Positions 1 to 64,000 of a stretch of DNA of 64,000 nt are shown here, one piece after another (within the stretch, counting starts at the first letter, position 1; every line of letters starts with the position of its first letter). Source of the DNA: Stenotrophomonas sp. (GTDB lineage: Bacteria > Pseudomonadota > Gammaproteobacteria > Xanthomonadales > Xanthomonadaceae); NCBI GenBank assembly GCA_031987425.1, contig DALZZL010000001.1:9820-73819 (forward strand), written 5' to 3'. The position numbers were made by a program, and so were the translations under genes. Below the pieces are notes generated by a model, which saw only the letters and a list, made by a program, of their open reading frames with translations, had not been told where the DNA came from and searched no databases.

Positions 1-136
1 CATCGTCTGGCAGCACGTGGGCGATCAGTGGCGGATCACCCGCGTGCTGAGCTATGGACACCGATCGCTGGCAACACCATAGCCGGGCGGGCGCGGCTGC
101 CCGCGTGCCCGCTGATGGGCGATCAGCGGCGGGCGC

Positions 137-664
137 TCAACGTCCTTCGGCCAACCCGGTCAACAACGTCACCAGCGAGTCGTAGTCGCGCGGTCCGTCG
201 TAGCGCTGCCCGTTGATGAACAGGCTCGGCGTGCCATTGACACCACTGCGCACGCCGCCGGAGAAATCGCCCTCGATGCGCGCGTCGTAGTGGCCCGAGA
301 ATGCCTGGCCCAACGCCGTGCTCGGCAGCCCCAGGGTATGCGCGTAACCGGCCAGGTCGGCGTCGCGGAGCGCATCCTGGTTTTCATACAGCATGTCGTG
401 CGCTTCCCAGAACTTGCCGTGCGTTGCGGCCGCCTCGGCGAACTGCGCCGCATGCAAGGCGTGCGGGTGCATTTCGGTCAGCGGGAAGTTGCGGAAGACG
501 AAGCGCAGCTTGTCGCCCAATGCCGCCTGCACCGCCTTGATCAGCGGATAGGCTTCACCGCAGTACGGGCATTCGTAATCGCCATATTCCACCAGGGTCA
601 CCGGCGCATCGGCCGGGCCCTGCGCGTGGTCGGCGGCGTTGACCGCAACAGTGAGGCGGCTCAT
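137..664 (-). CDS. DsbA-family thioredoxin-fold thiol:disulfide oxidoreductase with no signal peptide
   Basis: 175-aa ORF with a CPYC active site (GDYECPYCG) and a DsbA/FrnE-like C-terminal half (GTPSLFINGQ). The ATG at 662-664 overlaps the TGA of the upstream peroxiredoxin gene (ATGA overlap). Confidence 0.85.
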   Translation of the reverse strand: MSRLTVAVNAADHAQGPADAPVTLVEYGDYECPYCGEAYPLIKAVQAALGDKLRFVFRNFPLTEMHPHALHAAQFAEAAATHGKFWEAHDMLYENQDALRDADLAGYAHTLGLPSTALGQAFSGHYDARIEGDFSGGVRSGVNGTPSLFINGQRYDGPRDYDSLVTLLTGLAEGR

Positions 665-1152
665 GCGTTGGCTCCTTTTTTGGCGGAAAGTCGGTCGAGC
701 GCGTCCAGGATGCCGTCCGCGCCGGGGTTGATGCCCAAGGGCGAGAGATGGCTCCAGGCGATGTCGCCCTGTGCATCGATCACGAACAGCGCCCGTTCGC
801 AGATACCGTCGGCGTCGCGATAGGCGCCATAGCGGCGCGCGACCTCACCCTTCGGCTCGAAGTCGGCCAGCAGCGGGAAATGCAGCTTGCGCTGTTCCGA
901 AAACGCCGCATGGCACCACGCGCCATCGACCGAAATGCCGAGCAGCTGCGCGCCGGCGCGGTGGAACTCCGGCAGGACCTGGTTGTACAGCGCCATCTGG
1001 TCGCCGCATACCGGGCTCCAGTCGGCGGGATAGAACGCCAGGATCACCGGCTGTCCGCGCAACGAGGACAACGACACGCGCTGGTCCGGCGTGGAGGGCA
1101 GTGCGAAGTCGGGTGCCGGCGTGCCGGCGGAAAGGAGCGGGGCAGGAGACAT
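661..1152 (-). CDS. Peroxiredoxin (AhpC/TSA, Bcp-like)
   Basis: 163 aa starting at MSPAPLLSAG. Peroxidatic Cys motif FYPADWSPVCGDQ. ATG confirmed at 1150-1152. The track ORF 661..1854 is over-extended upstream with Arg/Pro-rich non-coding-like sequence. Confidence 0.9.
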   Translation of the reverse strand: MSPAPLLSAGTPAPDFALPSTPDQRVSLSSLRGQPVILAFYPADWSPVCGDQMALYNQVLPEFHRAGAQLLGISVDGAWCHAAFSEQRKLHFPLLADFEPKGEVARRYGAYRDADGICERALFVIDAQGDIAWSHLSPLGINPGADGILDALDRLSAKKGANA

Positions 1153-1232
1153 GAGAAATCCTCGGATCGGTAAGGGAACGTGGATCGTCGGTCGGCTCGG
1201 CGCGCAGGCAGCGGCTATCGCGCGGGGCCGGG

Positions 1233-2369
1233 CTACATCAGGGAGCGGCCCAGCCGGCGGCCGTAATCGACCACGGCCTGGCCCTCCGGCGCGCGATGCT
1301 GGGCATAGTCGCGCAGCGCGTCGTCCAGAGCCACCTGGCCCTCGGCCACCGGTGCCAAGGCTTGGGCGAGCGCCATCGCGTCGCCGGCGGCCTTGGCCAC
1401 GCCCATCGCGGTATGCGGCCGGGCGATGAAGGCGGCGTCGCCGAGCAGTACCTGCCGGCCGCGCACCATCTGGCGGGTTGCGTAGTCGTAGATCGGCTGC
1501 AGGAAGGGACGCGGCTCGGCGGCGACCACTGCGCTGAACGCCGGCGGCAGCCACTGGCGTGCTTCGTCGAGCAGCTGCGCGCGGATGGCCTCGGGCACTT
1601 CGCCGGGGGCCAGCGACAGCGCCTGCGCATGGCGTGCGTGATCGAGCAGGCTTGCCAGCATCGTCGCCGGCAGCAGGCGATACCACACCCAGTTGTAGCG
1701 GCGATGGCCGGGCAGGGTCTCGCCTGCGGATCCCGGCACCAGATAGCCAAGCGCATGGCGGCCGGGGGCGAAATGAAAGGCGAAGCGTTCGAACAGCGTG
1801 TCCGCCGCGGCCTGGGGCACGTTCTGTTCCGGCACCAGGCCGCGCCAGGCGCAATAGCCGGCGTAGCTGGGCTGGCCGACATGGCCCTGCGTGTCGACAT
1901 CCACCTGCGCACGCACGATCGAGGCCTGGCCATCGGCGCCCAGCAACAGGTCGAAGCTGCGGCGACGGCCATCGCTGGTCTCCACCTCGACATGGTCGGC
2001 ATGGGCGACAAGGCGTTCCACCGCCACCCCACCCAGGTAATCACGGTCCGGCACGCAGCCGCGGAAGGCGGTGAACAACAGATCCCAGGACATCTGCATC
2101 TGCCGCCGCCGATCACGCTCGATCACCTCGCCGCGATCATCCAGGGTAATGCGCTCCTCGGCCCACACACCGCGGCCGGCCACGTCGTCCAGGCCCAGCA
2201 CGTCGAGAATGCGCAGCACCGCATCCTGCACCACCAGTCCGGCGCCGCGCCCGGCCAGTCCGTGTCGCGAGCGCTCCATGACGGTGACGCGATGGCCTTG
2301 CCGGGCGAGCAGCGCGGCACTGAACAGGCCGCCTACCGAACCGCCGCAGATGCCGATATCCAGTGCCAT
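1233..2369 (-). CDS. FAD-dependent (group A flavoprotein) monooxygenase
   Basis: Starts at MALDIGICGGSVGG (Rossmann GxGxxG). Has the LLGADG motif and a GDAAH-like LLGDAAFIARPH motif. ATG at 2367-2369 is preceded by GAGGAG. It lies 10 nt downstream of the MFS gene, so the two are probably co-transcribed. Confidence 0.85.
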   Translation of the reverse strand: MALDIGICGGSVGGLFSAALLARQGHRVTVMERSRHGLAGRGAGLVVQDAVLRILDVLGLDDVAGRGVWAEERITLDDRGEVIERDRRRQMQMSWDLLFTAFRGCVPDRDYLGGVAVERLVAHADHVEVETSDGRRRSFDLLLGADGQASIVRAQVDVDTQGHVGQPSYAGYCAWRGLVPEQNVPQAAADTLFERFAFHFAPGRHALGYLVPGSAGETLPGHRRYNWVWYRLLPATMLASLLDHARHAQALSLAPGEVPEAIRAQLLDEARQWLPPAFSAVVAAEPRPFLQPIYDYATRQMVRGRQVLLGDAAFIARPHTAMGVAKAAGDAMALAQALAPVAEGQVALDDALRDYAQHRAPEGQAVVDYGRRLGRSLM

Positions 2370-2379
2370 GGCGATCTCC

Positions 2380-3573
2380 TCAGGTAGCGCTGCCGGTGGC
2401 GTGGGGCACGGCCGTGCGTTGCACGGTGAGCAGCAGCGCCAGCGCGGGCAGCACCACGCCCAGCAGCGCCACGCCGGGCCAGCCGAAGGCGTGCCAGACC
2501 GTGGCCGACGCCCACGAACCCAGCGCACCGCCGATGAACATCGAGGTCATGAACAAGGTGTTGAGACGGCTCTTGAATTCCGGATGCAGGCCGTAGATCA
2601 GGTGCTGGTGCGAGACCAGCGCGATCTGCACGCCGAAATCCAGCACGATCACGCCGATCACCAAGCCGGTCAGTCCGGGCCAGATGCCGAGTACGATCCA
2701 CGACAGCAGCGTGGCCAGCGCTCCGAGACGGATTACCGGCGCCGGGCCGCGCCGGTCGGCGATGCGCCCGGCCACCGGCGCCATCGCCACGCCTACCGCG
2801 CCGACGATGCCGAACAGGCCCGCCGACGCCGCGCCCAGCGCAAGCGGCGGCTCGGCCAGGTGCAACGAGAGCACGGTCCAGAACGCCGAGAACGCGGCGA
2901 ACAGCAGCGCCTGCACGGTGGCGGCGCGGCGCAGGCGCGGCTCGTCGCGCCACAGCCGCCCCAGCGACGCCAGCAGCGCGCCGTACCCCATCGGCTTGGC
3001 CGGTGCATGGCGTGGCAGGCGCCATGCCATCAGCAGGCCGGCGGCCACCGCCACCGGCACCGCGATCCAGTACACCGCGCGCCAGCCGGCCACGCCCGAC
3101 AGCGCGCCGGCCACGGTGCGGCTGAGCAGGATGCCGGTGAGCAGGCCGCTCATCACCGTGCCGATCGCCGCGCCGCGCTTTTCAGGCGCGCACAGGATGG
3201 CGGTGAACGGCACGATCTGCTGGGCCACGGTGGCGGTGGCGCCCACCAGCACCGAGCCCACCGCCAGCATGCCCAGCCCGGGCGACCACGCGGTCAGCGC
3301 CAGCGCGAGGGCCAGCAGCAGGAACTGCACCACGATCAGCCGGCGGCGCTCGAACATGTCGCCCAGCGGCAGCAACAGCAGCAGGCCCGCTGCATAGCCG
3401 GCCTGGGTGAGCGCGGGAATCCAGGCGCTGACACGCGCATCGCCGAGGCTGCTGGCCATGACGCCGAGCATCGGCTGGTTGTAATAGATGTTGGCCACGG
3501 CGAGGCCGGCGGCCAGCGCCATCGCGAACAGCGGGGCGCGCGGCGAAGCGGGGGAGGAGGGGGCCGTGGTCAT
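2380..3573 (-). CDS. MFS transporter
   Basis: About 397 aa and multi-TM. Contains the MFS loop motif LGDMFERRRLI. The track start at 3591 is a TTG, so I prefer the ATG at 3571-3573 (MTTAPSS). The exact start is uncertain. Confidence 0.8.
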   Translation of the reverse strand: MTTAPSSPASPRAPLFAMALAAGLAVANIYYNQPMLGVMASSLGDARVSAWIPALTQAGYAAGLLLLLPLGDMFERRRLIVVQFLLLALALALTAWSPGLGMLAVGSVLVGATATVAQQIVPFTAILCAPEKRGAAIGTVMSGLLTGILLSRTVAGALSGVAGWRAVYWIAVPVAVAAGLLMAWRLPRHAPAKPMGYGALLASLGRLWRDEPRLRRAATVQALLFAAFSAFWTVLSLHLAEPPLALGAASAGLFGIVGAVGVAMAPVAGRIADRRGPAPVIRLGALATLLSWIVLGIWPGLTGLVIGVIVLDFGVQIALVSHQHLIYGLHPEFKSRLNTLFMTSMFIGGALGSWASATVWHAFGWPGVALLGVVLPALALLLTVQRTAVPHATGSAT

Positions 3574-3722
3574 GACGGATTCCAATGGCAAGCAGGGAGG
3601 GTGGCCGCCGACACGCGGCCGGCCGCTACCTTCCCGCGCGCCAACGGCGCGCGGAGAGGCAGAAGGTCACCACATGGCGCGTGTAGCGGGGACGCGGGCG
3701 CGTGGGCCGCGTCCGCGCGGGC

Positions 3723-4559
3723 TCAGCGCTGGATGAAGGCCAGCAGGTCGGCGTTGATCACGTCGGCATGGGTGGTGCACATGCCATGCGGATAGCCCTT
3801 GTAGACCTTCAGCTCGCCGTTCTTGACCAGCTTCCACGACAGCTCGCCGGCATCGGCGATCGGCACGATCTGGTCGTCGTCGCCGTGCATCACCAGCACC
3901 GGCACCTCGATCTTCTTCAGGTCTTCGGTCTGGTCGGTCTCCGAGAACGCCTTGATGCCCTCGTAGTGGGCCTTGGCGTTGCCGGCCATGCCCTGACGCC
4001 ACCAGTTCTGCACGGTACCCGGAATGGTTTTGACGCCTTCACGGTTGAAGCCGTAGAACGGGCCACCCGGCAGATCGAGGTAGAACTGCGAGCGGTTGGC
4101 GGCGAGCTGCGCACGCAGGCCGTCGAACACTTCGATCGGCAGGCCGCCCGGGTTGCTCGGGGTCTTGACCATGATCGGCGGCACCGCGCTGATCAGCACC
4201 GCCTTGGCGACGCGGCCGGCCGGCTGGCCGTGACGCGCGACATAGGCGGCCACTTCGCCGCCACCGGTCGAGTGGCCGATGTGCACCGCGTTGCGCAGGT
4301 CCAGGTGTTCCATCACCGCCGCGGCATCGGCGGCGTAGTGGGCCATGTCATGGCCGTCGGCGACGTGCGAGGAACGGCCATGGCCGCGGCGGTCGTGGGC
4401 GATGACGCGGAAGCCCTTGCCGAGGAAGAACAGCATCTGCGCATCCCAGTCATCGCTGGACAGCGGCCAACCATGATGGAAGACCAGCGGCTGGGCGTCC
4501 TTCGGGCCCCAATCCTGGAAAAAGATCTCGACGCCGTCGCGGGTGGTGATCGTGTTCAT
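3723..4559 (-). CDS. Alpha/beta hydrolase, non-haem haloperoxidase/arylesterase-like
   Basis: 278 aa starting at [24 protein letters not shown] oxyanion region, nucleophile elbow [16 protein letters not shown] and a C-terminal PHG. ATG at 4557-4559 is preceded by GAGGAA. Confidence 0.9.
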
Positions 4560-4662
4560 GAGCGAATTCCTCGTGTGGTGGAGTACAACGTGAACGCTAA
4601 TGGGGAACACCGGCGGCGAAAATCGTACGCTCGGTTCGCCGTCTCATACCAAGGTGTGGCTT

Positions 4663-5052
4663 CTACTGCGGGGGCAACACGTCCGCCAGGCAACGGGTGA
4701 TGGCATCGGCCTCTACCGGCTTGCCGAAGAACGCATGCGCGCCGGCCGCCAGCACGCGCGTGCGCACCGCTTCGGTGGGGAAAGCGGTGAGGAAGATCAC
4801 CGGAAAATGATGGCCGCCCGATTTCAGCGCGGCCTGCAGCTGCTCGCCGTCCATGCCGGGCATGCGCATGTCGCTGATCAGGCAGCTCGGGGCCTGCTGC
4901 GGCAGCGCCTCCAGGAATTCCAGGGCCGATGCATAGGTGCGTGTCGGATAACCCAACGAGCGCAGCAGGCTGGACAACGAAGTGCGGACGCCGCTGTCGT
5001 CGTCCACCACGGCGATATGGCTGGCGTGGGCGAGCGGGGCGGGATGGTTCAT
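4663..5052 (-). CDS. Single-domain response regulator (receiver only)
   Basis: 129 aa starting at MNHPAPL. Receiver signature VVDDDSGV ... LISDMRMPGMDG ... FFGKP, with no output domain. ATG at 5050-5052 is preceded by AAGGAG. Confidence 0.85.
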   Translation of the reverse strand: MNHPAPLAHASHIAVVDDDSGVRTSLSSLLRSLGYPTRTYASALEFLEALPQQAPSCLISDMRMPGMDGEQLQAALKSGGHHFPVIFLTAFPTEAVRTRVLAAGAHAFFGKPVEADAITRCLADVLPPQ

Positions 5053-5141
5053 GCTGACAACTCCTTCGCGCCACGCGGCGCACGAAGGTGCGTCAAGCCA
5101 GCCCGATGGCCCATTTAGGCACGCCGGGCCGAGGCTGAACA

Positions 5142-5795
5142 TCATACGGAGGTTTGGGGGCCGTGAATGCCGAGCGCCTCGGCGTGCCGCACCAGGTCGG
5201 CCAGCGAGCGCACGGCCATCTTGCGCATCACGTTGCCGCGATGGATCTTCACGGTGATCTCGCTCAGCCCGATCAATCCCGCGACCTGCTTGTTCATCAG
5301 CCCGGCCACCACGTGCGCCATCACCTCACGCTCGCGCGGGGTCAGGGTCTCGTAGCGGCCGCGCACGTGATCCAGGCTGGCCGCCTGCGCGCGGCGTTGG
5401 CGGTCGCGCTCGATCGCCGCGCTGGCCGCATCGAGCATGTCCTGGTCCCGGAACGGCTTGGCGAGGAAATCCACCGCGCCGGCCTTCATCGCCCGCACCG
5501 ACATCGGGATGTCGCCGTGGCCGGTCATGAAGATGATCGGCAGGGCGATGCCGTGGCCGGCCAGCTGGGCCTGGAAATCCAGGCCGCTGATCCCGGGCAG
5601 GCGCACGTCGAGCACCATGCAGCCGGTGAGATCGGGCAGCGGCTGGCGCAGCAGCTCGGCGGGCGAGGCGAACAGCAGGGTCTGCAGGCCGATCGAGCGG
5701 AACAGGCTGTCGAGCGAATCGCGTACCGCTGCCTCGTCGTCGACGATGACGACCAGGGGCGCGGCGTCTGGGCTGGGCGTGCGGTTAGCGGGCAT
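5142..5795 (-). CDS. FixJ/NarL-family response regulator (REC + LuxR-type HTH)
   Basis: 217 aa. Receiver motifs IVDDEAAVR, VLDVRLPGISG and LAKP. LuxR HTH motif LTPREREVMAHVVAGLMNKQVAGLIGLSEITVKIHRGNVMRKM. The start overlaps the kinase stop by 11 nt. Confidence 0.9.
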   Translation of the reverse strand: MPANRTPSPDAAPLVVIVDDEAAVRDSLDSLFRSIGLQTLLFASPAELLRQPLPDLTGCMVLDVRLPGISGLDFQAQLAGHGIALPIIFMTGHGDIPMSVRAMKAGAVDFLAKPFRDQDMLDAASAAIERDRQRRAQAASLDHVRGRYETLTPREREVMAHVVAGLMNKQVAGLIGLSEITVKIHRGNVMRKMAVRSLADLVRHAEALGIHGPQTSV

Positions 5796-7719
5796 GGGTC
5801 TCGGCGCTGTCGTGGGTGGCCAGGGTGAGGTGGAACACCGTGCCTTGGCCCGGCGCGCTGTCCACGGTCAGCGTACCGCCATGGGCCTCGGCGGTGCTGC
5901 GGCAGATCGCCAGCCCCATGCCCATGCCCTGTGGCTTGGTGGTGTAGAACGGATCGAACAGCCGGGGCAGGTCATCGGCGGCGATGCCCGGGCCGGTGTC
6001 GGCGACGTGGATGGACAGCGTGGCCGCGTCGCCATGGCTGGCCCGCAGCCGGACCTGGCGCAATCCCGGTTGGCCCGCCAGCGCCTGGCATGCGTTGACC
6101 AGCAGGTTGACCAGGATCTGCTCCAGCTGCACGCGGTCGCCATGCAGGGCCGGCAGGTCGTCGGCGACGCTGATCCGCACGTCCACCTCCTCGCGGGTGA
6201 ATTCGTGCCGCACCAGTTCCACCGCGTCGGCGAGCAGCGTGCCGGCCTGCAGCGACTGGCGTGGCGCGGGCGCCTTGCTGAGGAAGTCGCGCACGCGTCT
6301 TACGATCTCGCCGGCGCGCCGGCCCTCGGCGATGATGCGTGCGATCGCCGTCTCGACCTCGTGCAGGTCGGGCGTGTCGCGGCGCAGCCAGCGCATGCCG
6401 GCCTCGCCGTTGGTCACCACCGCCATCAGCGGCTGGTTGACCTCGTGGGCAATCGAGGCGGTCAGCTCGCCCAGCGTCGCCACCCGCATGGCATGCGCCA
6501 GCTCGGCCTGCGCGGCCAGCATGGCGTCCTGCGCCTGCTTGCGTTCGGTGACATCGACCACGAACACCAGCACGCTGCCTTCGCGATCGCCGGCGGTCGG
6601 GAAGGTGATGGTGAACAGCACCGGCACGCGCTGGCCATCGCCGCGCAGCAGGTCGGTCTCGCCCTCGAAGAACGGCTCGCCGGCGACAAATGCCAGCAGC
6701 GAGGGAATGAAGGTGTCGTCCGCCTTGTCGAGCAGTTCGGCCAGCGAGAGCGGCATCTGCCCATCGTCGCGTCCGGCGATTGCCGCGAAGGCCGGGTTCG
6801 CGGTCTCGATGCGCGCCAGCGCACGCGCCTGCGCCGCGAATCCGGGGTGGCCTGCCAGGTAGGCGGACAGCGCCGCCGGATCGGTCAGGCCGTGTGCCGT
6901 CAGTGCCGCCTGGATCGGCCGCCAGTCCTGCTGCACCACGCCGACGCGCGTGGCGTCGAACATGCGGCGGTAGCGGCGTTCACTCTGCACCAGCGCCGCA
7001 TGCGCGGCCTGGCGCTCGGTGACATCGGTATGCGTCTCCAGCACCTGCAGCACGCGCCCGGCCGCGTCGCGCTGCAGCGCCCAGCGGCTCTCCAGGGTCA
7101 ACTCGCGCCCGGCGCGGGTGGTCTGCACGAGCGTGCCCTCCCAGCGGCCTTCGGCCACCAGCACGGCCTCCACCTCGCCACGCGGCTGCGCATAGCGGGT
7201 CTGCAGCAGCTCGTCGGCGCTGCGTCCGACCGCCTCCTCGGCGCTCCAGCCATAGACTTCGGCCGCGCCGCGGTTCCAGAACAGGATCCGGCCGTCGCGG
7301 GAGCGGGTGAAGATCATGTCGTGCGACAGGTCCAGCAGCATCGCCTGCGAGCGCAGGGCCTGCACCGAGCGTTGGTTCTCCAACGCCAGCACCGCGCTGA
7401 TGGCGATCGCCGCCAGGCTCACCGCGGCGCGGAAGGTCTGCGCGCCCACGTGGCGCATGCCATGGGTGTCGAGATAGGCGAACAGGGTCAGTGCGATGCC
7501 GCCCACGGCCACGGCGATGATGTCGCCGCGGCGCGTGGTGCGCGCCACCAGCATGACCGCCACGACGTACAGCACCGCCACCGCGCCTTCCAGCGTGGTC
7601 ATCGTATCGACCAGGAAGATCACCAGCACCAGCAGCGCGGCGACCACGCGCAGCACCAGGTGCTGCAGGCGTTCGGCATGGGCGGCGCGGTCGCGCGCTA
7701 CGCGGGCACGGTCGGACAT
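5785..7719 (-). CDS. PAS-domain sensor histidine kinase (FixL-like) with an N-terminal membrane region
   Basis: About 644 aa from MSDRARVARD (ATG 7717-7719, GGAG upstream). N-terminal hydrophobic helices, repeated PAS-like segments, H box ELTASIAHEVNQPL, N box LVNLLVNACQA, G boxes DTGPGI and GMGMGLAI. The track start at 7911 is less likely. Confidence 0.88.
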   Translation of the reverse strand: MSDRARVARDRAAHAERLQHLVLRVVAALLVLVIFLVDTMTTLEGAVAVLYVVAVMLVARTTRRGDIIAVAVGGIALTLFAYLDTHGMRHVGAQTFRAAVSLAAIAISAVLALENQRSVQALRSQAMLLDLSHDMIFTRSRDGRILFWNRGAAEVYGWSAEEAVGRSADELLQTRYAQPRGEVEAVLVAEGRWEGTLVQTTRAGRELTLESRWALQRDAAGRVLQVLETHTDVTERQAAHAALVQSERRYRRMFDATRVGVVQQDWRPIQAALTAHGLTDPAALSAYLAGHPGFAAQARALARIETANPAFAAIAGRDDGQMPLSLAELLDKADDTFIPSLLAFVAGEPFFEGETDLLRGDGQRVPVLFTITFPTAGDREGSVLVFVVDVTERKQAQDAMLAAQAELAHAMRVATLGELTASIAHEVNQPLMAVVTNGEAGMRWLRRDTPDLHEVETAIARIIAEGRRAGEIVRRVRDFLSKAPAPRQSLQAGTLLADAVELVRHEFTREEVDVRISVADDLPALHGDRVQLEQILVNLLVNACQALAGQPGLRQVRLRASHGDAATLSIHVADTGPGIAADDLPRLFDPFYTTKPQGMGMGLAICRSTAEAHGGTLTVDSAPGQGTVFHLTLATHDSAETHAR

Positions 7720-7949
7720 ACGGCCTGACTCCGTCTTCACAGGGTGGGGGATGGCGCAAGGGGACGGCCCGTCGATCATAGGCGTGGACCGGCCCCCGCG
7801 CTGGTAACGGTGTGCGCTTCGGTCGCCCCAAACCAAGGTATGAGCCCGCGAAACGATCCGCCGATGTTGCCGGACGCTCCATCTGGTTACGTTGGCTGCC
7901 ATGCCGGGCACCGCACCGGCACCCCTTCCTCCAACGCAGGAGTTTCGCC

Positions 7950-8468
7950 ATGAACCCGCAATCCGCCGCTTCGCGCCGCGCCGCCGCCCTGCATGTCCGC
8001 AACGACCTTGGCGAGGATGCCGCCCGCGACATCGCCGGCGCGCTCACCGGCGTGCTGGCCGACATGTTCGCGCTCTACCTGAAGACCAAGAACTTCCATT
8101 GGCATCTGTCCGGGCCGCATTTCCGCGACTACCACCTGATGCTGGACGAGCAGGGTGACCAGATCTTCGCCACCACCGATGTGCTGGCCGAGCGCGCGCG
8201 CAAGGTCGGCGGCACCACCTTGCGCTCGATCGGCCATATCCAGCGCCTGCAGCGCCTGGCCGACAACGACGCCGAGTACGTCACCCCCGAGGACATGCTG
8301 GCGGAGCTGGCCGACGACAACCGCCGCCTTTCCGCGTTCCTGCGCGAGGCGCATGGCGTCTGCGACAGCTATGGCGATGTCGCCTCGACCAGCCTGATCG
8401 AGGTCTGGATCGACGAGGCCGAACGCCGTGCCTGGTTCCTGTTCGAAAGCACCCGCCGCCCGGCCTGA
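7950..8468 (+). CDS. dps: Dps (DNA-binding ferritin-like stress protein)
   Basis: 172 aa from MNPQSAAS. Dps ferroxidase region LYLKTKNFHWHLSGPHFRDYHLMLDEQ. ATG at 7950-7952 is preceded by GCAGGAG. Confidence 0.9.
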   Translation: MNPQSAASRRAAALHVRNDLGEDAARDIAGALTGVLADMFALYLKTKNFHWHLSGPHFRDYHLMLDEQGDQIFATTDVLAERARKVGGTTLRSIGHIQRLQRLADNDAEYVTPEDMLAELADDNRRLSAFLREAHGVCDSYGDVASTSLIEVWIDEAERRAWFLFESTRRPA

Positions 8469-8502
8469 GCCGGCCCCCACCGCATCGGGCCAGGAGACAG
8501 GG

Positions 8503-9264
8503 ATGAATGCCGAGCCTTTGATCGAGACGCCGCCCGTCGTGCCGTTACCCGGTGCGATGCCCGCCGACCTCCGTGTCGGCGAGGCGGAGGCCTCCTGGAT
8601 CGCGCTGGTCGCGCACGATCTGAACAATCTGCTGCAGGCCGCTTCGGCGGCCGTGTCGCTGGCGCGGGCGGGCGGGGAACTGCGCCTGCTCGACGTGGCC
8701 GAGTCGGCGTTGCGGCGTGGCGCCAGCATGGCCCGCGCCCTGGTCAGCGGTGGCCCGGCCGAGCCGAGCGCGCTGTTCGACCCGGCCGAACTGGCGCTGT
8801 CGATGCGCTCCCTGCTGGCCCAGGCCGCCGCGCCACGCGTGAGCGTGCATATCGAGGCGCGACCCGGCGCCGGCCAGGTGCGCGGTGATCGCCAGGCCTT
8901 GGAGCGCGCACTGCTCAACCTGGTGGTCAATGCACGCGAAGCCTGTGCCGAAGGCGGCCAGATCCGCATCCGCAGCGGACTGCGCAGCGTGCGCCCCAGT
9001 CCCTGTTCCGGCGCGCGCCGGCCGGGGCGCTATCTCACCCTTGAAGTGGCCGACAACGGTACCGGCATCACCCCGGCGTTGTGCGCGCGTCTGTTCGAAC
9101 CGCGCGTCACCACCCGCGCCGATCGCGGTGGGCATGGCCTTGGGTTGGCCCAGGTGCGCGGCGCCGTGCAGCAGGCAGGAGGCTTCGTCGAAGTCGTCTC
9201 CACGCCGGGCGCGGGGGCGCGCTTCGTTCTTGCATTGCCCTGCGCCGACGACGCCGCCGGCTGA
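8503..9264 (+). CDS. Soluble histidine kinase without a recognisable sensor domain
   Basis: 253 aa from MNAEPL (ATG 8503, AGGAGA upstream). H box LVAHDLNNLLQAA lies about 40 aa from the N-terminus. N box LLNLVVNAREA, G1 DNGTGI, G2 GHGLGLA. No TM or PAS segment seen. Starts 34 nt after dps. Confidence 0.8.
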   Translation: MNAEPLIETPPVVPLPGAMPADLRVGEAEASWIALVAHDLNNLLQAASAAVSLARAGGELRLLDVAESALRRGASMARALVSGGPAEPSALFDPAELALSMRSLLAQAAAPRVSVHIEARPGAGQVRGDRQALERALLNLVVNAREACAEGGQIRIRSGLRSVRPSPCSGARRPGRYLTLEVADNGTGITPALCARLFEPRVTTRADRGGHGLGLAQVRGAVQQAGGFVEVVSTPGAGARFVLALPCADDAAG

Positions 9265-9306
9265 GCCGAGCGGCCGTTCGCGCCGCCTATTCTCCAGGAG
9301 ATTGCC

Positions 9307-10332
9307 ATGACCACTTCCCGCCACGTTCGTTCACTGCTGCAGGGCGATCTCGTCCACGACAGCGCCTTGGGATCGGTGCGGCGCCTGACCGCCGACGAGT
9401 TCCCGCTGCTGCAGCGTCTGTCCATCAAGCGCCTGTGCCTGCAGCCAGGGGCACTGCGCGAGCCGCACTGGCACGCCAACGCCAGCGAGCTGGGCTATGT
9501 GATCGCCGGCCAGCTGCTGCTGACCGTCGTCGACAACGCCGACGGCGTCAGCCGCTTCCGCGTCGGGCCGGGCCAGATGTTCCATATCGACAGCGGCGCG
9601 CTGCATGCGATCGAGAACATCGGCGAGGACGAGGCCGAGCTGATCATCGCCTTCAGCCATGAGCGGCCGGAGGACTTCTCCCTGCGCGGGGCCTTCGCCG
9701 CGATGAGCGACGGCGTGCTGGGCAATACCTATGACCTGCCGGCGCAGGCCTTCGCCGAGCGCCAGCGCGACACCGGTACGGCCTACCTGCTGCGCCGGCC
9801 TGGCCCGGCCCAGGTACCTGCCGATGCCGGGCGCAAGGATCCGCATCGCTTCGACATCGAGGCGCAGTCGCCGCCGGTCGATTTCCCCTATGGGCAGGCC
9901 CGGGTGTCGCGCACCCAGTTCTGGCCAGCGCTGAAGCATCTGTCGATGTACTCGTTGCAGATTCCCGATACCGGCATGCGCGAGCCGCACTGGCATCCGG
10001 ATACCGCCGAGATGGGTTACGTGCATCGTGGGCGCGCGCGGATGACGATCCTCGATCCCGACGGTTCCACCGACACATACACGTTGGAGGCGGGCGATGT
10101 GTATTTCATCCCGCGCGCCTATCCGCACCAGATCGAGGTGCTCGGCGAGGACATCCACTTCCTGGTGTTCTTCGACCAGCCGACCCCGGGCGACATCGGC
10201 TATCGCCTGGCGGGGTCCGCGTTCGATCCGCCGGTGCTGGCGGCCACGCTTGGCGTGGCGGCAGGGCAGGCGCCGGCGCTGCCGTTCACCGCCGCCGATC
10301 CGCTGATCGTGGCCAAACGCAATCCGGTGTGA
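9307..10332 (+). CDS. Bicupin (oxalate decarboxylase/oxidase-like, Mn-cupin)
   Basis: 341 aa with two cupin metal motifs, REPHWHANASELGYVIAG and REPHWHPDTAEMGYVHRG, each followed by a downstream H (LHAIEN, YPHQIE). AGGAGA RBS. Starts 42 nt after the kinase gene. Confidence 0.85.
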   Translation: MTTSRHVRSLLQGDLVHDSALGSVRRLTADEFPLLQRLSIKRLCLQPGALREPHWHANASELGYVIAGQLLLTVVDNADGVSRFRVGPGQMFHIDSGALHAIENIGEDEAELIIAFSHERPEDFSLRGAFAAMSDGVLGNTYDLPAQAFAERQRDTGTAYLLRRPGPAQVPADAGRKDPHRFDIEAQSPPVDFPYGQARVSRTQFWPALKHLSMYSLQIPDTGMREPHWHPDTAEMGYVHRGRARMTILDPDGSTDTYTLEAGDVYFIPRAYPHQIEVLGEDIHFLVFFDQPTPGDIGYRLAGSAFDPPVLAATLGVAAGQAPALPFTAADPLIVAKRNPV

Positions 10333-10595
10333 GGGGCGGCCACTGCCCGCAGGTGGCATCCCGCCGGTCGCAGCGCTGGCAAGCGGGGGCTATTGCCAGC
10401 GTCGCTTGCCTGACCTAACGTTGCCGACAGGGCTGCGGCGGCCGGGGGAAAACGACCGCGCGGCGGTTTCAGCGCACGTGCGTCACCGTGCACGCCGAAT
10501 CATCCGCATGCACGCCGGTTGAGCAAAGGAACGATGCTGCGGCTCGCCTGCCTGGCAGGGGAGCGCCCTCCAGACTGCCCCGACGGGGTGACATC

Positions 10596-12788
10596 ATGGC
10601 GGCAAAGGAACTGCGGATTCGACGTATCGCGTGGCTGCTGCTCCTGTGGACGGCACCGTTCGCGCTGCTGCTTGTATGGCTGGTGTGGTGGGCAGGCCCG
10701 CGCTCGGCGAGCGAGACGGTGCAGCAGGTGATCTCTCCCAGCATCGACATCTCGCCGCAGCCCGGCGACGACATGGCCGCGACCGCGCCGGATCCCGTGG
10801 ACGCTATCGCGGGAGATCCCTCGCCGCCTGACGATGCCGCGCCGCCGCCATCCCCGACCAGCGTCGGCGGTCCCGACGATCCATTTCCCGTCAGCGCGGT
10901 CTACGAACCCACCGTCGCGCCGGAGCCGGTGTTGGTGCTGGCGGCCTATGAACCTCCGCGGGCACCATCGACCTGGTCCGAGCCGCCGCCGCGCGATACC
11001 GACGCCACGGTATACAACGCGCTGCTGGCGCCGCAGGCGCCGGGCAATCCCGCGTTGCCGGGCATGCCGGTGCTGCGTGCGGGCAAGCCCACCACGCTGC
11101 GCTTCGACATGGGCCCGCCGCGCGCCGGCTCGGTACTGTCGGCCGAGAGCGCGATGCCCAATGCGAAAGTGCTCATGGCCAACGAAGATGTCCCGCTGGA
11201 TATCGTGTTGACCTGCGACTTCTGCGCGCCCGGCCTGGAGAGGCTGCGGCATACGGTATATCGCACCGGCGCGCGGCGCGCCGACGAAGTCGCCTTCACC
11301 TTCACGCCCAGCCCCAAGGCGGCGGGCGGCCGTGGCCGGCTGGAAATCGGCATCATCGATGGACACGGCGGGCGCGAGTACGACCGGCTGGTGATCAAGG
11401 TGGCCGTCGTTGGCGGCGATGCGAGCGTTTCGATGCCACCTGCCGCCATCGCGCCTTCGGTGGCGCTGGGGCCTGCGAGCGTGCAGCGCGAAGGTCGCGC
11501 GCCGCCGTCGCTCGATGCCATGCCGGCCTCGGATGTCACCCTGCATGCGCAATGGGAGCCGGACCACCGCAAGTTGGTACTCAGCGTGCGCCCGCACGGC
11601 GAGGAGATGCGCGATTTGCTGCCAGCGGCGTTGGACGAAAACGACCAGCCGCGGCATTTCGAAGTGAAGGTGCCCAAGGAGCTGATTCAACAGCTCGCCG
11701 CCGAGGATTTCGGGGTGATGTTCGCGTTGAACAAGGATGGCTGGTTAGCCAAGCGCCTGCGCGCACAGGGGATGAGTGACGGCCTGGACACCTCGGCATC
11801 CACCACGCTGCAGCTGACGCCCGACGACCGCGAGGAAGTCAACCGGATCATTGCCAATGCGGGATACCAACTCTATCGCCAGCTGTTCGGCAAGGGCGGG
11901 AAAGCGCTGTTGCAACTGAGCGAACAACTCGAAAAGGCCGCGCTGGACCGGCAGGGCCGCCCGCCACTGCGGCTGACCGTGGTCGTCACCGAAGGCGCAT
12001 TGCCCTGGCAGTACCTCTATCCGAAGCCAATAAAGAAAGGCGAGCCCATCGACGGCAACGACTTCTGGGGCATGCGTTACAGCCTCAGCGTGATCCGCGA
12101 GGACACGGGGGCACTCGAAGGCCTTTCCCCGCCCGAATCGGAGGGGCCGGGCCGTCTCGTCATGGCGCGCTTCGAGAACGAGCAGGCCGGTGACAACGCG
12201 ACATTGACCGAGCTGGCCGAACTGCAGCGCGACATGATCCTCGGCCTGCCCATGGAGAAAGCCTCGTTTTCGGAATTCCTCGAAGCCGATGGGTTCATGG
12301 GAGAGCTGAGTACGCGCCGCCAGCAGCTCACCGCGCTCGTCTTCTATCTACATGGTGATTCCTCGCAGACCGATCGCGCGCCCTACCTGAGCTTCGGCAA
12401 CGGCGACCAGATCAGCTCGGTGCAGTTGGAGCAGCTCTGGAACTCGGAGGCATTGGACGCCCAGCAGGACGTGCGCTACTGGCCTCGCGGCCCGCTGGTC
12501 TTCCTCAATGCCTGCGAGACCGGGCCGTCGAGGCAGATGCCGCATCTGGCGCTGGATACGGCGATGTTCCAGTTGGGCGCGCGCGGGGTGGTGGTCACCG
12601 AGTCCCCGGTATGGGCTCACCTGGGGCACGAGATGGCCATCCGCCTGATTCCACGGCTGGCCCGTGGCCAGACCGTGCCCGAGGCGCTGACCGCAACGCG
12701 CCGCGAGTTGTACGCAGAACGTGGCAATGCCCTGGGGCTGCTCTACGCCTATTACGGTGATCCTGCAGCCACGCTCGTCTACCCCTGA
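10596..12788 (+). CDS. Membrane-anchored CHAT-domain (caspase-like Cys protease) protein
   Basis: 730 aa from MAAKELRIRRIAWLLLLWTAPFALLLVWLVWWAG (basic N-terminus plus one TM/signal anchor). This is followed by a Pro-rich linker and a beta-rich middle region. The C-terminal CHAT signature has the catalytic His in ALVFYLHGD (cat at 12351-12353) and the Cys in LVFLNACETG (tgc at 12513-12515), then GARGVVVTESPVW and YYGDP. GC3-rich codons from 10596 support this start. Confidence 0.8.
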   Translation: MAAKELRIRRIAWLLLLWTAPFALLLVWLVWWAGPRSASETVQQVISPSIDISPQPGDDMAATAPDPVDAIAGDPSPPDDAAPPPSPTSVGGPDDPFPVSAVYEPTVAPEPVLVLAAYEPPRAPSTWSEPPPRDTDATVYNALLAPQAPGNPALPGMPVLRAGKPTTLRFDMGPPRAGSVLSAESAMPNAKVLMANEDVPLDIVLTCDFCAPGLERLRHTVYRTGARRADEVAFTFTPSPKAAGGRGRLEIGIIDGHGGREYDRLVIKVAVVGGDASVSMPPAAIAPSVALGPASVQREGRAPPSLDAMPASDVTLHAQWEPDHRKLVLSVRPHGEEMRDLLPAALDENDQPRHFEVKVPKELIQQLAAEDFGVMFALNKDGWLAKRLRAQGMSDGLDTSASTTLQLTPDDREEVNRIIANAGYQLYRQLFGKGGKALLQLSEQLEKAALDRQGRPPLRLTVVVTEGALPWQYLYPKPIKKGEPIDGNDFWGMRYSLSVIREDTGALEGLSPPESEGPGRLVMARFENEQAGDNATLTELAELQRDMILGLPMEKASFSEFLEADGFMGELSTRRQQLTALVFYLHGDSSQTDRAPYLSFGNGDQISSVQLEQLWNSEALDAQQDVRYWPRGPLVFLNACETGPSRQMPHLALDTAMFQLGARGVVVTESPVWAHLGHEMAIRLIPRLARGQTVPEALTATRRELYAERGNALGLLYAYYGDPAATLVYP

Positions 12789-12807
12789 TCGGACAAGGAG
12801 AAGTGCG

Positions 12808-14514
12808 ATGACGGAATTCGATCTCTCGATCCATGATCCGCTGCGTCGACGCGTGCTGGCGGCGCTGGCCGGTGGCTGTGCGGCGTCCTTCACCGGGCCG
12901 CTGTGGGCCAAGGCGCTCTGCAATGACGACCCAGTGATCTCCAATCTGGGCAGTCCGCTGACCATCGACACCCACGCGCATTTCTTCAACGGCCGCGACC
13001 TGCAGGTGCGCGAGTTCCTCTCCCAGACCACCGTGGGCCCCGACTCGGAGCTGTACTCGCTGGTCAACGCGGTGAGCGGGCTGCTGCAGGCATTGGCGTG
13101 GTCGCGTGCGCCGGATGCGGCCAGCGAGCGCCAGGCCATTGCGCGCTACGCCCAAGGGATGCAGCACTGCGAACCGGGCGAAGGCGTGCGGCGCCTGGCC
13201 GCCGGTGCATTCCAGGAAGGCTATGCGATTGGACGCGATGAATTGCAGCAGGCGTCGGCGCGCCTAGGGGCCAATCCCGGGGGCAGTCTCGTACTGGGCG
13301 CCGCAGATGCGCAGGGCGAGCTCGGCGAGGCGATCAACACGCTGCCGCAGAACTTCGAGGATTTCGAGGCACAGCGCAGCGATGGCGCCTTGGTGTTGGG
13401 CAGCCATCCCACTGTGGCCGGCTACCTGCGTTTCATCCTGCATCACTTCAACTACCGGCACGTCAACGCGATCGATTACCTGACCACCTACTCGCGCGAC
13501 TCCCCGCGCAAGATCGACCTGGTCGTGTCCAGCATGGTCGATTACGACGGATGGCTGACCAAGGGACGTCCCACGCCCACCTCGCTGCCCGACCAGGTCG
13601 CCCTGATGTCGGAGATATCGGTGTTACTCGGTGGGCGCGTGCATGGCTTCGTGCCGTTCTGCCCGCTGCGCGAGATCATGACGATGGGTCAGGATGGCGA
13701 AGGCGATTCGATGCGGCTGGTGCGGCAGGCCGTCACCGACGGCGGCTGCATCGGCGTCAAGCTGTACCCGCCGATGGGCTTTGCCGCCTATGGGAACGCG
13801 GGCCGCGACGTATGGCGCAAGAAGAAGACCTTGCCGCCCGTCGCGGCGCAGCCGGATTTCGGCAAGCAGCTGGATGCGGCCATGGCGCGGCTATATACGT
13901 GGTGCCTGGCGCAGGACGTGCCGATCATGGCCCACACCAATCATTCCAACGGGCCTTATGAGGACTTCAGGAAGCTGGCGGGCAGCGCCGGCTGGGAGGC
14001 GGCGCTGCACCAGTTCCCCGGGCTGAGCGTGAGCTTCGGCCATTTCGGCGATACCGATCTGGAGGATCACAGTGCGAAGAGGACCCGCGACTTCCTGGCG
14101 CTGATGCGCGGCGAAGGCGAGGGCGCGCGCGCATTTTCCGACAGCGGCTTCTTCGCCGGCACGTTGATCCACCCGAAGACCATGCAGCAGGTGTTGCACA
14201 CGCTGTATGACGCCCCCAACGGGCTGATGGGCGAACGCCTGATGTATGGCTCGGATTGGACCATGATCCTCAAGGAGAAGAACGTGGACCGTTATCTGGC
14301 CGACTTCATCAAGGTCATCGGCGCCGTCGGCCAGCAGGCCCCGCAGCTGCGTCCACGCGGGATGAACCTGGCGGATGCCTTCTTCGGTGCCAACGCCACC
14401 GAGTTTCTCGGCCTGCGCAAGGGCCGTGGCAATCGCAGGCGGCTGGAGGCGTTCTATGGCCGTCACCAGGTCGCGACCCCGGATTGGATGCGCAAGGTCG
14501 ACGGCCTGGCCTGA
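12808..14514 (+). CDS. Tat-signal amidohydrolase-fold (TIM-barrel metal-dependent hydrolase) protein
   Basis: 568 aa from MTEFDLSIHDPLRRRVLAALAGGCAA (twin-arginine motif plus hydrophobic region). HxH metal motif IDTHAHFF (12973-12981). Later barrel motifs GVKLYPPMG, IMAHTNH, SFGHFG and MYGSDW. AAGGAG RBS at 12795-12800. Only 19 nt separate it from the CHAT gene stop. Confidence 0.8.
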   Translation: MTEFDLSIHDPLRRRVLAALAGGCAASFTGPLWAKALCNDDPVISNLGSPLTIDTHAHFFNGRDLQVREFLSQTTVGPDSELYSLVNAVSGLLQALAWSRAPDAASERQAIARYAQGMQHCEPGEGVRRLAAGAFQEGYAIGRDELQQASARLGANPGGSLVLGAADAQGELGEAINTLPQNFEDFEAQRSDGALVLGSHPTVAGYLRFILHHFNYRHVNAIDYLTTYSRDSPRKIDLVVSSMVDYDGWLTKGRPTPTSLPDQVALMSEISVLLGGRVHGFVPFCPLREIMTMGQDGEGDSMRLVRQAVTDGGCIGVKLYPPMGFAAYGNAGRDVWRKKKTLPPVAAQPDFGKQLDAAMARLYTWCLAQDVPIMAHTNHSNGPYEDFRKLAGSAGWEAALHQFPGLSVSFGHFGDTDLEDHSAKRTRDFLALMRGEGEGARAFSDSGFFAGTLIHPKTMQQVLHTLYDAPNGLMGERLMYGSDWTMILKEKNVDRYLADFIKVIGAVGQQAPQLRPRGMNLADAFFGANATEFLGLRKGRGNRRRLEAFYGRHQVATPDWMRKVDGLA

Positions 14515-14658
14515 GCGCTCGGGGCGGGGAGGTTCATCGGCGGCAGCGGCGTCCCGTCCCGACATGCGGCGGGTTCGTCGCACGCCGCTTGCGAGGTGCC
14601 GGCGCGCCGGCGAGCCTGTTCCCACAGGGCACGATCGGCGTGCCCGAAGGAGCCAGGG

Positions 14659-14883
14659 ATGAAGACGTTGTTCGGCGTGGTCGCGTGGTGCCTGCTGTTC
14701 GTGCTGTGCTGGCCGTTGGCGGTGCTGGCGCTGGTGGCATGGCCGTTGGTGTGGCTGTTGCTGCTGCCGTTCCGGCTGGTCGGCGTCACCTTCTCGGCGT
14801 TGTTCGCTTTCCTCGGCGCGCTGCTGTTCCTGCCGGCGCGGCTGCTGGGCTGGCGGCCGCGCGCGGCCGCCGTGGCGGGCTGA
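14659..14883 (+). CDS. Small hydrophobic Trp-rich membrane protein (74 aa)
   Basis: MKTLFGVVAWCLLFVLCWPLAVLALVAWPLVWLLLLPFRLVGVTFSALFAFLGALLFLPARLLGW has 2-3 predicted TM helices. Strong GAAGGAG RBS at 14646-14652. GC3-rich. No family recognised. Confidence 0.5.
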   Translation: MKTLFGVVAWCLLFVLCWPLAVLALVAWPLVWLLLLPFRLVGVTFSALFAFLGALLFLPARLLGWRPRAAAVAG

Positions 14884-14895
14884 AAGGGCGCGCGC

Positions 14896-15558
14896 TCAGC
14901 CAAGCCGCAAGGACAGTTCCACGTCCTCGGCGAAGGGCAGAGAGAGATAGCCATTGGCCGGCTCGCGAATCCAGGCGAGATAATCCGGGCTGTAGTCCGC
15001 GTTGTCCGCGATCACCAGGGCGCCGGGGCGCAGGCGGGATTCGACGCGGGCAAGGATGTCCGGGTACAGCGCCTTGGCCCCGTCGAGCAGCAGCAGGTCG
15101 ATCCGTTCGGGCAGGTCGATGGAGAGCGTCTGCAGCGCGTCGCCTTCGCGAATCTCCACCAGGTCGAGCAGCTTGCCCGCCGCTAGGTGGTCGCGGGCAC
15201 GCGCTACCTTGGAGGGCTCGAACTCGGTGGTGATGAGCCGGCCGCCGCCGTTGTCGCGCAGGGCCGCAGCCAGGTGCAGCGTGGAGATGCCGAACGAGGT
15301 GCCGAACTCGATGATCTGCTCGGCGCGGATGGCGCGGGCGAGCAAGTAAAGCAGCTGGCCGGTCTCGCGCGAGACCGGCAGCGGCAGATCCTTCATGCGG
15401 CCATAGTAGTCGCGGTATTCGGTGCGGCTGTGCATGAGCCGCTCGCGGTCGGCGGCGGTCAGTTCGGCCAGCGCGGGAATGTCGAAGGAACTGGCGTCGG
15501 CGTCAGCGAACAGGCGTTCGAGCAGGCCTGCGAGCGGTGCGTGGGTGAGGGTGTTCAT
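14896..15558 (-). CDS. Class I SAM-dependent O-methyltransferase (family 3, caffeoyl-CoA OMT-like)
   Basis: 220 aa. SAM motif IIEFGTSFGISTLHLA, plus LLLLDGAK and LVIADNA motifs. ATG at 15556-15558. Confidence 0.85.
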   Translation of the reverse strand: MNTLTHAPLAGLLERLFADADASSFDIPALAELTAADRERLMHSRTEYRDYYGRMKDLPLPVSRETGQLLYLLARAIRAEQIIEFGTSFGISTLHLAAALRDNGGGRLITTEFEPSKVARARDHLAAGKLLDLVEIREGDALQTLSIDLPERIDLLLLDGAKALYPDILARVESRLRPGALVIADNADYSPDYLAWIREPANGYLSLPFAEDVELSLRLG

Positions 15559-15602
15559 GGGGCTTCCGGTGGTGGGTGCGCCGGTCGGCGCGTGCCAGGC
15601 TA

Positions 15603-15639
15603 GAATGCGACGAATTCGTCAGGTTTGTTATTCGCATTC
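15603..15639. promoter_or_regulatory. Candidate TetR operator in the divergent OMT/tetR intergenic region
   Basis: Perfect 12-bp palindrome GACGAATTCGTC (15609-15620). It sits inside an 8-bp inverted repeat, GAATGCGA (15603-15610) and TCGCATTC (15632-15639). The site is 11 nt upstream of the TetR ATG. Confidence 0.4.
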
Positions 15640-15649
15640 CCCACCGCCC

Positions 15650-16333
15650 ATGCGTGAACGCCCGAAACCCACGATTTCCCAGCGCAAACAGCCACGCCAG
15701 GCGCGTTCCAATGCCTCGGTGGACGTCATCCTCCAGGCCGCTGCTCAGGTTCTGGCCCAGGAGGGCGCGGCGCGCTTCACCACCGCGCGCGTGGCCGAGC
15801 GCGCGGGCGTCAGCGTCGGCACGCTGTATCAGTATTTCCCCAACAAGGCGGCGATCCTGTTCCGCCTGCAGCGCGACGAGTGGGGCGACACCACGCGCCT
15901 GCTCGTGGACATCCTCGACGATGCCCGGCATACGCCGGCCGAGCGCATCCACCGTGTCGTGCATGCGTTCCTGCATTCGGAATGCGAAGAGGCGCAGATG
16001 CGCGTGGCATTGCGCGATGCCGCGCCACTGTATCGCGACGCGCCAGAAGCACGGCAGGCACGCCAGGCGGCGGATACGGCATTCACGCGCTTCATGGCCG
16101 AGGCGCTGCCGTCGGCATCACCGGCCAAGCGCGCCCTGGCCGGTGATCTGCTGACCGACGTGCTGGGCGCGGCCGGCAAGCAGTTCTCCGAACAGCCGCG
16201 TTCTGCGGCTGAGATCGGCGCCTATGCCGAGGCGATGGCGCAGATGTTCTGTGCCTGGCTGGAACGGCTAGGCGAGGACGAGGCCGGTCGCAGCAGGCGA
16301 AGCGGTGGCCGCTCGGGCCGGAGCGCGCCATGA
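15650..16333 (+). CDS. TetR/AcrR-family transcriptional regulator
   Basis: 227 aa from MRERPKPTISQRKQPRQARS. HTH motif FTTARVAERAGVSVGTLYQYFPNKAAIL. ATG at 15650. The track ORF start at 15422 runs antisense through the OMT gene. Confidence 0.85.
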   Translation: MRERPKPTISQRKQPRQARSNASVDVILQAAAQVLAQEGAARFTTARVAERAGVSVGTLYQYFPNKAAILFRLQRDEWGDTTRLLVDILDDARHTPAERIHRVVHAFLHSECEEAQMRVALRDAAPLYRDAPEARQARQAADTAFTRFMAEALPSASPAKRALAGDLLTDVLGAAGKQFSEQPRSAAEIGAYAEAMAQMFCAWLERLGEDEAGRSRRSGGRSGRSAP

Positions 16334-16355
16334 GGTGCGGCAAGCGGGGGGCGCG

Positions 16356-17306
16356 CTACCTGACCCAGCGGCCGTGGCGCAGCGTCACCGCGAAGCGCGC
16401 CCAATGCCGGAATGCGTCTTCGCCCAGGCGGCCGGACTGGCCCTGGCCTTCGCCGGCGATCACGCGGTAGTCCAGCTCGCGCCGGCCCACGGACGCGACG
16501 ATCTCACGCACGCTCCATTCGCGGCCCAGCCGCCCGTTGCTGTAGCACTGCCCCGGCTGCAATGCCTGCGGATGCACGGGGCTGCGTTCGGCATGCTGCT
16601 TGGCCAGCTCCAGCAGCTCGGTCAGGCTTTCCTCGGGGATGTCGACGTAGGAGTTGAGCTCGGCCATGGCGGCCGAGAAATCTTCCTGGGTGAGCTCGAA
16701 GTGGCGCTGCGCGGCCGGCACGTCGGCGGCCTGCTGCCGACGGCGATGCAGGTGCAGCGGATAGCGTCGCCACGCGAACGGTGCATTGAACACGACGGCG
16801 ACCAGCAGGATCGCCGCCACGCTCACGCCTACCGGTTCCAGCAGGTAGTGGTAGCCCAGTGCATGCAGCTCCTCGCTGCCGATCACCGCGGCCAGTGCGG
16901 TGGCACCACCGGGCGGATGGATGCAGCGCAGGTAGTGCATCGCACCGACCGCGATGCCGACCGCCAGCGCGGGCGTCCAGGCGTGGCCCGGGAACAGCTT
17001 CTGGCAGCTCACGCCGATCGCGGCCGAGAGCAGATGACCACCGGCCACCGCCCACGGCTGCGACAGCGCGCCATGCGGCACCGCGAACAGCAGCACCGCC
17101 GAGGCGCCGAGCGAGGCCAGCATGATGGCGCCGGCCGGACCGGCGCCGGCGAGCCCCTGCGGGAACACCTGGTGGATCACCGCGTACACGGCCAGGATGC
17201 CGAGGAACGCGCCGGCGCCCGATATCCACTTCTCCGCATGCGTGGTGGTGTTGCGTTCGATGCCGAGCCAAGGGCGCAGCATGGCGGGAAGCTCGGACAT
17301 CTTCAT
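16356..17306 (-). CDS. HPP-family membrane protein with a soluble C-terminal extension
   Basis: 316 aa. Contains the HPP motif (RCIHPPGGATAL) within 4-5 TM helices. The C-terminal ~120 aa are hydrophilic and I did not recognise a family. An alternative start at 17300 is possible. Confidence 0.82.
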   Translation of the reverse strand: MKMSELPAMLRPWLGIERNTTTHAEKWISGAGAFLGILAVYAVIHQVFPQGLAGAGPAGAIMLASLGASAVLLFAVPHGALSQPWAVAGGHLLSAAIGVSCQKLFPGHAWTPALAVGIAVGAMHYLRCIHPPGGATALAAVIGSEELHALGYHYLLEPVGVSVAAILLVAVVFNAPFAWRRYPLHLHRRRQQAADVPAAQRHFELTQEDFSAAMAELNSYVDIPEESLTELLELAKQHAERSPVHPQALQPGQCYSNGRLGREWSVREIVASVGRRELDYRVIAGEGQGQSGRLGEDAFRHWARFAVTLRHGRWVR

Positions 17307-17373
17307 GGGCAGGGTCGGCAGGCGCGGGGCGCCAGTCTAGGGCAACGCTTCCGCGCGTGGCGGCCGGGGGGTG

Positions 17374-18531
17374 TCAGTCGGACCCGGCGGTACGCAGGAC
17401 GGCGTCGAACGCCGGCTTGGGCTGACGCTCGCGGTCGAACAGCAGCGGGTAGTTGGTGCGGCCACGCACCGGGTAGTCGTTCTTCCAAGAGTCGCCGTCG
17501 TGCGCGTTCCAGAACGTGACCCGGGCGATCACCTCGCGCTTGCGCTGGAACAGCGCGAACAGCTCGGCATAACGCTGGGCGAGCCGCTGCTGCATCTGCG
17601 GCGGCAATCCGTCGGGCCAGGGATCGAGCTGGCGACGTGCCTGCGGATCGTCCGGCAGCGTCAGCCGCTGGTCGGCGGGCATGCCGTCGGTGCGCGGCGG
17701 TTGCGGCAGCACGTCGATGTCCAGCTCGGTGATCATCACCTTGACGCCGAGCGCGGCGAAGGTGTCGATGCTGGTCTCGATCTCGGCGATCGACGGGCTC
17801 TCCAGGCCCCAATGGCCCTGCATGCCCACGCCATCCATGCGCAGCCCCGCGCCCTGCAGCATCTTCACCAGGCGCACGATGCCGGCGCGCTTGGCCGGCT
17901 TCTCGGTGTTGAAGTCGTTGTAGTACAGCTCGGTGCCGGGCGCGGCCTGCGCGGCATAGCGATAGGCCTCGCGCAGCAGGCGGTCGCCATCGCCCACGTT
18001 CTTCAGCCACGGGCTTTGCCGGTAGCTGCCGTCCTCGTCGATGACCTCGTTGGCCACGTCCCAGGCCTGGATGCGGCCGGCGTAGTGGCCGGCCACGTGC
18101 TGGATATGATCCTGCAGCACCGCCAATTGCGCGTCGGCATCGTGCGGGCGGCCCTGTGCATCGACGAACATCCAGGCCGGTGTCTGGATATGCCACAGCA
18201 GGTTGTGCCCGACCACGAACATGCCGTGCGCCTTGCCGAACGCGACGAACGCATCGCCCTTGCTGAAGTCGTAGGTGCCCGGGCGCGGATGCACGTTCTC
18301 CGGCTTGAGTTCGTTCTCTGCGGTGATGCTGTTGAACTGCGTCACCACCAGTTGCTGCGAGCGCGCGTCGCGACCGCTGACGATGGCGTCGTTCACCGCT
18401 ACGCCGACCAGGAAATCGTCGCGGAAGGCATCCTTCAAGGTCGTCGGCGGCGGGGCGGCGAGGGCCGGCAACATGGCCAGGCAGGCGGTGACCGCCAGGG
18501 CGAGCAGGGCGGGCGGGGAACGCAAGGTCAT
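17374..18531 (-). CDS. Secreted GH10 endo-1,4-beta-xylanase
   Basis: 385 aa with signal peptide MTLRSPPALLALAVTACLAMLPALAA. GH10 motifs FNSITAENELKP, VANEVIDEDG (acid/base Glu) and ITELDIDV (nucleophile Glu). The ATG overlaps the GH2 stop (ATGA). Confidence 0.92.
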   Translation of the reverse strand: MTLRSPPALLALAVTACLAMLPALAAPPPTTLKDAFRDDFLVGVAVNDAIVSGRDARSQQLVVTQFNSITAENELKPENVHPRPGTYDFSKGDAFVAFGKAHGMFVVGHNLLWHIQTPAWMFVDAQGRPHDADAQLAVLQDHIQHVAGHYAGRIQAWDVANEVIDEDGSYRQSPWLKNVGDGDRLLREAYRYAAQAAPGTELYYNDFNTEKPAKRAGIVRLVKMLQGAGLRMDGVGMQGHWGLESPSIAEIETSIDTFAALGVKVMITELDIDVLPQPPRTDGMPADQRLTLPDDPQARRQLDPWPDGLPPQMQQRLAQRYAELFALFQRKREVIARVTFWNAHDGDSWKNDYPVRGRTNYPLLFDRERQPKPAFDAVLRTAGSD

Positions 18532-21254
18532 GGCGTGGCTCCGGGGACAAGGGTCAATGGCACGTCGGCGGGCGCCAGCCCGTCGGCATCGATGTGGACG
18601 GTGAGTGCGCCCTGCGCGCCGGGGTGCGCGCGCACGATGGCCAGCAGGCGGCCGGAGAACGCGGCGCGCGTGGCGGAGGGAAAGGGCGTCATGTCGGTGG
18701 GGTCGCCGTTGTCGGTGGCCACCAGCTCGCCCGGGCCGTCGACACGCACGCGCAGGCGGTTTGCCGCCTGTGGCACGCGCACGCCGTCGGCGTCACGCAC
18801 TTCGATGGCGATGAAGGCCAGGTCGCGGCCGTCGTTGGCGAGCGTGTCGCGTTCGGCACCGGCCTGCAGCGCGGTGGCGGCGCCGGCGGTCTCGACCCGG
18901 TCACTGGCCCAGGGGCGGCCCGCCTTGTAGGCCTGCACGCGCAGTTCGCCGGGTTGGTATTGCACGGCGTCCCAGCGCAGCCGGTATTCGCCGGCCGCCT
19001 TGTGTCGACGTCCCTGCGAGACGCCGTTGACGAACAACTCGGCCTCGTCGCCGGAGGTGAACACGTGGACCGGCGTCAGCTGTCCCTCGCGCCCCGGCCA
19101 GGTCCAATGCGGCAGCAGGTGTGCCATCGGCAGGTCGGGACGCCAGCGCGACTGGTAGAGCCAATAGCGGTCCTTCGGGAAGCCGGCCAGGTCGATGATC
19201 CCCGAGTACGCGCTGCGCGAGCTGTAGTAAGGCGTCGGCTCGCCCAGGTAATCGAAGCCGGTCCAGACGAATTCGCCCGCCACGAAGGGATGCGCGTCCA
19301 GCGCGGCGAAGACCTTGTCCGGGCTGGCGCCGAAATCCACGGCATACAGGTCGTAGGCGCTGACCTGGTGGCTTGCCGGATCGCCGCCCAGCCCATCGCG
19401 CACCGGCGCGCTGCGCTCGCCGCTGACCGGGAACAGATACACGCCGCGGCTGCTCAGCGTGGAGGCGGTCTCGGTGCTGAGGATCGCCTTGTCGGGGAAG
19501 GCCTGGTGGAACGCGGCGTACATCGGCGGCGTGCGGATGCGCTCGGTGCCCTCGAAGGCAGGCGTGTCGCGGATGCCTTCGCCCTGGTAGTTCAGGCCGA
19601 TCACGTCGAGCGCCGCAGGCAGCGGCATGTCCGGCTTGGCGTAGTTCATCGCCGCGGTCACCGGCCGGGTCGGATCTTCCTCGCGCACGATGTCGCGCAG
19701 CTGGCGGGCGATCGCCGCGCCGGCCTCGCCGGTGTACTGCTCGCCGACCTCGTTGCCGATGCTCCAGAGGATCACGGAAGGATGCTGGCGATCGCGCCGC
19801 AGCAGCGCACGCAGGTCCGGCTCATGCCAGTCATCGAAGACGCGGTGGAAGTCCAGCGGCGTCTTCTTCATCTGCCAGCTGTCGAAGATCTCGTCCACGA
19901 CCAGCAAGCCAAGACGGTCGGTCAGGTCCAGCAGCGCCGGGTCCGGCGGGTTGTGGCTCATCCGCACCGCGTTGGCGCCCATCGCCTGCAGCAGGCGCAG
20001 CTGGCGTTCGGCGGCGACCGGGGAGAACGCGGCGCCCAGCGCGCCGAGATCGTGGTGTTGGTTCACGCCGCGGATCGGCACATGTTCGCCATTGACCAGC
20101 AACCCACGCTGCGGGTCGAAGCGCACCTCGCGGATGCCGAACGGCGTCTGCACACGGTCCAGCAGGCGTGCACCGGCGTGCAGGGTGGTGATCGCCACGT
20201 AGCGATTCGGCTGCTGGGTCGGCGGCGGCCCCCACAGGCGTGGATGCGGAATCACCAGCGTCTGCGCCAACGTGGTGGCACCGGCGGCGGGCAGAGCGAC
20301 ATCGCGCACCGTGCTGCTGGCTACCGCGTGGGGCTCGGGGCGGCCGGCGGCGTCCAGCGCGTGGATCGTGGTGCGCACGCGCAGCGTGGCGGCGCTGCCT
20401 GCGCGGTTGCGCAGGTCCAGTTGTAGGGCCACCCGTGCACGCGCGGCGGAGACTTCCGGCGTGCGGATGGTGACGCCCCACTGCGCCACATGCGTGGGCG
20501 CGGTGCTGCGCAGCCAGACCCGGCGATACAGGCCGCCGCCCGGATACCAGCGCGCCGAGTCCGGCGGATTGTCCAGGCGTACCGCGATCTCGTTGCGTCC
20601 TCCCGGTACCACACAATCATCCAGATCCACCTGCCACGAGGTATAGCCATACGGCCAGCCACCGAGCAGCTGGCCGTTGCACCACACGGAGGCGTAGGAC
20701 ATCGCGCCGTCGAATTCCAGGGTGAGGTGGCGGCCACGCTCGCTGGCGGGAATGTCCAGCGTGCGCCGGTACCAGCCCACGCCCCAACTGGGTAGCCGGC
20801 CCATGCCGCCATACGGGCCGTCGGCCAGGAACGGCCCGGCGATGGCCCAGTCGTGCGGCAGCGTCACTGCCTGCCAGTCGCTGTCGTCGAAGTCGCGCTG
20901 GGCGAAGGCGATGCCGGCGCCGGGTGGCGTTCCGGCCGGGCGCGGATGGCGCTTGGCCGGATCGGCGATCAGTGCGTTCGCGGTCGGCAGGATCCAGGGC
21001 TTGAGCGTGGCCGGGTCGGTCACGCCCGCGCCACTGGCAACTTGCGGCCGGGCGTCGGCGGCCTTGCCGTCTTCGTTGTCGGCCACGGCGGGGCGATGGT
21101 CGTAGTCCAGCGCGCCATCCACGCGCGGCGGATCGCCGGCATGGAAACGCCAGCCGCTATCCAGCGCGATGCGCTGGCGCGGCGACTCCGCCGCCGCCGT
21201 GCCGCCCGCCAGCGCACACAGCAGCAGGCACAGACCCGCGGCCAGGCGGCGCAT
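18528..21254 (-). CDS. Secreted glycoside hydrolase family 2 (beta-galactosidase/beta-glucuronidase-like)
   Basis: 908 aa from MRRLAAGLCLLLCALAGGTAAA (signal peptide). GH2 sugar-binding, Ig-like and TIM motifs including NAVRMSHNPP and WSIGNEVGEQ. The ATG at 21252-21254 shares 1 nt with the uxaC stop. The track ORF is over-extended to 21485. Confidence 0.9.
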   Translation of the reverse strand: MRRLAAGLCLLLCALAGGTAAAESPRQRIALDSGWRFHAGDPPRVDGALDYDHRPAVADNEDGKAADARPQVASGAGVTDPATLKPWILPTANALIADPAKRHPRPAGTPPGAGIAFAQRDFDDSDWQAVTLPHDWAIAGPFLADGPYGGMGRLPSWGVGWYRRTLDIPASERGRHLTLEFDGAMSYASVWCNGQLLGGWPYGYTSWQVDLDDCVVPGGRNEIAVRLDNPPDSARWYPGGGLYRRVWLRSTAPTHVAQWGVTIRTPEVSAARARVALQLDLRNRAGSAATLRVRTTIHALDAAGRPEPHAVASSTVRDVALPAAGATTLAQTLVIPHPRLWGPPPTQQPNRYVAITTLHAGARLLDRVQTPFGIREVRFDPQRGLLVNGEHVPIRGVNQHHDLGALGAAFSPVAAERQLRLLQAMGANAVRMSHNPPDPALLDLTDRLGLLVVDEIFDSWQMKKTPLDFHRVFDDWHEPDLRALLRRDRQHPSVILWSIGNEVGEQYTGEAGAAIARQLRDIVREEDPTRPVTAAMNYAKPDMPLPAALDVIGLNYQGEGIRDTPAFEGTERIRTPPMYAAFHQAFPDKAILSTETASTLSSRGVYLFPVSGERSAPVRDGLGGDPASHQVSAYDLYAVDFGASPDKVFAALDAHPFVAGEFVWTGFDYLGEPTPYYSSRSAYSGIIDLAGFPKDRYWLYQSRWRPDLPMAHLLPHWTWPGREGQLTPVHVFTSGDEAELFVNGVSQGRRHKAAGEYRLRWDAVQYQPGELRVQAYKAGRPWASDRVETAGAATALQAGAERDTLANDGRDLAFIAIEVRDADGVRVPQAANRLRVRVDGPGELVATDNGDPTDMTPFPSATRAAFSGRLLAIVRAHPGAQGALTVHIDADGLAPADVPLTLVPGATP

Positions 21255-22678
21255 CACAGGCGATAGGCCTGCTTGGGCAGGCGGTAGGCCAGATCGGTTG
21301 CGACCTCCATCGCCTCGTCTTCGTCCAGGCGATGCTCGGCGACCAGCTTGGCCAGGAACGCGCAGTCGACGCGACGGGCCACGTCGTGCCGCGCGGGAAT
21401 CGACAGGAACGCGCGGGTGTCGTCGTTGAAGCCGACCGTGTTGTAGAAGCCACCGCTGCTCAGGGTCTGCTCGCGGAAACGCCACATGCCCTCGGGCGCA
21501 TCATGGAACCACCACGCCGGTCCCAGCAGCAGACTGGGATAGTGCCCGGCCAGCGGCGCCAGCTCGCGCGCGTAGTTGCTCTCGTCGAGGGTGAACAGGA
21601 TCAACTTGAAACGCGGATCGTTGCCGCAGCGGCCCAGCAGCGGCTTGAGCGCGTGGACGTACTCGGTGCGGATCGGCATGTCCGCTCCCTTGTCGCGCCC
21701 ATGGCGAGCGAACAGCGACTGGTTGTGGTTGCGGAAGCAGCCCGGATGCAGCTGCATCACCAGCCCGTCGTCCAGACTCATCTGCGCCATCTCGGTGAGC
21801 ATCTGCGCGCGGAACAGTTCGGCCTCGGCGGCGCTGGCGCGACCCATCGCCACGCTGGTGAACAGCTTGCGCGCCTCGTCCCGCGACAGGTTGGCGGTGA
21901 GCGCGCTGGGGTGGCCGTGGTCGGTGGAGGTGGCGCCGTGCGCGGCGAAGAACGCGCGGCGCTGCCGGTGCGCCTGCAGGTAGCCCTCCCAGCTGTAGAC
22001 GTTCTCGCCGGTGAGTTCGCCGAACTGGCGCAGCGCATCGGGGAACTGCTCGTGCTCCGGATCGATCACCGGGTCCGGACGATAGGCGGTGATCACCCGG
22101 CCGGGCCAACCGCTGGCACGGATCGCGGCATGGTGGGTCAGCGGGTCCAGCGGCGATTCGGTGGTGGCGATGACCTCGATGCCGAACCGCTCGAACAGGG
22201 CGCGCGGGCGATACGCCGGGGTTTCCAGCGCGGCGGTGATGCGGTCGTAGTAGTGGTCGGCGGTGGTCCCGTCCAGGCGCACGCGCAGTCCGAACACCTC
22301 ATGGAAGACGTGGTTGAGCCACATCGCGGATGGCGTGCCGCGGAACACATGGAAGTGCTCGGCGAAGATCCGCCATGCGGAGCGCGGATTCACCGCCGCG
22401 CGCGAGCCGTCGGCGCGCGGGATGCCCAACTGGTCCAGGTCCACGCCCTGGCTGTAAAGCATGCGGAACACGTAGTGGTCCGGTACCAGCAGCAGTTCGG
22501 TGGCGTTGGCGAAGGCGGCGTTGCCGTCGAACCAGGCCGGATCGGTGTGACCGTGCGGGCTGATGATCGGCAGGCCCGCGACCTGCGCGTACAGGCGGCG
22601 GGCGATGGCGCGCTGGCTGGCTTCGGCGGGCAGCAGGCGGTCGGGGTGCAGGTGCAGGGGTTGGGCGGGGAGATTCAT
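21254..22678 (-). CDS. uxaC: Glucuronate isomerase
   Basis: 474 aa. N-terminal IISPHGHTDP metal motif and C-terminal GPAWWFHDAPEGM motif characteristic of UxaC (the Xanthomonas HrmI type). Confidence 0.9.
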   Translation of the reverse strand: MNLPAQPLHLHPDRLLPAEASQRAIARRLYAQVAGLPIISPHGHTDPAWFDGNAAFANATELLLVPDHYVFRMLYSQGVDLDQLGIPRADGSRAAVNPRSAWRIFAEHFHVFRGTPSAMWLNHVFHEVFGLRVRLDGTTADHYYDRITAALETPAYRPRALFERFGIEVIATTESPLDPLTHHAAIRASGWPGRVITAYRPDPVIDPEHEQFPDALRQFGELTGENVYSWEGYLQAHRQRRAFFAAHGATSTDHGHPSALTANLSRDEARKLFTSVAMGRASAAEAELFRAQMLTEMAQMSLDDGLVMQLHPGCFRNHNQSLFARHGRDKGADMPIRTEYVHALKPLLGRCGNDPRFKLILFTLDESNYARELAPLAGHYPSLLLGPAWWFHDAPEGMWRFREQTLSSGGFYNTVGFNDDTRAFLSIPARHDVARRVDCAFLAKLVAEHRLDEDEAMEVATDLAYRLPKQAYRL

Positions 22679-22706
22679 GCGGGCGATACGGGATTGGGAA
22701 GGAGGG

Positions 22707-24002
22707 TCATGGCGAGGACGTGGCCACCTGCGCCGGCGCCAGTCGCGGCACCAGCAGGTGGACCACGCCGAGTGCCAGCAGATAGGCCGAGCCGGCCATC
22801 AGGAAGACCGGCACGTAGCTGCCGGTGGCTTGCAGCAGGAAACCGATGAAGGTGGCGATCAGCATGCCGGATACGGCGCCGGCGAAGCCGCCGATGCCCA
22901 CCACCGACGCCACCGCCGGCGCGGGGAACAGGTCCGAGGGCAGGGTGAGCACGTTGGCCGACCAACCCTGGTGCCCGGCGGTGGCCAGCCCGATCAGCGC
23001 GACCGCGACCCACAGGTGATCGGCCTGCGCGGCGAACACGATGGGCACCACTGCCAGCGCGCACACCGCCATGGCGCCCTTGCGCGCGGTGTTGACGCGC
23101 CAGCCACGCTGGATCAGCCGTCCGGCCAGCCAGCCGCCGGCGATGCTGCCGATATCGGCCATCACGAAGATCACGATCAACGGCGGCCCGAGTTCGAGCA
23201 GTGACAGGCCGTATTGCGCATGCAGGAACTTCGGCAGCCAGAACAGGAAGAACCACCAGATTGGATCGGTGATGAACTTCGCCGCCACGAATGCCCAGGT
23301 CTGGCGATGGCGGAGCAGGCCGCGCCACGGCAGCCGCACGGAGGGCGTCGCCGGGTCGCTGCGGATCAACGCCAGTTCGGCCGCGCCGAGTCGTGGCTGC
23401 TGCTCCGGCGTGCGGTACCACTTCAGCCAGACCACCAGCCACGCCGCGCTGAGCAGGCCGGTGAACAGGAACGCCGCCTGCCAGCCGAGCGTGGCGGCCA
23501 CCACCGGCACCAGCAGCGGCGCGACCACCGCGCCGATGTTCGAGCCGGAATTGAAGATGCCCACCGCCAATGCGCGCTCGCGACGCGGAAACCATTCGGC
23601 CACCGTCTTGATCGCCGCCGGGAAGTTGCCCGATTCGCCCAGCCCCAATGCAAATCGGGCCAGTACGAAGCCCACCACGCCGGTGGCCAGCGCATGGCTC
23701 ATCGCCGCCACGCTCCACACCGCGATGGCGATGGCGTAGCCGATGCGCGTGCCGAAGCGGTCGATCACTGCGCCGGCGCACAGCAGGCCGATGGCGTAGG
23801 CACCCTGGAACGCGGTGACGATGTAGCCGTACTGCACCTCGCTCCAGCCGATCTGCTGCTGCAGGAACGGGGCCAGCACGCCCAGCACCTGGCGGTCGAT
23901 GTAGTTGATAGTGGTGGCCGCCAGCAGCATGGCGCAGACGCGCCAGCGATAGCGGCCCACCGGCGAAGCGGGCGATGACACGGCGCGGGAAAGTTCGGTC
24001 AC
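22707..24002 (-). CDS. MFS hexuronate/sugar-acid transporter (ExuT-like)
   Basis: ExuT-type N-terminus RYRWRVCAMLLAATTINYIDRQVLG and motif GLGESGNFPAAIK. I prefer the GTG at 24000-24002 (VTELSR..., ~431 aa) because GGAG lies 5 nt upstream. An ATG at 24083 is an alternative. The track start at 24287 is unlikely. Confidence 0.82.
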   Translation of the reverse strand: MTELSRAVSSPASPVGRYRWRVCAMLLAATTINYIDRQVLGVLAPFLQQQIGWSEVQYGYIVTAFQGAYAIGLLCAGAVIDRFGTRIGYAIAIAVWSVAAMSHALATGVVGFVLARFALGLGESGNFPAAIKTVAEWFPRRERALAVGIFNSGSNIGAVVAPLLVPVVAATLGWQAAFLFTGLLSAAWLVVWLKWYRTPEQQPRLGAAELALIRSDPATPSVRLPWRGLLRHRQTWAFVAAKFITDPIWWFFLFWLPKFLHAQYGLSLLELGPPLIVIFVMADIGSIAGGWLAGRLIQRGWRVNTARKGAMAVCALAVVPIVFAAQADHLWVAVALIGLATAGHQGWSANVLTLPSDLFPAPAVASVVGIGGFAGAVSGMLIATFIGFLLQATGSYVPVFLMAGSAYLLALGVVHLLVPRLAPAQVATSSP

Positions 24003-24124
24003 TACGGCTCCAGGGGAGAAGGGCGCGGCCCGCGCATCGATGATGCGGCGCAGCACGCGGTCGCGCCGGTGTGGCGCACGCATCGTCGGTGGAAACGCCT
24101 GTTTTTCCGCTGTTTCGAGGAATG

Positions 24125-24140
24125 GTGATAGCGCTATCAC
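24125..24140. promoter_or_regulatory. Perfect 16-bp palindrome, xyl-box-like operator (candidate LacI-family XylR site)
   Basis: GTGATAGCGCTATCAC lies in the divergent intergenic region between the ExuT-like gene and the TonB-dependent receptor gene. The core TGATAGCGCTATCA resembles the Xanthomonas xyl-box palindrome, which I recall as TGGTAGCGCTACCA. Confidence 0.55.
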
Positions 24141-24294
24141 TAGCACGCGACGTGATGGCGGCGCTACTGCCGATGACCAGTCGGAGGAGCGCAAATGTCG
24201 ATGACAGCGCTGACAATCAGCCAAATCATGGCCTTGCGTGAAGCACGCCACGCAGTGAGGTGGGTTTTGCTGCCCTGCAGCGTGCATGCCTTAG

Positions 24295-24308
24295 TGATAG
24301 CGCTACCA
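24295..24308. promoter_or_regulatory. Second xyl-box-like operator
   Basis: TGATAGCGCTACCA lies about 110 nt upstream of the TonB-dependent receptor start. One half-site is identical to the remembered xyl-box consensus. Confidence 0.5.
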
Positions 24309-24418
24309 TGCGCCGCGACCCTCCCCGGGTCACCCCCACGCCACACGCAATCCGCATCAGAACAGGCGCGCACGCCATCGCGCGCCCTCCGTTTACGAAT
24401 CAAGGGAAGGGAGTGAGG

Positions 24419-27343
24419 GTGAATACAAAATTCGCACGCAGCACGTTGTCGCATGCCTTGGGGCTGGCGCTGATCGGCATGGCCGCCGCCCCGGCATTCG
24501 CGCAGGACGCCGGCGCGGACGCCGCGACGCCGCCGCAGGACGCGCCCGCCAAGGACGCCGTGACGCTCGATCGCGTCGAGGTCTCCGGCTACCGCCGCAG
24601 CATCCAGTTCTCCACCGACGCCAAGCGCGATTCGGTGACCTTCGCCGATACCGTCTATGCCGAGGACATCGGCAAGTTCCCCGACATGAACATCGGCGAG
24701 TCGCTGAGCCGCGTGCCCGGCGTGCAGCTGTCGCGTGACGTCAACGGCGAGGGCACCAACATCGCCATCCGCGGCCTGGGCTCGAGCTTCACCAAGACCA
24801 CGCTCAACGGCGCCAGCATCGCCACGGCCTCGATTGGCCTGGATGCGCAGAACCAAAACCGCGAAGTCGATCTCAACCTGTTCCCGACCGAGTTCTTCAC
24901 CCAGCTCACCGTCAGCAAGACGCCGACCGCGAGCATGCTCGAAGGCGGCGTTTCCGGCGTGGTCGACATGCGCAGCGCGCGGCCGTTCGATCGCCCCGGC
25001 ACGCACCTGACCTACGCCTTGCAGGGCGGCTACAACAGCACCTCCGACAAGATCAGCCCGAACGGCACGCTGATCGGCAGCTGGACCAACGAATCCGGCA
25101 CCTTCGGCATCCTCGGCGGGGTCACCTCCACGCGCGGCAAACTCGGCCTGCAGGGCTTCGAAAGCGTGGGCTGGACCAACCCCGGCCTGACCTACACCCA
25201 GTGCGGCCTGACCCCACCGGCCGGCACGCCGGCCACCAACCAGCCGGCGTCGTGCAACGTCGGCGGTGGCGGCAACTGGCGCATTCCCGATACCGTGCCG
25301 GCCAGCGGCGCGGCCGCCGGCTTGACCCCAGGCGAGGTGATCGACGCCAACTGGCTGCTCGCGCACAACCCGGGCCTGGACATCAACCAGATCAGCGAGG
25401 CGCTGATCCCGCGCCTGGGCCGCAACGTCTACATGGACGGCGAGCGCAACCGTGACTCGGGCGTTCTGTCGATGGAATGGCGTCCCACCGACGACCTGCA
25501 TTTCTACCTGGATACGCTGTATTCGGAAGCGCATCGCACCAACAACCGCATCGACATGAACCTGATCGGCCGCAATGGCAGCATGGTGCCGGTCAACATG
25601 CAGGTCGATGCGAACAACGTCGTCACCAGCGCCACCTTCGCCAATGCGCAGTACTTCCTGGAAGCACGTCCGTACCGCGAGGACGTGAAGTTCTGGAGCG
25701 TCAATCCGGGCGCGGAAATCCTGTTCGGTGACGCCCAGGACGTGAAGCTCACCGTGCAGGCCAATGCCAGCCGCAGCTGGATGTTCCGCGAATCGCCGAC
25801 CATCCTGGTCAACTCGCCGATCACCACGGTGCAGTACACCAACACCGGCGGCGACCAGCCGAGCATCAGCAGCGGGCTGGACCTCAACGATCCGAACCTG
25901 GGTTGGACCTGGACCGGTGGCCGCGTCAACATCAACAACGAAAAGCGCGTGACCGAAACCCAGGGCGCGCGCGCCGACCTGCAGTTCGGCGACGACAAGC
26001 GCAACATCAAGGTCGGCTTCGCCTATGACGAGGCCGAGCGCCGCATCCAGGGCTTCGACAACAGCGTGGCCTGGGAACAGGTCGTGTGCCGCGGCACGGG
26101 TACCACCTGCACCGGCGGCCCGGGCTCGGCGATCCCGCAGGCCGACCTGGCCTCCTACCTGCGTCCGGGTCCGTACGGCTTCATCACCGTCGATTTCGAC
26201 CAGTTCATGCGCGACACCAACTACTACGCGCTGCGCGACTCGGCGCCGGAGAGCAACTCGGCCAATACCGGCGCTTCCACCGGCGGCATCGAGGAGAAGA
26301 ACTGGGGCTTCTATGTGGAAGCCAACGCCGAGACCGAGGTGTGGAACCGCACGCTGCGCTTCAATGCGGGCATGCGCTATGTCACCACCGACCAGACCAT
26401 CAGCGGGCCGGTGACGCTGAGCGGCGTGCGCAGCTACCAGTCGCTGGATTCGGACTACAAGGAACTGCTGCCCTCGTTCAACCTGGCGTGGGACGTGGCC
26501 GACAACGTGGTGCTGCGCATGTCCGGCTCGCGTACGATGACCCGGCCGAACCCGAGCGCGATGATCCCGGCGACCAACTTCAGCGATCCCTCGGCGCAGA
26601 CCGCCTCTCAGGGCAACCCGAACCTGGCCCCGTACCTGTCGACCAATTTCGACCTCGGCGGTGAGTGGTACACCGGTGGCGAAGGCTATGTGGGCCTGAC
26701 CCTGTTCAACAAGCGCATCAACGGCTTTACCGTCAACGGCGTGCGCCGCATTCCGTTCAACGAGCTCGGCGTGCCGTATGACAGCCTGCTGCCGACCCAG
26801 CAGGCGGCGCTGCAGCAGCGCGGCGGCCCGGACGCGGCCACCGTGGACGTGCAGACCCAGGTCAATGCCGACGGCGTGCTGAACATCCGCGGTGTCGAGG
26901 CGATCTGGGTGCAGCCGCTGGACGTGGTGTTCGACGGCCTGGGCTTCACCGCCAACTACACCCACGTCAACCAGGATTCCGAAGGCGAGGGCGTGCCGGC
27001 GGTGGCCGAGGGTGTGGCGCCGAACCTGTGGAACGGCACGGTGTACTGGGAGAAGGGGCCGGCGTCGGTGCGTGTTTCCTACACCTGGAACGACGACATG
27101 ATCATCTCCGGCGCCAACCAGAACGGCATCCCGTATGCGCGTCTCAATGCGGACGCGCGTGGGCAGATGGACCTGTCCGCCAGCTACACGCTGGAGAACC
27201 TGCCGTCCAAGCCGCAGATCACCCTCAACGTCACCAACATCACCGACGAGCCGCTGCGCACGACGTTCGCGTGGCCCAATGCGACCTATAGCCTGTACTA
27301 CCCGGGCCGTACCATCATGCTCGGTATTCGCGGCACGTTCTGA
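24419..27343 (+). CDS. TonB-dependent receptor (carbohydrate/xylo-oligosaccharide type)
   Basis: 974 aa from a GTG at 24419 (VNTKFARSTLSHALGLALIGMAAAPAFAQ signal peptide, GGGAAGGGAG upstream). Plug motifs LDRVEVSGYR and IAIRGLG. C-terminal TonB box-C ending GRTIMLGIRGTF. Confidence 0.9.
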   Translation: MNTKFARSTLSHALGLALIGMAAAPAFAQDAGADAATPPQDAPAKDAVTLDRVEVSGYRRSIQFSTDAKRDSVTFADTVYAEDIGKFPDMNIGESLSRVPGVQLSRDVNGEGTNIAIRGLGSSFTKTTLNGASIATASIGLDAQNQNREVDLNLFPTEFFTQLTVSKTPTASMLEGGVSGVVDMRSARPFDRPGTHLTYALQGGYNSTSDKISPNGTLIGSWTNESGTFGILGGVTSTRGKLGLQGFESVGWTNPGLTYTQCGLTPPAGTPATNQPASCNVGGGGNWRIPDTVPASGAAAGLTPGEVIDANWLLAHNPGLDINQISEALIPRLGRNVYMDGERNRDSGVLSMEWRPTDDLHFYLDTLYSEAHRTNNRIDMNLIGRNGSMVPVNMQVDANNVVTSATFANAQYFLEARPYREDVKFWSVNPGAEILFGDAQDVKLTVQANASRSWMFRESPTILVNSPITTVQYTNTGGDQPSISSGLDLNDPNLGWTWTGGRVNINNEKRVTETQGARADLQFGDDKRNIKVGFAYDEAERRIQGFDNSVAWEQVVCRGTGTTCTGGPGSAIPQADLASYLRPGPYGFITVDFDQFMRDTNYYALRDSAPESNSANTGASTGGIEEKNWGFYVEANAETEVWNRTLRFNAGMRYVTTDQTISGPVTLSGVRSYQSLDSDYKELLPSFNLAWDVADNVVLRMSGSRTMTRPNPSAMIPATNFSDPSAQTASQGNPNLAPYLSTNFDLGGEWYTGGEGYVGLTLFNKRINGFTVNGVRRIPFNELGVPYDSLLPTQQAALQQRGGPDAATVDVQTQVNADGVLNIRGVEAIWVQPLDVVFDGLGFTANYTHVNQDSEGEGVPAVAEGVAPNLWNGTVYWEKGPASVRVSYTWNDDMIISGANQNGIPYARLNADARGQMDLSASYTLENLPSKPQITLNVTNITDEPLRTTFAWPNATYSLYYPGRTIMLGIRGTF

Positions 27344-27365
27344 GCCGCCACGCGGCCGCTGGCGT

Positions 27366-27392
27366 CCGGTGCCGATACCCTCCAGGCACCGG
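27366..27392 (+). terminator. Stem-loop between the receptor and symporter genes (attenuator or partial terminator)
   Basis: CCGGTGCC-gataccctcca-GGCACCGG is an 8-bp perfect stem with no T-tract. A GC-rich palindrome GCGCGGCGGCCGCGC follows. Confidence 0.35.
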
Positions 27393-27433
27393 GCGCGGCG
27401 GCCGCGCCTTCCTCTTCATTCGCCAGGGAATCC

Positions 27434-28912
27434 ATGAACCGCACGTCCGCACCGCTTTCGATCACGGAGAAGATCGGCTACAGCCTGGGCGACCTGGCGG
27501 CCAACCTGATCTTCCAGACCCTGATCAGTTTCCTGGCGTTCTTCTATACCGACGTCTACCGCATCCCCGCCGCCGCCGCGGCCACGGTGATCTTCAGCGT
27601 CGGCCTGCTCGGCGCGTTCGTGTTCACGCCGGTGGTGGGCATCATCGCCGACCGCACGCGCAGCCGCTGGGGCAAGTTCCGGCCCTGGATCCTGTGGACC
27701 GCGGTGCCGTTCGGCCTGCTGTCGCTGCTGGCATTCTCCACGCCGGACCTGGGCGAGCACGGCAAGATCGCCTATGCCCTGGCGACCTACAGCCTGCTGA
27801 TGCTGGTGTACGTGGCCAACAACCTGCCGTACTCCGCGCTCAGCGGCGTGCTGACCGGCAACATGGACCAGCGCAACAGCTTGTCGGCCTACCGCTTCGT
27901 GGCGGTGATGATCGCCCAGTTCATCATCCAGGTGCTGCTGCTGCCGCTGGTGCTGATCCTCGGCGGTGGTGACAAGGCGCGGGGCTTCCAGCACACCATG
28001 GCGGTGTTCGCGGTGATCGGCACGGTGTTCTTCCTGATCACCTTCTTCACCACGCGCGAGCGCGTGGTACCGGCGGCGGGCGAGGGCGGCAGCATCCGCC
28101 AGGACCTGGCCGACCTGATGCGCAATCGGCCATGGATCGTGATGCTGCTGCTCACCATCCTGGTCTTTGTCACCCTCGCGCTGAAGGGCGGCATGTACAT
28201 CTACTACTTCAAGTACTACCTGAGCGAGCCGGACCTGGCCGCCTTCATCGACGGTGTGGGCTTCAACCGTTTCCTCGCCGGCCTCAACAGCGTGCTCGCC
28301 AGCCTGGGGCTGTCCGCGTTCCAGTGGCCGCAGGATGCGCCGACCTCGGCCTTCAGCCTGTTCAGCGCCGGCGGCATCATCGCGATGATCATCGGCATCG
28401 GCTTCTCGCGGCGCCTGGCCGAGCGCTTCGGCAAGCGCGACGTGTTCGGCGGTGCGCTGCTGGTATCCACGCTGTGCCTGCTGGCCTACCTGCTGTTCCC
28501 GCCGCAGGCGGTGGGGCTGGTGGTGCTGTTCTACATCCTGCATGGCTTCTTCTACGGCATCACCACGCCGCTGCTGTGGGCGATGATCGCCGACGTGGCT
28601 GACTACTCGGAGTGGCGCAACCACCGGCGCGCAACCGCGATCATCTTCTCGGCGATGCTGTGCGGGCTGAAGATCGGCCTGAGCATCGGCGGCGCGCTGG
28701 TGGCGGCGATCCTGGCGCACTACGGCTACGACGGTGGCGCGGCCACGCAGGCCCCGGCGGTGGCCAACGGCATCCGCCTGTCGGTCAGCCTGTACGCCTC
28801 GATTCCATTCCTGGCCGCGGTGGCGCTGTTGTTCCTGTATGAAATAGACAAGCGCACCGAGGTCCGCATCGAGCAGGAGCTGGGCGCGCGTCGCGCCGGC
28901 GCCACGGCCTGA
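27434..28912 (+). CDS. GPH-family glycoside-pentoside-hexuronide:cation symporter (xyloside transporter-like)
   Basis: 492 aa. N-terminus EKIGYSLGDLAANLIFQ and motif GIIADRTRSRWGKFRPW, both typical of the MelB/XylP/XynT family. 12 TM helices. Confidence 0.9.
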   Translation: MNRTSAPLSITEKIGYSLGDLAANLIFQTLISFLAFFYTDVYRIPAAAAATVIFSVGLLGAFVFTPVVGIIADRTRSRWGKFRPWILWTAVPFGLLSLLAFSTPDLGEHGKIAYALATYSLLMLVYVANNLPYSALSGVLTGNMDQRNSLSAYRFVAVMIAQFIIQVLLLPLVLILGGGDKARGFQHTMAVFAVIGTVFFLITFFTTRERVVPAAGEGGSIRQDLADLMRNRPWIVMLLLTILVFVTLALKGGMYIYYFKYYLSEPDLAAFIDGVGFNRFLAGLNSVLASLGLSAFQWPQDAPTSAFSLFSAGGIIAMIIGIGFSRRLAERFGKRDVFGGALLVSTLCLLAYLLFPPQAVGLVVLFYILHGFFYGITTPLLWAMIADVADYSEWRNHRRATAIIFSAMLCGLKIGLSIGGALVAAILAHYGYDGGAATQAPAVANGIRLSVSLYASIPFLAAVALLFLYEIDKRTEVRIEQELGARRAGATA

Positions 28913-28935
28913 CCCTTTCTTCATCGATCGAATCC

Positions 28936-29955
28936 ATGAGCGAACATATCGACCCGGAACGCCTGGCGGCACTGAAGCGCAAGGCCATCTCCGCCCCGCT
29001 GGTAACCGCGCAGTACACCGCCGATCCGTCCGCACACGTCTTCCAGGGACGTGTGTATATCTATCCTTCGCATGACGTCGAGGGCGGTGTCGCCTTCAAC
29101 GACAATGGCGACCACTTCGCGATGGAGGACTACCACGTCTATCGCCAGGATCACCCCGAAGGCGACACGGTGGACTGCGGCATCGCGCTGCATGTACGCG
29201 ACGTGCCCTGGGCCGCGCGGCAGATGTGGGCACCGGACTGCGCCGAGCACGATGGCCGCTATTACCTGTATTTCCCGGCCAAGCGCGCCGACGGCATCTT
29301 CCAGATCGGCGTGGCGGTGGGCGAGCGGCCGGAAGGGCCGTTCGTGGCCGAACCGGCGCCGATCGCCGGCAGCTATTCGATTGACCCGGCGGTGTTCGCC
29401 GACGCCGATGGCGCGCACTATCTGTATTTTGGCGGCATCTGGGGCGGGCAGCTGCAGAAGTATCGCGACAACCACTACGACACGGCGAACGAGGAGCCGC
29501 CGGCCGACGCGGCGGCGCTGGGCCCGCGCATGGCGCGGCTGCGCGCGGACATGAAGGAATTCGACGAAGCGCCGCGCGAGCTGCTGATCCTCGACGAACA
29601 CGGCCAGCCACTGCGTGCCGGCGACCATGACCGCCGCTATTTCGAAGGCCCGTGGATGCACACGCATGGCGGGCGCTACTACCTGTCCTATTCCACCGGC
29701 GACACGCACTACATCTGCTACGCGACCGGCGACAACCCGTATGGGCCGTTCACCTACCAGGGGCGCATCCTCAACCCGGTGATCGGCTGGACCACGCACC
29801 ATTCCATCGTCGAGTTCGACGGGCGCTGGTGGCTGTACTACCACGACTCGCTGCTGTCGGGCGGTGTGACCCATCTGCGTTCGATGAAGGTGGCCGAGCT
29901 GCATCACGATGCCGACGGGCGCATCGCCACGCTCGACCCTTACGGTCATGATTGA
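28936..29955 (+). CDS. Cytoplasmic GH43 beta-xylosidase/alpha-L-arabinofuranosidase
   Basis: 339 aa with no signal peptide. GH43 motifs YTADPSAHVF (catalytic Asp), MWAPDC, SIDPAVF and YFEGPWMH (catalytic Glu). Confidence 0.88.
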   Translation: MSEHIDPERLAALKRKAISAPLVTAQYTADPSAHVFQGRVYIYPSHDVEGGVAFNDNGDHFAMEDYHVYRQDHPEGDTVDCGIALHVRDVPWAARQMWAPDCAEHDGRYYLYFPAKRADGIFQIGVAVGERPEGPFVAEPAPIAGSYSIDPAVFADADGAHYLYFGGIWGGQLQKYRDNHYDTANEEPPADAAALGPRMARLRADMKEFDEAPRELLILDEHGQPLRAGDHDRRYFEGPWMHTHGGRYYLSYSTGDTHYICYATGDNPYGPFTYQGRILNPVIGWTTHHSIVEFDGRWWLYYHDSLLSGGVTHLRSMKVAELHHDADGRIATLDPYGHD

Positions 29956-30766
29956 CCTTGCGATGACAGCGCTGCCGGTGGGCGAGCGCATCGTGCTGCG
30001 TGCCGGCGCCACGGAAGTGCTGGTGACGCCAGCGGCGGGCGGGCGTGTGGCGCAGCTGCGGCATGCCGGCGTCGATTGGTTGGTGGGGCCGGATGATGGC
30101 TTTGATGCGGCCATCGCCTGGGGTGCCTATCCGATGGTGCCGTGGGCGGGGCGCATCCGGAATGGTCGTTTCGAATTCGAGGGCAGGCCGTGGCAATTGC
30201 CATTGAGCCTGGGGCCGCATGCGATCCATGGCGTGGGCTTCCTGCGTACGTGGGAAGTGGTGGCGCGCAGCGAGCAGGCGCTGACGTTGGCGCTGGCGTT
30301 GGAGGAGGGCGCCGGGTGGCCGTTTGGCGGACGCGTGGTGCAGCGTATCGCGGTGATGCCGGATCGGGTGCGGCTGGAGATGACCTTGACCGCCGGCGCG
30401 CGGGCGATGCCGCTGCCGGTGCTGGGCTGGCATCCTTGGTTCCGCAAGGTTCAGACGTTTGCGTTCGCACCGCAGGCTTATTACCCGCGAGATGCGGAGG
30501 GCATCGCGACGTTGCCGTTGGCGCCGCCGCCGGGGCCGAAGGACGATTGCTACGTGTGCGATACGCCGATCGTCCTGATGCGCGAAGGGCAGCGGCTGAT
30601 GTTGCGCTCGGATGCGACGCACTGGGTGTATTACGACGAGCCGGCGCACGCGACCTGTTTCGAGCCGCAGAGCGGGCCGCCGGATGCGTTCAACCTGCGG
30701 AGCGAGGTATTGCCGGCGGGGGGCGAGGTGTCGATCTGGTTTGAGTTGGTGTTTGCGGACGCTTGA
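29948..30766 (+). CDS. Aldose 1-epimerase family protein
   Basis: 272 aa from MIDLAMTAL. The ATG at 29948 overlaps the GH43 stop by 8 nt. Motifs YPMVPWAGRIRNGRF, HAIHGVG and LGWHPWF. Confidence 0.82.
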   Translation: MIDLAMTALPVGERIVLRAGATEVLVTPAAGGRVAQLRHAGVDWLVGPDDGFDAAIAWGAYPMVPWAGRIRNGRFEFEGRPWQLPLSLGPHAIHGVGFLRTWEVVARSEQALTLALALEEGAGWPFGGRVVQRIAVMPDRVRLEMTLTAGARAMPLPVLGWHPWFRKVQTFAFAPQAYYPRDAEGIATLPLAPPPGPKDDCYVCDTPIVLMREGQRLMLRSDATHWVYYDEPAHATCFEPQSGPPDAFNLRSEVLPAGGEVSIWFELVFADA

Positions 30767-30770
30767 TCGC

Positions 30771-30979
30771 GTCGGGGCTGAAGCCCCTCCTACAAGGGGA
30801 GTCCCCATTGCCCCCACATTGTAGGAGCGGCTTCAGCCGCGACTGCCATCTGCCAGCTCGCGACTCCGCTCGTCGGGGCTGAAGCCCCTCCCACAAGGGG
30901 AGCCCCATTGCTCCAATATTGTAGGAGCGGCTAAAGCCCGTAGAGCACAGAACATTGTAGGAGCGGCTTCAGCCGCGAC
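30771..30979. repeat. Cluster of five REP-like 24-nt palindromic units (BIME-like)
   Basis: Units GTCGGGGCTGAAGCCCCTCCTACA (30771-30794) and GTCGGGGCTGAAGCCCCTCCCACA (30872-30895). Opposite-orientation units TGTAGGAGCGGCTTCAGCCGCGAC (30820-30843 and 30956-30979). One degenerate copy near 30920. The cluster lies between convergent genes. Confidence 0.85.
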
Positions 30980-31004
30980 CGCCATCCCGCAGCTTGCGAC
31001 ACCC

Positions 31005-32687
31005 CTACAACGTCCCAGCATTCTCCCCATCGCGCCACGCATACGGCCCGAATGTCGCACCAATGAACCCGCCCGCCGTCTGCGTACTCAACAGCCGCGC
31101 ATCCAGCTCCCCCTCCAGTGCCTGCCACGGCCCCGTGCCCACGGCATACTCCGCGCGCAACGCCGCGCCATCGAGCCGGAACCTCAGCCGCGCCGTCGTC
31201 GCCCCTTCGGGAAGCACCACCGACGCTATCGCCACGCCCTGTTTGGGCACCTCATCTCCCGCACGCCGCCACAACCCCAGCGTCGTCGTCCCGCCATCAC
31301 GCGCCAGTGCCAGCGCGTAGAAGTAGCGCTCACTCTGCAGCAACGCCAGTCCGGCATGCTCGCCCACCGTCAGCCCACTCACCGCCACCGTGGCCTCCAC
31401 CGTGGCGTGGTGATGTTGCAGGCGGTGTCCCAGATAGCTCGGCTGCCCGACCGCGAACTCACCCAGCGGCGTGGCCGATGGCGTGATCCGCAATCCGCCA
31501 CGCCCGGTCGCATACCACGCGCTGCGCGGTGCGTTGATGCCCACCCAGGCCAATGGCAGCTGCTTGCCGGTGAACGATTCCCGCCACGCCATCGGGCCGC
31601 TCATTGGTGCGATGCCGGGTGTGCGGGGCAGGGCAGGGCGGGGCGCCACCACCGGCACGCGCTCGCCATGCGCCAGCACCCGCGGCCAGCCGTCCTCCCA
31701 ATGCACCGGCAGCAGGAACGTCTCGCGGCCGATGTTGTAGTGATTACCCTCATACGGCCGCGTGGCCAGGAACACCGCCCACCAGCTGCCGTCCTTGAGC
31801 TCGACGAACTGCGCATGGCCGGCCGAGGTCACCGGGTCCGGTCGCGCCGGGTCCAGGTCGCGCTGGGTCAGCGACGGATTGTCCTGCCACGCCTCGTAGG
31901 GGCCGAAGATCGCGCGGCTGCGATACACCATCTGCGCATGCTGCTCGCCGGTGCCGCCTTCGGCGGCGGTCAGGTAGTAGTAGTCGCCATGGCGGAACAG
32001 ATGCGGGCCCTCCACATGTTCCGGGTTCTTCGCGGGGTCGGCGCCGGCGTCCACCAGCACCTTGCGCGGTCCCACCATCTGCATCGTCTTCAAGTCCAGC
32101 TGCTGCAGCCAGATCGCACGATGTCCGTCATAGCGCAGCTTGCCTTCCGGCAGCCCGTTGTTGACGACCCAGGCGCTGCCGTCGCGGTCGAAGAACAGCG
32201 ATGGGTCGATGCCCTCGAAGCCCAGCCAGTGCGGATCGGACCACGGGCCCGCCGGTTGCTTCGTGGTGATGACGAAGTTGCCGCGGTCGCAGTAGAAGCA
32301 GGTGTTGGTGATGTAGAACGTGCCGTCGTGCTCGCTGATCGAGGCCGCGAACAGGCCGCGGGTCAGCTCGTGTGGGCCGAGTTCGACCTGCCCGGGGCGG
32401 TCGATGGCATTGCCCACCTGCTGCCAGTCCACCAGGTTGCGGCTATGGAACACCGGCAGGCCCGGGAAGTAGCCGAAGCTGGAATTGACCAGATAGAAGT
32501 CGTCGCCCGCGCGCACCAGCGAGGGGTCAGGGTAGAAACCGGCCAGGATCGGGTTGCGGTACTGCGCCGCGGTCGGCACCGGGCCGCCGTCGTCGCCCTG
32601 GTAGCGAACTTCCGTGAAGCGGGCCTCGCCCGCCTGCGCGGTGAATGCCACCGCCGCCAGCCAGATCCATCGCCAAGCGTGTCCCAT
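31005..32687 (-). CDS. Secreted GH43 beta-xylosidase/arabinofuranosidase with a C-terminal beta-sandwich domain
   Basis: 560 aa with signal peptide MGHAWRWIWLAAVAFTAQA. GH43 motifs NPILAGFYPDPS, EGIDPSLFFD and VEGPHLF. The C-terminal ~200 aa resemble a concanavalin-like GH43_C2 domain. Confidence 0.9.
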   Translation of the reverse strand: MGHAWRWIWLAAVAFTAQAGEARFTEVRYQGDDGGPVPTAAQYRNPILAGFYPDPSLVRAGDDFYLVNSSFGYFPGLPVFHSRNLVDWQQVGNAIDRPGQVELGPHELTRGLFAASISEHDGTFYITNTCFYCDRGNFVITTKQPAGPWSDPHWLGFEGIDPSLFFDRDGSAWVVNNGLPEGKLRYDGHRAIWLQQLDLKTMQMVGPRKVLVDAGADPAKNPEHVEGPHLFRHGDYYYLTAAEGGTGEQHAQMVYRSRAIFGPYEAWQDNPSLTQRDLDPARPDPVTSAGHAQFVELKDGSWWAVFLATRPYEGNHYNIGRETFLLPVHWEDGWPRVLAHGERVPVVAPRPALPRTPGIAPMSGPMAWRESFTGKQLPLAWVGINAPRSAWYATGRGGLRITPSATPLGEFAVGQPSYLGHRLQHHHATVEATVAVSGLTVGEHAGLALLQSERYFYALALARDGGTTTLGLWRRAGDEVPKQGVAIASVVLPEGATTARLRFRLDGAALRAEYAVGTGPWQALEGELDARLLSTQTAGGFIGATFGPYAWRDGENAGTL

Positions 32688-32881
32688 CTCGTGCCTCCTC
32701 CCATCAGGACCGGCATCAAAGCATGCGCCGGTACCCGGCGGACGCGCGAGCCATGAAGATTTCGCACGCTGCTATGCCTGGTGGTCATCCGAAGCCTGGC
32801 GTCGATCATCCACAAGGATGATTCCGCCGTCACCGGCATCGGCCTAGGCTGGGGGACATTCCCCCTCGCAGGAGTGTCCAG

Positions 32882-34603
32882 ATGCGTCAGAACGCGGCCG
32901 AATACATGGCCCAGGTACTGGAGATCGCCGGGGTCGAGCGCGTCTACGGCGTGGTCGGCGATTCCTTGAACGGCTTCACCGACGCCCTGCGCGCGCGCGG
33001 CCGCATCGACTGGGTGCATATGCGCCACGAGGAGGCCGGCGCGTTCGCCGCGGGCGCCGAGGCGCAGCTGACCGGCGAGCTGGCGGTGTGCGTCGGCAGC
33101 TGTGGGCCGGGCAACCTGCACATGATCAACGGCCTGTACGACTGCCATCGCAGTGGGGCGCCGGTACTGGCGATCGCGGCGCACATCCCCAGCAGCGAGA
33201 TCGGCATCGATTACTTCCAGGCCACGCATCCGGAGATCCTGTTCAAGGAGTGCAGCCATTACGTCGAGCTGGTGTCGCAGCCCGAGCAGCTGCCGCAGAT
33301 CCTCGATCGGGCGATGCGTGTGGCCATCGCCCGGCGCGGCGTGGCGGTGGTGGTGATCTCCGGCGATACCGCGCTCAAGCCGCTGGACGCGCCCCTGCCG
33401 AAATGGATCGCGCCGGCGCCGCCGGTGGTGCAGGCCGCGTCCGCCGAACTGCGCCAGGCCGCCGATATCCTCAATGCGGCTGGTCGGGTCACCTTGATGT
33501 GCGGCGCCGGCTGCGCGCAGGCCCGGGACGCGGTGATCGCCGTGGCCGAGAAGCTGCGCGCGCCGATCGTGCATGCGCTGCGCGGCAAGGAGTGGCTGGA
33601 ACACGACAACCCCTTCGATGTCGGCATGACCGGGTTGATCGGCTTCTCCTCCGGCTACGCGGCGATGAAAGCCTGCGATACGTTGCTGCTGCTCGGCACC
33701 AATTTCCCGTACCGGCAGTTCTATCCGGAAGATGCGCGGGTCATCCAGATCGATCTCAATCCTGAGTCACTGGGCAACCGCACGCAGGTGGAACTCGGCA
33801 TCCAGGCCGATCTACGCCAGGCCTTGCCGCAGCTGCTGCCCTTGCTGACCACCAAGACCGACGATGCGCACCTGGACAGTGCGCGCGCGCACTATGCCCA
33901 GGCGCGCGAGGAGCTGGACGCGCTGGCGCGCATCGAGCCGGATGGCGAGGTGGTACATCCGCAACAGCTCAACCGGCTGGTCAGCGAACTGGCTACCGAA
34001 GATGCGATCTTCACCTGCGACGTCGGCACGCCCACGGTCTGGGCGGCGCGCTACCTGCAACTCAACGGCAAGCGGCGCCTGCTCGGCTCCTTCAACCACG
34101 GCTCGATGGCCAATGCCATGCTGCAGGCCATCGGCGCGCAGGCCAGCCACCCGCAGCGCCAGGTGGTGTCGCTGTCCGGCGATGGCGGCTTCACGATGAT
34201 GATGGGTGACTTCATCACGCTGGCGCAGCTGGGGCTGCCGGTAAAGGTGGTGGTGCTCAACAACGGCACGCTGGGGTTCGTCGAACTGGAGATGAAGGCA
34301 GCCGGGCTGCTAGATACCGGCTGTGAGTTGATCAACCCGGACTTCGCCGCGATGGCGCGGGCGATGGGTGTGGCCGGCTGGCGGGTGGAGCGCCCGGGCC
34401 AGTTGCGCGAGGCCTTGCAGGCGGCGTTCGACCACCCGGGGCCGGCACTGGTCGACGTGGTCAGCGCGCGGCAGGAACTGGTGATGCCGCCGAAACCTTC
34501 CTGGGGCCAAGCCAAGGACTTCGGGCTGTTCCTGCTCAAGGCGGTGCTGGATGGCCGCGGCGCGCAGGTGATGGACCTGGCGAAGGTCAACCTGCGCCGC
34601 TGA
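32882..34603 (+). CDS. poxB: Pyruvate dehydrogenase (quinone), a ThDP/FAD enzyme
   Basis: 573 aa, nearly colinear with E. coli PoxB. Shared motifs include GVVGDSLNG, HEEAGAFAAGAEAQLTGELAVCVGSCGPGNLH, AIAAHIPSSEIG and ThDP motif GDGGF...NN. GCAGGAG RBS. Confidence 0.92.
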   Translation: MRQNAAEYMAQVLEIAGVERVYGVVGDSLNGFTDALRARGRIDWVHMRHEEAGAFAAGAEAQLTGELAVCVGSCGPGNLHMINGLYDCHRSGAPVLAIAAHIPSSEIGIDYFQATHPEILFKECSHYVELVSQPEQLPQILDRAMRVAIARRGVAVVVISGDTALKPLDAPLPKWIAPAPPVVQAASAELRQAADILNAAGRVTLMCGAGCAQARDAVIAVAEKLRAPIVHALRGKEWLEHDNPFDVGMTGLIGFSSGYAAMKACDTLLLLGTNFPYRQFYPEDARVIQIDLNPESLGNRTQVELGIQADLRQALPQLLPLLTTKTDDAHLDSARAHYAQAREELDALARIEPDGEVVHPQQLNRLVSELATEDAIFTCDVGTPTVWAARYLQLNGKRRLLGSFNHGSMANAMLQAIGAQASHPQRQVVSLSGDGGFTMMMGDFITLAQLGLPVKVVVLNNGTLGFVELEMKAAGLLDTGCELINPDFAAMARAMGVAGWRVERPGQLREALQAAFDHPGPALVDVVSARQELVMPPKPSWGQAKDFGLFLLKAVLDGRGAQVMDLAKVNLRR

Positions 34604-34620
34604 TGTCGCTGACCCGCCTC

Positions 34621-34704
34621 TGTAGGAGGGGCTTCAGCCCCGACCGTGCGGTATCCGCCGTGATATCCAGGCCGTCAGCCGTCGCGGCTGAAGCCGCTCC
34701 TACA
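34621..34704. repeat. Inverted pair of REP-like units, probable bidirectional terminator between poxB and the CorA-like gene
   Basis: TGTAGGAGGGGCTTCAGCCCCGAC (34621-34644) and GTCGCGGCTGAAGCCGCTCCTACA (34681-34704) are in opposite orientation, separated by 36 nt. Confidence 0.8.
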
Positions 34705-34727
34705 CGTGGCAGGTGCGGCAGCGGTAC

Positions 34728-35738
34728 CTAGTCCCCGCGCGGCCGGAACGAGAACCACGCCAGCACCGCCGTCAGCAGCACCAGCATCGTCACCACGATC
34801 GTGAAGCCATGCCCGCTGCCTGCCAGCGGGATCCCGCCCACGTTCATCCCGAACAGGCCCGCCACCAGGTTCACCGGCAAGGCCAGCACCGTCACCACGG
34901 TCAGCACGAACAGCGTGCGGCTGGTCTGCTCGTTGACCAGCGCCGCCAGTTCTTCCTGGATCAGCTTGACCCGCTCGACCAGCGCCGCCGAATCGGCGAT
35001 CACCGTGGAGAACTCCTCGGCCGCCTGGCGCAGGTCGATCACGTCGTCGGCGCTGATCCACGCTGGTGGCCGGTTCAGCAGCCGGAACAGCGCCGCCGGC
35101 TCGGGCGCCAGCAGCCGCTGCAGGCGCACCAGGGTGCGGCGCAGCGCGCCAAGTTCCTTGCGGTCGGTGGAGACCTGGCGGGCGAGCAGGCGGTCCTCGA
35201 TCCGGTCCACCTGCGCGGTGGACTTGCGCAGGATGTCGCCGAGCACGTTGGCCTGGTCGCGCAGCAGGTGCGCCAACAGTTCCACCGGCGAACGGAACGC
35301 CTGGCCGCTGCGGATGTCCGCGCGCAGGCGGTCCACCGAACGCAGCGGGCGCAGGCGGGCGCTCACCACCAGCCGCGGGCCGATGCACAGGCTGGTGGTG
35401 CCGACATCGGAAGCATCGAAGCTGGAGTCGAACAGCACGTCGTGGATCACCGCCACCAGCGCGCCATCATCCAGTTCCAGGCGGGTCGCGCCGACCTCGC
35501 TGCGCAGCGAGTCGTGGAAGGCGTCGGGCAGGGCGAGGGCGCGGCGCAGGTAGCGCTCCGAACCCTGGTTGGACAACGCGAAATGCAGCCACAGGAAGCT
35601 GTCGTCGTCGGGCGCGTCGGCCAGGAAGGCATCCGCCGCGTCGGTGCCGATCGGCTCGGCGGGCTGGTCCGGGCGGAAACGGTAGCCCCAGATCAGGCCG
35701 TTGTCGTCGGAGCCGTAGGTGTTTTCGATCTTGCGCAT
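34728..35738 (-). CDS. CorA-family divalent cation transporter (ZntB-like)
   Basis: 336 aa. Cytoplasmic N-domain, two C-terminal TM helices and the GMN-type motif LFGMNVGGIP. ATG at 35736-35738. Confidence 0.88.
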   Translation of the reverse strand: MRKIENTYGSDDNGLIWGYRFRPDQPAEPIGTDAADAFLADAPDDDSFLWLHFALSNQGSERYLRRALALPDAFHDSLRSEVGATRLELDDGALVAVIHDVLFDSSFDASDVGTTSLCIGPRLVVSARLRPLRSVDRLRADIRSGQAFRSPVELLAHLLRDQANVLGDILRKSTAQVDRIEDRLLARQVSTDRKELGALRRTLVRLQRLLAPEPAALFRLLNRPPAWISADDVIDLRQAAEEFSTVIADSAALVERVKLIQEELAALVNEQTSRTLFVLTVVTVLALPVNLVAGLFGMNVGGIPLAGSGHGFTIVVTMLVLLTAVLAWFSFRPRGD

Positions 35739-35859
35739 GTTCCGGACGCCGTGGCTGCCCCGCGAAGGGTAGCCGAAACCGATGACATGCCGCGTGGCGA
35801 CACCGGCCGCTGGCGCGGGAACGTATCATGCGGGTCCGTTTTCCGACCCAGGTGCCGCC

Positions 35860-36780
35860 ATGTCCTCCTCCGCCTTCTATCCCGTCGGCACCCCCGGCCA
35901 GCCCTGGGGCGAGGCGGAGAAACAGCAGTGGCTGGGCCGCCAGCGCAAGCTGCGCAGCTATGCGGACGAAGTGGTCGCCGGCATCGATGCCTTGCGTGAT
36001 GACTTCGACGTGTCGGTGTATGGCGAACTCGACTATGCCCCCGAGCGCTATCCGCTGTATGCGGTGCGCAGCCGTGACTGGAACGACGGCCTGCCCACCG
36101 CGCTGGTCACCGGCGGCGTGCATGGCTATGAAACCAGCGGCGTGCAGGGCGCGCTGCAGTTCCTGCGCGAGTCGGCGCGCGACTACGCCGGCCGGGTCAA
36201 CCTGCTGGTGGTGCCCTGTGTCAGTCCGTGGGGCTACGAACGCATCCACCGCTGGAATCCGCGGGCGATCGATCCGAACCGCTCGTTCCGTGCCGACAGC
36301 CCGGCCGGCGAGTCGGCGGCGCTGTGGGCGCTGGTGACACCGATCCGCCAGCGCGTGCGGCTGCACATCGACCTGCACGAGACCACCGACAGCGACGAGA
36401 GCGAGTTCCGCCCGGCGCTGGCCGCGCGTGACGGCAAGCCGTTCGAGCCGGACGGCATTCCGGATGGCTTCTACCTGGTGGGCGACAGCGAGAATCCGCA
36501 GCTGGACTTCCAGCGCGCCGTGATCGCGGCGGTGGCCGGCGTCACCCACATCGCGCCGGCCGACGCGCGTGGCCTGATCATCGGTTCGCCGGTGGTGGCG
36601 CCCGGCGTGATCGAGTATCCGGTCAAGCGCCTGGGTTTGTGCGCCGGCATCACCGATGCGGTCTACACCACGACCACCGAGGTGTATCCGGACAGCGCCC
36701 ATGCGACCGCGGCCGAGTGCAACGCGGCGCAGGTCGCGGCGATCCGCGCCGCGCTGGACTACGCGCTCGCGCAGGGCTGA
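35860..36780 (+). CDS. M14-family zinc carboxypeptidase / succinylglutamate desuccinylase-like hydrolase
   Basis: 306 aa from MSSSAFYP. Zinc ligand motifs GGVHGYETSG (H-x-x-E) and HIDLHETTD. ATG at 35860. Confidence 0.78.
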   Translation: MSSSAFYPVGTPGQPWGEAEKQQWLGRQRKLRSYADEVVAGIDALRDDFDVSVYGELDYAPERYPLYAVRSRDWNDGLPTALVTGGVHGYETSGVQGALQFLRESARDYAGRVNLLVVPCVSPWGYERIHRWNPRAIDPNRSFRADSPAGESAALWALVTPIRQRVRLHIDLHETTDSDESEFRPALAARDGKPFEPDGIPDGFYLVGDSENPQLDFQRAVIAAVAGVTHIAPADARGLIIGSPVVAPGVIEYPVKRLGLCAGITDAVYTTTTEVYPDSAHATAAECNAAQVAAIRAALDYALAQG

Positions 36781-36905
36781 GGCCTACGCCCACCCCCGTA
36801 GCTTCCCCGGCATCCGCGACGGGGTTGCCTGATCCATTCCACTGGCATTGCCCGCTGTGACGGGTACGGCGGGTTCGCCATCCTGATCGCCACAGGAGGA
36901 TGGCG

Positions 36906-37310
36906 ATGGACGCATGGAAATGGGGAATGTGGGGATGGGTGCTGCTGTCGGGCCCGGTGCCGGCGCAAGAGGTGCATCGCTGCACGCGGGGCACGGAGAT
37001 CGTCTATCAAGCGGCGCCGTGCGGTGCCGGGCAGGTGCAGAAGCGCTGGCCGAGGGTGCATCCGCCGCCCGCGGCGCGCCCGCTTCCAGGCAAGGTGGGG
37101 CCGGCCAAGTCGTCGCGGCGCGTGCCCACGGCACGCAGGGCACGGATGAAGCAGGCATCGGGCGCCACAATCGGCCTGGGTCATGAGGCCGGCGCCGGCT
37201 GCGAGCAGGTCAAAGCCCGCCGCGCGGCGGCGTATGCGGCCGCTGGGCTCAAGCGCAACTTCGCCTTGTCGAGCCTGTGGGACAACCGGGTGCAGCAGGC
37301 CTGCAAGTAG
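36906..37310 (+). CDS. Hypothetical small secreted protein (DUF4124-like N-terminus)
   Basis: 134 aa from MDAWKWGMWGWVLLSGPVPAQEVHRCTRGTEIVYQAAPCG. AGGAGG lies 6 nt upstream of the ATG at 36906, while the track start at 36900 abuts the RBS. Basic, low-complexity middle region. Coding status is moderately supported. Confidence 0.5.
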   Translation: MDAWKWGMWGWVLLSGPVPAQEVHRCTRGTEIVYQAAPCGAGQVQKRWPRVHPPPAARPLPGKVGPAKSSRRVPTARRARMKQASGATIGLGHEAGAGCEQVKARRAAAYAAAGLKRNFALSSLWDNRVQQACK

Positions 37311-37370
37311 GCGTGTGGGAAACCGCCCACCTGTCATGCACGCGACGACAGGTGGGTGGTTGGCAAGTGC

Positions 37371-38489
37371 TTACTGCGCCGATGCGGTTCCGGGGCCGCG
37401 GTAGCGCGACAGCCAATGTGCGTAGGGCGCGGGGAGCGTCCACGCCGGTTGCGCGACACCCAGCGCCTGCGCAAGTTGGTACGGATAGTGAGGATTGGCC
37501 AGGTGGGCGCGACCGATCATCACCAGGTCCATCTGCCCGGTGGCGATGACCTTTTCCGCGGTGTCGGGGCCATCGATGCACCAGCCCGATGCCACCGGCA
37601 GCCCGGTCTCACGGCGCACGCGCTGGGCGACCGGCGCGAGGAAGGCAGGCGTACCCCAGGGCACCTTCACCTCGGGGATCACGAAATTCATGCTGACGTT
37701 GAGCAGGTCCAGGCCGCGGTCGCGCAGCTGGCCGACGAGCGCGATCGACTCGGAGAGCGTCTGCTCCTCATGGCCGTCGTATTCGATCACGCCAAAGCGC
37801 GCGGTCAGCGGCAGGTGTTCCGGCCACACGGCACGCACCGCTTCCACCGTCTCGCGCAGGAAGCGGCCACGGTTGTCCGCGCTGCCACCGTAGTCATCCT
37901 CGCGCTGGTTGCTGTACGCCGAGAAGAAGCTCTGCGCCAGGTAGCCGTGCGCGAAGTGCAGTTCCAGCCATTCAAAGCCCGCGTCGCGGGCACGCTTCGC
38001 CGCGGCGACGAAGTCGGCCTGCACGCGGGCGATGTCTTCCCGCGTCATCGCCTTCGGCACCTGCGGCAGGCCGCCGCCGAACGCGATCGCCGACGGTGAC
38101 AGGGTCTGCCAGCCGCGCGGGTCTTCGGCAGCGATATGGTCGTCGCCTTCCCACGGGCTGTTGGCGCTGGCCTTGCGGCCGGCGTGGCCGATCTGGATGC
38201 CGGGCACCGCGCCGGCCGCCTTGATCGACGCGGCGATACGCGCCATGCCGTCGACCTGGCCGTCTTCCCACAGGCCAGTGCAGTAAGGGGTGATGCGGCC
38301 TTCCGGTGACACCGCGGTGGCTTCGACGATGACCAGCCCGGCGCCGCCGCGTGCGATCGCGGGGTAATGGACCTGGTGCCAATCCTGCGTGTAACCGTCG
38401 ATCGCGCTGTACTGGCACATCGGCGGCACGGCGATGCGGTTGCGCAGGGTGATGTCCTTCAAAGTGAAGGGCGTGAACAGCTGGGACAT
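37371..38489 (-). CDS. NADH:flavin oxidoreductase, Old Yellow Enzyme family (NamA/YqjM-like)
   Basis: 372 aa. OYE motifs RNRIAVPPMCQY, IQIGHAGRKAS and LELHFAHGYL. Confidence 0.9.
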   Translation of the reverse strand: MSQLFTPFTLKDITLRNRIAVPPMCQYSAIDGYTQDWHQVHYPAIARGGAGLVIVEATAVSPEGRITPYCTGLWEDGQVDGMARIAASIKAAGAVPGIQIGHAGRKASANSPWEGDDHIAAEDPRGWQTLSPSAIAFGGGLPQVPKAMTREDIARVQADFVAAAKRARDAGFEWLELHFAHGYLAQSFFSAYSNQREDDYGGSADNRGRFLRETVEAVRAVWPEHLPLTARFGVIEYDGHEEQTLSESIALVGQLRDRGLDLLNVSMNFVIPEVKVPWGTPAFLAPVAQRVRRETGLPVASGWCIDGPDTAEKVIATGQMDLVMIGRAHLANPHYPYQLAQALGVAQPAWTLPAPYAHWLSRYRGPGTASAQ

Positions 38490-38516
38490 GGGGGTCTCTG
38501 TCAGGTGTAGGAAGCG

Positions 38517-39026
38517 TCAGGCGCGGGCGCGGCGGGCGGCGTCGATGAGGCCGTCGAGCCAATCCTGATGGCCGTTGATCATCGGATTGGGGCGGGTGCG
38601 CGCCAGCGTCTCGGCCGGCTTGCCTCGCTGCGTCTCCTGCGTGAGTACGCGCACACGCCCGCCCGGCAGGTCTTCGAGCAGCCAGGCATGGTGCACATCC
38701 AGGCGCGTGTCACCGTCACCGGCCCAGCCGTGCCACGCGATGCGGCCCGGCGTGCCGGGTGACGGCGCTACGCATTCGGTCACTTCGGCTTCGACCGGAA
38801 AACCAAAGGTCTCGAAATGGAAGCGCGTGCCCTGCGTCAGTTCCGGGCCGGCGCCGGCATGGAAGCCCACGTTGGCAGCGTTGGCGTAGTAGTCCGGCCA
38901 GCGTGGCGCGATGGCCAGCCACGGCCACACCTCGGCAGCGGAAAGGCCGGCGACGATGACCTCGTTGGAGGCGAAATTCTCGGTGGTGCCCGGCAGATAG
39001 TCGTCGGGCCAATGGATGGCGTGCAT
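38517..39026 (-). CDS. SRPBCC (START/polyketide cyclase-like) family protein
   Basis: 169 aa. The size and the W/F-rich beta-grip pattern fit the family (VWPWLAIAPRWPDYY, FHFETFGFPVEAEV). It sits between the VOC and OYE genes with 27-36 nt gaps. Confidence 0.72.
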   Translation of the reverse strand: MHAIHWPDDYLPGTTENFASNEVIVAGLSAAEVWPWLAIAPRWPDYYANAANVGFHAGAGPELTQGTRFHFETFGFPVEAEVTECVAPSPGTPGRIAWHGWAGDGDTRLDVHHAWLLEDLPGGRVRVLTQETQRGKPAETLARTRPNPMINGHQDWLDGLIDAARRARA

Positions 39027-39062
39027 GGGATTGCTCGATGGGGAAGGGGGACAGGCGACGGC

Positions 39063-39560
39063 TCAGCGGTACGCGCCGGCCGAGTAGGTCAGCTCGTAGC
39101 TGTGGCTGTAGATTTCCAGGATGTTGCCGAACGGGTCTTCCATGTAGACCATGCGATACGGCTTTTCGCCTGGAAAATATTCGCGGACCGGCATGCGCTG
39201 GCGGCCACCGGCGGCGACGATGCGCGCGGCCAGTCCTTCGACATCCGGGTCCTGGACGCAGAAATGGAAGACGCCACTCTTCCAGTACTCGAAGTTGTCT
39301 TCGCGACGCTGCGCGTCACGGAACTGGAAGATCTCCACGCCGACGCGGTCGCCGGTGGACAGATGCGCGATGCGGAACTCGCCCCAGCCCGGGCCGAAGA
39401 CGTCGCTGCACATCACGCCGATCGCGCTGTCGTCCTCGGTGATCGTGGTGGGCGGCATGATCAGGTACCAGCCCATGACCTCGGTATAGAACTTCACCGC
39501 TGCCTCCAGGTCGGTGACCGAGAGGCCGATATGGGAAAAGCTGCGGGGGTAGGGCGACAT
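39063..39560 (-). CDS. VOC-family (glyoxalase/bleomycin-resistance/dioxygenase fold) protein
   Basis: 165 aa. Contains FSHIGLSVTDLEAAVKFYTEVMGW and FHFCVQDPD ... DPFGNILEIYS, the paired beta-alpha-beta-beta-beta modules typical of VOC proteins. Confidence 0.85.
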   Translation of the reverse strand: MSPYPRSFSHIGLSVTDLEAAVKFYTEVMGWYLIMPPTTITEDDSAIGVMCSDVFGPGWGEFRIAHLSTGDRVGVEIFQFRDAQRREDNFEYWKSGVFHFCVQDPDVEGLAARIVAAGGRQRMPVREYFPGEKPYRMVYMEDPFGNILEIYSHSYELTYSAGAYR

Positions 39561-39607
39561 GGCGGGGAGGCTCCGATACGGGACTTCCCCCAGCGTAGGG
39601 ACGACGG

Positions 39608-39624
39608 TGCATAATCAAAATGCA
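39608..39624. promoter_or_regulatory. Candidate LysR-type binding site
   Basis: Dyad TGCAT-aatcaaa-ATGCA lies in the 95-nt AT-richer divergent region between the VOC operon and the lysR-family gene. Confidence 0.4.
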
Positions 39625-39655
39625 TGGAATCTTATCGACCCAATAAAGTTCCCTT

Positions 39656-40531
39656 ATGTTGAATCCGCTTTGGCTGCGCTCGTTCGTCGAAATCCATGCG
39701 CAGGGTGGCTTTACCCGCGCCGCGGACCGGCTTGGCCTGACCCAGGCGGCGGTCAGCCAGCACGTGCGGCAGCTGGAGGATCGTCTCGGCCCCTTGCTGC
39801 TGCGGCGTGGCCGCCAGCAGCAGCTGACGCCGGCGGGAGAGGCGCTGCTGGCCTACGCCCGCGAGCTGCAACAGGCCGACAAGCGCCTGGAAGCGAGGCT
39901 GGCCGATGGTGGCACCACGCAGGGCGAGATCAGCGTGATCACGCCTGGCAGCGTGGGGCTGCTGCTGTATCCGCGCTTGCTGGCGTTGCAGCAGGCGGCA
40001 CCGGGGCTGGTGATCCGGCATCGCTTCGCGCCGGACCCGGAGGTGCTCGAAGCGGTGCTGCAGTCGCGTTACGAACTCGGCATCACCACCGTGCGGCCGG
40101 ACGATGCGCGGGTGACGGCCAGCCCGTTCGCCAGCGAACCCCTGGAACTGGTGGTGCCCGCAGGCAGGCGGGTGACGGAATGGGAAGACCTGCGGCAACT
40201 GGGATTCATCGATCATCCCGATGGTCAGGCGATGGCGGCCCGCCTGTTGAGTCGCCGGTTCGCCGCCGACTACAGTCCGCGCGCGTTGCCGGTGCATGGG
40301 TTTACCAATCAGGTCGCACTGATTCTGGAACCGGTGTCACGCGGGCTGGGTTTTACCGTGTTGCCGCGCTATGCGCGGCAGGCGTTTGCACACCAGCACA
40401 TGATCGATGTGATCGACGGTGATCCGCCGGTGGTCGACACTTTGTGGCTGATCCATCGCGCGGAATGGCCGTTGTCGGCACGTGCGGCGCATGCCGCCGA
40501 GCGGCTGCGCCACGACCTGCGCGAAGTCTGA
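39656..40531 (+). CDS. LysR-family transcriptional regulator
   Basis: 291 aa. N-terminal wHTH motif FVEIHAQGGFTRAADRLGLTQAAVSQHVRQLE. Divergent from the VOC/SRPBCC/OYE operon. Confidence 0.9.
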   Translation: MLNPLWLRSFVEIHAQGGFTRAADRLGLTQAAVSQHVRQLEDRLGPLLLRRGRQQQLTPAGEALLAYARELQQADKRLEARLADGGTTQGEISVITPGSVGLLLYPRLLALQQAAPGLVIRHRFAPDPEVLEAVLQSRYELGITTVRPDDARVTASPFASEPLELVVPAGRRVTEWEDLRQLGFIDHPDGQAMAARLLSRRFAADYSPRALPVHGFTNQVALILEPVSRGLGFTVLPRYARQAFAHQHMIDVIDGDPPVVDTLWLIHRAEWPLSARAAHAAERLRHDLREV

Positions 40532-40606
40532 ATCCGTTGATTCTTTTCAGCTTGCAAAGCACGGGCAGCGACCGCTAATTTCTCGCCCCAACACCGTATT
40601 CAGCGG

Positions 40607-41308
40607 ATGGGCCCGTTGTCACGAAAGACATCGACGCGTAGTGCCGGCGCAGGGGAGGCCACGGCGAAGCGTGCGAAAGGACCGGGACGACCGCGTGGTG
40701 CGCGCGGCGCTGAGCCCTTGCAGGATCGCCTGCTGGATGCCGCGTTGAAGCTGTTTGCGCAGCGCGGCATCGCGGAAACGCCGCTCAGTGCGGTGGCCGC
40801 CGAAGCGGGCGTGACCAAGGCGATGATCCATTACCACTTCAGCACGCGCGAGAAGCTGCTCGATGCGCTGATCGAAGAACGCTTTCTGCCTCTGCGTACC
40901 GCGCTGCTGCAGTCGCTGCGCGCGCATGACGATCCGGTGGATGCACTCACCGCGTTCGCCGGCAGCCTGGTCGCACAGGCGCGCGAATGTCCGTGGCTGC
41001 CCGCGCTGTGGGTGCGCGAGGTGACCACCGAAGGTGGACTGTTGCGGGTACGCATGCGCAGCCGCCTGGATGCGATCGGCGAGCAGCGCACCGCCGCACG
41101 CATCGAAGCCTGGGAGCGCGAGGGACGCATCACCCCCGGGCTGAAACCGGACCTGCTGCTGATGTCGGTATTTGGCATGACGATGCTGCCGTTGGCCGCC
41201 TTCGGCGGCACGCTGCCGACGGAGGCGACCGATGCCGTGGTCGAGAACGCGGTGGCGCTGTTGACCCACGGCGTCGCCGGGCGTGGCAGTCCGCGCGTCG
41301 CGAAATGA
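40607..41308 (+). CDS. TetR/AcrR-family transcriptional regulator
   Basis: 233 aa. Basic N-terminal tail followed by HTH LSAVAAEAGVTKAMIHYHFSTREKLL. Confidence 0.85.
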   Translation: MGPLSRKTSTRSAGAGEATAKRAKGPGRPRGARGAEPLQDRLLDAALKLFAQRGIAETPLSAVAAEAGVTKAMIHYHFSTREKLLDALIEERFLPLRTALLQSLRAHDDPVDALTAFAGSLVAQARECPWLPALWVREVTTEGGLLRVRMRSRLDAIGEQRTAARIEAWEREGRITPGLKPDLLLMSVFGMTMLPLAAFGGTLPTEATDAVVENAVALLTHGVAGRGSPRVAK

Positions 41309-41353
41309 GTGCGTCGGCGGCCGCGCAAAGGCGGCCGAAGCGATGGCGCGGAT

Positions 41354-42268
41354 TCAACCTGCCGCGACGACCTGTGCACCATCGCGCGCGTAGCGCGCCG
41401 GCGGCATGCCGACACGGCGTGCGAACGCCACGCTGAAGGTACTGGCGGAGCTGTAACCGACCTGCTCGGCGATACGCGAGATCTCCATGCCACCTTCGCG
41501 CAGCAGGCGCTTGGCCAGCGCCATGCGCCAATGCAGCAGGTATTCCATCGGCGCCACGCCGACCGTGCGGCTGAATCGCGCGAAGAATGCCGAGCGCGAC
41601 AGCGCCGCCTGCGCCGCCAGATCCGCAACGGTCCACGCGTGTCCCGGTCGGGCGTGGAGGGCACGCAGCGCAGCGGCCAGGCGCTCGTCGGCCAGCCCCG
41701 GCACCAATCCCGGCGCTGATCGCGTGCCGCCACCGCAGCGCAGCGCTTCGATCAGCAGCACTTCGAGCAGGCGTTCGAGCACGACTTCGCGCGCGGGGCG
41801 CTGGGCGAGGGTTTCCTCGCTGACCAGCTGCACCAGCGTCGCCAGCCGCGGCTCGCCGCGCACATGCAGTACCTGCGGCAGCAGCGACACCAGCAGGGAG
41901 GCGTCCGGTGAGCCGAAGCTGCAATGGCCCACCTGCATGCGCAGGTCCGGCGGGCCTTGCTGGCGACCAATGCGGAAATGGCCCTCGGCCAGCCGCACCG
42001 GCATCGTCGTCGTCTCGATGTCGCCGGCATGCAGGCTGGCGTTGTGCAGGTCCTGCAGCGCTGGGATCAGCACGAAGTCGCCAGCACGCAGTTCGAGCGG
42101 CGACTGGACGTCGACGCTCAGCTGGCAGGCGCCTTCCAGCAGCACGCAATAGAACGGGTCACCGGTACCGGGGCGGTGGATGCGCCATTCGCCGGCCGCT
42201 TCCACCCGCTTGGAGAAGCGCGCCACCGGCTGCAGCAGCGCCACGACTTCGGCCAGGGGATCGACCAT
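41354..42268 (-). CDS. AraC-family transcriptional regulator with an N-terminal cupin-like domain
   Basis: 304 aa. C-terminal dual HTH: WTVADLAAQAALSRSAFFARFSRTVG ... ISRIAEQVGYSSASTFSVAFARRVGMPP. Confidence 0.9.
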   Translation of the reverse strand: MVDPLAEVVALLQPVARFSKRVEAAGEWRIHRPGTGDPFYCVLLEGACQLSVDVQSPLELRAGDFVLIPALQDLHNASLHAGDIETTTMPVRLAEGHFRIGRQQGPPDLRMQVGHCSFGSPDASLLVSLLPQVLHVRGEPRLATLVQLVSEETLAQRPAREVVLERLLEVLLIEALRCGGGTRSAPGLVPGLADERLAAALRALHARPGHAWTVADLAAQAALSRSAFFARFSRTVGVAPMEYLLHWRMALAKRLLREGGMEISRIAEQVGYSSASTFSVAFARRVGMPPARYARDGAQVVAAG

Positions 42269-42365
42269 GGCAGGACGCTCGCGAAAGAATTCAAGACGCT
42301 GGAGTGTATTGCGTCCTGTGTGCGCGGCCTAGTCTGTCCGCCTGTCCCCACACCGAGGAATGCCC

Positions 42366-43124
42366 ATGTCCACCGTACTGATCACCGGCTGCTCGTCCGG
42401 TTTCGGCCTGGAAACCGCCCGCCTGTTCCTGCACAAGGGCTGGCACGTCATCGCCAGCATGCGTGTGCCCGATCCGCAGCTGCTGCCGGCATCGGATCGC
42501 CTGCGCATACTGCCGCTGGACATCACCGATCCCGCCAGCATCGCGGCGCTGGTCGAGCAGGCCGGCCCGATCGACGTGCTGGTCAACAATGCCGGCGTTG
42601 GCGCGCCGGTGCCGGTCGAACTGACGCCGGTCGAAACCACGCGCGCCCTGTTCGAGACCAATACGTTCGGGACGCTGGCGATGACCCAGGCCTTCCTGCC
42701 GCAGTTCCGCGCGCGCCGGGGTGGGGTGGTGATCAACGTGACCTCGTCGGTCACGCTGAAGGCGTTGCCGCTGGTGGGTGTCTACAGCGCCAGCAAAGCC
42801 GCGGTGAATGCCTTCACCGCATCGCTGGCGGTGGAAATGGCGCCGTTTGACGTGCGGGTACGGCTGGTGCTGCCGGGGCGCTCTCCGGAGACCCGTTTCG
42901 GTGCCAACGCGCAGCCGTTCCTTAACGGGCTCGATCACCCCGCCTACGCCGACTTCATCGGCCGCACCATCGCCGGCATGCGCAGCAGCAGCGGGCCGAT
43001 GACGCATGCGTCGGATGTGGCCGAGGCGGTATGGCGTGCGGCCACCGACCCGAGCGCGCCGCTGCGTATCGCGGCGGGCGCCGACGCCGAAGCCTGCATG
43101 GCCGAGGCGGGTGGGGCAGGTTGA
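42366..43124 (+). CDS. Short-chain dehydrogenase/reductase (SDR)
   Basis: 252 aa from MSTVLITGCSSGFG (TGxxxGxG). Motifs NNAG and YSASK. GAGGA lies 6 nt upstream of the ATG at 42366, while the ATG at 42360 is too close to the RBS. Divergent from the AraC gene. Confidence 0.9.
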   Translation: MSTVLITGCSSGFGLETARLFLHKGWHVIASMRVPDPQLLPASDRLRILPLDITDPASIAALVEQAGPIDVLVNNAGVGAPVPVELTPVETTRALFETNTFGTLAMTQAFLPQFRARRGGVVINVTSSVTLKALPLVGVYSASKAAVNAFTASLAVEMAPFDVRVRLVLPGRSPETRFGANAQPFLNGLDHPAYADFIGRTIAGMRSSSGPMTHASDVAEAVWRAATDPSAPLRIAAGADAEACMAEAGGAG

Positions 43125-43208
43125 GGGCCGAATCGGCGCATGCGCGCCGACGGCCAGGGGTTTGGCCACCGGCGCCCCGTCAAACGGGCGCGCCGGCGGC
43201 CGGGCGCA

Positions 43209-45344
43209 TCAGAAACGCCAGTCCAGGCTCACCGTGTAGCTGCGCGGCGCACCGTAGTAGCCGCTGTAGCGCAGCGAGTTGATGTACTTCTCGTCGGTGA
43301 TGTTGCGCACGTTGAAGCGCAGCGTTGCATCCGGCAGGAAGTCCCAGGCCACGAAGCCGTTGAGCACCGCGTAGCTGTCCTGGCGCACCGCGAAGCCGCT
43401 GCTCTCCACGTTGGAGATGTTGCTCTGCCAGCGGCCACCCAGGCCGAACTGCAGCGCGGTGTAGCTCGGCAGGCGGGCGCTGAGCATCAGGTTGGCGGTG
43501 CGGCGCGGCACCCAGCGGTAGGTGTCGTCGCCGTCTTCGCCGGTGAGCTTCAGCGCGGTGTAGCCGAACACCAGGTTGACGTTCTCCGACACCTTGCCGG
43601 TGGCTTCGAACTCCACGCCCTTCGATTCGACGTCGACGCCGGTGTAGTAGTACTGGCCGTTGTCGTTGTAGCCGGCACCGGTGGCCAGGCCATCCTGCTC
43701 GGCCTTGAACAGCGCCACGGTGGTCAGCAGGCGCTTGTCGAACCAGTCGGCCTTGACGCCCACTTCGTAGTTCGAGCCCTTGGTCGGGTCGAGGTAACGG
43801 CCGTCGGCGTCGCTCTGCTCCTGCGGTTGATAGATGTCCGAGTAGCTGACATAGCCGAGCACGTGTTCGTTGAAGTCGAAGGTCAGGCCGCCGTAGGGGC
43901 TGGTCTTGCCTTCGGTCTGGTCGAACACCACGCCGTAATTGACGCCGTCACGGTGGTAGTTGGCGTAGTTCACGCCAACCACGGCCTTCAGGCGGTCGGT
44001 GAAGGACAGGCGCGCGGCACCATAGGCGCGCTTGAGGCGCTGGTTGAGCGTGCTGTACAGCGACAGGTCGCCCCACACCGGCTCGGGGATCACGTCGCCG
44101 GCCCACGGGAAGCCCGGCATCTCCAGGTAGCCGCACACCGCGTCGCCGCACATCGCGCCGGCGTACTCCTTGTTGTTGCCCTCGCTGCGCGCGTAGCTGA
44201 CGCCGAACATCACTTCCTGGTCGAGGCCGAACATGTCGAAGTGACCGTTGATCGTCGCCGAACCCAGGTGCGCGGTGGTCTTGTCCCAGCCGCCCCACGG
44301 ATAGCCGTACAGGCCCAGGTTGGTGCCCGGCTCCAGCCCGGTGCCGTAATAGTCGGTGGCGTAGAACAGCTTGGTGTCGTTGGTGATCTGGCGGTAGTTG
44401 TAGGCCAGCTTCAGCTGCCAGTCCGTCGCCACCTGGTGGGTGTATTCGATGAAACCGGAGTCGGTGGTGGTATCCCACATCGTCCAGTCCTGCGTGGTGG
44501 AGGCGCCGCGGTCCCATTCGGCCTGGGTGCCGTCGCTGTACATGAAGGTCAGCGCGCCCCACATGTTGCCGTCGGTGCGGGTCTTCTGCTTCGAATAGCC
44601 GGCGGTCAGCGTGCCGTTCTCGCCGATCTGGCCGTCGACCACGCCGTAGAAGAAGTCGCGCTTGTCGCTCTTGTCGCGCAGCCAGGAATCGCCATCCTCA
44701 TGCGCGGCCACCACGCGGCCGGCCCAGCTGCCGTCGGCGGTGAACGGGGTGGAGTAGTCGGCCTCCACGCGCTTGGTGCCCCAGGTGCCGTAGCTGATGC
44801 CGACCACGCCCTGTTCCTCGTTGGTCGGGCGCTTGCGCACGTAGTTGATGGTGCCGGCGGCATTGCCGACGCCGGTCAGCAGGCCGTTGGCGCCGCGGAT
44901 CACTTCCAGCTTCTCGTAAGCGAACGAGTCGGTGGCGCTGGTGGCGATGCCCCAGCCGTTCGGCAGGCCGATGCCGTCGATCTGCGTGTTGGCGATGTCG
45001 AAGCCGCGCGCGGTGTAGGTGGTGCGGTTGGTTTCCCACTCATCGACCACGATGCCGGTGGCCATGCGCAGCGCGTCGTTGACGGTGTTCACGCCGAACG
45101 CCTGCATCTGCTCGCTGCTCACCTCGCTGATCGACTGCGGGGTGTCCTTGATCGCCAGATCGAGATTGGTGGCGCCGTTGCTGACGCGCTCGGCGCGCTG
45201 CGCGACCACGCGCACCTGGTCCAGGGTGGTGGCGTCGGCGGTGCTGGCGGCGTCTTCGGCGTGCGCGTTGAGCGCGGCAAACAGGCCAAGGGCGAGCAGG
45301 GAACGGCGCGGCAGTGCAACGGCGCGGCGGGAAGAGATGGACAT
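43209..45344 (-). CDS. TonB-dependent siderophore-type receptor
   Basis: 711 aa with signal peptide ending NAHAED. Plug motifs TPQSISEV and EKLEVIRGANGLLTG. Terminal barrel strand ending SYTVSLDWRF. Confidence 0.9.
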   Translation of the reverse strand: MSISSRRAVALPRRSLLALGLFAALNAHAEDAASTADATTLDQVRVVAQRAERVSNGATNLDLAIKDTPQSISEVSSEQMQAFGVNTVNDALRMATGIVVDEWETNRTTYTARGFDIANTQIDGIGLPNGWGIATSATDSFAYEKLEVIRGANGLLTGVGNAAGTINYVRKRPTNEEQGVVGISYGTWGTKRVEADYSTPFTADGSWAGRVVAAHEDGDSWLRDKSDKRDFFYGVVDGQIGENGTLTAGYSKQKTRTDGNMWGALTFMYSDGTQAEWDRGASTTQDWTMWDTTTDSGFIEYTHQVATDWQLKLAYNYRQITNDTKLFYATDYYGTGLEPGTNLGLYGYPWGGWDKTTAHLGSATINGHFDMFGLDQEVMFGVSYARSEGNNKEYAGAMCGDAVCGYLEMPGFPWAGDVIPEPVWGDLSLYSTLNQRLKRAYGAARLSFTDRLKAVVGVNYANYHRDGVNYGVVFDQTEGKTSPYGGLTFDFNEHVLGYVSYSDIYQPQEQSDADGRYLDPTKGSNYEVGVKADWFDKRLLTTVALFKAEQDGLATGAGYNDNGQYYYTGVDVESKGVEFEATGKVSENVNLVFGYTALKLTGEDGDDTYRWVPRRTANLMLSARLPSYTALQFGLGGRWQSNISNVESSGFAVRQDSYAVLNGFVAWDFLPDATLRFNVRNITDEKYINSLRYSGYYGAPRSYTVSLDWRF

Positions 45345-45419
45345 GTAGGTAGGGATCCCAAGTGGATGAGCTGGGCGGGGGCGACGAGCCGCCGCTAAGG
45401 CGGCGTGAATTTTACATGG

Positions 45420-45440
45420 GAATCGTTCTTATTGGGATTC
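45420..45440. promoter_or_regulatory. Possible Fur box upstream of the siderophore receptor gene
   Basis: GAATCGTTCTTATTGGGATTC has the form GAATC-N11-GATTC in an AT-rich patch 76 nt upstream of the receptor ATG. It only partly matches the GATAATGATAATCATTATC consensus. Confidence 0.3.
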
Positions 45441-45516
45441 GCTTTTTCGCCTGTGCGGTTCGGTCGCGGGCCCGCGCCGGGCAGGAAGCGGCCAGGTGCG
45501 GGCTTGCCGGGCCTGC

Positions 45517-45554
45517 CTAACGCTGTTAGATTCGCGGCCGACTAACGGCGTTAG
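45517..45554. promoter_or_regulatory. Two tandem 13-bp palindromes, candidate TetR operators
   Basis: CTAACGCTGTTAG (45517-45529) and CTAACGGCGTTAG (45542-45554) have centres 25 bp apart. The second ends 8 nt before the tetR ATG. Confidence 0.5.
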
Positions 45555-45561
45555 GCTGGGC

Positions 45562-46203
45562 ATGCGCAGGTCGATCGGGAAGGAGCAAATCGTGGCTGCC
45601 GCGTTCCGCCTGCTCGACGAAGCAGGGCGGGAGGGCGTGAGCCTGCGCAAGGTCGCGTGCCAGCTGGGCATCCGCGCGCCGTCGCTGTACTGGCATTTCA
45701 AGAGCAAGCAGGCGCTGGTCGACGCCATGGCCGACGCGCTGATCCACGACGTGGCCCGCCATGTGCCGGAAGGGCAGTCCTGGCGCGCGACGCTGCTGCA
45801 GCTGGCGCACGAGTTCCGCCATGCCTTCAAGGCGCATCGCGATGGCGCCCGCGTCTACGCCGGTACCTACCTGGCCACCGAGAACGTGATGCGGGTCGCC
45901 GAGACCACGATCGCGGCACTGGCCCAGGCGGGTGCGTCGATCGACTTCGCCGCCACCACGGCGATGGACCTCATCTATTACGTGCTCGGCTTCGTGATCG
46001 AGGAGCAGTCGCTGCCCGAGAACGGTGCCGGCATGGAGGACGTGGAGCAGGCCTTCCTGGCGATGGCCGAGAGCCGTTTCCCCTATTGCTGGCAGGCCCG
46101 CCACTTCCTGACCGAGCCTGACCTCGAACGCCGCTTCGTACAGGGCGTCGGCCTGCTGCTGGATGGCGTCGCCCTGCGGCTGGTGCCGCCGCAGCGCCCC
46201 TAG
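45562..46203 (+). CDS. TetR-family regulator (TetR/tetracycline-repressor-like C-terminal domain)
   Basis: 213 aa from MRRSIGKEQIV. HTH motif VSLRKVACQLGIRAPSLYWHFKSKQALV. Lies upstream of the efflux genes on the same strand. Confidence 0.88.
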   Translation: MRRSIGKEQIVAAAFRLLDEAGREGVSLRKVACQLGIRAPSLYWHFKSKQALVDAMADALIHDVARHVPEGQSWRATLLQLAHEFRHAFKAHRDGARVYAGTYLATENVMRVAETTIAALAQAGASIDFAATTAMDLIYYVLGFVIEEQSLPENGAGMEDVEQAFLAMAESRFPYCWQARHFLTEPDLERRFVQGVGLLLDGVALRLVPPQRP

Positions 46204-46305
46204 GCCACCCGCCCGGTTTTTCCGTTTCCTCCTGTCGCCCGCCCGCCAACGCAAGCGTGTCCCCGTCCGGCGATGTTCCCATCACCTTTGATCACAGAGT
46301 GCCTC

Positions 46306-47406
46306 ATGCGTGTCCACCTCCTGCGTTGGTCTTTCCCTGTTCTGATCGTGTTGTTGGTTTCCGCCTGCGGTGGCTCGGACAAGTCGTCCGGGGATGCCGC
46401 CGCCGAGACGTCCGCGCTGGCCGTGAGCGTGGCCCCGGCGCAGACCCAGCAGATGGCGCGTACCGTACTGGTCTCCGGCCCGGTGTCCGCGTTCGAGGAG
46501 ATGCAGCTCGGCGTCGAGCTGAGTGGCCAGCGCGTGACCGCGCTGAAGGTCGATGTGGGCGAGTGGGTCAAGCAGGGGCAGGTGCTGCTCGAACTCGACC
46601 ACCGCACGCTCGACAGCGAACTGGCGCAGGCCGATGCATCGTTGCGACAGGCGCAGACCGCGCAGGAACTGGCCGGCCTGAACTACGAGCGTGGCGCCAA
46701 GCTGGCCACCGAGAAGTTGATCAGCGCCAGCAGCCTGGATGAACTGCGCGCCACCCGCACCGATGCCGAAGCGCAGACCGCCACCGCACGCGCGCGCCGC
46801 GATGCGGCCAAGCTCCAGCGCGACTTCGCCGAACTGCGTGCGCCCGCCGATGGCGTGATCTCCAAGCGCCTCGTGCAGCCGGGGCAGGTGGTGTCCGCCG
46901 GCAGCGAGCTGTTGCGCCTGATCCGCGACAACCGCCTGGAATGGCGCGCGGAACTCTCCGAGGCGCAGCTTGCCGGCGTGGCCGTCGGCAACACCGTGAC
47001 CCTGCCGTATGCCGGCCAGGACATCCTCGGCCGCATCCGCGCGGTCAGCCCGGGCGTCGATTCGCAGACCCGCACCGGCACCATCTACGCGGATCTGCCG
47101 ACGCCCGGTCCGCTCAAGCCGGGGGTCTATGTCGAAGGCCGCATCGTCACCGGCGATGGCCAGGCCTTGACCATCCCCAGTGCCGCGATCGTGCAGCGCG
47201 ATGGCCACAGCTACGTGTTCACCGTCAGCGACAAGCAGCAGGCGCAGCGCAAGCGTGTGCGTACCGGGCAGGTGGCGCAGGGACGCACCGAGATTGTCGA
47301 TGGCCTGAAGGCCGGCGAGCAGGTGGTGGTGGACGGTGCCGGTTTCCTGGGTGAGGGCGATCGCGTGCGCGTGGTCGCCGCGACCGCCAAGGCGGGTGCC
47401 CGATGA
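46306..47406 (+). CDS. RND efflux periplasmic adaptor (membrane fusion protein), lipoprotein
   Basis: 366 aa from MRVHLLRWSFPVLIVLLVSACGG (lipobox LVSAC). Coiled-coil hairpin and beta-barrel motifs (LRAPADGVIS). The stop overlaps the RND start (ATGA). Confidence 0.9.
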   Translation: MRVHLLRWSFPVLIVLLVSACGGSDKSSGDAAAETSALAVSVAPAQTQQMARTVLVSGPVSAFEEMQLGVELSGQRVTALKVDVGEWVKQGQVLLELDHRTLDSELAQADASLRQAQTAQELAGLNYERGAKLATEKLISASSLDELRATRTDAEAQTATARARRDAAKLQRDFAELRAPADGVISKRLVQPGQVVSAGSELLRLIRDNRLEWRAELSEAQLAGVAVGNTVTLPYAGQDILGRIRAVSPGVDSQTRTGTIYADLPTPGPLKPGVYVEGRIVTGDGQALTIPSAAIVQRDGHSYVFTVSDKQQAQRKRVRTGQVAQGRTEIVDGLKAGEQVVVDGAGFLGEGDRVRVVAATAKAGAR

Positions 47407-50400
47407 ATTTCTCCGCCTGGGCGATCAAACGCCCGTTGCCCGCGCTGCTGGTGTTCTTCGTGTTGTGCGTGGCGGGCCTGTGGGGCTTCCATCAACTGCC
47501 GGTCGCGCGTTTCCCGGATATCGCTTTCCCGATGACCACCGTTACCGTCACCCAGCCGGGCGCCTCGCCGAGCCAGCTGGAGGCGGAGGTCACGCGCAAG
47601 GTGGAGGATTCGGTCGCCACCGTGAACAACGTCAAGCGGGTGATGTCCACCGTCAGCGAAGGCGTGAGTACCACCCAGATTGAATTCCAGCTCGAGGCCG
47701 ATCTGGCCACCGCGCTCGACGACACCCGTGATGCGGTCACCCGCATCCGCACCGACCTGCCGCAGGACATCCAGGAGCCGGTGATCTCCAAGGTCGATAT
47801 CGGCGGCTCGCTGATGACCTATGCGCTGGTGGCGCCGGGCATGACCGCCGACGAGGCCAGCTGGTTCGTCGACCGCGATGTCTCTCGGGCGATGTACGGC
47901 GTGCCCGGCGTGGCGCGCGTCACCCGCGTGGGCGGCGTGCAGCGCCAGGTGCGGGTGGACCTGGACCCTAATGCGCTGCTGGCCTTCGGCATCACCGCCG
48001 GAGCCGTATCGCAGCAGCTGGCGCAGATCCAGGTGGAGCGCGCTGGTGGCAAGGCCGAACTGGAGGGCGCGCAGCAGACCATCCGCACGCTGGGTACGGT
48101 GGGCGATGCGCAGGCGTTGCGGGACTATTCGATCAGCCTGCCCGACGGCCGCGCGGTGCGCCTATCCAACCTGGCGCATGTGACCGATGCCGCCGCCGAC
48201 CCGGCCGAAGCGGCGCTGCTCGACGGCAAGGACGTGGTGGCGTTCTCGATGTCGCGCACGCGCGGCTCCAGCGAGGTGAAGGTGGAAGCGGGCGTGCACG
48301 AGGCGCTGGACAACCTCAAGGCCGCGCATCCGGGTATCGACTTCCGCCTGGTGACCACCGCCATCGATGAAACCCATCGCTCCTACGACTCGTCGATGAC
48401 GATGCTCTATGAAGGTGCGCTGCTGGCGTTGCTGGTGGTGTGGCTGTTCCTGCGCGACTGGCGGGCCACCTGGGTGTCGGCCTTGGTGCTGCCGTTGTCG
48501 ATCATCCCGACGTTCGCGGTGATGTACTGGTTCGGCTTCACCCTGAACATGATCACGCTGCTGGCGTTGTCGGTGGTGGTAGGCATCCTGGTCGACGATG
48601 CGATCGTGGAGATCGAGAACATCGTCCGCCACCTGCGCATGGGTAAGCCTCCGCTGGAAGCGGCGCGCGAAGCGGCCGGCGAGATCGGCAATGCGGTGAT
48701 CGCCACCTCGCTGACGCTGGCGGCGGTATTCGTGCCGGTGGCGTTCATGCCGGGCATCGCCGGCAAGTTCTTCCGGGAGTTCGGCTGGACCGCGGCCACC
48801 GCCGTGCTGTTCTCGCTGCTGGTGGCACGTCTGCTGACGCCGATGATGGCCGCCTACATCCTCAAGCCGCACGGCGAGGAGAAGGGCGACTCGCGCCTGA
48901 TGCGCTGGTACCTGGGCTGGGTGGACGCGGCGCTGCGCCATCGTGGGCGCACGTTGTGGATCGCCACGGGCCTGTTCGTCGCCTCGGTGGGGCTGGTGCC
49001 CTTCATTCCCAAGACCTTCATTCCGCAATCGGACCTGGGCCGCAGCAATCTGAGCCTGGAGTTGCCGCCCGGCACGCGCCTGCAGGAGACGGTGGCGGTT
49101 TCCGAGCACGCGCGTGCGCTGCTGAAGGACATGCCCGAGCTCAAGCAGGTCTATACCGCGGTGGGCAGCGTGCTCGATCTGGGTGATCCCTCCACCACGG
49201 GCGTGGCGGATGCGCGCAAGGCGACGCTGATCCTGGACTGGGGCGTGGCCGACACCCGCAAGCGTGACCAGCGTGAACTAGAGCGCGATGCGCGTGCGCG
49301 ACTGGCGGATCTGCCGGGCGTGCGCGTGAGCTATGTGAGTTCCGAGCCGGGCAACCTGCTGCAGCTGGTGCTGTCGGGAGACGATCCGCAGCGGCTGCAG
49401 GACGCCTCCACCGCACTCGAACGCGACCTGCGCGGCATCCAGGGACTGGGTAGCGTGACGTCCACCGCCTCGCTGCTGCGGCCGGAAATCCAGATCGTCC
49501 CCAATTCGGCGCGTGCCGCCGACCTGGGCGTGGCCACGGCGGACATTGCCGAAGCCGCACGCATCGCCACCGCGGGCGACTACGAGCAGCGGCTGGCCAA
49601 GCTCAACCTGCCGGATCGTCAGGTGCCCATCCGGGTCGGTTTCGCCGAGGCGACGCTGGCCAACCCGGCGTTGATCGGGCAGCTGCGGGTGCCCGGGCGA
49701 TACGGCCCGGTGCCGTTGTCGGCGGTGGCGGACATCGACATGGGCAGCGGCCCGTCGCAGATCTCGCGCTACCAGCGCCAGCGTAATGTCACCTTGACCG
49801 CCGAGCTCAACGGGCGGCCGCTGGGCGATGTGATGAAGCAGGTGCAGGAGCTGCCGAGCGTGAAGCACCTGCCGCCCGGCGTGAGCTTCCTCAATACCGG
49901 CGACGCGGAAGTCTTCGTCGAGCTGTTCATCGGCTTCCTGCTGGCGATGGCCGCCGGCCTGGTGTGCATCTACATGGTGCTGTTGCTGCTGTTCAACCAT
50001 GCGCTGATGCCGGTGACCATCCTGGCGGCGGTGCCGCTGTGCGCGGGGGGTGCGTTCGGCGCGCTGCTGCTGACCCAGAACATGTTGTCGTTGCCCGCGC
50101 TGATCGGCCTGCTGATGCTGATCGGCATCGCCACCAAGAACTCGATCCTGCTGGTGGACTATGCGGTGATCGCCGAGGACGAGCATGGGCTGAGCCAGCA
50201 CGATGCCTTGGTGGACGCCTGCCGCAAGCGCGCGCAGCCGATCATCATGACCACGCTGGCCATGGGCGCGGGCATGATGCCGATCGCGCTGGGCTTCGCG
50301 GGCGACTCCAGCTTCCGTGCGCCGATGGCGATCGCGGTGATTGGCGGCCTGATCACCTCCACGCTGCTGAGCCTGATCGTGATCCCGGCGGCGTTCACGG

Positions 50401-50486
50401 TGGTGGACGACCTGGGTGAATGGGTGTCGCGGAAGTTCCGCCACCGCTCGTCGCATCCGCACGGTGTGGTCGACGGCCAGAGCTGA
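47403..50486 (+). CDS. RND efflux pump inner-membrane transporter (AcrB/HAE family)
   Basis: 1027 aa. N-terminus MNFSAWAIKRPLPALLVFFVL. Two large periplasmic loops and 12 TM helices. Conserved VGILVDDAIVEIENI motif. Confidence 0.93.
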   Translation: MNFSAWAIKRPLPALLVFFVLCVAGLWGFHQLPVARFPDIAFPMTTVTVTQPGASPSQLEAEVTRKVEDSVATVNNVKRVMSTVSEGVSTTQIEFQLEADLATALDDTRDAVTRIRTDLPQDIQEPVISKVDIGGSLMTYALVAPGMTADEASWFVDRDVSRAMYGVPGVARVTRVGGVQRQVRVDLDPNALLAFGITAGAVSQQLAQIQVERAGGKAELEGAQQTIRTLGTVGDAQALRDYSISLPDGRAVRLSNLAHVTDAAADPAEAALLDGKDVVAFSMSRTRGSSEVKVEAGVHEALDNLKAAHPGIDFRLVTTAIDETHRSYDSSMTMLYEGALLALLVVWLFLRDWRATWVSALVLPLSIIPTFAVMYWFGFTLNMITLLALSVVVGILVDDAIVEIENIVRHLRMGKPPLEAAREAAGEIGNAVIATSLTLAAVFVPVAFMPGIAGKFFREFGWTAATAVLFSLLVARLLTPMMAAYILKPHGEEKGDSRLMRWYLGWVDAALRHRGRTLWIATGLFVASVGLVPFIPKTFIPQSDLGRSNLSLELPPGTRLQETVAVSEHARALLKDMPELKQVYTAVGSVLDLGDPSTTGVADARKATLILDWGVADTRKRDQRELERDARARLADLPGVRVSYVSSEPGNLLQLVLSGDDPQRLQDASTALERDLRGIQGLGSVTSTASLLRPEIQIVPNSARAADLGVATADIAEAARIATAGDYEQRLAKLNLPDRQVPIRVGFAEATLANPALIGQLRVPGRYGPVPLSAVADIDMGSGPSQISRYQRQRNVTLTAELNGRPLGDVMKQVQELPSVKHLPPGVSFLNTGDAEVFVELFIGFLLAMAAGLVCIYMVLLLLFNHALMPVTILAAVPLCAGGAFGALLLTQNMLSLPALIGLLMLIGIATKNSILLVDYAVIAEDEHGLSQHDALVDACRKRAQPIIMTTLAMGAGMMPIALGFAGDSSFRAPMAIAVIGGLITSTLLSLIVIPAAFTVVDDLGEWVSRKFRHRSSHPHGVVDGQS

Positions 50487-50496
50487 CTCGGTGGGA

Positions 50497-50526
50497 CCAT
50501 CGCCACCCGGGGCAGGGTGGCGATGG
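50497..50526 (+). terminator. Stem-loop downstream of the RND gene
   Basis: CCATCGCCACC-cggggcag-GGTGGCGATGG is an 11-bp perfect stem 11 nt after the stop. No T-tract, as is common in high-GC genomes. Confidence 0.5.
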
Positions 50527-50624
50527 ACTCTCAGTAGAAATACCGCAATCAGTCCGGAAAGGTTACTGACGCCAGCGAAGCATCGAAGGCACAAGCTCTA
50601 CCCACCCTTCCGGTGGAGCGTGCC

Positions 50625-52127
50625 ATGCCTGCTGCAAAGAAGCCCAACATCCTGGTCATCTTCGGTGATGACATTGGTATTCCCCAGATCAGCGCCTATA
50701 CGCGCGGGCTGATGGGTTACCAGACCCCGAACATCGACCGCATTGCCAACGAAGGTGCGTTGTTCACCGATTCCTATGGCCAGCAGAGCTGCACCGCCGG
50801 CCGTGCCTCGTTCATTCTGGGCCAGGAGCCTTTCCGCACCGGCCTGCTGACGATCGGCATGCCGGGCGACCCGCACGGCATCGCCGACTGGATGCCGACG
50901 ATTGCCGACGTGCTCAAGACCGCCGGCTATGCGACCGGGCAGTTCGGCAAGAACCACCTGGGTGACCAGGACCAGCACTTGCCGACCAATCACGGATTCG
51001 ACGAATTCTTCGGCAACCTGTACCACCTCAACGCGGAAGAAGAGCCGGAAGGCTACTTCTATCCGAAAGACCCCGCGTTCAAGAAGAAATACGGCCCGCG
51101 TGGCGTGATCCATTCGCATGCTGGTGGCAAGATCGAAGACACCGGCCCGCTCAACAAGAAGCGCATGCCGACCGTGGACGAGGAGTTCCTGGGCGCGGCG
51201 CAGAAGTTCATCGACAAGAGCGTGAAGGACGACAATCCGTTCTTCGTCTGGTTCAACACCACGCGCATGCACGTGTTCACCCACCTCAAGCCGGAGTCGG
51301 ACGGCGTCACCGGCAAGGGTCTGCATGCCGACGGCATGGTGGAACACGATGGACATGTGGGCCAGCTGCTGGACCAGCTCGACAAGCTGGGCGTCGCCGA
51401 CAACACCATCGTGCTGTACACCACCGATAACGGCGCCGAGATCGCGCTGTGGCCGGATGGCGCGATGACGCCGTTCCGCGGCGAGAAGGGTACGACCTGG
51501 GAAGGCGGCATGCGCATCCCGATGATGGCGCGCTGGCCGGGCGTGATCAAACCGGGCACGGCCTACAACGACATCATCTCGCTGATCGACTGGTTCCCGA
51601 CCCTGTGCGCGGCAGCGGGCGTGGATGATGTCGTGGGCAAGATGAGGAAGGGGTTCAAAGCCGGCGGCAAGACCTTCAAGGTACACCTGGATGGCCATGA
51701 CTTCGGGCCGTATTTCCATGGCAAGGACAAGGAAGGTCCGCGCAAGGCGCTGTATTACTTCGACCAGGGCGGCAACCTCAATGCGGTGCGCTACGCGGAC
51801 TGGAAGGTCAGTTTCGCGGTCGCCAGCCACGGCAACATCGCCACCGCCACGCGCTCGGTTCCCGCATGGGCCACGGTCACGAATCTACGCATGGATCCGT
51901 ATGAGCGCGGCCTGGAGGAGGGGGGCGAGGCGATGCGGTTCGTCGGCCAGCAGATGTGGATCCTCGTGCCCATCCAAGGGCTCATCAAGGAGTTCTTCTC
52001 TGACTTTGGCGACTATCCGTACCAGGCTGGCAGCTCGCTCAATGCCGCGGGTATCAACTATGGCCTGCTGCAGCAGCAGGACGCGATGAAGCGGCTGAAG
52101 GAACTGGAGACGATGCGGACCAACTGA
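50625..52127 (+). CDS. Arylsulfatase (type I sulfatase family), no signal peptide
   Basis: 500 aa from MPAAKKPNILVIFGDDIG. Active-site region QQSCTAGRASFILG (C-x-A-x-R rather than C-x-P-x-R). Motifs GQFGKNHLGD and YTTDNGAE. GGTGGAG lies 6 nt upstream of the ATG at 50625. Confidence 0.88.
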   Translation: MPAAKKPNILVIFGDDIGIPQISAYTRGLMGYQTPNIDRIANEGALFTDSYGQQSCTAGRASFILGQEPFRTGLLTIGMPGDPHGIADWMPTIADVLKTAGYATGQFGKNHLGDQDQHLPTNHGFDEFFGNLYHLNAEEEPEGYFYPKDPAFKKKYGPRGVIHSHAGGKIEDTGPLNKKRMPTVDEEFLGAAQKFIDKSVKDDNPFFVWFNTTRMHVFTHLKPESDGVTGKGLHADGMVEHDGHVGQLLDQLDKLGVADNTIVLYTTDNGAEIALWPDGAMTPFRGEKGTTWEGGMRIPMMARWPGVIKPGTAYNDIISLIDWFPTLCAAAGVDDVVGKMRKGFKAGGKTFKVHLDGHDFGPYFHGKDKEGPRKALYYFDQGGNLNAVRYADWKVSFAVASHGNIATATRSVPAWATVTNLRMDPYERGLEEGGEAMRFVGQQMWILVPIQGLIKEFFSDFGDYPYQAGSSLNAAGINYGLLQQQDAMKRLKELETMRTN

Positions 52128-52139
52128 GCCGCAGCGAGG

Positions 52140-52173
52140 CTGCCCCGCGCTTGATCGATCAGGCGCGGGGCAG
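52140..52173. terminator. Stem-loop between the convergent sulfatase and marC genes
   Basis: CTGCCCCGCGC-ttgatcgatcag-GCGCGGGGCAG is an 11-bp perfect stem. The right arm overlaps the last marC codons. Confidence 0.4.
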
Positions 52174-52833
52174 GGTGGCGATCAGTTCCGATATGCCGAG
52201 CCAGCCGATCTGTACGCCGATGCACAGGATTACGAACGCCAGCAGCCGCAGCGTGACCTGGGTGCCGGTGTTGCCGAGCACGCGCCGTAGCCGCCAGGCA
52301 TGACGCATGCACAGGTAGATCAGCACGCATAGTGCAAGCAGTGCGGTGCCCGCCGCGGCGATGTGAACGGGTAGCGGGCCTTCCCGCGGCGAGCTGGTAC
52401 CCAAGGCGATCGCCACCGCGATGGAGCCGGGGCCGACGGTGATCGGCAAGGTCAGCGGATAGAACAGCTGCGAACGCAGCGATTCCTCTTCGGCATCGGA
52501 CGCGGCCTCGGCCACGCCGGCGGCGACGCTGTGGTCGATCTGCGCCGGGGCATTGAGCAGCTTCCAGCCGGTGGCGGCGATCACCGCGCCACCGGCCAGG
52601 CGCAGCACCGGGATCGAGATGCCGAAGAACGACAGCACGTAGGCGCCGATGCCGATTGAGGCGGCCAGCATCAGCAGGCTGTTGAGGGCGATGCCCCGGG
52701 CCAGCCAGGCGCGCTGGCGTGGGCTGGCATCCGGCACCAGGCCGAGCACGATCAAGGCCGAGCCGGGCGGGTTCACGACCGGCAACAGGCCGGTGAAGAC
52801 CAGCAGGAAGATCTGGGTGAAGTCATTCCACAT
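52159..52833 (-). CDS. MarC-family (UPF0056) integral membrane protein
   Basis: 224 aa from MWNDFTQIFLLVFTGLLPVVNPPGSA, a typical MarC N-terminus. 6 TM helices. ATG at 52831-52833 is preceded by GGAGG. The track ORF is over-extended to 53181. Confidence 0.88.
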   Translation of the reverse strand: MWNDFTQIFLLVFTGLLPVVNPPGSALIVLGLVPDASPRQRAWLARGIALNSLLMLAASIGIGAYVLSFFGISIPVLRLAGGAVIAATGWKLLNAPAQIDHSVAAGVAEAASDAEEESLRSQLFYPLTLPITVGPGSIAVAIALGTSSPREGPLPVHIAAAGTALLALCVLIYLCMRHAWRLRRVLGNTGTQVTLRLLAFVILCIGVQIGWLGISELIATLPRA

Positions 52834-53185
52834 AGCGCCTCCGTGGCGGTTGCGTGCCACGCTTTGAGGTTGGGGAGCGTATGCGATCAGGGTAGGGTGG
52901 ATGGGGCTGCCCTGCCATTGATGAGCCTGGATCGTAGGCGCTCCGTGCCGTCCCCGTGTTTCAATGTGGGGTTGTGCGAGGGCTGCGCGCCATCGGCTAT
53001 ACGCCGACTTGTCGGTAGGGCCACGCCATCCTGAACGAGACGTATCATGGGGAGAGTCCGCCATAAAGCGAGCAGTGGATAGGGGGACGGAATTCGACTT
53101 CGCCTCGCACTGGATATCCGAGCCGGTTGGCTTTTTTTGGGCGGATTCCGAATAAGATGTCAATAATTCGCATGGAGGCAAAAAG

Positions 53186-53659
53186 GTGATTCAAAAGACC
53201 CGGTGTCCAGTAGCAGCATCCGTCTTCGTAAGCATCTTGTTAGTCGCGGGCTGTGGTCGAAATCCTGCTGAGCTGGAACCAGCCGACAGCCAGCAATCCA
53301 CCAAGAAAAAGCTGGAGATCATTGAGGTTGTGGCACGACCGGTCGGCGGGTCAGGCGACTTGTCGCTACGCCCAGCGTTTCCCGGCGATGTTGTTGAGAT
53401 CGCGATAAAGTCCAGAGGGCACACGGCCGCCGCGGATTTGTCCGTCAAGATGATCTCGCTCGCCGAAGGTGTCGCGGTGGCTACGCGGGATGTTCGCTTG
53501 AATGCCACCAGTGCGGCTACGCCCAGCGTTCGTTTCGAGCCATCTCCCGAGTGGAAACCCGGCCGCTATCTATTTGAGATCAGCTTGGACGGAAAGCTCG
53601 CGGGTACGCAAGAAATCGAGATATTCCCTGTTGAGATGGCGGAGCACGCAAAGCCTTGA
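53186..53659 (+). CDS. Hypothetical lipoprotein (beta-sandwich-like)
   Basis: 157 aa starting at a GTG at 53186, with GGAGG 7 nt upstream. Lipobox LLVAGC. No family recognised. Lies in the low-GC block. Confidence 0.6.
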   Translation: MIQKTRCPVAASVFVSILLVAGCGRNPAELEPADSQQSTKKKLEIIEVVARPVGGSGDLSLRPAFPGDVVEIAIKSRGHTAAADLSVKMISLAEGVAVATRDVRLNATSAATPSVRFEPSPEWKPGRYLFEISLDGKLAGTQEIEIFPVEMAEHAKP

Positions 53660-53673
53660 TGTCGGTCGCTCGA

Positions 53674-54699
53674 TCAAGGGCTGTCCAGTGTGCGCAGAAA
53701 AGCCGAAAGCTGATGTTGTTCTTCAACCGTTAACTTGATGGGCTGGCCACTGGCCAGCCCGCGGTAGTAGAGCTCGTGTTCGATAGCGGCTTCGAGCGTA
53801 GCTATGCTTCCATCATGCATATATGGCGCAGTGCGCCCTACATTGCGCAGGCTGGGAGTGCGGAACGCTCCAAGATCCTGTGGCGTTGAGGTGACCGCGA
53901 AGCGACCTAACTCTGCAATGTCCGGGTCCGCAAGGATGACGCGTCCGATGGGATCGCCTCCGGCGCGTGCTGCCTCAAGCCTTTGCTGCAGGTTCCTTAT
54001 ATTTCCGGCGATCTTCTCGAAGCCCACACTGGCGTGATGGAATTGGCCATCCGTGAATGCAGGACGTTTGCCTGATATGAGATGGCAGCTGCTGCATTGT
54101 GCCTTGCCGAGGAATAGCTGCAGCCCGCGCTGTGCCTTGCCGTCGAGTGAGCCGTAGTCCTTTCGTGCATATGCTTGATCAAACGCGCTTTCCCCCGTGT
54201 TAAGGGCCTTCAGATAGCTCGCAAGTGCGGCGGCGACCTCTGCTTCATCGATCCGTTTACCGAAGGCGGCGCGATACTCAGATTGCGCGCCGATTCGTGC
54301 TAGCACGGACTTCATGCTGTCGTGGCCCATCTCTCGCGGATTGATGAAGGGCTGCATGACAGCTGCGTCAAGGGTGCTTTCGCGCCCATCCCAAAATTGG
54401 GGGCCGTTTGCCGACACTCCTAGCAGACTCGGTGCATTGCGTGTCCCTGAGCGATTAAAGGCCCCCACGGACACCGGACGACCATCCGTGAAGGCAAGCC
54501 TGGAAATGTGACAGCTCGCACAACTAGTTTGGCCGTCAGCCCCCAATCGTGGGTCGTTGAAAAGCTGTGCGCCAACCTGGACACGCGCTTCCGTTCGCGC
54601 ATCCGGCCACTGGGCGCCACGTTCGCATGAAACTAGCGGCAGCAAGAACAACCCAATACCCGCGAATTTTGCAGCGATAGTTCCAATCCCTAGTTGCAT
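53674..54699 (-). CDS. Di-haem cytochrome c peroxidase (CCP/MauG family), lipoprotein
   Basis: 341 aa from MQLGIGTIAAKFAGIGLFLLPLVSC (lipobox). Two CxxCH haem motifs (CASCH, CSSCH). FWDGRESTLD and PSLRNV...PYMHDGS motifs. ATG at 54697-54699. The track start at 54801 is less likely. Confidence 0.86.
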   Translation of the reverse strand: MQLGIGTIAAKFAGIGLFLLPLVSCERGAQWPDARTEARVQVGAQLFNDPRLGADGQTSCASCHISRLAFTDGRPVSVGAFNRSGTRNAPSLLGVSANGPQFWDGRESTLDAAVMQPFINPREMGHDSMKSVLARIGAQSEYRAAFGKRIDEAEVAAALASYLKALNTGESAFDQAYARKDYGSLDGKAQRGLQLFLGKAQCSSCHLISGKRPAFTDGQFHHASVGFEKIAGNIRNLQQRLEAARAGGDPIGRVILADPDIAELGRFAVTSTPQDLGAFRTPSLRNVGRTAPYMHDGSIATLEAAIEHELYYRGLASGQPIKLTVEEQHQLSAFLRTLDSP

Positions 54700-54820
54700 T
54701 TTTCCGTCTGCCTTGACAGCACCCCTGGGCGAACTGTAAATCGTCGGGCTTGGATGCGCCACGCTGGCGCCAGCGTTCCACGGAGCGGCCATGGGCCGCA
54801 TGGCTCAGGGGTGAGCTGCT

Positions 54821-57800
54821 ATGGAAGGAATCGTGCGGTGGGGTGCCGACGTTCGTCGGCGCCTGTTCGGCAATCGTGGCAAGGTCACGCAGGTATGGGC
54901 CCGTCTCTGCTTGTGGGGTGTATGCGTTTTCGCGCTTGCGATGACTGGCGCCGCCTCGGCAACCCGATACGTCTATGACGCCAATGGACGCCTGGTCGCA
55001 GTTACTAACGACGCAGGTGAGTCGGCGCGCTATGTCTACGACGTGATGGGGAATATTCTCCAGGTCGATCGACTGGCAGCTGGGGAGTTGGCGCTGTTCT
55101 CCTTCTCCCCGGAGCGCGGAGTGTCGGGCACCCAGGTACGACTACAGGGGCAGGGCTTCAGTCCAATTCCGGCGTCCAATGCCGTCCGTTTTGGTGGCGC
55201 TGCTGCAACGGTTACGACCGCTTCGAGCACCGATCTGCTTGTAATTGTGCCGCCAGGGGCGACCACTGGGCCCATTTCGATAGCGGTGGGCTCGCAGTCG
55301 GTCTCCAGTACCAAGGCATTCATCGTCGATGAGAGCGACCTGGCGCCTAGCATTGACGGATTCTCGCCGGCCGTTGGGGTGGCGGGCGACAGCATTACGA
55401 TCACCGGTCGGTCGCTGTATCCACTCAACCACCAAACTGCCGTGCGTGTGGGGGGGCGTACAAGCGCCATCAGCAGTTCGGGCGACACGTCGCTGACGTT
55501 CACGGTGCCATCCGGCGCCAATACTGGAAAAGTCTCGGTTAGCACTCCCTACGGCATGGCCGTAAGCACGCAAGATCTGGTGGTTCTGCCCAGCGGCATC
55601 AGTCCAGGGGAGATCACCTCCAGCACACGTGTACTGCCGGACGCGCCTGCGGGTAATTTTTCCACTCAGGCCACCGGTGAACGGGCGGCGGTGATGGTCG
55701 ACGCGCAACTGGGCGAGTACCTGGATGTCCAGTTCTCGTCGATCAGTGTGGCCAGCTTGGCTTATTCGGTCTATGACCCATCCAATCGCTTGGTTGTCAG
55801 CGGCACGGCGACCCCGGCCAACCCAAGTCTGCTATTGCCGCCGGCCGACAGTGCTGGCACGTATCTGCTGTTGATAAAGCCAGTACAGGGCCCAGCAAGC
55901 TGGAACCTGTCGATTGAGAGGAGTAAGTCCATCACGGAAGATGGCGACTTCTCTTCGCTCGCCACAACCGTCAACGGCCAAAAGAAGCGCCTCATCTTCT
56001 ACGCATCGCGAGATCAACGTCTGGGTCTCGGCGTGGTCGAACCCTCGTTCTCTTCAGGAACCTACATGTCGATCGCGGTGCTAAGCCGCGACGGAACGTC
56101 GGTCACGAGTGGATCCTGCTATGCGTCATACGCCGGGTGCCACTTCAACATCCGCGCTCCTCAGGCGAGCACGTACAGTATCGTATTCACGCCGCAGAGC
56201 GGCCAGACCTTCCAGACGAAAGCGATACTGAGCAACGATCTGTATATCGCATTACAGCGGGAGGTGCCTCTTGACCTGACGCTGGCCAGGCGCGGACAGA
56301 ATGGTCGATTGACATTTTCCGCGCAAGCGGGCGATTCGATTGCTCTCTCGATATTTGCACAGACCACTTTCCCTGCCGGTCGTGCTGTCAACTACAGCAT
56401 CTATAAGCCTGACGGCACATTGTTGTCAGCGGGTGATGTTTTTACTTACCAGATATTCAACTTCCCCAGCCTTCCGCAGAGCGGCGACTACTTCGTCTTT
56501 GTAGATGCCGACTACGGCGCAACCATGGGCTCCCGGGTCGTGCTGATGGACAGCGCCAACAACAATCAGCCGATTGACGGGAACTTTGGCCAATTCGCGG
56601 CTCCCTTGGGGGGGCAATCGGCTTATTTCAATTTCGATGTCACCGAGGCCGATCAGCGTCTGGGGTTGGGCATCAGTGACTTGGTCCTAAGTTCTGGCAC
56701 TTATGTCAATGCCTATGTGTATCGGCCCGACGGAACTACGCTGGTTAGCACGACGTGCACGCAATCCGATGGTGGTTGTGATCTGAATGTCAGGGCGCCG
56801 GTCGTGGGTCGCTATAGCGTCATGGTGAAGCCAGCCAGTGCCAGCCAGACGATGCAGTTCAAGATCACGCTATCCAATGATCTACGCACGGATATCGCGC
56901 GCGAATCCCCGCTGCAGCTGCAGATCAGTCGACGGGGCCAGAATGCTCGGCTGTTCTTTGACGCCCAGGCAGGAGAGACGCTTGCTCTGCAAGTTGCTGG
57001 AACGTCGACTTTTCCAGCCGGAAAATCAGTCACATATCAAGTCGTGAAGCCGGATGGCACCGTCTTCAAAGAGGCCAGCACAAGTTCCTTCTCTACTGTG
57101 CTGTTGTCCTCGTTGCCTTCCGACGGGAAGTACATGGTTTTCGTTGATCCGTCCGACGGAGAGACGTTGGATGTCAGTCTCACACTGACTGATGGGCGCC
57201 AATCGGGCATGGTCATTGATGGCGCTTCGGGAGAGTACGTCGCGCAGATTCCCGGGCATCCTGCCTTCCTCACGTTCGATGCCAGTGAGGTGGATCAACG
57301 TCTGGGTCTTGCAGTTCATGACATACAGCTAAGTACGGGCACGTATGTCAACGTTTACCTTTACCGGCCTGATGGGACGTCCTTGACTTCTGGCACCTGC
57401 TATCAAGCGAGCGGATGTGAGTTCAACATCCGGGCCGCTGCAGTTGGTCGGTACAGCGTCGTAGTTTCACCGCAGGCCTCGTCTAGCGCGATAAGTCTTA
57501 AGGCGACGTTGTCCAACGACATGCGCGGTGTGCTAGCGCGGGAGACGCCAACTAGTCTCGTCATACCGCGTTATGGCCAGAACATGCGCGCGTCATTTGT
57601 TGCGGCGGCGGGAGAGAATCTGGCGCTTCAGATCACGGGCCAGGCTACGGAGTCCAGTGGCCGGTCCGTGACGTACTCGATCTACAAGCCCGATGGCACG
57701 CTGTTGACGAGTGCTGCCCCGTCCGCCTATGCGGACTTGCGAATGATCAATCTGCCGGCAAGCGGCGAGTATCTACTGTTCATTGATCCGACATATGGCG

Positions 57801-60376
57801 TGAAGGCACAGGCGCGCTTGCTGCTCACTGCGGGGAATGGAGACGCGCCTGTCGTTAACGGTGACCAAGGGGGCGTCACTACCACGGTTGCAGGTCAGGC
57901 CACATTTACAACATTTCCCGTTACCGAGGTTGGACAACAACTGGGAATTGGCATAAGTGATCTGACGGCGAGTTCAGGCTCCTACGTATCAATGTACGTC
58001 TATCGACCGAATGGCAGCACGGTTGGAAGCGTCAACTGCAATCTTTCGAACCAGGGATGCGACGCCAACTTCAGTGCGCCGGAAGTGGGGAACTACAGCA
58101 TCGTCGTGGCGCCTCAGAACGCCACGCAGACCATGAGCTACAAGGTCACTGTCAGTAATGATCTTCGTGTAGTGCTTCCGCGCGAGACCACTTTTGCGCT
58201 GGGTATCCCGCGCCGAGGGCAGAACGCGCGCCTGGCTTTCAGCGCCCAAGCTGGCGAGACCATGGCGTTGAAGCTGTCCGGCCAGGCGACGGTGCCGGCC
58301 GGAAAGAGCGTTTCCTATCAGATATACAAGCCAGACGGAACCTCGCTCACTAGCGGCGGCGGCACCAGCAACGACGTCATCAATATGACCACTCTGCCTG
58401 CGAGCGGCGAGTATCAGGTATTCGTGGACCCTGCCTATGGGGCGACGGTCAATGCGCAGCTTGTACTCACCAGCGGTACTGACAGTGGGGCTACTGTTGA
58501 TGGCGCGGTCGGCGATTTGTCTACGGTGTTGCCGGGGCAGTCTGCCTACGTGACTTTCCAGGCGAGCGCTGGTCAGCAGATCGGATTGGGGATCAGTGAC
58601 CTTGCGGTGTCTTCGGGCAGCTACGTGAGCGTTTACACCTACCGGCCTGGAGGAGTGACCGCGGGAAGTGGCACTTGCTCTGTCAGCAATGGTGGATGCG
58701 CCTTCAACATCAACGCTGTTGAAACGGGCATATATAGCGTGGTGGTTACGCCGCAAAGTGCCAGCCAAACGATGAGCTTCAAGGCGACGATTTCGCAAGA
58801 TCTGGTCGCTACGCTGGAACGCGATGCGCCCTTCGATCTAGTGCTTCCTCGCCGTGGGCAGAATCAGCGCCTGAACTTCAATGGCCAGGCCGGCGAGGCG
58901 TTGTCATTGCAGGTGGCTGGACAAACGTCCGTCCCCTCCGGGCGTTCCGTCTACTACCGTGTCTACAAGCCAGATGGTTCGGCACTTAACAGCTTCAGTA
59001 CCACCAATCTCGGGGCCATGGATATGAGGTTGCCTGTCACTGGCACCTATCAGGTACTGGTGGAGGGTGGGAGCGGTGAGAGCGTGGTCGCGCGCGTCAC
59101 ACTGTCGACAGGTGACACCCAGCAGGTCGGCGGAAGTCCAGGCAGTCTTCAGACCGCATTCGGCGGGCAACCGGTGTACGCCACTTTCCAGGCGGCCGCC
59201 GGCCAGCAACTGGGCATCGGAATCTACGATCTCGTCCTGTCCACCGGGACGAGTCTGGGGGCGGCCGTCTATCGCCCCAACGGCACTAGCGCGACAACCG
59301 CCACCTGCAGCACTTCCAATCAAGGTTGCAAGCTGAGCCTGACTGCTACCGACGCCGGGATCTACAGCGTGGTGGTTACGCCCCAGACGGCAAACCAGAC
59401 CATGTCGTTCAAGCTGGCCATCTCGCCAGATCTGACGGGCACGCTTCAGAAGGACACTCCGGTGGACATCAACATTGCGCGAAGAGGGCAAAACGCGCGA
59501 TTCACCTATGCCGGACAGGCGGGGGAGTGGCTGTCTCTCCAAGTGGCCGGCCAGATGACGGTACCAGCGGGTAAAGTGGTCTATTACAGAATTTATCGCC
59601 CGGAAGGCACGCTGCTTATCAGCGGCAACATAACCGGAATGGGTACGGTCAATCCCACAGCGTTGCCGGCTACGGGCGCGTATACCGTCCTGGTTGATTC
59701 TGGCTATGGCGAAACAGTCAGCTCGCGCGTCACCATCGCCAGTGGCGCTAGCGCTTTGCAGCTTGACGGTGCCTCGACTTCGGTGGCGACCTCTTTTGGT
59801 GGGCAGCCCGTATTTTTGGCTTTCAATGCAACCGCGGGTCAGCGTCTGGGGGTGGGCCTTACCGAAGTGCAGGCGTCCGCGGGTACCTATTTCGGCGCAG
59901 CGGTTTACCGTCCGGATGGATCCTCTACATCAGGCAACTGTTATCCACAGAATTATGGTTGTGAGTTCAACACAACGGCCAATGTGACGGGCACGTATCG
60001 GATCGTGGTAACGCCGGCGTTGTCTACCCAGTTGATAGGCTTCAGGGCCACAGTGTCGACTGACCTTGAGAAGACGTTGCAGCGCGGCGAGCGGACGGTA
60101 ATCGAGTTGTCCCGCGAGGGGCAGAATGGCTGGATTGCCTTCAATGGGGTCGCCGGAGAGGCGCCGTCGATATTGATCGCAGACCCTAGTACATGGCCTT
60201 CCGGCGGCAGCACAAACTACACGGTGTACCGCCCAGATGGCGGGACAGTGGCGTCCACTACCTCAGTTGTCGCCAAGACTTGGCAGCTTCCCAGCCTGCC
60301 ATCGACGGGCGAGTATCGAATCTTCGTGAGTCCGGCAGCTGCTTTGCCGTTGACCGTGGCGTTAACCGTGCAGTAA
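54821..60376 (+). CDS. Giant secreted repeat protein: signal peptide, one YD-repeat pair, 2 IPT/TIG domains, about 15 PPC-like beta-sandwich domains
   Basis: 1851-aa uninterrupted ORF. Signal-like segment LCLWGVCVFALAMTGAASA. YD motif RYVYDANGRLVAVTNDAGESARYVYDVMGNILQV. Two TIG-like segments (FSPERGVSGTQVRLQGQGF..., FSPAVGVAGDSITITGRSL...). Then seven ~213-aa two-domain units recognisable by DQRLGLGISD...YVYRPDGT...C-x5-7-C and RRGQNARL.F..QAGE...YKPDGT...LP.SGEY.VFVDP. Confidence 0.9.
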   Translation: MEGIVRWGADVRRRLFGNRGKVTQVWARLCLWGVCVFALAMTGAASATRYVYDANGRLVAVTNDAGESARYVYDVMGNILQVDRLAAGELALFSFSPERGVSGTQVRLQGQGFSPIPASNAVRFGGAAATVTTASSTDLLVIVPPGATTGPISIAVGSQSVSSTKAFIVDESDLAPSIDGFSPAVGVAGDSITITGRSLYPLNHQTAVRVGGRTSAISSSGDTSLTFTVPSGANTGKVSVSTPYGMAVSTQDLVVLPSGISPGEITSSTRVLPDAPAGNFSTQATGERAAVMVDAQLGEYLDVQFSSISVASLAYSVYDPSNRLVVSGTATPANPSLLLPPADSAGTYLLLIKPVQGPASWNLSIERSKSITEDGDFSSLATTVNGQKKRLIFYASRDQRLGLGVVEPSFSSGTYMSIAVLSRDGTSVTSGSCYASYAGCHFNIRAPQASTYSIVFTPQSGQTFQTKAILSNDLYIALQREVPLDLTLARRGQNGRLTFSAQAGDSIALSIFAQTTFPAGRAVNYSIYKPDGTLLSAGDVFTYQIFNFPSLPQSGDYFVFVDADYGATMGSRVVLMDSANNNQPIDGNFGQFAAPLGGQSAYFNFDVTEADQRLGLGISDLVLSSGTYVNAYVYRPDGTTLVSTTCTQSDGGCDLNVRAPVVGRYSVMVKPASASQTMQFKITLSNDLRTDIARESPLQLQISRRGQNARLFFDAQAGETLALQVAGTSTFPAGKSVTYQVVKPDGTVFKEASTSSFSTVLLSSLPSDGKYMVFVDPSDGETLDVSLTLTDGRQSGMVIDGASGEYVAQIPGHPAFLTFDASEVDQRLGLAVHDIQLSTGTYVNVYLYRPDGTSLTSGTCYQASGCEFNIRAAAVGRYSVVVSPQASSSAISLKATLSNDMRGVLARETPTSLVIPRYGQNMRASFVAAAGENLALQITGQATESSGRSVTYSIYKPDGTLLTSAAPSAYADLRMINLPASGEYLLFIDPTYGVKAQARLLLTAGNGDAPVVNGDQGGVTTTVAGQATFTTFPVTEVGQQLGIGISDLTASSGSYVSMYVYRPNGSTVGSVNCNLSNQGCDANFSAPEVGNYSIVVAPQNATQTMSYKVTVSNDLRVVLPRETTFALGIPRRGQNARLAFSAQAGETMALKLSGQATVPAGKSVSYQIYKPDGTSLTSGGGTSNDVINMTTLPASGEYQVFVDPAYGATVNAQLVLTSGTDSGATVDGAVGDLSTVLPGQSAYVTFQASAGQQIGLGISDLAVSSGSYVSVYTYRPGGVTAGSGTCSVSNGGCAFNINAVETGIYSVVVTPQSASQTMSFKATISQDLVATLERDAPFDLVLPRRGQNQRLNFNGQAGEALSLQVAGQTSVPSGRSVYYRVYKPDGSALNSFSTTNLGAMDMRLPVTGTYQVLVEGGSGESVVARVTLSTGDTQQVGGSPGSLQTAFGGQPVYATFQAAAGQQLGIGIYDLVLSTGTSLGAAVYRPNGTSATTATCSTSNQGCKLSLTATDAGIYSVVVTPQTANQTMSFKLAISPDLTGTLQKDTPVDINIARRGQNARFTYAGQAGEWLSLQVAGQMTVPAGKVVYYRIYRPEGTLLISGNITGMGTVNPTALPATGAYTVLVDSGYGETVSSRVTIASGASALQLDGASTSVATSFGGQPVFLAFNATAGQRLGVGLTEVQASAGTYFGAAVYRPDGSSTSGNCYPQNYGCEFNTTANVTGTYRIVVTPALSTQLIGFRATVSTDLEKTLQRGERTVIELSREGQNGWIAFNGVAGEAPSILIADPSTWPSGGSTNYTVYRPDGGTVASTTSVVAKTWQLPSLPSTGEYRIFVSPAAALPLTVALTVQ
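54962..55069 (+). other. Isolated YD/RHS repeat pair at the mature N-terminus of the giant protein
   Basis: aa 48-83, TRYVYDANGRLVAVTNDAGESARYVYDVMGNILQVD, matches the YD-repeat consensus (Y-x-Y-D-x-x-G-R/N-L) twice. Confidence 0.75.
55091..55591 (+). other. Two IPT/TIG-like Ig-fold domains
   Basis: aa 91-169 and 176-257. The pattern F-S-P-x-x-G-x-x-G-x-x-V/I-x-L/I-x-G-x-x-F/L ... V-x-F/V-G-G ... L-x-V/F-x-V-P ... G-x-V/I-S-V/I is typical of TIG domains. Assigned by eye. Confidence 0.65.
55628..60373 (+). repeat. Coding tandem array: one leading B-type domain plus seven (A+B) units of PPC-like domains, period ~213 aa (~640 nt)
   Basis: The RRGQN-type motif recurs at aa ~491, 705, 918 and 1131, and three more times after that. 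The LG(L/I)G...Y(V/L)YRP(D/N)G motif also occurs seven times. Units are diverged, with no long identical DNA stretches seen. Confidence 0.8.
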
Positions 60377-60433
60377 CGAATTCGTGTTTGCCGTCGGATG
60401 GCGGCATCGAGCGCAAAGGAATGGAGCAAGCGC

Positions 60434-63400
60434 ATGGCTAGCAAGCGGAAGGGCTGGATGTCCGTCACGGCGGGACTGCTGTTGGGGCTGGTGGCCGCGG
60501 CTGCGGCGTCCAATCACGTGTCGATCCCAACGTCAGGGCAATCATCTGAAGGAGGCCAGCTGACCGAGGCCAGGGCCGCCAGGGCAGTGCCCGGCACCGA
60601 GCGATATCTGCGTTTGCAGGGCGACCAGACGATTTACTTGTCTTCCAATGGCACGGAGCTGCGGCTGCAGACCTCCGCCAAGTCGAACCGCGGTCGAAGC
60701 TGGCTGCTGCCCACGGTGCGCCGAAATGCTAGCTTGACGTTGCTTCCTGACGGACGTGTGCTGGTCTGGGGGGGGCGAGATGCCGCGGGCAACATGCAGG
60801 CAGGGGGGCTGTGGTTCGATCCGGAACTGCGTGCCCTGGATCCAGCGGATCGTCTGCCCATGAGCGCAAGAAGCGACCATACGGCCACGGTGCTCACCGA
60901 TGGCCGTGTGTTGTTCGCTGGCGGCGTTGGCAACCCACACGCCTACGAATTGTGGAATCCTGATACTGGCCTTTGGAATGCCGTCGGTGAAGGCATGGCA
61001 CCGGCAAGCGGGCATCGGGCCGTATTGCAGGCAGATGGTCAGGTGCGGCTCTTGGGCGCCGGACGGGCGAGGGTCGGGGGGCGAGAGGACCTGCTCTTCA
61101 ATCCTGAGGGCGACGTGGTCGTTGCGGCGACGGATACACGAGGGAAGACCGTGCCGCTTGGCCTGGCCGGTTCCGTGCCGGAGCAAGGCGCGAATAACGT
61201 TGCGATCAACGCTCGGCTAGCGATTCGCTTTTCCGAACCGGTGCGTCTGAGTGATCTCAATGAAGCCACCTTTACCTTGTTTGGTCCCGGTGGCGCGGCG
61301 CCGGTTCGTGTCGTTGCAGTAGAGGATGGTCGGCTCGCTTTCGTCACCCCCCGTCGGGAGCTCTTTCCCGATGCTGCCTATACCCTGATGGTCGATGGCG
61401 TTACGAGCCAGAGCGGCGAGCGTCTCCCATTGATAACGCTGGATTTCCGAACGGCTGCGATTGCCGCTCCACAGAGCGCCTTGGGTGCTGACAAATCGAC
61501 AAGCAGCGGTGGGCAGTCCGTCGATCTCGCGGGAAAGGAAGGCTACTGCGGGACCAAATTGAGAACGCTTGTACTCTGCCAGGAGCAGGGTGAGATGCGT
61601 GATGGCGTGTGGACGCCCGGCAAGGACAATGCGGGCGAGAATTGGCGAGTTCCTGGTCGTCAGCCCGAACTGATGCCGCTCGGATTCATGCCTGAGCTTT
61701 TCAAGGCCTGGGGAAAGGCCGCATTGACCGGATCCATCCGGCGCGCTGATGGGCAGCCCGTGGCTGGTGTTGCCGTCAATGTGGGTGACAGCTTTGGCAA
61801 GACCAACGCGGAAGGGCAGTTCCTTATCTACGACGTTCCTTCGGGCAGACAGAAGCTATACGTAGACGGCACGGCCGCCAATGGGCCAGGCGTTGAATAC
61901 GGGCAATTTGTCATCGGTGTAGACGTGCAGCCAGGAGCGCTGACACAGGTGCCGTTCACTATGTGGCTGCCCCGCATCACTGCGCGCGACAAGATCAGGA
62001 TTCCGTCGCCGACAACGGAGGACATGGTTCTGAAGCATCCCGACCTGCCCGGCATGGAACTCCATATTCCGGCGGGCACGGTGATCCGGGATCACAAGGG
62101 AAAGATCGTGACCGAAGTCGCCATTGTGCCGACACCGGTCAATCGCTCACCGTACCCGTTGCCTACCAATTTCCCGATGTACTTTACCTTGCAGCCGGGT
62201 GGTGCCGTCCTGCAGGGCCTTACGCCAGAAGCAGGAAGGGGCGCTCGCGTCTATTACCCCAACTACGATCATCATCCCGCAGGTACTGCCGCGGACTTCT
62301 GGCTGTACGACGCAATGGAGGGCTGGCGCGTATACGGCCAGGGCAGGGTGAATGACGCGGAGACCCAGTTCGTGCCGGAGGATGGCGTGGCGCTGCGGGA
62401 AGTCGTGACATTTGGCGCGGCGGTGAGCCCCAGTGACCCGGCGCCGGAGGAGGGTAAGCCACCGGAGCCCCAGGAGTGTGGGGAGTGCAATGCAGGCACT
62501 GGTAACAGCGCCTCCGCGGGCGATCCCATTGATCTTAAAACCGGCCGATTCACCTATCAGGAAACCGACATCGCCATTAGTGATGTCGTCCCCATCACCG
62601 TTGGCCGAAACTACCGTCCCAGTGACCGCGTCAAGCGTGAGTTCGGATACGGCACAGCCGCGGATTTTGCGTACCGTCTCTCCATGAACGGCACAAGCTA
62701 CAGCGAGCTTCAGTTGGTACTGCCGAATGGATCGCCGCTAGTGTTCAAGCAGATATCCGGCACTGGAGCTTACGGTGTATGGCGATATGACGGAAAGCAA
62801 GCGATCTCGGGGGCAACCCTGTACTCGGACAATGTTGACGGCTACAAGTACTATTTAAGGCTGCGCGATGGCTCGCAGATGGTGTTCGAACCCCATAGCC
62901 CGAATCGGCTGCTATGGAGCCAGGATCGTTTCGGAAACCGGGTCGATTATGTCTACGATGCTGGGCGCGTAAGCCGCATCATCTCGCCCAACAGCCGATA
63001 CATCGACCTCGACTACGACACCCAGAACCGAATCATCTCGGCCAAGGACATGCTTGGGTCGACTTGGCGCTACGAGTACAACGCCCAGGGCCTTCTCGCA
63101 AAGGTCATCTATCCGGATGAAACCTTTCGTCGGTACGAGTATCAGAGCTGGGGAAGTAGTTCGACGCTTCGGCATCGCCTGTCAGCCATCTTCGATCAGC
63201 GAGGAAATCGCGTTCTGCTCAATGAGTACGAGCAGACTGGTACGGGCGCCGCGACCACGACCACAGGGCGCGTCATACGCCAGACGCTAGCGGATGGAGC
63301 GGTTTACCAAATTCAGTACGACCACATAGATGGAAGCACGACAGGCACCCTGGTAACGCACCCGGATGGCAGTCAGCGACGTGTGGTGTTTGGAGATGGG

Positions 63401-64000
63401 ATGTATCCGATTTCGGATACGCTGGCCTATGGGACGCCGCTGGCGCAGGAGTATCGGTTCGAGCGCGATGCGGAAGGAAGGATGACCGCACGGATCGATC
63501 CGATCGGGCGGCGGACGGAGTATGAGTACGATGGTTTTGGGCAACTCGTGGGGACCACCGTCCTGGCCGGAACCAGCCGAGCAGTCGAGACGAGAATCGC
63601 CTATACCGTGGAAGGCCAGGTGGCGTCGCTCACCGATCCGCTCAACCGCACCGTAACGCTGGAGTATGCCCAGGGCTGCCTGTCACGCGTCACCAATGCG
63701 CTGGGCAAGGCGAGTACGTTCACCTGCACATCTTCTGGCCTCCCGGAATCGGTAACCGACCCGCTATCCAATACCAGCGTGTCCTACTACGTCGGCGCGG
63801 ATCTGGTGACCCTAAGCGACCCTCTCGGGCGCGACATCAGCTTTCGCTACGACGCCCTCGGGCGTCAGGTCGCCGCGCAAGGGCCCGATGGCCAAATGGC
63901 GCGTGCCGAGTACAACAGCCAAAACCAACTCGTGAAAAACGTCGGCCCGGACGGAGGAACCAGCGAGCTGGCCTACGATGCCAACGGTAATATGACCGAC
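60434..64000 (+). CDS. Sec-signal RHS/YD-repeat protein with teneurin-like N-terminal domains (partial, 3' end outside the window)
   Basis: An open frame of 1189 codons with no stop runs from the ATG at 60434 to the window end. It is therefore missing from the ORF track. GGAG lies 7 nt upstream. Signal peptide MASKRKGWMSVTAGLLLGLVAAAAAS. Kelch-like repeats (LLPDGRVLVWGGRD, VLTDGRVLFAGGVG). Ig-like segment (NARLAIRFSEPV...TFTLFG). CarboxypepD_reg/TTR-like segment (LTGSIRRADGQPVAGVAVNV...NAEGQFLIYDVPSG). RHS core entry GDPIDLKTGRFTYQETDIAISDVVPITVGRNYRPSD at 62516, then many YD repeats (DRFGNRVDYVYDAGRV, WRYEYNAQGLL, RTEYEYDGFGQL, ISFRYDALGRQV). An alternative in-frame ATG lies at 60398. Confidence 0.9.
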   Translation, partial: MASKRKGWMSVTAGLLLGLVAAAAASNHVSIPTSGQSSEGGQLTEARAARAVPGTERYLRLQGDQTIYLSSNGTELRLQTSAKSNRGRSWLLPTVRRNASLTLLPDGRVLVWGGRDAAGNMQAGGLWFDPELRALDPADRLPMSARSDHTATVLTDGRVLFAGGVGNPHAYELWNPDTGLWNAVGEGMAPASGHRAVLQADGQVRLLGAGRARVGGREDLLFNPEGDVVVAATDTRGKTVPLGLAGSVPEQGANNVAINARLAIRFSEPVRLSDLNEATFTLFGPGGAAPVRVVAVEDGRLAFVTPRRELFPDAAYTLMVDGVTSQSGERLPLITLDFRTAAIAAPQSALGADKSTSSGGQSVDLAGKEGYCGTKLRTLVLCQEQGEMRDGVWTPGKDNAGENWRVPGRQPELMPLGFMPELFKAWGKAALTGSIRRADGQPVAGVAVNVGDSFGKTNAEGQFLIYDVPSGRQKLYVDGTAANGPGVEYGQFVIGVDVQPGALTQVPFTMWLPRITARDKIRIPSPTTEDMVLKHPDLPGMELHIPAGTVIRDHKGKIVTEVAIVPTPVNRSPYPLPTNFPMYFTLQPGGAVLQGLTPEAGRGARVYYPNYDHHPAGTAADFWLYDAMEGWRVYGQGRVNDAETQFVPEDGVALREVVTFGAAVSPSDPAPEEGKPPEPQECGECNAGTGNSASAGDPIDLKTGRFTYQETDIAISDVVPITVGRNYRPSDRVKREFGYGTAADFAYRLSMNGTSYSELQLVLPNGSPLVFKQISGTGAYGVWRYDGKQAISGATLYSDNVDGYKYYLRLRDGSQMVFEPHSPNRLLWSQDRFGNRVDYVYDAGRVSRIISPNSRYIDLDYDTQNRIISAKDMLGSTWRYEYNAQGLLAKVIYPDETFRRYEYQSWGSSSTLRHRLSAIFDQRGNRVLLNEYEQTGTGAATTTTGRVIRQTLADGAVYQIQYDHIDGSTTGTLVTHPDGSQRRVVFGDGMYPISDTLAYGTPLAQEYRFERDAEGRMTARIDPIGRRTEYEYDGFGQLVGTTVLAGTSRAVETRIAYTVEGQVASLTDPLNRTVTLEYAQGCLSRVTNALGKASTFTCTSSGLPESVTDPLSNTSVSYYVGADLVTLSDPLGRDISFRYDALGRQVAAQGPDGQMARAEYNSQNQLVKNVGPDGGTSELAYDANGNMTD

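Follow-up and report, generated by a model that had tools for sequence, protein, structure and literature searches.

A Sec-signal RHS polymorphic-toxin locus of Stenotrophomonas with a giant YD-TIG protein and a MauG-type di-haem enzyme as putative partners

By what route an RHS/YD-shell toxin reaches its target cell when it has a Sec signal alone and no injection machine is an open question. It is raised by a Stenotrophomonas locus at the end of the window, by which we mean the whole stretch of 64,000 nucleotides that was analysed. Here an RHS gene stands next to genes for a giant protein, a di-haem enzyme and a small lipoprotein, and this module offers candidate delivery, targeting and maturation factors.

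A sequence-only reading of this DNA had placed the RHS gene in a low-GC block, and the GC content was indeed ~57-63% from ~50 kb on, against 68-70% upstream. The giant gene (54821-60376, plus strand; 1851 aa; ORF and Pfam) is followed on the same strand by the RHS gene (60434 to 64000, the first 1189 of 1779 codons lying in the window), whose ATG at 60434 is 57 nt past the giant stop codon with a GGAG ahead of it; the JGI gene call uses an alternative start at the upstream ATG 60398. The gene of a MauG/MbnH-like di-haem lipoprotein (53674-54801, minus strand; ORF and Pfam) is divergent from the giant gene and convergent with a small lipoprotein gene that we call LipoA (53186 to 53659, plus strand; 157 aa; lipobox L-V-A-G-C). 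Gene order, spacing, strand and the divergent haem enzyme are thus as that reading had described them. Promoter and terminator scans returned counts no higher than those of shuffled sequence, no terminator was found between the giant and RHS genes, and the window held no tRNA at the island border. The RHS locus beyond the window was read from a metagenome contig (L001), which matches the window with 0 mismatches over 19180 nt. UxaC was 91% identical to UxaC of Stenotrophomonas panacihumi, and the host belongs to the Lysobacteraceae.

The RHS protein, its tip and its immunity gene

Completed from L001, the RHS protein has 1779 aa and its gene ends at window-equivalent position 65773. It starts with a signal peptide (residues 1-26, MASKRKGWMSVTAGLLLGLVAAAAAS followed by NH), which forms an N-terminal helix in the AF2 model. 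Signal peptides were called by eye and from such helices rather than by a formal predictor, and in this way the Sec signals that had been claimed for both the giant and the RHS protein were found. The signal peptide is followed by a four-bladed Kelch domain (~55-235), Big_5 (239-340), a Cys-containing linker, TTR/CarboxypepD_reg (431-508), a conserved TIP-like domain (510-690), CGEC with a DUF6531 plug (682-771), and the YD shell from ~772. The RHS repeats matched PF05593 (E 3.7e-58) and the core matched Rhs_assc_core TIGR03696 (E 9e-26), and a self-cleavage motif, DPIGL-x18-DPHGL, lies at 1604-1631 (DPIGL at 1604, DPHGL at 1627). The AF2 model of the N-terminal part, built on a 10-sequence alignment, was of moderate quality (pLDDT 62.6). 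From Foldseek and profile matches of the Kelch-Ig region arose the idea of a galactose-oxidase/GlxA-like radical copper oxidase that serves as a peroxide source for the haem enzyme; it was rejected on finding only four blades and no conserved Cys/Tyr/His set.

The tip of the protein comprises 148 aa and is Tlde1/L,D-peptidase-like. It matched PF10908 with 27.5 bits (E 4.6e-6), below the cutoff of 30.1, and carries HGRS...SEGCI, which resembles the YkuD-like H...S-x-G-C catalytic motif. Downstream, at window-equivalent 65770-66318 (L001 20950-21498), an ORF overlapping the RHS stop codon encodes an Imm57 protein (PF15596, E 1e-26) with a signal peptide. The pairing of Tox-LD-peptidase with Imm57, together with the signal-peptide RHS class, was catalogued in 2012 (Zhang, Aravind et al.; PMC3482391), and the Imm57 pairing seen here agrees with that catalogue. 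The sequence-only reading had proposed inspecting the downstream sequence for toxin, immunity and secretion genes; the Tlde1-like tip and the Imm57 gene were present there, no T6SS, Tc or TPS genes were found, and a standard T6SS or Tc cluster was not seen. The tips of 32 relatives were all different, with ~10% mean column identity versus 33-60% for the cores. Their Pfam matches include TseH, YkuD, Tlde1, CHAP, M91 and PT-HINT, the annotated ones being mostly peptidoglycan- or membrane-directed, and the Acidobacteria variants carry HNH nuclease tips. Given that a signal peptide, a cleavage motif, a toxin-like tip and a signal-peptide Imm57 occur together, the protein is identified as a Sec-exported RHS polymorphic toxin. 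Judged from its sequence, the locus is an antibacterial RHS polymorphic toxin with a predicted peptidoglycan-acting tip and an immunity gene, a cargo that the earlier label of an adhesion system understates.

The same reading went too far in calling the Sec-dependent RHS system undescribed, since the class has been catalogued (PMC3482391) and both the T2SS-dependent Xanthomonas RHS bacteriocin Bcn-A (PMC7259588) and the bacterial teneurin-like proteins or TLPs (PMC13018210) are known. The catalogued class has in common with the locus a Sec signal, RHS repeats, a core with DPxGL cleavage, a swappable tip, an L,D-peptidase toxin and an adjacent Imm57, and its export route was inferred from the signal peptide alone (PMC3482391). 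A word search of the accessible part of that text returned no Kelch, TIG or peroxidase, and within that part the class is apparently described without a giant YD-TIG partner, a MauG-type enzyme or small lipoproteins. Bcn-A is likewise a Xanthomonadales RHS toxin that requires accessory genes and whose immunity gene lies alongside. It has 1398 aa, however, and was modelled as a plug, a beta-propeller and a barrel; the accessory ORFs, of 124, 100 and 290 aa, are small, and neither a haem enzyme nor a giant TIG/PPC protein has been reported with it (PMC7259588).

The TLPs are Sec-targeted YD-shell toxins with no delivery machinery evident (Raoelijaona et al. 2026; PMC13018210), and the locus resembles them in its polymorphic tips, in having an immunity gene downstream and, apparently, in the Ig domain, TTR domain and conserved insert that come before the plug. 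The TLP structure 9ifo was among the Foldseek and sequence matches of the RHS protein. When the BIG-TTR-TIP module of TLPs was compared, Big_5 and CarboxypepD_reg were found in the RHS protein and the highly conserved region 510-690 lay at the position of TIP; a PDB profile search with the TTR/TIP-like region gave no TLP sequence match there and returned only Kelch proteins. Unlike TLPs, the RHS protein has no NHL propeller between plug and shell, its RHS repeats follow directly after DUF6531, and its four-bladed Kelch domain is N-terminal. Moreover, the adhesion array of the locus lies on a separate polypeptide, and partner genes are not described for TLPs.

We then considered whether the RHS protein is ordinary cargo of a T6SS or Tc machine that has its genes at another site in the genome. 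Its core is closest in sequence to the solved T6SS Rhs shells 8h8a and 7q97, Rhs genes often stand apart from T6SS clusters, and the T6SS Rhs effectors RhsP (8h8a), Rhs1 (7q97) and Tse5 have the shell, plug and DPxGL autoproteolysis in common with it, Tlde1-type tips also being T6SS cargo. However, the RHS protein bears a cleavable Sec signal in place of a PAAR, prePAAR or VgrG-binding N-terminus, and its other N-terminal domains differ as well, while the T6SS loads its cargo in the cytoplasm. PAAR, prePAAR, VgrG, Hcp and the Eag chaperone were absent from the protein, the window and the Pfam-labelled related loci. The same holds for TcA and the TcB N-terminal/SpvB domains, which gave no Pfam match, and the similarity to TcdB2-TccC3 covers the generic Rhs core only. 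Tc toxins are also multi-polypeptide RHS toxins with a large separate targeting part, in which the YD strands of two chains form one shell; the locus differs from them in having no TcA-like alpha-helical channel, an all-beta giant, a predicted antibacterial periplasm-acting cargo and Sec export. Pfam scans of the ~45 window ORFs revealed no T6SS, Tc, TpsB or T2SS genes, and neither TpsB, a TPS domain nor FHA repeats occurred in the window or among recurrent neighbours. The earlier statement that the window lacks T6SS, Tc, TPS and T1SS genes therefore holds, the HlyD-family match at 46273-47406 belonging, as membrane-fusion protein, to a TetR/AcrB RND efflux operon and not to a T1SS. Beyond the module genes, no further gene family recurred in 116 loci. 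We regard cargo of this kind as very improbable.

The giant protein, the haem enzyme and their association with the RHS gene

The giant protein consists of a signal peptide (1-47), two YD repeats (48-85), two TIG domains (91-256), a beta-sandwich (265-367) and seven ~213-aa units (378-1851), each made of two PPC-like beta-sandwiches with a C-x5-6-C pair; seven GQN motifs were found along with the Cys pairs. Pfam recognised RHS_repeat at 52-82 (28.8 bits against a cutoff of 22), two TIG domains and PPC/MG2-like matches, and the YD repeats start right behind the predicted cleavage site between AASA and T. The AF2 model of residues 1-640 was all-beta (pLDDT 87, pTM 0.70), and its Foldseek matches were tandem-sandwich binding proteins: neuropilin, Bacteroides SGBP-B, the ColG collagen-binding tandem and plexin/MET IPT domains. 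The only naming among 283 homologues was 'IPT/TIG domain-containing', and an HMMER search with residues 48-260 returned 24268 matches, mostly generic multi-TIG proteins, which give no family size.

The YD-TIG-TIG element (54962 to 55588, plus strand), a candidate RHS-docking module, was the best-conserved segment of the giant in alignments, with Y50, D53, R57, Y71, Y73 and G77 among the invariant or near-invariant residues. A YD element also occurs within or near the C-terminus of poly-TIG proteins preceding RHS genes. Poly-TIG proteins with the element (P0116, P0103) precede Kelch-Big_5-DUF6531 RHS genes, and those without it (P0085, P0120; n=2) have no RHS gene after them. In these sequences the presence of the YD-TIG element is predictive of a neighbouring RHS gene, in keeping with a role as adaptor or partner. 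Of the earlier proposal of a surface stalk or adaptor, the adaptor is thus favoured genomically, whereas the stalk was not borne out, the giant having no lipobox, beta-barrel, sorting signal or C-terminal anchor in its sequence.

The product of the minus-strand ORF belongs to CCP_MauG (PF03150, E 1.8e-43), carries two CxxCH motifs (CASCH and CSSCH) and a lipobox (L-V-S-C), and probably starts at an internal Met at ~54699. Its top NCBIfam match was the MbnH family (TIGR04039, E 1.3e-50), with MauG next, and it scored under the family cutoffs of both. It aligned over its full length to MbnH (PDB 6e1c) and MauG, while classical bCCPs covered the N-terminal half only. Among 49 homologues from related loci, both CxxCH motifs, FWDGR, PYMHDG and, after it, an invariant E-x-Y-Y-R were kept, and there was no conserved Met. 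The conserved Tyr, which is two residues off the MbnH Tyr in a pairwise alignment, stands at what we take, from the structures of MauG and MbnH, to be the place of their Tyr ligand. Two c-type haems, an inter-haem Trp, this Tyr and adjacent genes for candidate protein substrates recall MauG, MbnH and BthA; in contrast to these systems, the locus has no MbnP or methylamine dehydrogenase partner and its enzyme lies below the family cutoffs. We also drew on PMC11892367 in support of the MauG-type character of the enzyme.

LipoA homologues were found at the same place in 15 related loci, and a different lipoprotein of ~170 aa ('LipoB') lies between the haem enzyme and giant genes in 33 Rhodanobacteraceae/Burkholderia-type loci. 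LipoA had no Pfam or NCBIfam match. The idea of an MbnP-type partner was dropped, as neither small lipoprotein matches any NCBIfam model.

We further studied whether the three genes occur together elsewhere, as the sequence-only reading had suggested doing. When proteins were searched by word index for the RHS N-terminus, only 23 were returned, some of which were short or partial sequences, and loci were collected by DNA-pattern scans instead. In giant-seeded genome loci the RHS gene was directly downstream in 18/19 evaluable cases; at the 19th the haem enzyme gene intervened and the RHS gene lay 2.5 kb downstream. From the other side, RHS-seeded metagenome loci had the giant directly upstream in 51/54. 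The haem enzyme was alongside in 43/47 loci (giant-seeded 24/25, RHS-seeded 19/22); all these counts take in related metagenome contigs that are not all independent. The partnership of giant and RHS genes was thus recovered from both seeds and in >70 other genomes or metagenome contigs, usually with the haem enzyme nearby, and this recurrence puts the trio far beyond chance. The condition that the sequence-only reading had set against itself, a trio kept together in no other genome, was not borne out. Giant and RHS genes run in the same direction with short or overlapping spacing, including start-stop overlaps, and the haem enzyme gene is divergent, between the two, or downstream. It was missing within reach at five loci (L002, L064, L073, L079 and L112), and therefore may be dispensable.

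The module ranges over Xanthomonadales, Burkholderiales (among them the B. pseudomallei group) and Myxococcota, and Acidobacteriota have a reduced form of it. The trio was also found in Burkholderia sp. MSHR3999, and in Corallococcus terminator its three genes are co-directional with transposases on the flanks. In Pyrinomonadaceae loci a multihaem cytochrome takes the place of the di-haem enzyme beside a short YD-TIG protein and the RHS gene. Literature linking RHS toxins with TIG/PPC giants or cytochrome c peroxidase was not found in our searches, and the giant-RHS partnership seems to be undescribed.

Such an association could also arise among co-regulated, physically independent products, with the giant acting on its own as an adhesin or matrix protein, the haem enzyme as a peroxidase that detoxifies peroxide and the RHS protein as a separately secreted bacteriocin, all sharing an island or operon for close-range competition or biofilm life. 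If the partnership were only regulatory, the locus would be an ordinary polymorphic toxin island. The resemblance of the giant to generic tandem-sandwich binding proteins, its lack of any domain known to bind RHS proteins, and the variable position and orientation of the haem enzyme gene, absent near some loci, are all consistent with independence. Near-obligate adjacency in both directions across several phyla, with start-stop overlaps, argues against it, as do the tracking of RHS adjacency by the YD element and not by TIG arrays alone, and an enzyme that over its full length is most closely related to MauG and MbnH, which modify proteins, rather than to detoxifying bCCPs. Weighing both sides, we consider physical independence unlikely.

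Putative export and delivery of the toxin

We lean, with slightly more confidence than doubt, towards a horizontally mobile antibacterial RHS polymorphic-toxin module that is exported by Sec and not by T6SS or Tc, docks on the giant as a two-part toxin, is matured by the haem enzyme and exits through the T2SS. The giant and RHS proteins would both fold in the periplasm, a setting that their conserved Cys pairs fit. The YD-TIG element of the giant may then dock on the RHS protein, possibly as a beta-strand continuation of the YD repeats, giving a two-part toxin by analogy with the TcB and TcC cocoon, and the giant's chain of ~17 sandwich domains would serve as a long arm that binds a target or a surface. 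The di-haem enzyme might oxidatively mature or cross-link one of the two, much as MauG and MbnH act on proteins, and MauG-type enzymes might then have a new class of protein substrate here. The toxin would need to reach only the periplasm of its target.

Xanthomonadales generally encode Xps, and the complex may leave the cell by this general type II pathway. The analogy is with Bcn-A of Xanthomonas perforans, an RHS bacteriocin whose extracellular activity was lost in an xpsD (T2SS) mutant (PMC7259588). However, Bcn-A, from which T2SS exit is extrapolated, differs from the RHS protein in architecture and in its accessory genes, and a cocoon of ~190 kDa together with a rod of ~190 kDa would be a large load for a secretin. 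The docked toxin as a whole is likewise weakened by a giant-RHS complex that we infer, a giant with no recognisable anchor, a Tlde1 match under the Pfam cutoff and a haem enzyme missing at a few loci.

Lysobacter-group bacteria deliver lytic enzymes in vesicles, and a periplasmic or vesicle route would start from the same proteins. Here the giant and the RHS protein would stay in the periplasm of the producer, held at the outer membrane by the lipoproteins, delivery would take place in outer-membrane vesicles or after lysis, and fusion would free the cocoon into the target periplasm, the place of action of the peptidoglycan toxin. This would agree with Sec signals as the only export signals and no dedicated secretion gene or outer-membrane exporter recurring across the 116 loci, with a periplasmic immunity protein and mostly periplasm- or membrane-acting annotated tips, and with two lipoproteins encoded in the module. 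The HNH nuclease tips of the Acidobacteria variants, however, must reach the cytoplasm, a long binding arm is hard to rationalise within a vesicle, and our literature search returned no vesicle or secretome data for such RHS or giant proteins. We judge vesicle delivery to be rather improbable.

Returning to the docked two-part toxin, a bolder version of it, which we put forward only tentatively and think doubtful, would make the giant, the MauG-type enzyme and the small lipoprotein a hitherto unrecognised, T6SS-independent delivery apparatus for Sec-exported RHS proteins in diderms. The YD-TIG element would plug into the RHS shell, a peroxide-driven Tyr/Trp/Cys cross-link or protein-derived cofactor would lock or trigger the complex, and the lipoprotein would tether a 60-70 nm arm at the outer membrane. 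If this were true, the module would act as a contact-dependent toxin lance, with a range from Xanthomonadales and the Burkholderia pseudomallei group to Myxococcota and a multihaem-cytochrome variant in Acidobacteriota.

Gene layout and the secreted giant protein

At the end of the window, where GC content is ~57-63% from ~50 kb onward versus 68-70% before, ORF calls and Pfam matches bore out the three genes that the sequence-only reading had described. These were the gene of a CCP_MauG di-haem lipoprotein, here called the haem enzyme (53674-54801, minus strand; PF03150, E 1.8e-43; CASCH and CSSCH motifs; lipobox LVSC), that of a secreted giant protein of 1851 aa (54821-60376, plus strand) with a signal peptide, two YD repeats, two TIG domains and PPC/MG2-like repeats, and an RHS gene on the plus strand whose ATG (60434), with GGAG ahead of it, lies 57 nt past the giant's stop codon. 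Public gene calls depart from these likely genes, since the haem enzyme is entered as a 227-aa fragment and the public RHS start (60398) is 36 nt upstream of the Shine-Dalgarno-bearing ATG. Among the ~45 window ORFs scanned against Pfam are genes for xylan/uronate utilisation, for TonB-dependent receptors and regulators, for a sulfatase and MarC, and a TetR/MFP/AcrB efflux operon. The scans gave no match to T6SS, Tc, TPS or T2SS genes, in agreement with the earlier statement that the window lacks the first three. Unrelated to the finding, at 10488-14514, a 597-aa amidohydrolase-like ORF has its start inside the gene for a 766-aa CHAT-domain (caspase-like) protein.

The giant's signal peptide ends in AASA (next residue T), directly before the two YD repeats (RHS_repeat at residues 52-82, 28.8 bits; cutoff 22). 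Seven ~213-aa units each carry a GQN motif and a C-x5-6-C pair. An AF2 model of residues 1-640 (pLDDT 87, pTM 0.70) showed YD hairpins, two Ig-like TIG domains and three beta-sandwiches, and Foldseek with this model retrieved tandem-sandwich binding proteins; the sandwich array might serve as a long binding arm. We detected 283 homologues, annotated as IPT/TIG or YD-repeat proteins and nothing more, in Lysobacter, Luteimonas, Xanthomonas, Pseudoxanthomonas, Luteibacter, Dyella, Burkholderia pseudomallei, Collimonas, Roseateles and Corallococcus. Among these homologues, conservation is highest in the N-terminal YD-TIG-TIG element.

The RHS toxin, its immunity gene and the island border

The rest of the RHS locus was supplied by L001, a JGI metagenome contig found by exact look-up of the giant protein and identical to the window over 19180 nt. 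The full-length RHS protein (1779 aa) matches Rhs_assc_core (TIGR03696), carries DPIGL-x18-DPHGL, and closes with a 148-aa C-terminal tip that contains a YkuD-like H...SEGC motif and matches Tlde1 below threshold. The following ORF encodes Imm57 (E 1e-26), likewise with a signal peptide, so that a toxin-immunity pair lies downstream, where the sequence-only reading had proposed to look for one. Tox-LD-peptidase with Imm16/Imm57 on RHS proteins, with "T2SS" (signal-peptide) export, was listed by Zhang et al. 2012 (PMC3482391). On the basis of this combination and the features of the tip and Imm57, the locus is predicted to encode a Sec-exported antibacterial RHS polymorphic toxin whose tip acts on peptidoglycan in the periplasm.

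The RHS N-terminus runs from the signal peptide through Kelch, Big_5, CarboxypepD_reg and DUF6531 to the RHS repeats. Its model was only moderate (pLDDT 62.6), with a four-bladed Kelch followed by an Ig domain, a Cys-containing disordered linker, a TTR domain and, at 510-690, a conserved domain, and Foldseek matches included galactose-oxidase-type Kelch+Ig proteins, the bacterial teneurin-like protein (TLP) 9ifo and teneurins. By sequence, the shell is nearest to T6SS Rhs shells, then to TLP. The four modelled Kelch blades (60596-61138) compare with six or seven in the propellers they resemble, and the fold might be closed by oligomerisation or pairing with a partner.

Toxin tips were all different across the 32 relatives examined; those recognised by Pfam included TseH, YkuD, Tlde1, CHAP, M91 and PT-HINT, with HNH in Acidobacteria. 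Eight of the 32, otherwise unrelated, carry a CxC motif at the extreme C-terminus (e.g. CGCQ, CSCSQ, CGCTK; loci L007, L015, L020, L052, L054, L065, L084 and L095), and the window RHS has CGEC (62477-62488) directly ahead of its DUF6531 plug. Both recall the plug-to-toxin disulfide C719-C2216 reported for a Bacillus teneurin-like protein.

On the 3′ side of the immunity gene, L001 holds small unannotated ORFs and, ~240 nt downstream, an ORF (21736-22146; window-equivalent 66556-66966) matching DUF3653 'phage protein' and the VC1465 family (Xer recombination activation factor). Lying in a stretch of 53-58% GC, this ORF points to a mobile element, Xer-exploiting or derived from a phage, at the edge of the toxin island. 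Within the low-GC region further downstream, ARAGORN called an 89-nt tRNA-Met-like sequence (L001 24453-24541, minus strand) overlapping a predicted ORF (23972-24709, minus strand). The tRNA call may be false, or the sequence may be what is left of an attachment site.

Conservation of the module

Co-occurrence of the three genes, which the sequence-only reading had named as its check, was followed in two independent scans, and the trio proved conserved whether seeded from the giant or from RHS. The giant-seeded scan of species-representative genomes gave 26 loci with the full giant N-terminus. RHS was immediately downstream in 18 of 19 evaluable loci; in the nineteenth the haem enzyme gene intervenes and RHS lies 2.5 kb downstream. 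The haem enzyme was present in 24/25. The metagenome scan, seeded with the RHS N-terminus, gave 61 loci, with the giant immediately upstream in 51 of 54 evaluable ones and the haem enzyme in 19/22. Pfam-annotated contexts also showed the trio in Burkholderia sp. MSHR3999 and in Corallococcus terminator, where all three are read in one direction, with transposases on either side. Neighbouring genes of the module lie close together or overlap. RHS is thus coupled near-obligately, in operon-like fashion, to the YD-TIG giant; a purely regulatory linkage of the trio genes is a live alternative to a physical partnership.

In a clustering of all ORFs from 116 loci, just four families recurred as partners: the group of giant and RHS, the haem enzyme (in 59 loci), a small lipoprotein of either the LipoA type (as at window 53186-53659; found in 15-16 loci) or the LipoB type (in 32-33 loci), and LytTR response regulators (13 loci). 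The haem enzyme and a small lipoprotein are frequent partners, and no secretion machinery recurred across these clusters; the module has no dedicated exporter. LytTR-type regulators adjoin the module in these 13 loci (e.g. L012, 3292-4032; L112, 7080-8962), in some of them with histidine kinases; they are possibly dedicated regulators.

Several loci carry additional copies: tandem giant genes ahead of one RHS gene (L002, 6002-17173; L010, 3167-17929), and, behind the main RHS gene, a second one of almost full length (L022) or orphan cassettes of RHS C-termini (L027, 23211-25121; L028, 19810-21267), all typical of recombination-driven toxin switching. The same gene order was seen in a Candidatus Eremiobacterota MAG (L007) and a Methylobacterium MAG (L021), whose LipoB is ~80% and ~55% identical, respectively, to that of Dyella; these are probably mis-binned contigs and not true occurrences in those phyla.

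Partner proteins and possible delivery

The YD element itself marks RHS adjacency. Two poly-TIG proteins bearing it, internally (P0116) or near the C-terminus (P0103), each precede a Kelch-Big_5-DUF6531 RHS gene at a distance of 12-16 nt, while two without it (P0085, P0120) have no RHS neighbour; this control is small, 2 versus 2, and agrees with the >70 loci of the scans. TcB and TcC share one YD cocoon. Since YD strands can join two chains in this way, the YD-TIG element may, by analogy, dock on the RHS protein.

MbnH (6e1c) and MauG aligned with the haem enzyme along its whole length, classical peroxidases along the N-terminal half only; the enzyme's best NCBIfam match, below cutoff, was the MbnH family. 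The haem motifs, the inter-haem Trp motif FWDGR and E-x-YYR were invariant in 49 homologues, among which there was no conserved candidate Met ligand. A lipobox marks the N-terminus in loci of the Lysobacteraceae type; elsewhere the signal is uncleaved or of type I, and the enzyme is predicted from this to be periplasmic throughout. MauG-type members modify protein substrates using peroxide (PMC11892367), and the haem enzyme could mature or cross-link a partner.

The sequence-only reading had hypothesised that the giant is a surface stalk or adaptor for the RHS shell, in a candidate undescribed Sec-dependent RHS system. This idea is supported in part: the near-obligate adjacency makes the coupling real, but surface anchoring and contact with RHS are putative. 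The last domain of the giant is a sandwich, and its sequence shows neither an anchor nor a sorting signal. Nor is the concept undescribed, as the toxin class, the tip-immunity pair and Sec-dependent RHS are all already known (PMC3482391, PMC7259588, PMC13018210). The window RHS, having no NHL domain, falls outside the TLPs as strictly defined, and it belongs to neither the T6SS nor the Tc systems; delivery through a hidden T6SS or Tc machine is very unlikely. Activity of the Xanthomonas RHS bacteriocin Bcn-A is extracellular and lost in an xpsD mutant (PMC7259588), and by analogy export in the present host, a Lysobacteraceae bacterium, would use the general T2SS, with a vesicle or periplasmic route as a live alternative. 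Our literature searches, which subscription-only papers could have escaped, found no description of the conserved partnership of giant, haem enzyme and lipoprotein, and candidates for the delivery factors called missing in the TLP paper (PMC13018210) can be drawn from this partnership.

In Pyrinomonadaceae, a short YD-TIG protein (440-473 aa) lies beside an NHL-containing RHS gene (2350-2550 aa), together with a multihaem cytochrome c with TPR repeats (751 aa) and a small cytochrome c (L030, L032, L033 at 7579-21083, L034 and L037). The link between YD-TIG, RHS and a periplasmic haem protein thus persists across phyla with a different haem protein. These loci also encode a 480-aa Gly-rich secreted protein and an immunity gene after RHS, and the tips in L033 and L037 carry a PT-HINT domain, one with an HNH match.

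Follow-up and report, generated by a model that had tools for sequence, protein, structure and literature searches.

For this study, we analyzed a stretch of 64,000 nucleotides from contig DALZZL010000001.1 of a Stenotrophomonas sp. (the window), in which a long repeat-protein gene lies between a peroxidase gene and an RHS toxin gene. The ORF at 54821-60376 of the forward strand starts with ATG and encodes 1851 amino acids (aa); both the span and the length given by the original prediction were exact. The encoded product begins with a signal-peptide-like N-terminus, which is followed in order by a single YD hairpin, a pair of TIG domains, a lone domain designated P0, and seven A+B units. The YD hairpin just behind the signal peptide, P0 as the fifteenth domain, and the upstream peroxidase gene had not been included in the original prediction. 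The GC content across the locus is about 0.60, down from 0.68. The features are as follows:

53186-53659, forward strand: small predicted lipoprotein of 157 aa with an LVAGC lipobox, convergent with the peroxidase gene
53674-54801, reverse strand: MauG/MbnH-like di-heme peroxidase (Pfam CCP_MauG, 1.8e-43), divergent from the array gene
54821-54961, forward strand: signal-peptide-like N-terminus of the array protein (aa 1-47), read directly from the sequence
54962-55075, forward strand: single YD-repeat pair (aa 48-85; Pfam RHS_repeat, TIGR01643, AlphaFold)
55088-55594, forward strand: two IPT/TIG domains (aa ~90-170 and ~176-258; Pfam TIG, AlphaFold, Foldseek)
55607-55921, forward strand: lone PPC-like domain P0 (aa 263-367; end-to-end alignment with A and B)
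55922-60373, forward strand: seven A+B di-domain units (aa 368-1851; anchors, unit HMM, AlphaFold)
60398-64000, forward strand, continuing past the window: partner RHS toxin gene, 5' portion (Pfam)

The seven units start at nucleotides 55922, 56561, 57203, 57842, 58481, 59111, and 59747. The A-type anchors ([DG]Q[RQ][LI]G..) were located at aa 398, 611, 825, 1038, 1251, 1461, and 1673, and the B-type anchors (R.GQN) at aa 490, 704, 917, 1131, 1344, 1554, and 1765. The anchors alternate strictly and the unit length is 209-214 aa, confirming the alternation and the period of about 213 aa that had been proposed. P0, which lies ahead of the array, can be aligned over its whole length with A as well as B domains at about 20% identity; together with the seven A+B pairs, it makes 15 paralogous beta-sandwich domains of about 105 aa, in agreement with the predicted number of copies. 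The repeat signal is far beyond chance, as the unit HMM recovered all seven units here and 3-12 units per homologue, the largest arrays reaching about 2,700 aa. The Cys pair was restricted to the A domains, as had been proposed, with a C-x5-6-C spacing, and was conserved in 83-85% of them (574 units from 120 homologues). Cys-free arrays also exist (P0107 and P0082).

The amino acid identity between domains was 36-53% for A-A, 29-54% for B-B, and 14-31% for A-B comparisons. At the DNA level, the units shared 46-57% identity, the third-codon identity ranged from 0.27 to 0.42, and Tandem Repeats Finder detected no long-period repeat in the array DNA. Additionally, unit i pairs with unit i in the 7-unit orthologues (53-65% identical). 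The interpretation of an old, selected array was therefore upheld by this unit-by-unit match and by the saturation of third codon positions, which, at 36-52% amino acid identity, indicates that the repeats are old. Recent slippage was ruled out by the same saturation along with the lack of a long-period repeat. Among 99 homologues, conservation within the protein was highest at the YD hairpin (median identity of 67%) and lowest in the array units (33-39%).

The original prediction of PPC-type beta-sandwiches was supported for the whole protein and for the fold, although the match of single domains was weak. The entire protein matched Pfam PPC (PF04151) in four stretches (E 4.1e-17; 63.2 bits against a cutoff of 25.9), whereas only 4 of the 15 individual domains did so at E<=0.01, the best at 1.1e-4. 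The AlphaFold model of A4+B4+A5 was all-beta (pLDDT 94.1, pTM 0.88) with a defined A-B packing, and the confidence was lower only at the linker from B to the next A. The best PDB match of this model in Foldseek was the s3a-s3b tandem of ColG collagen-binding domains (5iku, E 3.4e-9), which we take to be members of the PPC family. A PDB sequence search with one unit or with a domain profile returned nothing significant, and the fold comparison alone was informative. The two TIG domains (PF01833) of the original prediction were recovered by Pfam in two stretches (E 1.7e-13) and adopted an Ig-like fold in the AlphaFold model. The top Foldseek matches of the N-terminal model were plexin and MET IPT domains (E 6e-10), and TIG-bearing surface glycan-binding proteins were matched as well.

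The N-terminus of the array protein has a long Arg-rich n-region and a hydrophobic core, with ASA immediately ahead of T48. This arrangement recurs in nearly all of the 120 homologues, the YD motif beginning 1-3 residues past an AxA-type site. The YD pair was matched by Pfam RHS_repeat at aa 52-82 (1.6e-6) and by TIGR01643, and was modelled by AlphaFold as a hairpin of four beta-strands at the predicted mature N-terminus (pLDDT 84-89). With a single YD pair and no PxxxxDPxGL core motif, the array protein was not classified as an RHS/YD-shell protein; the YD shell repeats and the core motif are both present in the product of the downstream gene. No outer-membrane anchor or sorting signal was recognizable in the array protein, so that its surface display is putative.

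The partner RHS gene starts 21 nt past the array stop codon, and its full product has 1791 aa (the complete gene lies on the same contig, L001 15578-20953). Pfam identified Kelch, Big_5, CarboxypepD_reg, DUF6531 (plug), and RHS repeats in this protein, and a TEN_YD-shell was also found. The Kelch motifs (aa ~105-222) are located ahead of the Ig and TTR domains; no NHL propeller was matched in the RHS partner, and none was detected between the plug and the shell. The protein harbors its own signal-like N-terminus, the core motif PVSFVDPHGL at aa 1634, and, at its C-terminus, a Tlde1-like domain; its gene is followed by an Imm57 immunity gene. A PDB sequence search linked the RHS core to TcdB2-TccC3. 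Stop-codon read-through from the array into the RHS gene, which share the same frame here, was considered and rejected because the frame relation differs in L002, L003, L037, and L041. The shared frame is a matter of chance, given this variation among loci and the signal-like N-terminus of the RHS protein itself.

At E<=1e-10, the unit-profile search returned 4,948 cluster representatives, and at least 2,141 of these matched at E<=1e-30; hence, the arrays are not as unusual as they had been assumed to be. A locus search with a 6-sequence alignment reached mostly Xanthomonadales. The suggested link with RHS genes proved real and strong, based on adjacency across loci and on single-chain fusions. 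Among the related loci of proteobacteria and myxobacteria, all those that extend far enough have the RHS toxin gene next to the array, including Luteimonas, Burkholderia, Stenotrophomonas, Pseudoxanthomonas, Lysobacter, Dyella, Luteibacter, Rhodanobacter, Corallococcus, Pseudoduganella, and several metagenome contigs. In acidobacterial relatives, YD-TIG proteins adjoin RHS genes without a peroxidase. The two natural fusions are single chains with the order YD-TIG-array-plug-RHS shell-toxin. In P0231, the signal peptide, YD, TIG, and seven units are followed by DUF6531, the YD shell, and an EC869-like nuclease, and then by CdiI; in P0211, the signal peptide, YD, TIG, and array are followed by CarboxypepD_reg, DUF6531, and RHS. 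The RHS protein of the window aligned with both only from aa ~404 on; nothing in the fused forms thus corresponds to its Kelch/Big_5 head. Both fusions also retain the YD hairpin, which therefore cannot simply be a device that re-joins split halves. The 157-aa lipoprotein, a possible member of the system, matched no Pfam family, and homologues in the equivalent position were confined to the closest Xanthomonadaceae loci (L002/L006, L004, L005, and L007; 31-46% identity).

The peroxidase, which likely starts at an internal Met at about 54696, contains two invariant CxxCH motifs (CASCH and CSSCH). Its best PDB match was 6e1c ('Di-heme enzyme', 3e-38), and MauG aligned over the full length (1e-24). 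The Tyr of ELYYRG aligned with the V-M-G of G. sulfurreducens CcpA, and the MbnH-type 6e1c likewise has a Tyr. Canonical peroxidases carry a Met heme ligand at this position; here, the alignment points to Tyr, not Met, as the ligand of the six-coordinate heme. The best NCBIfam matches were to the models of MbnH (TIGR04039: 8.7e-51, 172.9 bits against a cutoff of 362.85) and MauG (TIGR03791: 3.4e-41, 141.4 bits against 443.85), both scoring below the cutoffs, and no mau or mbn genes were found near the peroxidase gene. Judged by these scores, the enzyme belongs to a clade related to, but distinct from, the MbnH and MauG equivalogs. An identity with Burkholderia BthA was rejected, as BthA-type PDB entries matched at only 1e-9; the BthA gene, unlike the peroxidase gene here, sits by a purple acid phosphatase gene (PMC6405878).

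A peroxidase homologue was found beside the array/RHS pair at all 20 distinct related loci. In the reverse test, three of three peroxidase homologues from other taxa adjoined a YD-TIG-PPC gene and an RHS gene. The position of the peroxidase gene varies: in L013 it separates the array gene from the RHS gene and shares their strand, in L015 it comes after the array, and in Corallococcus it is found upstream on the same strand. At L039, a Dyp/EfeB-type peroxidase that matches an iron-uptake equivalog adjoins one of the fused forms; this single case is at most suggestive of a non-homologous replacement. The A-domain Cys pair was discarded as the peroxidase target because loci with Cys-free arrays still carry the RHS gene as well as the peroxidase. 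A series of SLT, pseudopilin, T2SSF, T2SSE, and secretin genes follows the peroxidase gene in Cupriavidus basilensis and B. cenocepacia. No such T2SS-like cluster was found in the window or within 10 kb at the other loci. The signal-peptide-like N-terminus, the structural model, and the T2SS-like cluster of these two related loci suggest that the array protein may be rod-like and extracellular.

Our preferred interpretation, with a probability of about 0.65, is that the array protein serves as an N-terminal stalk, or presentation module, that is encoded apart from its toxin, namely the Sec-exported, teneurin-like antibacterial RHS protein whose gene lies 21 nt downstream. Both proteins would be exported by Sec, and those of the split form would associate afterwards. 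The Kelch and Big_5 segment, which is confined to split RHS partners, is a candidate docking piece. The beta-sandwich chain, with its 3-12 A+B units, may act as a length-variable spacer or adhesive rod, and the conserved YD-TIG end may bind an invariant partner, namely the producer's envelope, a secretin, or an RHS shell. Repeated duplication of the two-domain unit would account for the A/B alternation, with the side effect that neighboring domains are only about 23% identical. For the dedicated peroxidase, which is inherited together with the pair, the probable role is an oxidative modification of one of the components within the periplasm. The toxin looks like a peptidoglycan-directed enzyme of the Tlde1 type neutralized by Imm57, and this combination suggests that the system serves interbacterial competition. 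The small number of fused forms (only two), the absence of the T2SS-like cluster from the window and the other loci, and the acidobacterial relatives without the peroxidase weigh against the split-stalk model, as do the YD hairpin of the fused forms and the lack of an outer-membrane anchor; in addition, a secretin may be too narrow to pass a folded RHS cocoon.

Several other explanations were weighed against this model. The array protein might instead be a periplasmic scaffold or chaperone that stays in the cell, holds the RHS cocoon until export, and serves as the substrate of the MauG-like enzyme. The Sec-type N-termini of both proteins, the array without an outer-membrane anchor, and the action of MauG-type enzymes on protein substrates in the periplasm (PMC6405878) agree with such a role; however, a scaffold has no need for a variable number of 3-12 units or for up to about 2,700 aa, and in the fusions the array is the toxin's own N-terminal part, like the adhesion modules of teneurin-like proteins, which makes this explanation unlikely. 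We regard it as improbable that the protein stands alone as an adhesin or matrix component, which would attach to a polymer or surface through its many PPC/collagen-binding-like domains and neighbor RHS genes only through a shared mobile island. Its closest structural match is indeed a collagen-binding tandem, TIG-bearing surface glycan-binding proteins match the N-terminal model, and the GC drop from 0.68 to about 0.60 suggests horizontal acquisition. Nevertheless, the adjacency recurs in Gammaproteobacteria, Betaproteobacteria, and Myxococcota, the flanking genes being different in each case, and single-chain fusions with the RHS shell exist.

The gene order also recalls the Tc (ABC) toxins, in which the TcA gene lies beside TcB-TcC as the large protein gene lies here beside a propeller-bearing RHS cocoon, and the sequence link of the RHS core to TcdB2-TccC3 points in the same direction. 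A TcA-like translocator, which would dock onto the RHS propeller and form a pore for injecting the toxin, is, however, very improbable. All modelled parts of the array are beta, neither a helical channel nor a helical shell of the TcA type is present, Pfam matched no Tc family, and the toxin looks antibacterial; as far as the models go, the fold already largely refutes this reading.

Beyond the split-stalk model itself, we tentatively suggest that the peroxidase, the YD-TIG-PPC stalk, and the Kelch-headed RHS toxin might constitute an unrecognized delivery system for Sec-exported RHS or teneurin-like toxins, which the T2SS-like cluster would join in some lineages. The peroxidase could introduce an oxidative cross-link, or some other modification, that is required for coupling or arming the stalk and the cocoon; the conserved YD-TIG tip could anchor the complex, for example, to the cohesin-bearing secretin (L044).

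The delivery of Sec-exported RHS/teneurin-like toxins is a stated gap, as the machinery of bacterial teneurin-like proteins 'remains to be elucidated' (Raoelijaona et al., Nat Commun 2026, PMC13018210); that study makes no mention of a split stalk gene, a PPC-like array with a YD hairpin, a Kelch head, or a peroxidase. The locus provides genetically testable candidates: the fused-or-split, length-variable stalk, the split-only Kelch/Big_5 head, the MauG-type peroxidase, and the T2SS-like cluster of Burkholderiales (two genomes). Literature searches that paired RHS with MauG, cytochrome c peroxidase, or TIG turned up no relevant work, and no precedent was found for a dedicated MauG-type peroxidase in polymorphic toxin systems; the link between such an enzyme and RHS toxins seems to have been made by nobody before. 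MauG-family enzymology would likely gain a new protein substrate. The carriers of the system include Burkholderia pseudomallei, B. cenocepacia, Stenotrophomonas, Xanthomonas, and Lysobacter; therefore, the system may be relevant to competition in the clinic and on plants.

The locus shares features with several known systems. The Tc toxins (TcA with TcB-TcC) likewise have a large separate protein encoded beside a propeller-bearing RHS cocoon, and their beta-propeller is the TcA docking site; here, the array is all-beta without a helical pore, bacterial targets are suggested, and there is no TcA homology. CdiA/CdiB systems also combine a long repetitive filament with a polymorphic C-terminal toxin and a cognate immunity gene, and one fused relative carries an EC869-like CDI nuclease and CdiI. 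In this case, however, the toxin is enclosed in an RHS shell, neither a TPS domain nor FHA repeats were matched in the array protein by Pfam or NCBIfam, and no CdiB-like gene was found among the neighbors.

As for the array itself, PPC/collagen-binding domains (PF04151; ColG s3a-s3b, 5iku) share the beta-sandwich fold and tandem occurrence, but number one or two rather than 15 copies, and the array differs further by having no protease and by the Cys pair of its A subtype. SasG and Aap are rod-like surface proteins with alternating E-G5 repeats. They resemble the array in strict A-B-A-B alternation by two-domain-unit duplication and in variable copy number; the folds are unrelated, and here the host is Gram-negative, a cell-wall anchor is absent, and the rod is tied to a toxin. 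MauG/pre-methylamine dehydrogenase and MbnH/MbnP involve di-heme enzymes that oxidize a partner protein. The peroxidase shares with them the two CxxCH motifs, the Tyr replacing Met, and the co-inheritance with specific partner genes, but differs by scoring below the curated cutoffs and by the absence of mau/mbn genes nearby.

The RHS partner shares with the bacterial teneurin-like proteins and other Sec-dependent RHS/YD polymorphic toxins the BIG-type Ig domain, TTR (CarboxypepD_reg), FN-plug (DUF6531), and YD shell, as well as the polymorphic C-terminal toxin, the downstream immunity gene, and the variable adhesion-type modules ahead. In contrast to them, it has an N-terminal Kelch propeller, with no NHL found, and its N-terminal module is encoded by a separate gene. 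This stalk is built as a PPC-like A/B array, bears a lone YD hairpin, and is accompanied by the MauG-like peroxidase at 20 of 20 loci.

We read the locus as an RHS polymorphic toxin system with a split stalk built of PPC-type domains and a dedicated MauG-type peroxidase. The array protein is the stalk of the RHS toxin with a probability of roughly 0.65. The features of the locus are as follows.

53186-53659: predicted lipoprotein of 157 aa, with no Pfam family, kept beside the peroxidase only in the closest Xanthomonadaceae loci
53674-54801, minus strand: MauG/MbnH-like di-haem peroxidase, divergent, upstream of the array gene
54821-60376, plus strand: array gene, a real open reading frame of 1851 aa
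aa 48-85 of the array protein: single YD-repeat pair at the start of the predicted mature protein (Pfam RHS_repeat, 1.6e-6; TIGR01643)
after the YD pair: two IPT/TIG domains (Pfam, 1.7e-13)
aa 263-367: extra domain P0, aligning end to end with both A-type and B-type domains
aa 398, 611, 825, 1038, 1251, 1461 and 1673: A-type anchors
aa 490, 704, 917, 1131, 1344, 1554 and 1765: B-type anchors

The array protein begins with a Sec-signal-like segment (Arg-rich n-region, hydrophobic core, and ASA immediately before T48). The original prediction of a regular two-domain array was borne out in every particular: the anchors were recovered, A and B alternate strictly, and the units measure 209-214 aa. 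Since P0 aligns with both types, the protein contains 15 paralogous domains of about 105 aa each. Amino acid identity is 36-53% among A domains, 29-54% among B domains, and only 14-31% between the types. The array had also been judged old and strongly diverged in DNA, and the data agree: coding identity between units is 46-57%, identity at third codon positions is 0.27-0.42 and thus at saturation, and no long-period repeat was detected by Tandem Repeats Finder. In seven-unit orthologues (53-65% identical overall), each unit finds its best match in the unit of the same rank; the array is therefore older than those species splits.

For the fold, an alignment of 33 A+B+A windows from the array protein and its homologues was submitted to AlphaFold. 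The resulting all-beta model had a mean pLDDT of 94.1 and a pTM of 0.88, with lower confidence confined to the linker that joins each B to the following A. Its top Foldseek match in the PDB was the tandem collagen-binding domains s3a-s3b of ColG (5iku, E 3.4e-9), which we take to belong to the PPC family, followed by other two-sandwich modules. Over the whole protein the Pfam PPC model scores 63 bits and so clears its cut-off of 25.9, only 4 of the 15 single domains match at E<=0.01, and PDB sequence searches with the repeats gave no significant match. The repeats are thus distant PPC-type sandwiches in two alternating subtypes; a PPC-type sandwich had been proposed for both, and the TIG domains expected beside them were found by Pfam. 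In the A subtype, a C-x5-6-C pair flanks a tight turn and is kept in 83-85% of 574 units family-wide. In the N-terminal model (pLDDT 88.4), the YD pair forms four strands, with two Ig-like TIG domains behind it; this model matches the IPT domains of plexin and MET.

The RHS gene starts 21 nt past the array stop codon and leaves the window at its end. Its product combines a signal-like N-terminus, Kelch motifs, a Big_5 Ig domain, CarboxypepD_reg (TTR-like), the DUF6531 plug and RHS repeats; on the window's full metagenome contig (L001) it reaches 1791 aa with the core motif PVSFVDPHGL. The C-terminal domain after this motif (20480-20950 on the contig) gave a weak match to Tlde1, an L,D-transpeptidase-type effector, and contains an SxGC-type motif; the next gene, at 21001-21498, encodes an Imm57 immunity protein. 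These sequence features suggest a toxin acting on periplasmic peptidoglycan.

The predicted link to RHS genes was confirmed by adjacency and by fusion. An RHS gene directly adjoins the array gene in every related locus reaching far enough, namely those of Luteimonas, Burkholderia sp. MSHR3999, a Stenotrophomonas MAG (at 59% identity the closest relative), Pseudoxanthomonas, Lysobacter, Dyella, Luteibacter, Rhodanobacter, Corallococcus terminator, Pseudoduganella, and several metagenome contigs. Additionally, two proteins carry both parts in one chain. P0231 (3248 aa) runs from a signal through a YD hairpin, TIG, seven A+B units, DUF6531 and a YD shell to an EC869-like nuclease, with CdiI encoded directly after it; P0211 (3727 aa) has the same order plus CarboxypepD_reg domains ahead of the plug. 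Such a pattern is a textbook mark of a gene that has split into two cooperating halves. The RHS protein of the window aligns to both fusions only from aa ~404 on; nothing in the fusions corresponds to its first ~400 residues (signal, Kelch, Big_5), and the Kelch/Big_5 head may substitute for the lost peptide bond. Read-through of the array stop codon into the RHS gene (60374-60400; 21 nt apart, same frame) was rejected, as the frame relation differs in other loci; the shared frame here looks like chance. In Cupriavidus (L043), two separate proteins with overlapping frames make up the RHS partner, one with Kelch and Big_5 (492 aa, 5130-6608) and one with plug and shell (1337 aa, 1250-5263); either a frameshift or a further natural split, located at the proposed docking module, would explain this.

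The peroxidase carries two invariant CxxCH motifs and a Tyr at the position of the Met ligand of canonical peroxidases. Its best PDB match was the MbnH-type entry 6e1c, MauG aligns over the full length, and the best NCBIfam models, MbnH and MauG, both scored below cut-off. All 20 distinct proteobacterial and myxobacterial loci examined have a homologue (40-66% identity) next to the array-RHS pair. Its place varies: in most loci it is upstream and divergent, L013 has it between array and RHS on the same strand, L015 has it behind the array, and in Corallococcus it is upstream and shares the strand. In the reverse test, peroxidase homologues from three unsampled taxa (Stenotrophomonas rhizophila, Cupriavidus basilensis and B. 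cenocepacia) all adjoined a YD-TIG-PPC gene followed by an RHS gene. Acidobacterial YD-TIG proteins adjoining RHS genes have no peroxidase there. BthA was dismissed as the identity of the enzyme, being a different enzyme at a different locus, and the Cys pair was dismissed as its target, as cysteine-free arrays still keep the peroxidase. In one single case (L039, 6446-7726), a Dyp/EfeB-type peroxidase gene, scoring as the iron-uptake EfeB equivalog, stands divergent upstream of the fused P0211, at the usual place of the MauG-like gene.

For the array protein as a stalk, we propose that both halves would be exported by Sec and then associate, perhaps via the Kelch/Big_5 head, with the sandwich chain as a spacer of adjustable length. 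Conservation favours this sharing of roles: over 99 homologues, median identity falls from 67% in the YD hairpin through 51% in TIG1 and 41% in TIG2 to 33-39% in the array units, so that the specific interaction would lie in the tip, with a mainly structural part for the array. Among the rival readings, an independent adhesin is, by rough estimate, improbable. A purely periplasmic scaffold is somewhat less doubtful, yet still unlikely on a similarly rough estimate, and a TcA-like pore is roughly judged very improbable. As the hairpin is kept in the fused forms, its binding something invariant is likelier than its merely re-joining the halves of the stalked toxin; candidates would be the producer's envelope, a secretin, or another shell. 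The MauG-like enzyme probably acts in the periplasm by oxidising one component of the system, much as MauG and MbnH oxidise their partner proteins.

A T2SS-like cluster lies directly after the peroxidase, on the same strand, in Cupriavidus basilensis OR16 (L043, 10464-19095) and a B. cenocepacia contig (L044, 10258-19143), and may be the export route. It comprises an SLT transglycosylase, pseudopilin, T2SSF, T2SSE, four small unknown genes and a secretin with STN, TPR and cohesin-like parts; no such cluster was found in the window or the other loci. GC content drops from ~0.68-0.70 (1-50000) to 0.57-0.63 from ~50 kb on (50000-64000), over the sulfatase, MarC, peroxidase, array and RHS genes, and a phage-type DUF3653 gene comes next after the immunity gene on the full contig; together these suggest a horizontally acquired island. 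In Stenotrophomonas maltophilia MAG UBA4555 (DGLB01000054.1; L004/L036), the peroxidase is followed by a 313-aa ORF matching the array N-terminal part, an RHS gene with no room behind it for an immunity gene, two full tandem array genes (1839 and 1852 aa), and an RHS gene broken into three ORFs (408, 631 and 686 aa), as if the locus had undergone internal duplication and decay.

The first homology search with the array protein returned 298 relatives, mostly annotated 'IPT/TIG domain-containing protein', from Lysobacter, Luteimonas, Xanthomonas, Pseudoxanthomonas, Luteibacter, Dyella, Burkholderia pseudomallei, Roseateles, Collimonas and Corallococcus. Nearly all have a signal-like segment with the YD hairpin immediately after, and whole A+B units number 3-12 per homologue. 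Such arrays had been considered unusual, which did not hold: among 1.84 billion cluster representatives, the A+B unit profile matched 8,852 at E<=1e-3, 4,948 at 1e-10 and 2,141 at 1e-30, and the architecture is thus widespread, not exceptional. Some relatives have one repeat type in near-identical copies (e.g., a B. cenocepacia protein of 788 aa); the A/B form is one subfamily among them. In proteins of other phyla (P0116, P0103 and P0080), a lone YD repeat lies within or at the C-terminal end of chains with 14-20 TIG domains, or has CarboxypepD_reg domains on one side and a PPC array on the other; the pairing of a single YD hairpin with TIG therefore recurs as a module beyond the array family.

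Nothing relevant came up in the literature for RHS combined with MauG, cytochrome c peroxidase or TIG. The RHS partner is similar to bacterial teneurin-like proteins (BIG-TTR-TIP-FN plug-NHL-YD shell-toxin); the authors who described these in 2026 state that the delivery mechanism is not known and make no mention of a separate stalk gene, a Kelch head or a peroxidase (PMC13018210). No NHL domain was detected in the RHS partner, and it was therefore not filed as a teneurin-like member. The system departs from both Tc toxins and CDI in their defining features, although it is somewhat like Tc toxins in pairing a large separate protein with a propeller-bearing cocoon, and somewhat like CDI in joining a filament to a polymorphic toxin.

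Follow-up and report, generated by a model that had tools for sequence, protein, structure and literature searches.

In a 64,000-nucleotide stretch of Stenotrophomonas sp. DNA (the window), the frame opening at position 60434 belongs to an RHS gene which, with a probability that we put at roughly three in four, encodes a Sec-exported polymorphic toxin of the RHS/YD-repeat kind, 1779 aa long and independent of the T6SS, that acts against other bacteria. Among RHS toxins it is an ordinary representative.

Extent of the gene and its features

The initial annotation, made from the window alone, had reported 1189 open codons from 60434 to the window end, and had attributed the omission of this frame from the ORF track to the want of a stop codon. 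Both statements were borne out: translation from 60434 to 64000 on the plus strand gave 1189 codons with zero stops, and the ORF (60398..64000, +, 1201 aa, open at its 3′ end) appeared only if open-ended ORFs were requested. The ATG at 60434 is a better start than 60398, being preceded by GGAG 7 nt upstream, and the relatives of the protein begin at the equivalent MxSxxxxWMSV. The frame is a real gene, truncated by the window edge; no RNA run was found to contain it. A public contig (L010), identical to the window over all 13603 nt compared, completes the protein to 1779 aa; the gene runs on for 1773 nt beyond the window end, with its stop codon at L010 15374-15376. In this extension, where the initial annotation had placed the toxin domain and any immunity gene, we found the Rhs core motif, a 148-aa Tlde1-like toxin domain and then an Imm57 immunity gene (Table 1).

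Table 1. Features of the RHS gene and its neighbours, in window coordinates unless contig L010 is named
Feature	Residues	Coordinates	Strand	Basis or remark
Small lipoprotein, 157 aa, lipobox LVAGC		53186..53659	+	Cassette edge; positional homologues
MauG/CCP-like di-haem peroxidase		53674..54801	-	Divergent from partner; PF03150 1.8e-43
Partner: secreted protein, 1851 aa, N-terminal YD-repeat pair then TIG/Ig-like repeats		54821..60376	+	Pfam
Sec type I signal peptide, MASKRKGWMSVTAGLLLGLVAAAAAS	1-26	60434..60511	+	Basic n-region, 15-residue hydrophobic core
Kelch-type beta-propeller, ~4 predicted blades	57-231	60602..61126	+	Pfam Kelch_4/Kelch_6/Kelch_KLHDC2, AF2
Big_5 bacterial Ig-like domain	239-340	61148..61453	+	PF13205 2e-10
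TTR-like/CarboxypepD_reg beta-sandwich	430-512	61721..61969	+	PF13620, AF2 pLDDT ~90
Beta-rich domain X (153 aa)	513-665	61970..62428	+	Conservation, AF2
DUF6531 plug/seal of RHS cage, begins GDPIDLKTGRF	696-771	62519..62746	+	PF20148 6e-12
YD/RHS shell, first part	772-1189	62747..64000	+	RHS_repeat 3e-36, YD_repeat_2x 8e-27
Rhs_assc_core	1556-1631	Contig L010		TIGR03696 9e-26, full-length model match, ends exactly at DPHGL
Toxin, predicted Tlde1-like (148 aa)	1632-1779	L010 14930-15373		Tlde1_dom match, L,D-transpeptidase fold
Imm57 immunity gene		L010 15382-15921		Imm57 1e-26, 6 nt past RHS stop

Toxin tip, immunity gene and tip swapping

The core autoprotease motif is intact (RFISEDPIGL, 18 residues and DPHGL, followed by A), and to judge by this motif the chain should be cleaved after DPHGL. 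Since DPIGL-x18-DPHGL is intact, the last 148 residues are expected to be cut after L1631 and kept in the cage. Across 112 relatives, conservation stops at DPxGL, and many different toxin Pfam families lie beyond it.

The cargo is predicted to belong to the Tlde1/Tox-LD-peptidase family and to adopt the L,D-transpeptidase fold, with conserved His91 and Ser107-x-Gly109-Cys110 as its putative catalytic residues. PF10908 (Tlde1_dom) scored 27.5 bits on it (E 4.6e-6), just under the 30.1 cut-off, and was matched by 57 of 73 toxin homologues at E<=1e-3 (best 1.7e-13). The AF2 model of the toxin has a pLDDT of 94.6, and its top 35 Foldseek matches in the PDB are all L,D-transpeptidases (probability up to 1.0), the fold match being moderate (TM ~0.5, E ~1e-3). 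Residues C3, C14, G31, R85, H91, S107, G109 and C110 are invariant; H91, S107, G109 and C110, which are H1722 and S1738-E-G-C1741 in the full-length protein, are fixed in 73 sequences. All 133 relatives of the toxin domain are C-terminal in their proteins, most of them directly past the RHS core motif. Salmonella Tlde1 has the same Tlde1_dom family and L,D-transpeptidase fold with H...(S/T)xGC; it acts in the periplasm, where its immunity protein Tldi1 is also found, and the same is predicted for the RHS cargo. Tlde1, on the other hand, is a stand-alone T6SS cargo with Tldi1, whereas the RHS cargo is a caged tip with Imm57 and a predicted activity.

The Imm57 protein bears its own signal peptide (MKSCLAGSAMLVALMFPGVAQS), which gives indirect support to a predicted toxicity in the periplasm. 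The toxin-Imm57 pair was also found on a 46%-identical chassis, with 61% identity in the toxin and 36% in the immunity protein, and the GC fraction declines from 0.68 in the core genome to 0.60 in the RHS gene and 0.52 in toxin and immunity gene. This pairing is already known, as Zhang et al. 2012 catalogued Tox-LD-peptidase with Imm16/Imm57, RHS repeats and T2SS/T6SS/TcdB-TcaC export (PMC3482391). Their Sec-dependent ('T2SS') RHS toxins agree with our protein in toxin class (H, S, C), in having Imm57 and RHS repeats, and in their assignment to signal-peptide export. Kelch has 0 occurrences in the catalogue, and the N-terminal architecture, domain X, the partner and the MauG-like genes were not found described in it. 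The catalogue is a computational one.

The family comprises at least 285 clusters, mostly from Xanthomonadaceae, with toxin tips swapped on a conserved chassis; the other tips include nucleases, deaminases, ADP-ribosyltransferases and amidases, among others. Given so many other tips, the N-terminal 1630 residues appear to be a general delivery chassis.

Alternatively, the main role might be that of an adhesin or biofilm factor on the cell surface, as for XadM, with the toxin tip secondary or serving kin recognition; the Kelch, Ig and TTR domains, together with the TIG-repeat partner, would then attach the cell to surfaces, hosts or kin. Such domains at the N-terminus are typical of adhesion, the partner is a long protein of Ig-like repeats, and Raoelijaona et al. 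argue that bacterial teneurin-like proteins have roles in cell-cell interaction (PMC13018210). A possible precedent is XadM of Xanthomonas oryzae, which is reported to be a cell-surface Rhs-family adhesin needed in attachment, biofilm formation and virulence (PMC3911176, PMC6027264). However, selection for killing and immunity is shown by the autoprotease motif, which is intact, by the conservation of the catalytic residues, by the tightly coupled immunity gene and by the family-wide tip swapping, and we consider a primarily adhesive role unlikely. Adhesion and killing roles are mutually compatible.

Domains ahead of the cage and the comparison with teneurins

Pfam, NCBIfam and AF2 agree on the domain order proposed in the initial annotation, namely Kelch, Ig, TTR-like, beta-rich segment, RHS entry and YD repeats. 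Kelch_4 was matched at residues 93-210 (8e-6), the family profile matched Kelch and galactose oxidase proteins of the PDB at 3e-16, and the modelled region has 16 strands (pLDDT ~80-90), a count that would correspond to about four blades. For the Big_5 domain, PF13205 scored 41.7 bits (cut-off 23.6), and the region is modelled as a beta-sandwich with pLDDT ~87-91. RHS_repeat, Big_5 and Kelch, for which profile searches had been suggested, were therefore all matched; PF13620, the fourth, reached 22.8-27 bits at residues 431-508, under its 32.3 cut-off, but CarboxypepD_reg was matched in 19 of 19 family members (best 6.7e-8). A TTR-like domain upstream of the plug is thus present.

The beta-rich segment, first described as ~170 aa at residues ~500-670, was located at residues 513-665 and has no family match. 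Conservation along the protein peaks here (mean identity 0.59; the shell has 0.46), the length of the segment is fixed at 150-158 aa across the family and its pLDDT is 78-91. As neither Pfam nor the PDB sequences, the full-length bacterial teneurin-like protein (TLP) 9pt5 included, gave a match, domain X stands, on sequence comparison, as a separate domain, extremely conserved and without detectable relatives. The initial annotation had seen a plug-like segment directly after the TTR-like domain; a plug does follow, namely DUF6531, while a plug role of residues 513-665 themselves is not supported by the sequence comparison.

The order TTR, plug and YD shell had also been likened to that of the teneurin core. 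This raises the possibility that the protein is a bacterial TLP as defined by Raoelijaona et al. 2026, from the lineage ancestral to animal teneurins. The likeness stands in part: bacterial TLPs (BiTLP, 9PT5/9IFO), whose order is BIG-TTR-TIP-FN-plug-NHL-YD (PMC13018210), also have Sec export, Ig and TTR-like domains ahead of a plugged YD shell, and a polymorphic C-terminal toxin of ~15 kDa with an adjacent immunity gene. Precomputed TEN_YD-shell matches exist, and the teneurin model TTR_TEN1-4 weakly matched 4 of 19 relatives. The TTR match is, however, a similarity of fold class and no evidence of specific teneurin kinship. The definition of TLPs requires FN-plug, NHL and YD-shell (PMC13018210), whereas the plug here is the DUF6531 of T6SS Rhs proteins, no NHL propeller was matched between plug and shell, and the sole propeller is the Kelch one at the far N-terminus. 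Nor did a profile of residues 372-696 match the TIP/FN-plug region of full-length BiTLP 9pt5 at E<=10. The shell is nearer to T6SS Rhs proteins by sequence and by fold: the family profile matched T6SS Rhs structures best (4e-108 to 1e-100), followed by TLP 9pt5 (4e-76, its best stretch being the shell) and teneurin-4 (8e-26). In the structural comparison that had been suggested, 7pq5 was the best fold match (3.1 A over 507 columns), whereas TLP and teneurin structures superposed only at rmsd >30 A. Xanthomonadaceae, moreover, are unmentioned in the TLP paper (PMC13018210), and we hold membership of that lineage to be improbable.

Cage, export and neighbouring genes

The DUF6531 plug is held in common with the T6SS Rhs proteins of P. 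laumondii (Rhs1/Tre23, 7PQ5), P. protegens (RhsA, 7Q97) and Advenella/Salmonella bongori (8QJA-D), and from DUF6531 onward the 7q97 and 8qj* cores can be aligned with the family profile (position 684 of the profile for 7q97). Its first residues, with the YD repeats after them, are the RHS entry motif quoted in the initial annotation. Within the family, conservation reaches at least 90% at D697, and P698 does not vary. The N-terminal autocleavage site of Rhs1 is D288-P289 (PMC8636562), which D697-P698 matches, and we infer by analogy that cleavage may occur there. Shell hairpins begin right after DUF6531 as a regular beta-hairpin array (pLDDT 90-96) and, in the continuation on L010, reach residue 1555; RHS_repeat was matched at 3.7e-58 in 12 stretches and YD_repeat_2x at 1.9e-49. 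The three-layer YD cage, the aspartyl protease core with two DPxGL motifs and the encapsulated small C-terminal toxin are likewise shared with T6SS Rhs proteins.

A T6SS cargo effector, with its adaptor encoded elsewhere in the genome, would account for this cage and plug. Tlde1-type toxins were originally described as T6SS effectors (PMC9638812), and some Stenotrophomonas have a PAAR-Rhs effector with a T6SS (PMC13340143). Still, this protein lacks the PAAR or prePAAR domain, transmembrane segment or Eag-binding region of T6SS Rhs proteins and has in their place a Sec signal and Kelch, Ig, TTR and X domains spanning ~670 aa; no PAAR, prePAAR, VgrG-type or Eag signature was found with Pfam even at E<=1. 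The classical signal peptide put forward in place of a T6SS adaptor was likewise recognised, with its n- and h-regions, a modelled helix at residues 6-23 and no lipobox in MASKRKGWMSVTAGLLLGLVAAAAAS. The same feature is present in 102 of 117 full-length relatives (a lipobox in only 2), and such a cleavable Sec signal is at odds with cytoplasmic loading; signal peptides are also present on the products of the partner and immunity genes. No T6SS genes lie within 10 kb of the RHS gene or among the sampled ORFs of the remaining window, nor within 8-10 kb in seven family loci, the YD-plus-TIG partner adjoining the gene instead. T6SS delivery is accordingly very improbable. A Tc-toxin-like (ABC-type) BC component acting on eukaryotic cells, with the giant neighbour as A component, is scarcely credible: there are an RHS cage, a beta-propeller, a large upstream gene and Tc BC structures among the fold matches, but these matches are much weaker (1e-14, against 1e-28 for T6SS Rhs cages by Foldseek), Pfam gave no SpvB domain, the propeller is N-terminal instead of being inserted in the cage, the neighbour consists of Ig/TIG repeats and is no alpha-helical TcA, and the cargo, predicted to target peptidoglycan, comes with an immunity protein of the periplasm.

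For a Sec-exported toxin against other bacteria, the following course can be proposed. By sequence and model, the signal peptide carries the protein across the inner membrane, and the YD repeats form a closed cage, sealed by DUF6531 on the N-terminal side and by the aspartyl-protease plug of the Rhs core on the C-terminal one. Perhaps Kelch, Ig, TTR and domain X, outside the cage, serve to present the toxin or to bind a receptor. In the target periplasm the toxin would cut or mis-edit peptidoglycan stem peptides, as Salmonella Tlde1 suggests by analogy, while periplasmic Imm57 would shield the producer and its kin. Exit from the producer through the outer membrane is possibly by a T2SS; there is no transporter gene in the RHS cassette, and we know of no outer-membrane route for such proteins in Gram-negative bacteria. 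As the nuclease tips of sister proteins need the cytoplasm, outer-membrane crossing alone would be insufficient for the whole family. Bacillus subtilis WapA is similar: this Sec-dependent YD/RHS toxin serves in contact-dependent competition, its C-terminal tip is variable, and it has a cognate immunity gene. WapA, however, is anchored in the wall of a single-membrane bacterium, whereas the Stenotrophomonas protein must pass an outer membrane too; its N-terminal domains differ from those of WapA, and it has a partner protein.

A homologue of this partner adjoins the RHS gene in all 7 loci examined. Its Pfam matches are RHS_repeat (residues 52-82), TIG and PPC, and its conserved N-terminus consists of a signal peptide and then YVYDANGRLV...ARYVYDxxGN. 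The partner may be an obligate one, serving as stalk or anchor, and may dock through its lone YD hairpin. In 5 of the 7 loci a MauG-like peroxidase (44-51% identity) occurs at the corresponding place. The 157-aa lipoprotein, which matches no Pfam family, has equally placed homologues of 28-43% identity in three loci (L011, L013 and L016).

The full-length RHS gene and its family

As judged from its sequence and predicted structure, the RHS gene running past the window end encodes an RHS polymorphic toxin that is antibacterial and Sec-dependent and whose toxin-immunity pairing is already known. What is unusual about it is a conserved Kelch-Ig-TTR-X chassis, X being a beta-rich domain between the TTR-like domain and the plug, with an obligate YD-plus-TIG partner protein; no description of this combination was found in the literature searched. 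The initial annotation had picked up a real finding, and its predictions were largely right.

With open-ended ORFs allowed, the ORF listing returned an RHS frame of 1201 aa at 60398..64000 (+), open at the 3′ window edge. The frame had been described as open from 60434 to the window end, and translation from there gave 1189 residues with zero stops. ATG 60434 is the likelier start on sequence grounds, because GGAG is present 7 nt upstream and the relatives start at the equivalent position; the public gene call matches the 1791-aa form from ATG 60398, and exact look-up found none for the exact 1779-aa product. Protein search recovered the full-length product as P0003 (1779 aa) and P0122 (1791 aa, from the earlier ATG), the second of which is encoded on locus L010, a public contig of 101 kb. 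As L010 was identical to window positions 50398-64000 at 13603 of 13603 compared bases, it is a valid extension of the window. The RHS core, toxin domain and immunity gene predicted to lie past 64000 are all present on it: the 590 additional residues comprise the remaining shell, the Rhs-associated core (TIGR03696, aa 1556-1631, 9e-26; YYYRARFYDP...ISEDPIGL-x18-DPHGL) and a 148-aa C-terminal domain, giving a protein of ~190 kDa. The GC content, 0.68 for the core genome, is down to 0.60 across the RHS gene and to 0.52 across the toxin and immunity genes, a drop that fits a toxin tip gained by recombination.

Among 8000 scored candidates, the RHS family comprised at least 285 clusters at E<=1e-3, with 32-79% identity over the whole query; its named members were from Stenotrophomonas, Xanthomonas, Lysobacter, Luteimonas, Pseudoxanthomonas and Luteibacter. 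The family is common in the first three of these and in their kin, among which are plant-associated and clinically relevant genera, and the Xanthomonas oryzae adhesin XadM may also be a member. Conservation among the relatives ends at DPxGL, and the Pfam families of the tips vary (WHH, colicin DNase, MafB19 deaminase, Tox-REase-9, ART-HYD1, Tae4, SHH, GH-E, PLA2, HINT and others).

Features of the RHS protein and of the loci discussed, with their positions and the evidence or remark for each
Feature	Sequence	Position	Evidence or remark
Kelch	RHS protein	aa 93-210	profile search
Big_5	RHS protein	aa 239-340	profile search, 2e-10
CarboxypepD_reg	RHS protein	aa 431-508	under cut-off for the window's sequence; 19/19 relatives match
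DUF6531	RHS protein	aa 696-771	profile search, 6e-12
RHS/YD repeats	RHS protein		profile search, 3e-36
Signal helix	RHS protein	N-terminus	AlphaFold2 model
Kelch region, 16 strands	RHS protein	aa 57-231	AlphaFold2 model; probably four blades, from strand count
Ig sandwich	RHS protein	aa 244-340	AlphaFold2 model
Disordered linker	RHS protein	aa 346-377	AlphaFold2 model
TTR-like sandwich	RHS protein	aa 430-512	AlphaFold2 model
Beta-rich domain X	RHS protein; window	aa 513-665; 61970-62428	AlphaFold2 model
30-residue coil, then plug, then regular YD hairpins	RHS protein	after X	AlphaFold2 model
Cys pair CGEC	RHS protein; window	aa 682-685; 62477-62488	directly ahead of plug
Conserved non-catalytic Cys of toxin	RHS protein	aa 1634, 1645, 1670, 1724, 1737	
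Imm57 gene	L010	15382-15921	
Direct repeats, 57 nt	L010	16501-16557 / 19725-19781	81% identity
Direct repeats, 47 nt	L010	17987-18033 / 19062-19108	96% identity
Orphan RHS C-terminal fragment	L016	14395-15576	393 aa
Small ORF after the orphan fragment	L016	15586-15990	
Short partner genes	L018; L017	13247-14509; 5934-7979	distant relatives
Tandem cassettes, MAG UBA4555	L001	9851-15184, 15304-20823, 20857-24303	same contig as L002
Tandem cassettes, MAG UBA4555	L002	4326-9944, 10001-15240	same contig as L001
CHAT-domain ORF	window	10488-12788 (+)	766 aa

The N-terminal module and the lineage of the cage

The claimed classical signal peptide was evident: its n-region is basic, its hydrophobic core is 15 residues long and its end is Ala-rich, without lipobox. 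It is common to 102 of the 117 full-length relatives. A PAAR or T6SS adaptor at the N-terminus, named beforehand as incompatible with the proposed architecture, was not detected by profile search even at E<=1. The claimed domains were recovered by profile search at almost exactly the positions proposed, and an AlphaFold2 model of aa 1-1189 (41 aligned sequences; pLDDT 84.7, pTM 0.70) delimited the folded units (see table).

Domain X is the best-conserved part of the entire RHS protein, with a mean identity of 0.59 vs 0.46 for the shell (0.88 in close and 0.44 in distant relatives, the shell reaching 0.63 and 0.37), and it is constant in length at 150-158 aa across relatives (153 aa here). It showed zero Pfam or PDB sequence relatives, as a profile of aa 372-696 searched against both matched the TTR-like domain only; phmmer with the single sequence of aa 371-843 against PDB gave one chance-level match, the EMC7 TTR-like domain, and when the 1189-aa model was compared by fold with a viral library, the matches were generic Kelch and repeat ones only. 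X is put forward as a candidate docking or receptor-binding module. Past X, D697 is conserved in at least 90% of the relatives and P698 is invariant. Since this pair corresponds to D288-P289, the N-terminal autocleavage site of Rhs1 (PMC8636562), cleavage of the RHS protein in the same region is possible.

The teneurin-like domain order suggested at first stood only in part. What defines bacterial teneurin-like proteins (TLPs) is the combination of FN-plug, NHL and YD-shell, and the full-length example BiTLP (PDB 9pt5) has the order BIG-TTR-TIP-FN-plug-NHL-YD-CTD (PMC13018210). Like TLPs, the RHS protein has a signal peptide, Ig and TTR-like domains before the plug and a small polymorphic tip. 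Unlike them, it has no NHL domain, and its plug is DUF6531, common to T6SS Rhs proteins, with the family profile aligning to RhsA (7q97) from its own position 684 onward; against the TIP/FN-plug region of full-length BiTLP the profile gave nothing at E<=10, and a true TLP was rejected on its defining features. By sequence, the family profile scored 4e-108 to 1e-100 against T6SS Rhs proteins, 4e-76 against BiTLP, where the top stretch lay in the shell, and 8e-26 against teneurin-4. The closest folds were likewise T6SS Rhs cores (8qja, 1.5e-28; 7pq5, 3.1 Å over 507 columns), whereas the TLP and teneurins superposed on the RHS model only at rmsd >30 Å. Thus, the teneurin-like order is only a partial resemblance, and probably a modular one, and the cage, which is T6SS-Rhs-like, places the protein in the classical Rhs lineage. 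A T6SS effector was rejected on its defining features, given the Sec signal, the adaptor missing at E<=1 and the lack of T6SS genes within 8-10 kb in seven loci, and a Tc component on its defining features as well.

To our knowledge, Gram-negative RHS toxins are understood almost solely as T6SS cargo or Tc-toxin parts. The RHS family described here keeps the cage, with the T6SS adaptor exchanged for a Sec signal and the conserved Kelch-Ig-TTR-X module. As the locus shows that Ig and TTR before a plugged YD cage can occur on a cage of T6SS-Rhs lineage, this order is a recurrent modular solution rather than a marker of teneurin ancestry.

The Cys pair directly ahead of the plug and five conserved non-catalytic Cys of the toxin were also noted. 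In BiTLP the plug region is joined to the C-terminal fragment by a disulfide, and hence a similar tether between the CGEC region and the toxin is conceivable.

The toxin tip and its Imm57 partner

A HMMER search of 1.84 billion representative proteins identified 133 relatives of the 148-aa domain, all at protein C-termini and mostly directly after the RHS core motif. The invariant residues (C3, C14, G31, R85, H91, S107, G109 and C110) include the His...Ser-x-Gly-Cys signature of L,D-transpeptidase-fold enzymes. Pfam Tlde1_dom was matched by 57 of 73 toxin relatives (best 1.7e-13), the window's own toxin scoring 27.5 bits, slightly below the 30.1 cut-off. The domain had no PDB match by sequence and was identified by fold search only, in which the best 35 PDB matches of its AlphaFold2 model (pLDDT 94.6) were all L,D-transpeptidases.

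The Imm57 ORF (1e-26, 93 bits) begins six bases past the RHS stop, and its product has the signal peptide MKSCLAGSAMLVALMFPGVAQS. The public call begins at the internal ATG 15424 and drops this peptide; a start at ATG 15382 restores it and agrees with a 182-aa homologue in L016, the locus of a relative. Zhang et al. 2012 listed Tox-LD-peptidase (conserved H, S and C) with Imm16 or Imm57 and RHS repeats, and its export as T2SS, T6SS or TcdB/TcaC (PMC3482391), and so the toxin-Imm57 pairing is a textbook one. In L016, the toxin is 61% and Imm57 36% identical to the window's, on a chassis only 46% identical.

Sequence or model indicates a Sec signal, a closed cage with both plugs and an intact autoprotease motif in the RHS protein, an L,D-transpeptidase-fold cargo with its catalytic residues, an immunity protein with a secretion signal and a modularly replaced tip. 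By analogy with Tlde1 (PMC9638812), the cargo would attack the stem peptides of peptidoglycan in the periplasm of the target cell, and Imm57 would neutralise it in the periplasm. For the producer's outer membrane, T2SS is a possible export route, the one assumed by Zhang et al., and the N-terminal module and the partner may serve to display the cage or to aim it. The locus studied here offers a convenient start for work on the family, having a clear immunity partner and a cargo that is easily assayed because it should act in the periplasm.

In L016, 3′ of the Tlde1-Imm57 pair, an orphan RHS C-terminal fragment with YD repeats is followed by a small ORF, together a typical displaced toxin-immunity cassette. 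On L010, both direct repeat pairs are ~2.9-6.2 kb past the window end, in a low-GC (0.57) stretch 3′ of the immunity gene. Besides a phage-like ORF with DUF3653, that stretch has several small ORFs on the minus strand whose products carry signal peptides or a lipobox. These ORFs may be mobile-DNA remnants or orphan immunity genes.

The partner gene and a possible apparatus

The partner gene adjoins the RHS gene in all seven loci inspected, usually upstream and once downstream. Its product (420-1851 aa over the seven loci) has a signal peptide and one YD-repeat pair (YVYDANGRLV...ARYVYDxxGN), followed by TIG/Ig-like repeats. A divergent MauG/CCP-like di-haem peroxidase gene was found in 5 of the 7 loci (44-51% identical), and a small protein is encoded upstream in the window's locus, where it has the lipobox LVAGC, and in three of four others compared. 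The genes flanking the cassette were different in every genome, and no T6SS, two-partner-secretion or usher genes were found within 8-10 kb in the seven loci.

Taken with the peroxidase and X, the partner hints at a dedicated apparatus. Perhaps, although we consider it rather unlikely, the RHS protein, partner, MauG-like peroxidase and small lipoprotein form a so far undescribed apparatus, dependent on Sec and independent of the T6SS, for the display or delivery of RHS toxins in Gram-negatives. The lone N-terminal YD hairpin of the partner would then dock onto the RHS protein, with the cage, X or the four-blade Kelch as the possible site, to yield a long stalk bearing the toxin cage, and maturation or cross-linking of this assembly would fall to the peroxidase.

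Several minor observations concern the cassette. In the distant relatives L018 and L017 (32-35% identity), the partner is far shorter, at 420-681 aa, and in one of them lies downstream of the RHS gene, and the MauG-like gene was not found nearby; the RHS-partner link thus appears older than the peroxidase link. Judged from coordinates, the RHS and partner frames agree in the relatives' loci L013 and L014 and not in L011, which chance could explain. One contig of the S. maltophilia MAG UBA4555 has a tandem cassette duplication, with an RHS gene (1727 aa), two giant ORFs (1839 and 1872 aa), the latter assigned to the partner's equivalent place by position, and a second RHS gene split into three ORFs by frameshifts, which may reflect pseudogenisation or misassembly of the MAG. 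The unsplit RHS gene has a different, Cys-rich tip of ~100 aa.

ORFs sampled elsewhere in the window encode glycoside hydrolases, a TonB-dependent receptor, an RND efflux pump, a TPP enzyme and a CHAT-domain protein. The last, whose N-terminal 480 aa are without family match, ends in a CHAT (caspase-like) domain (3e-11).
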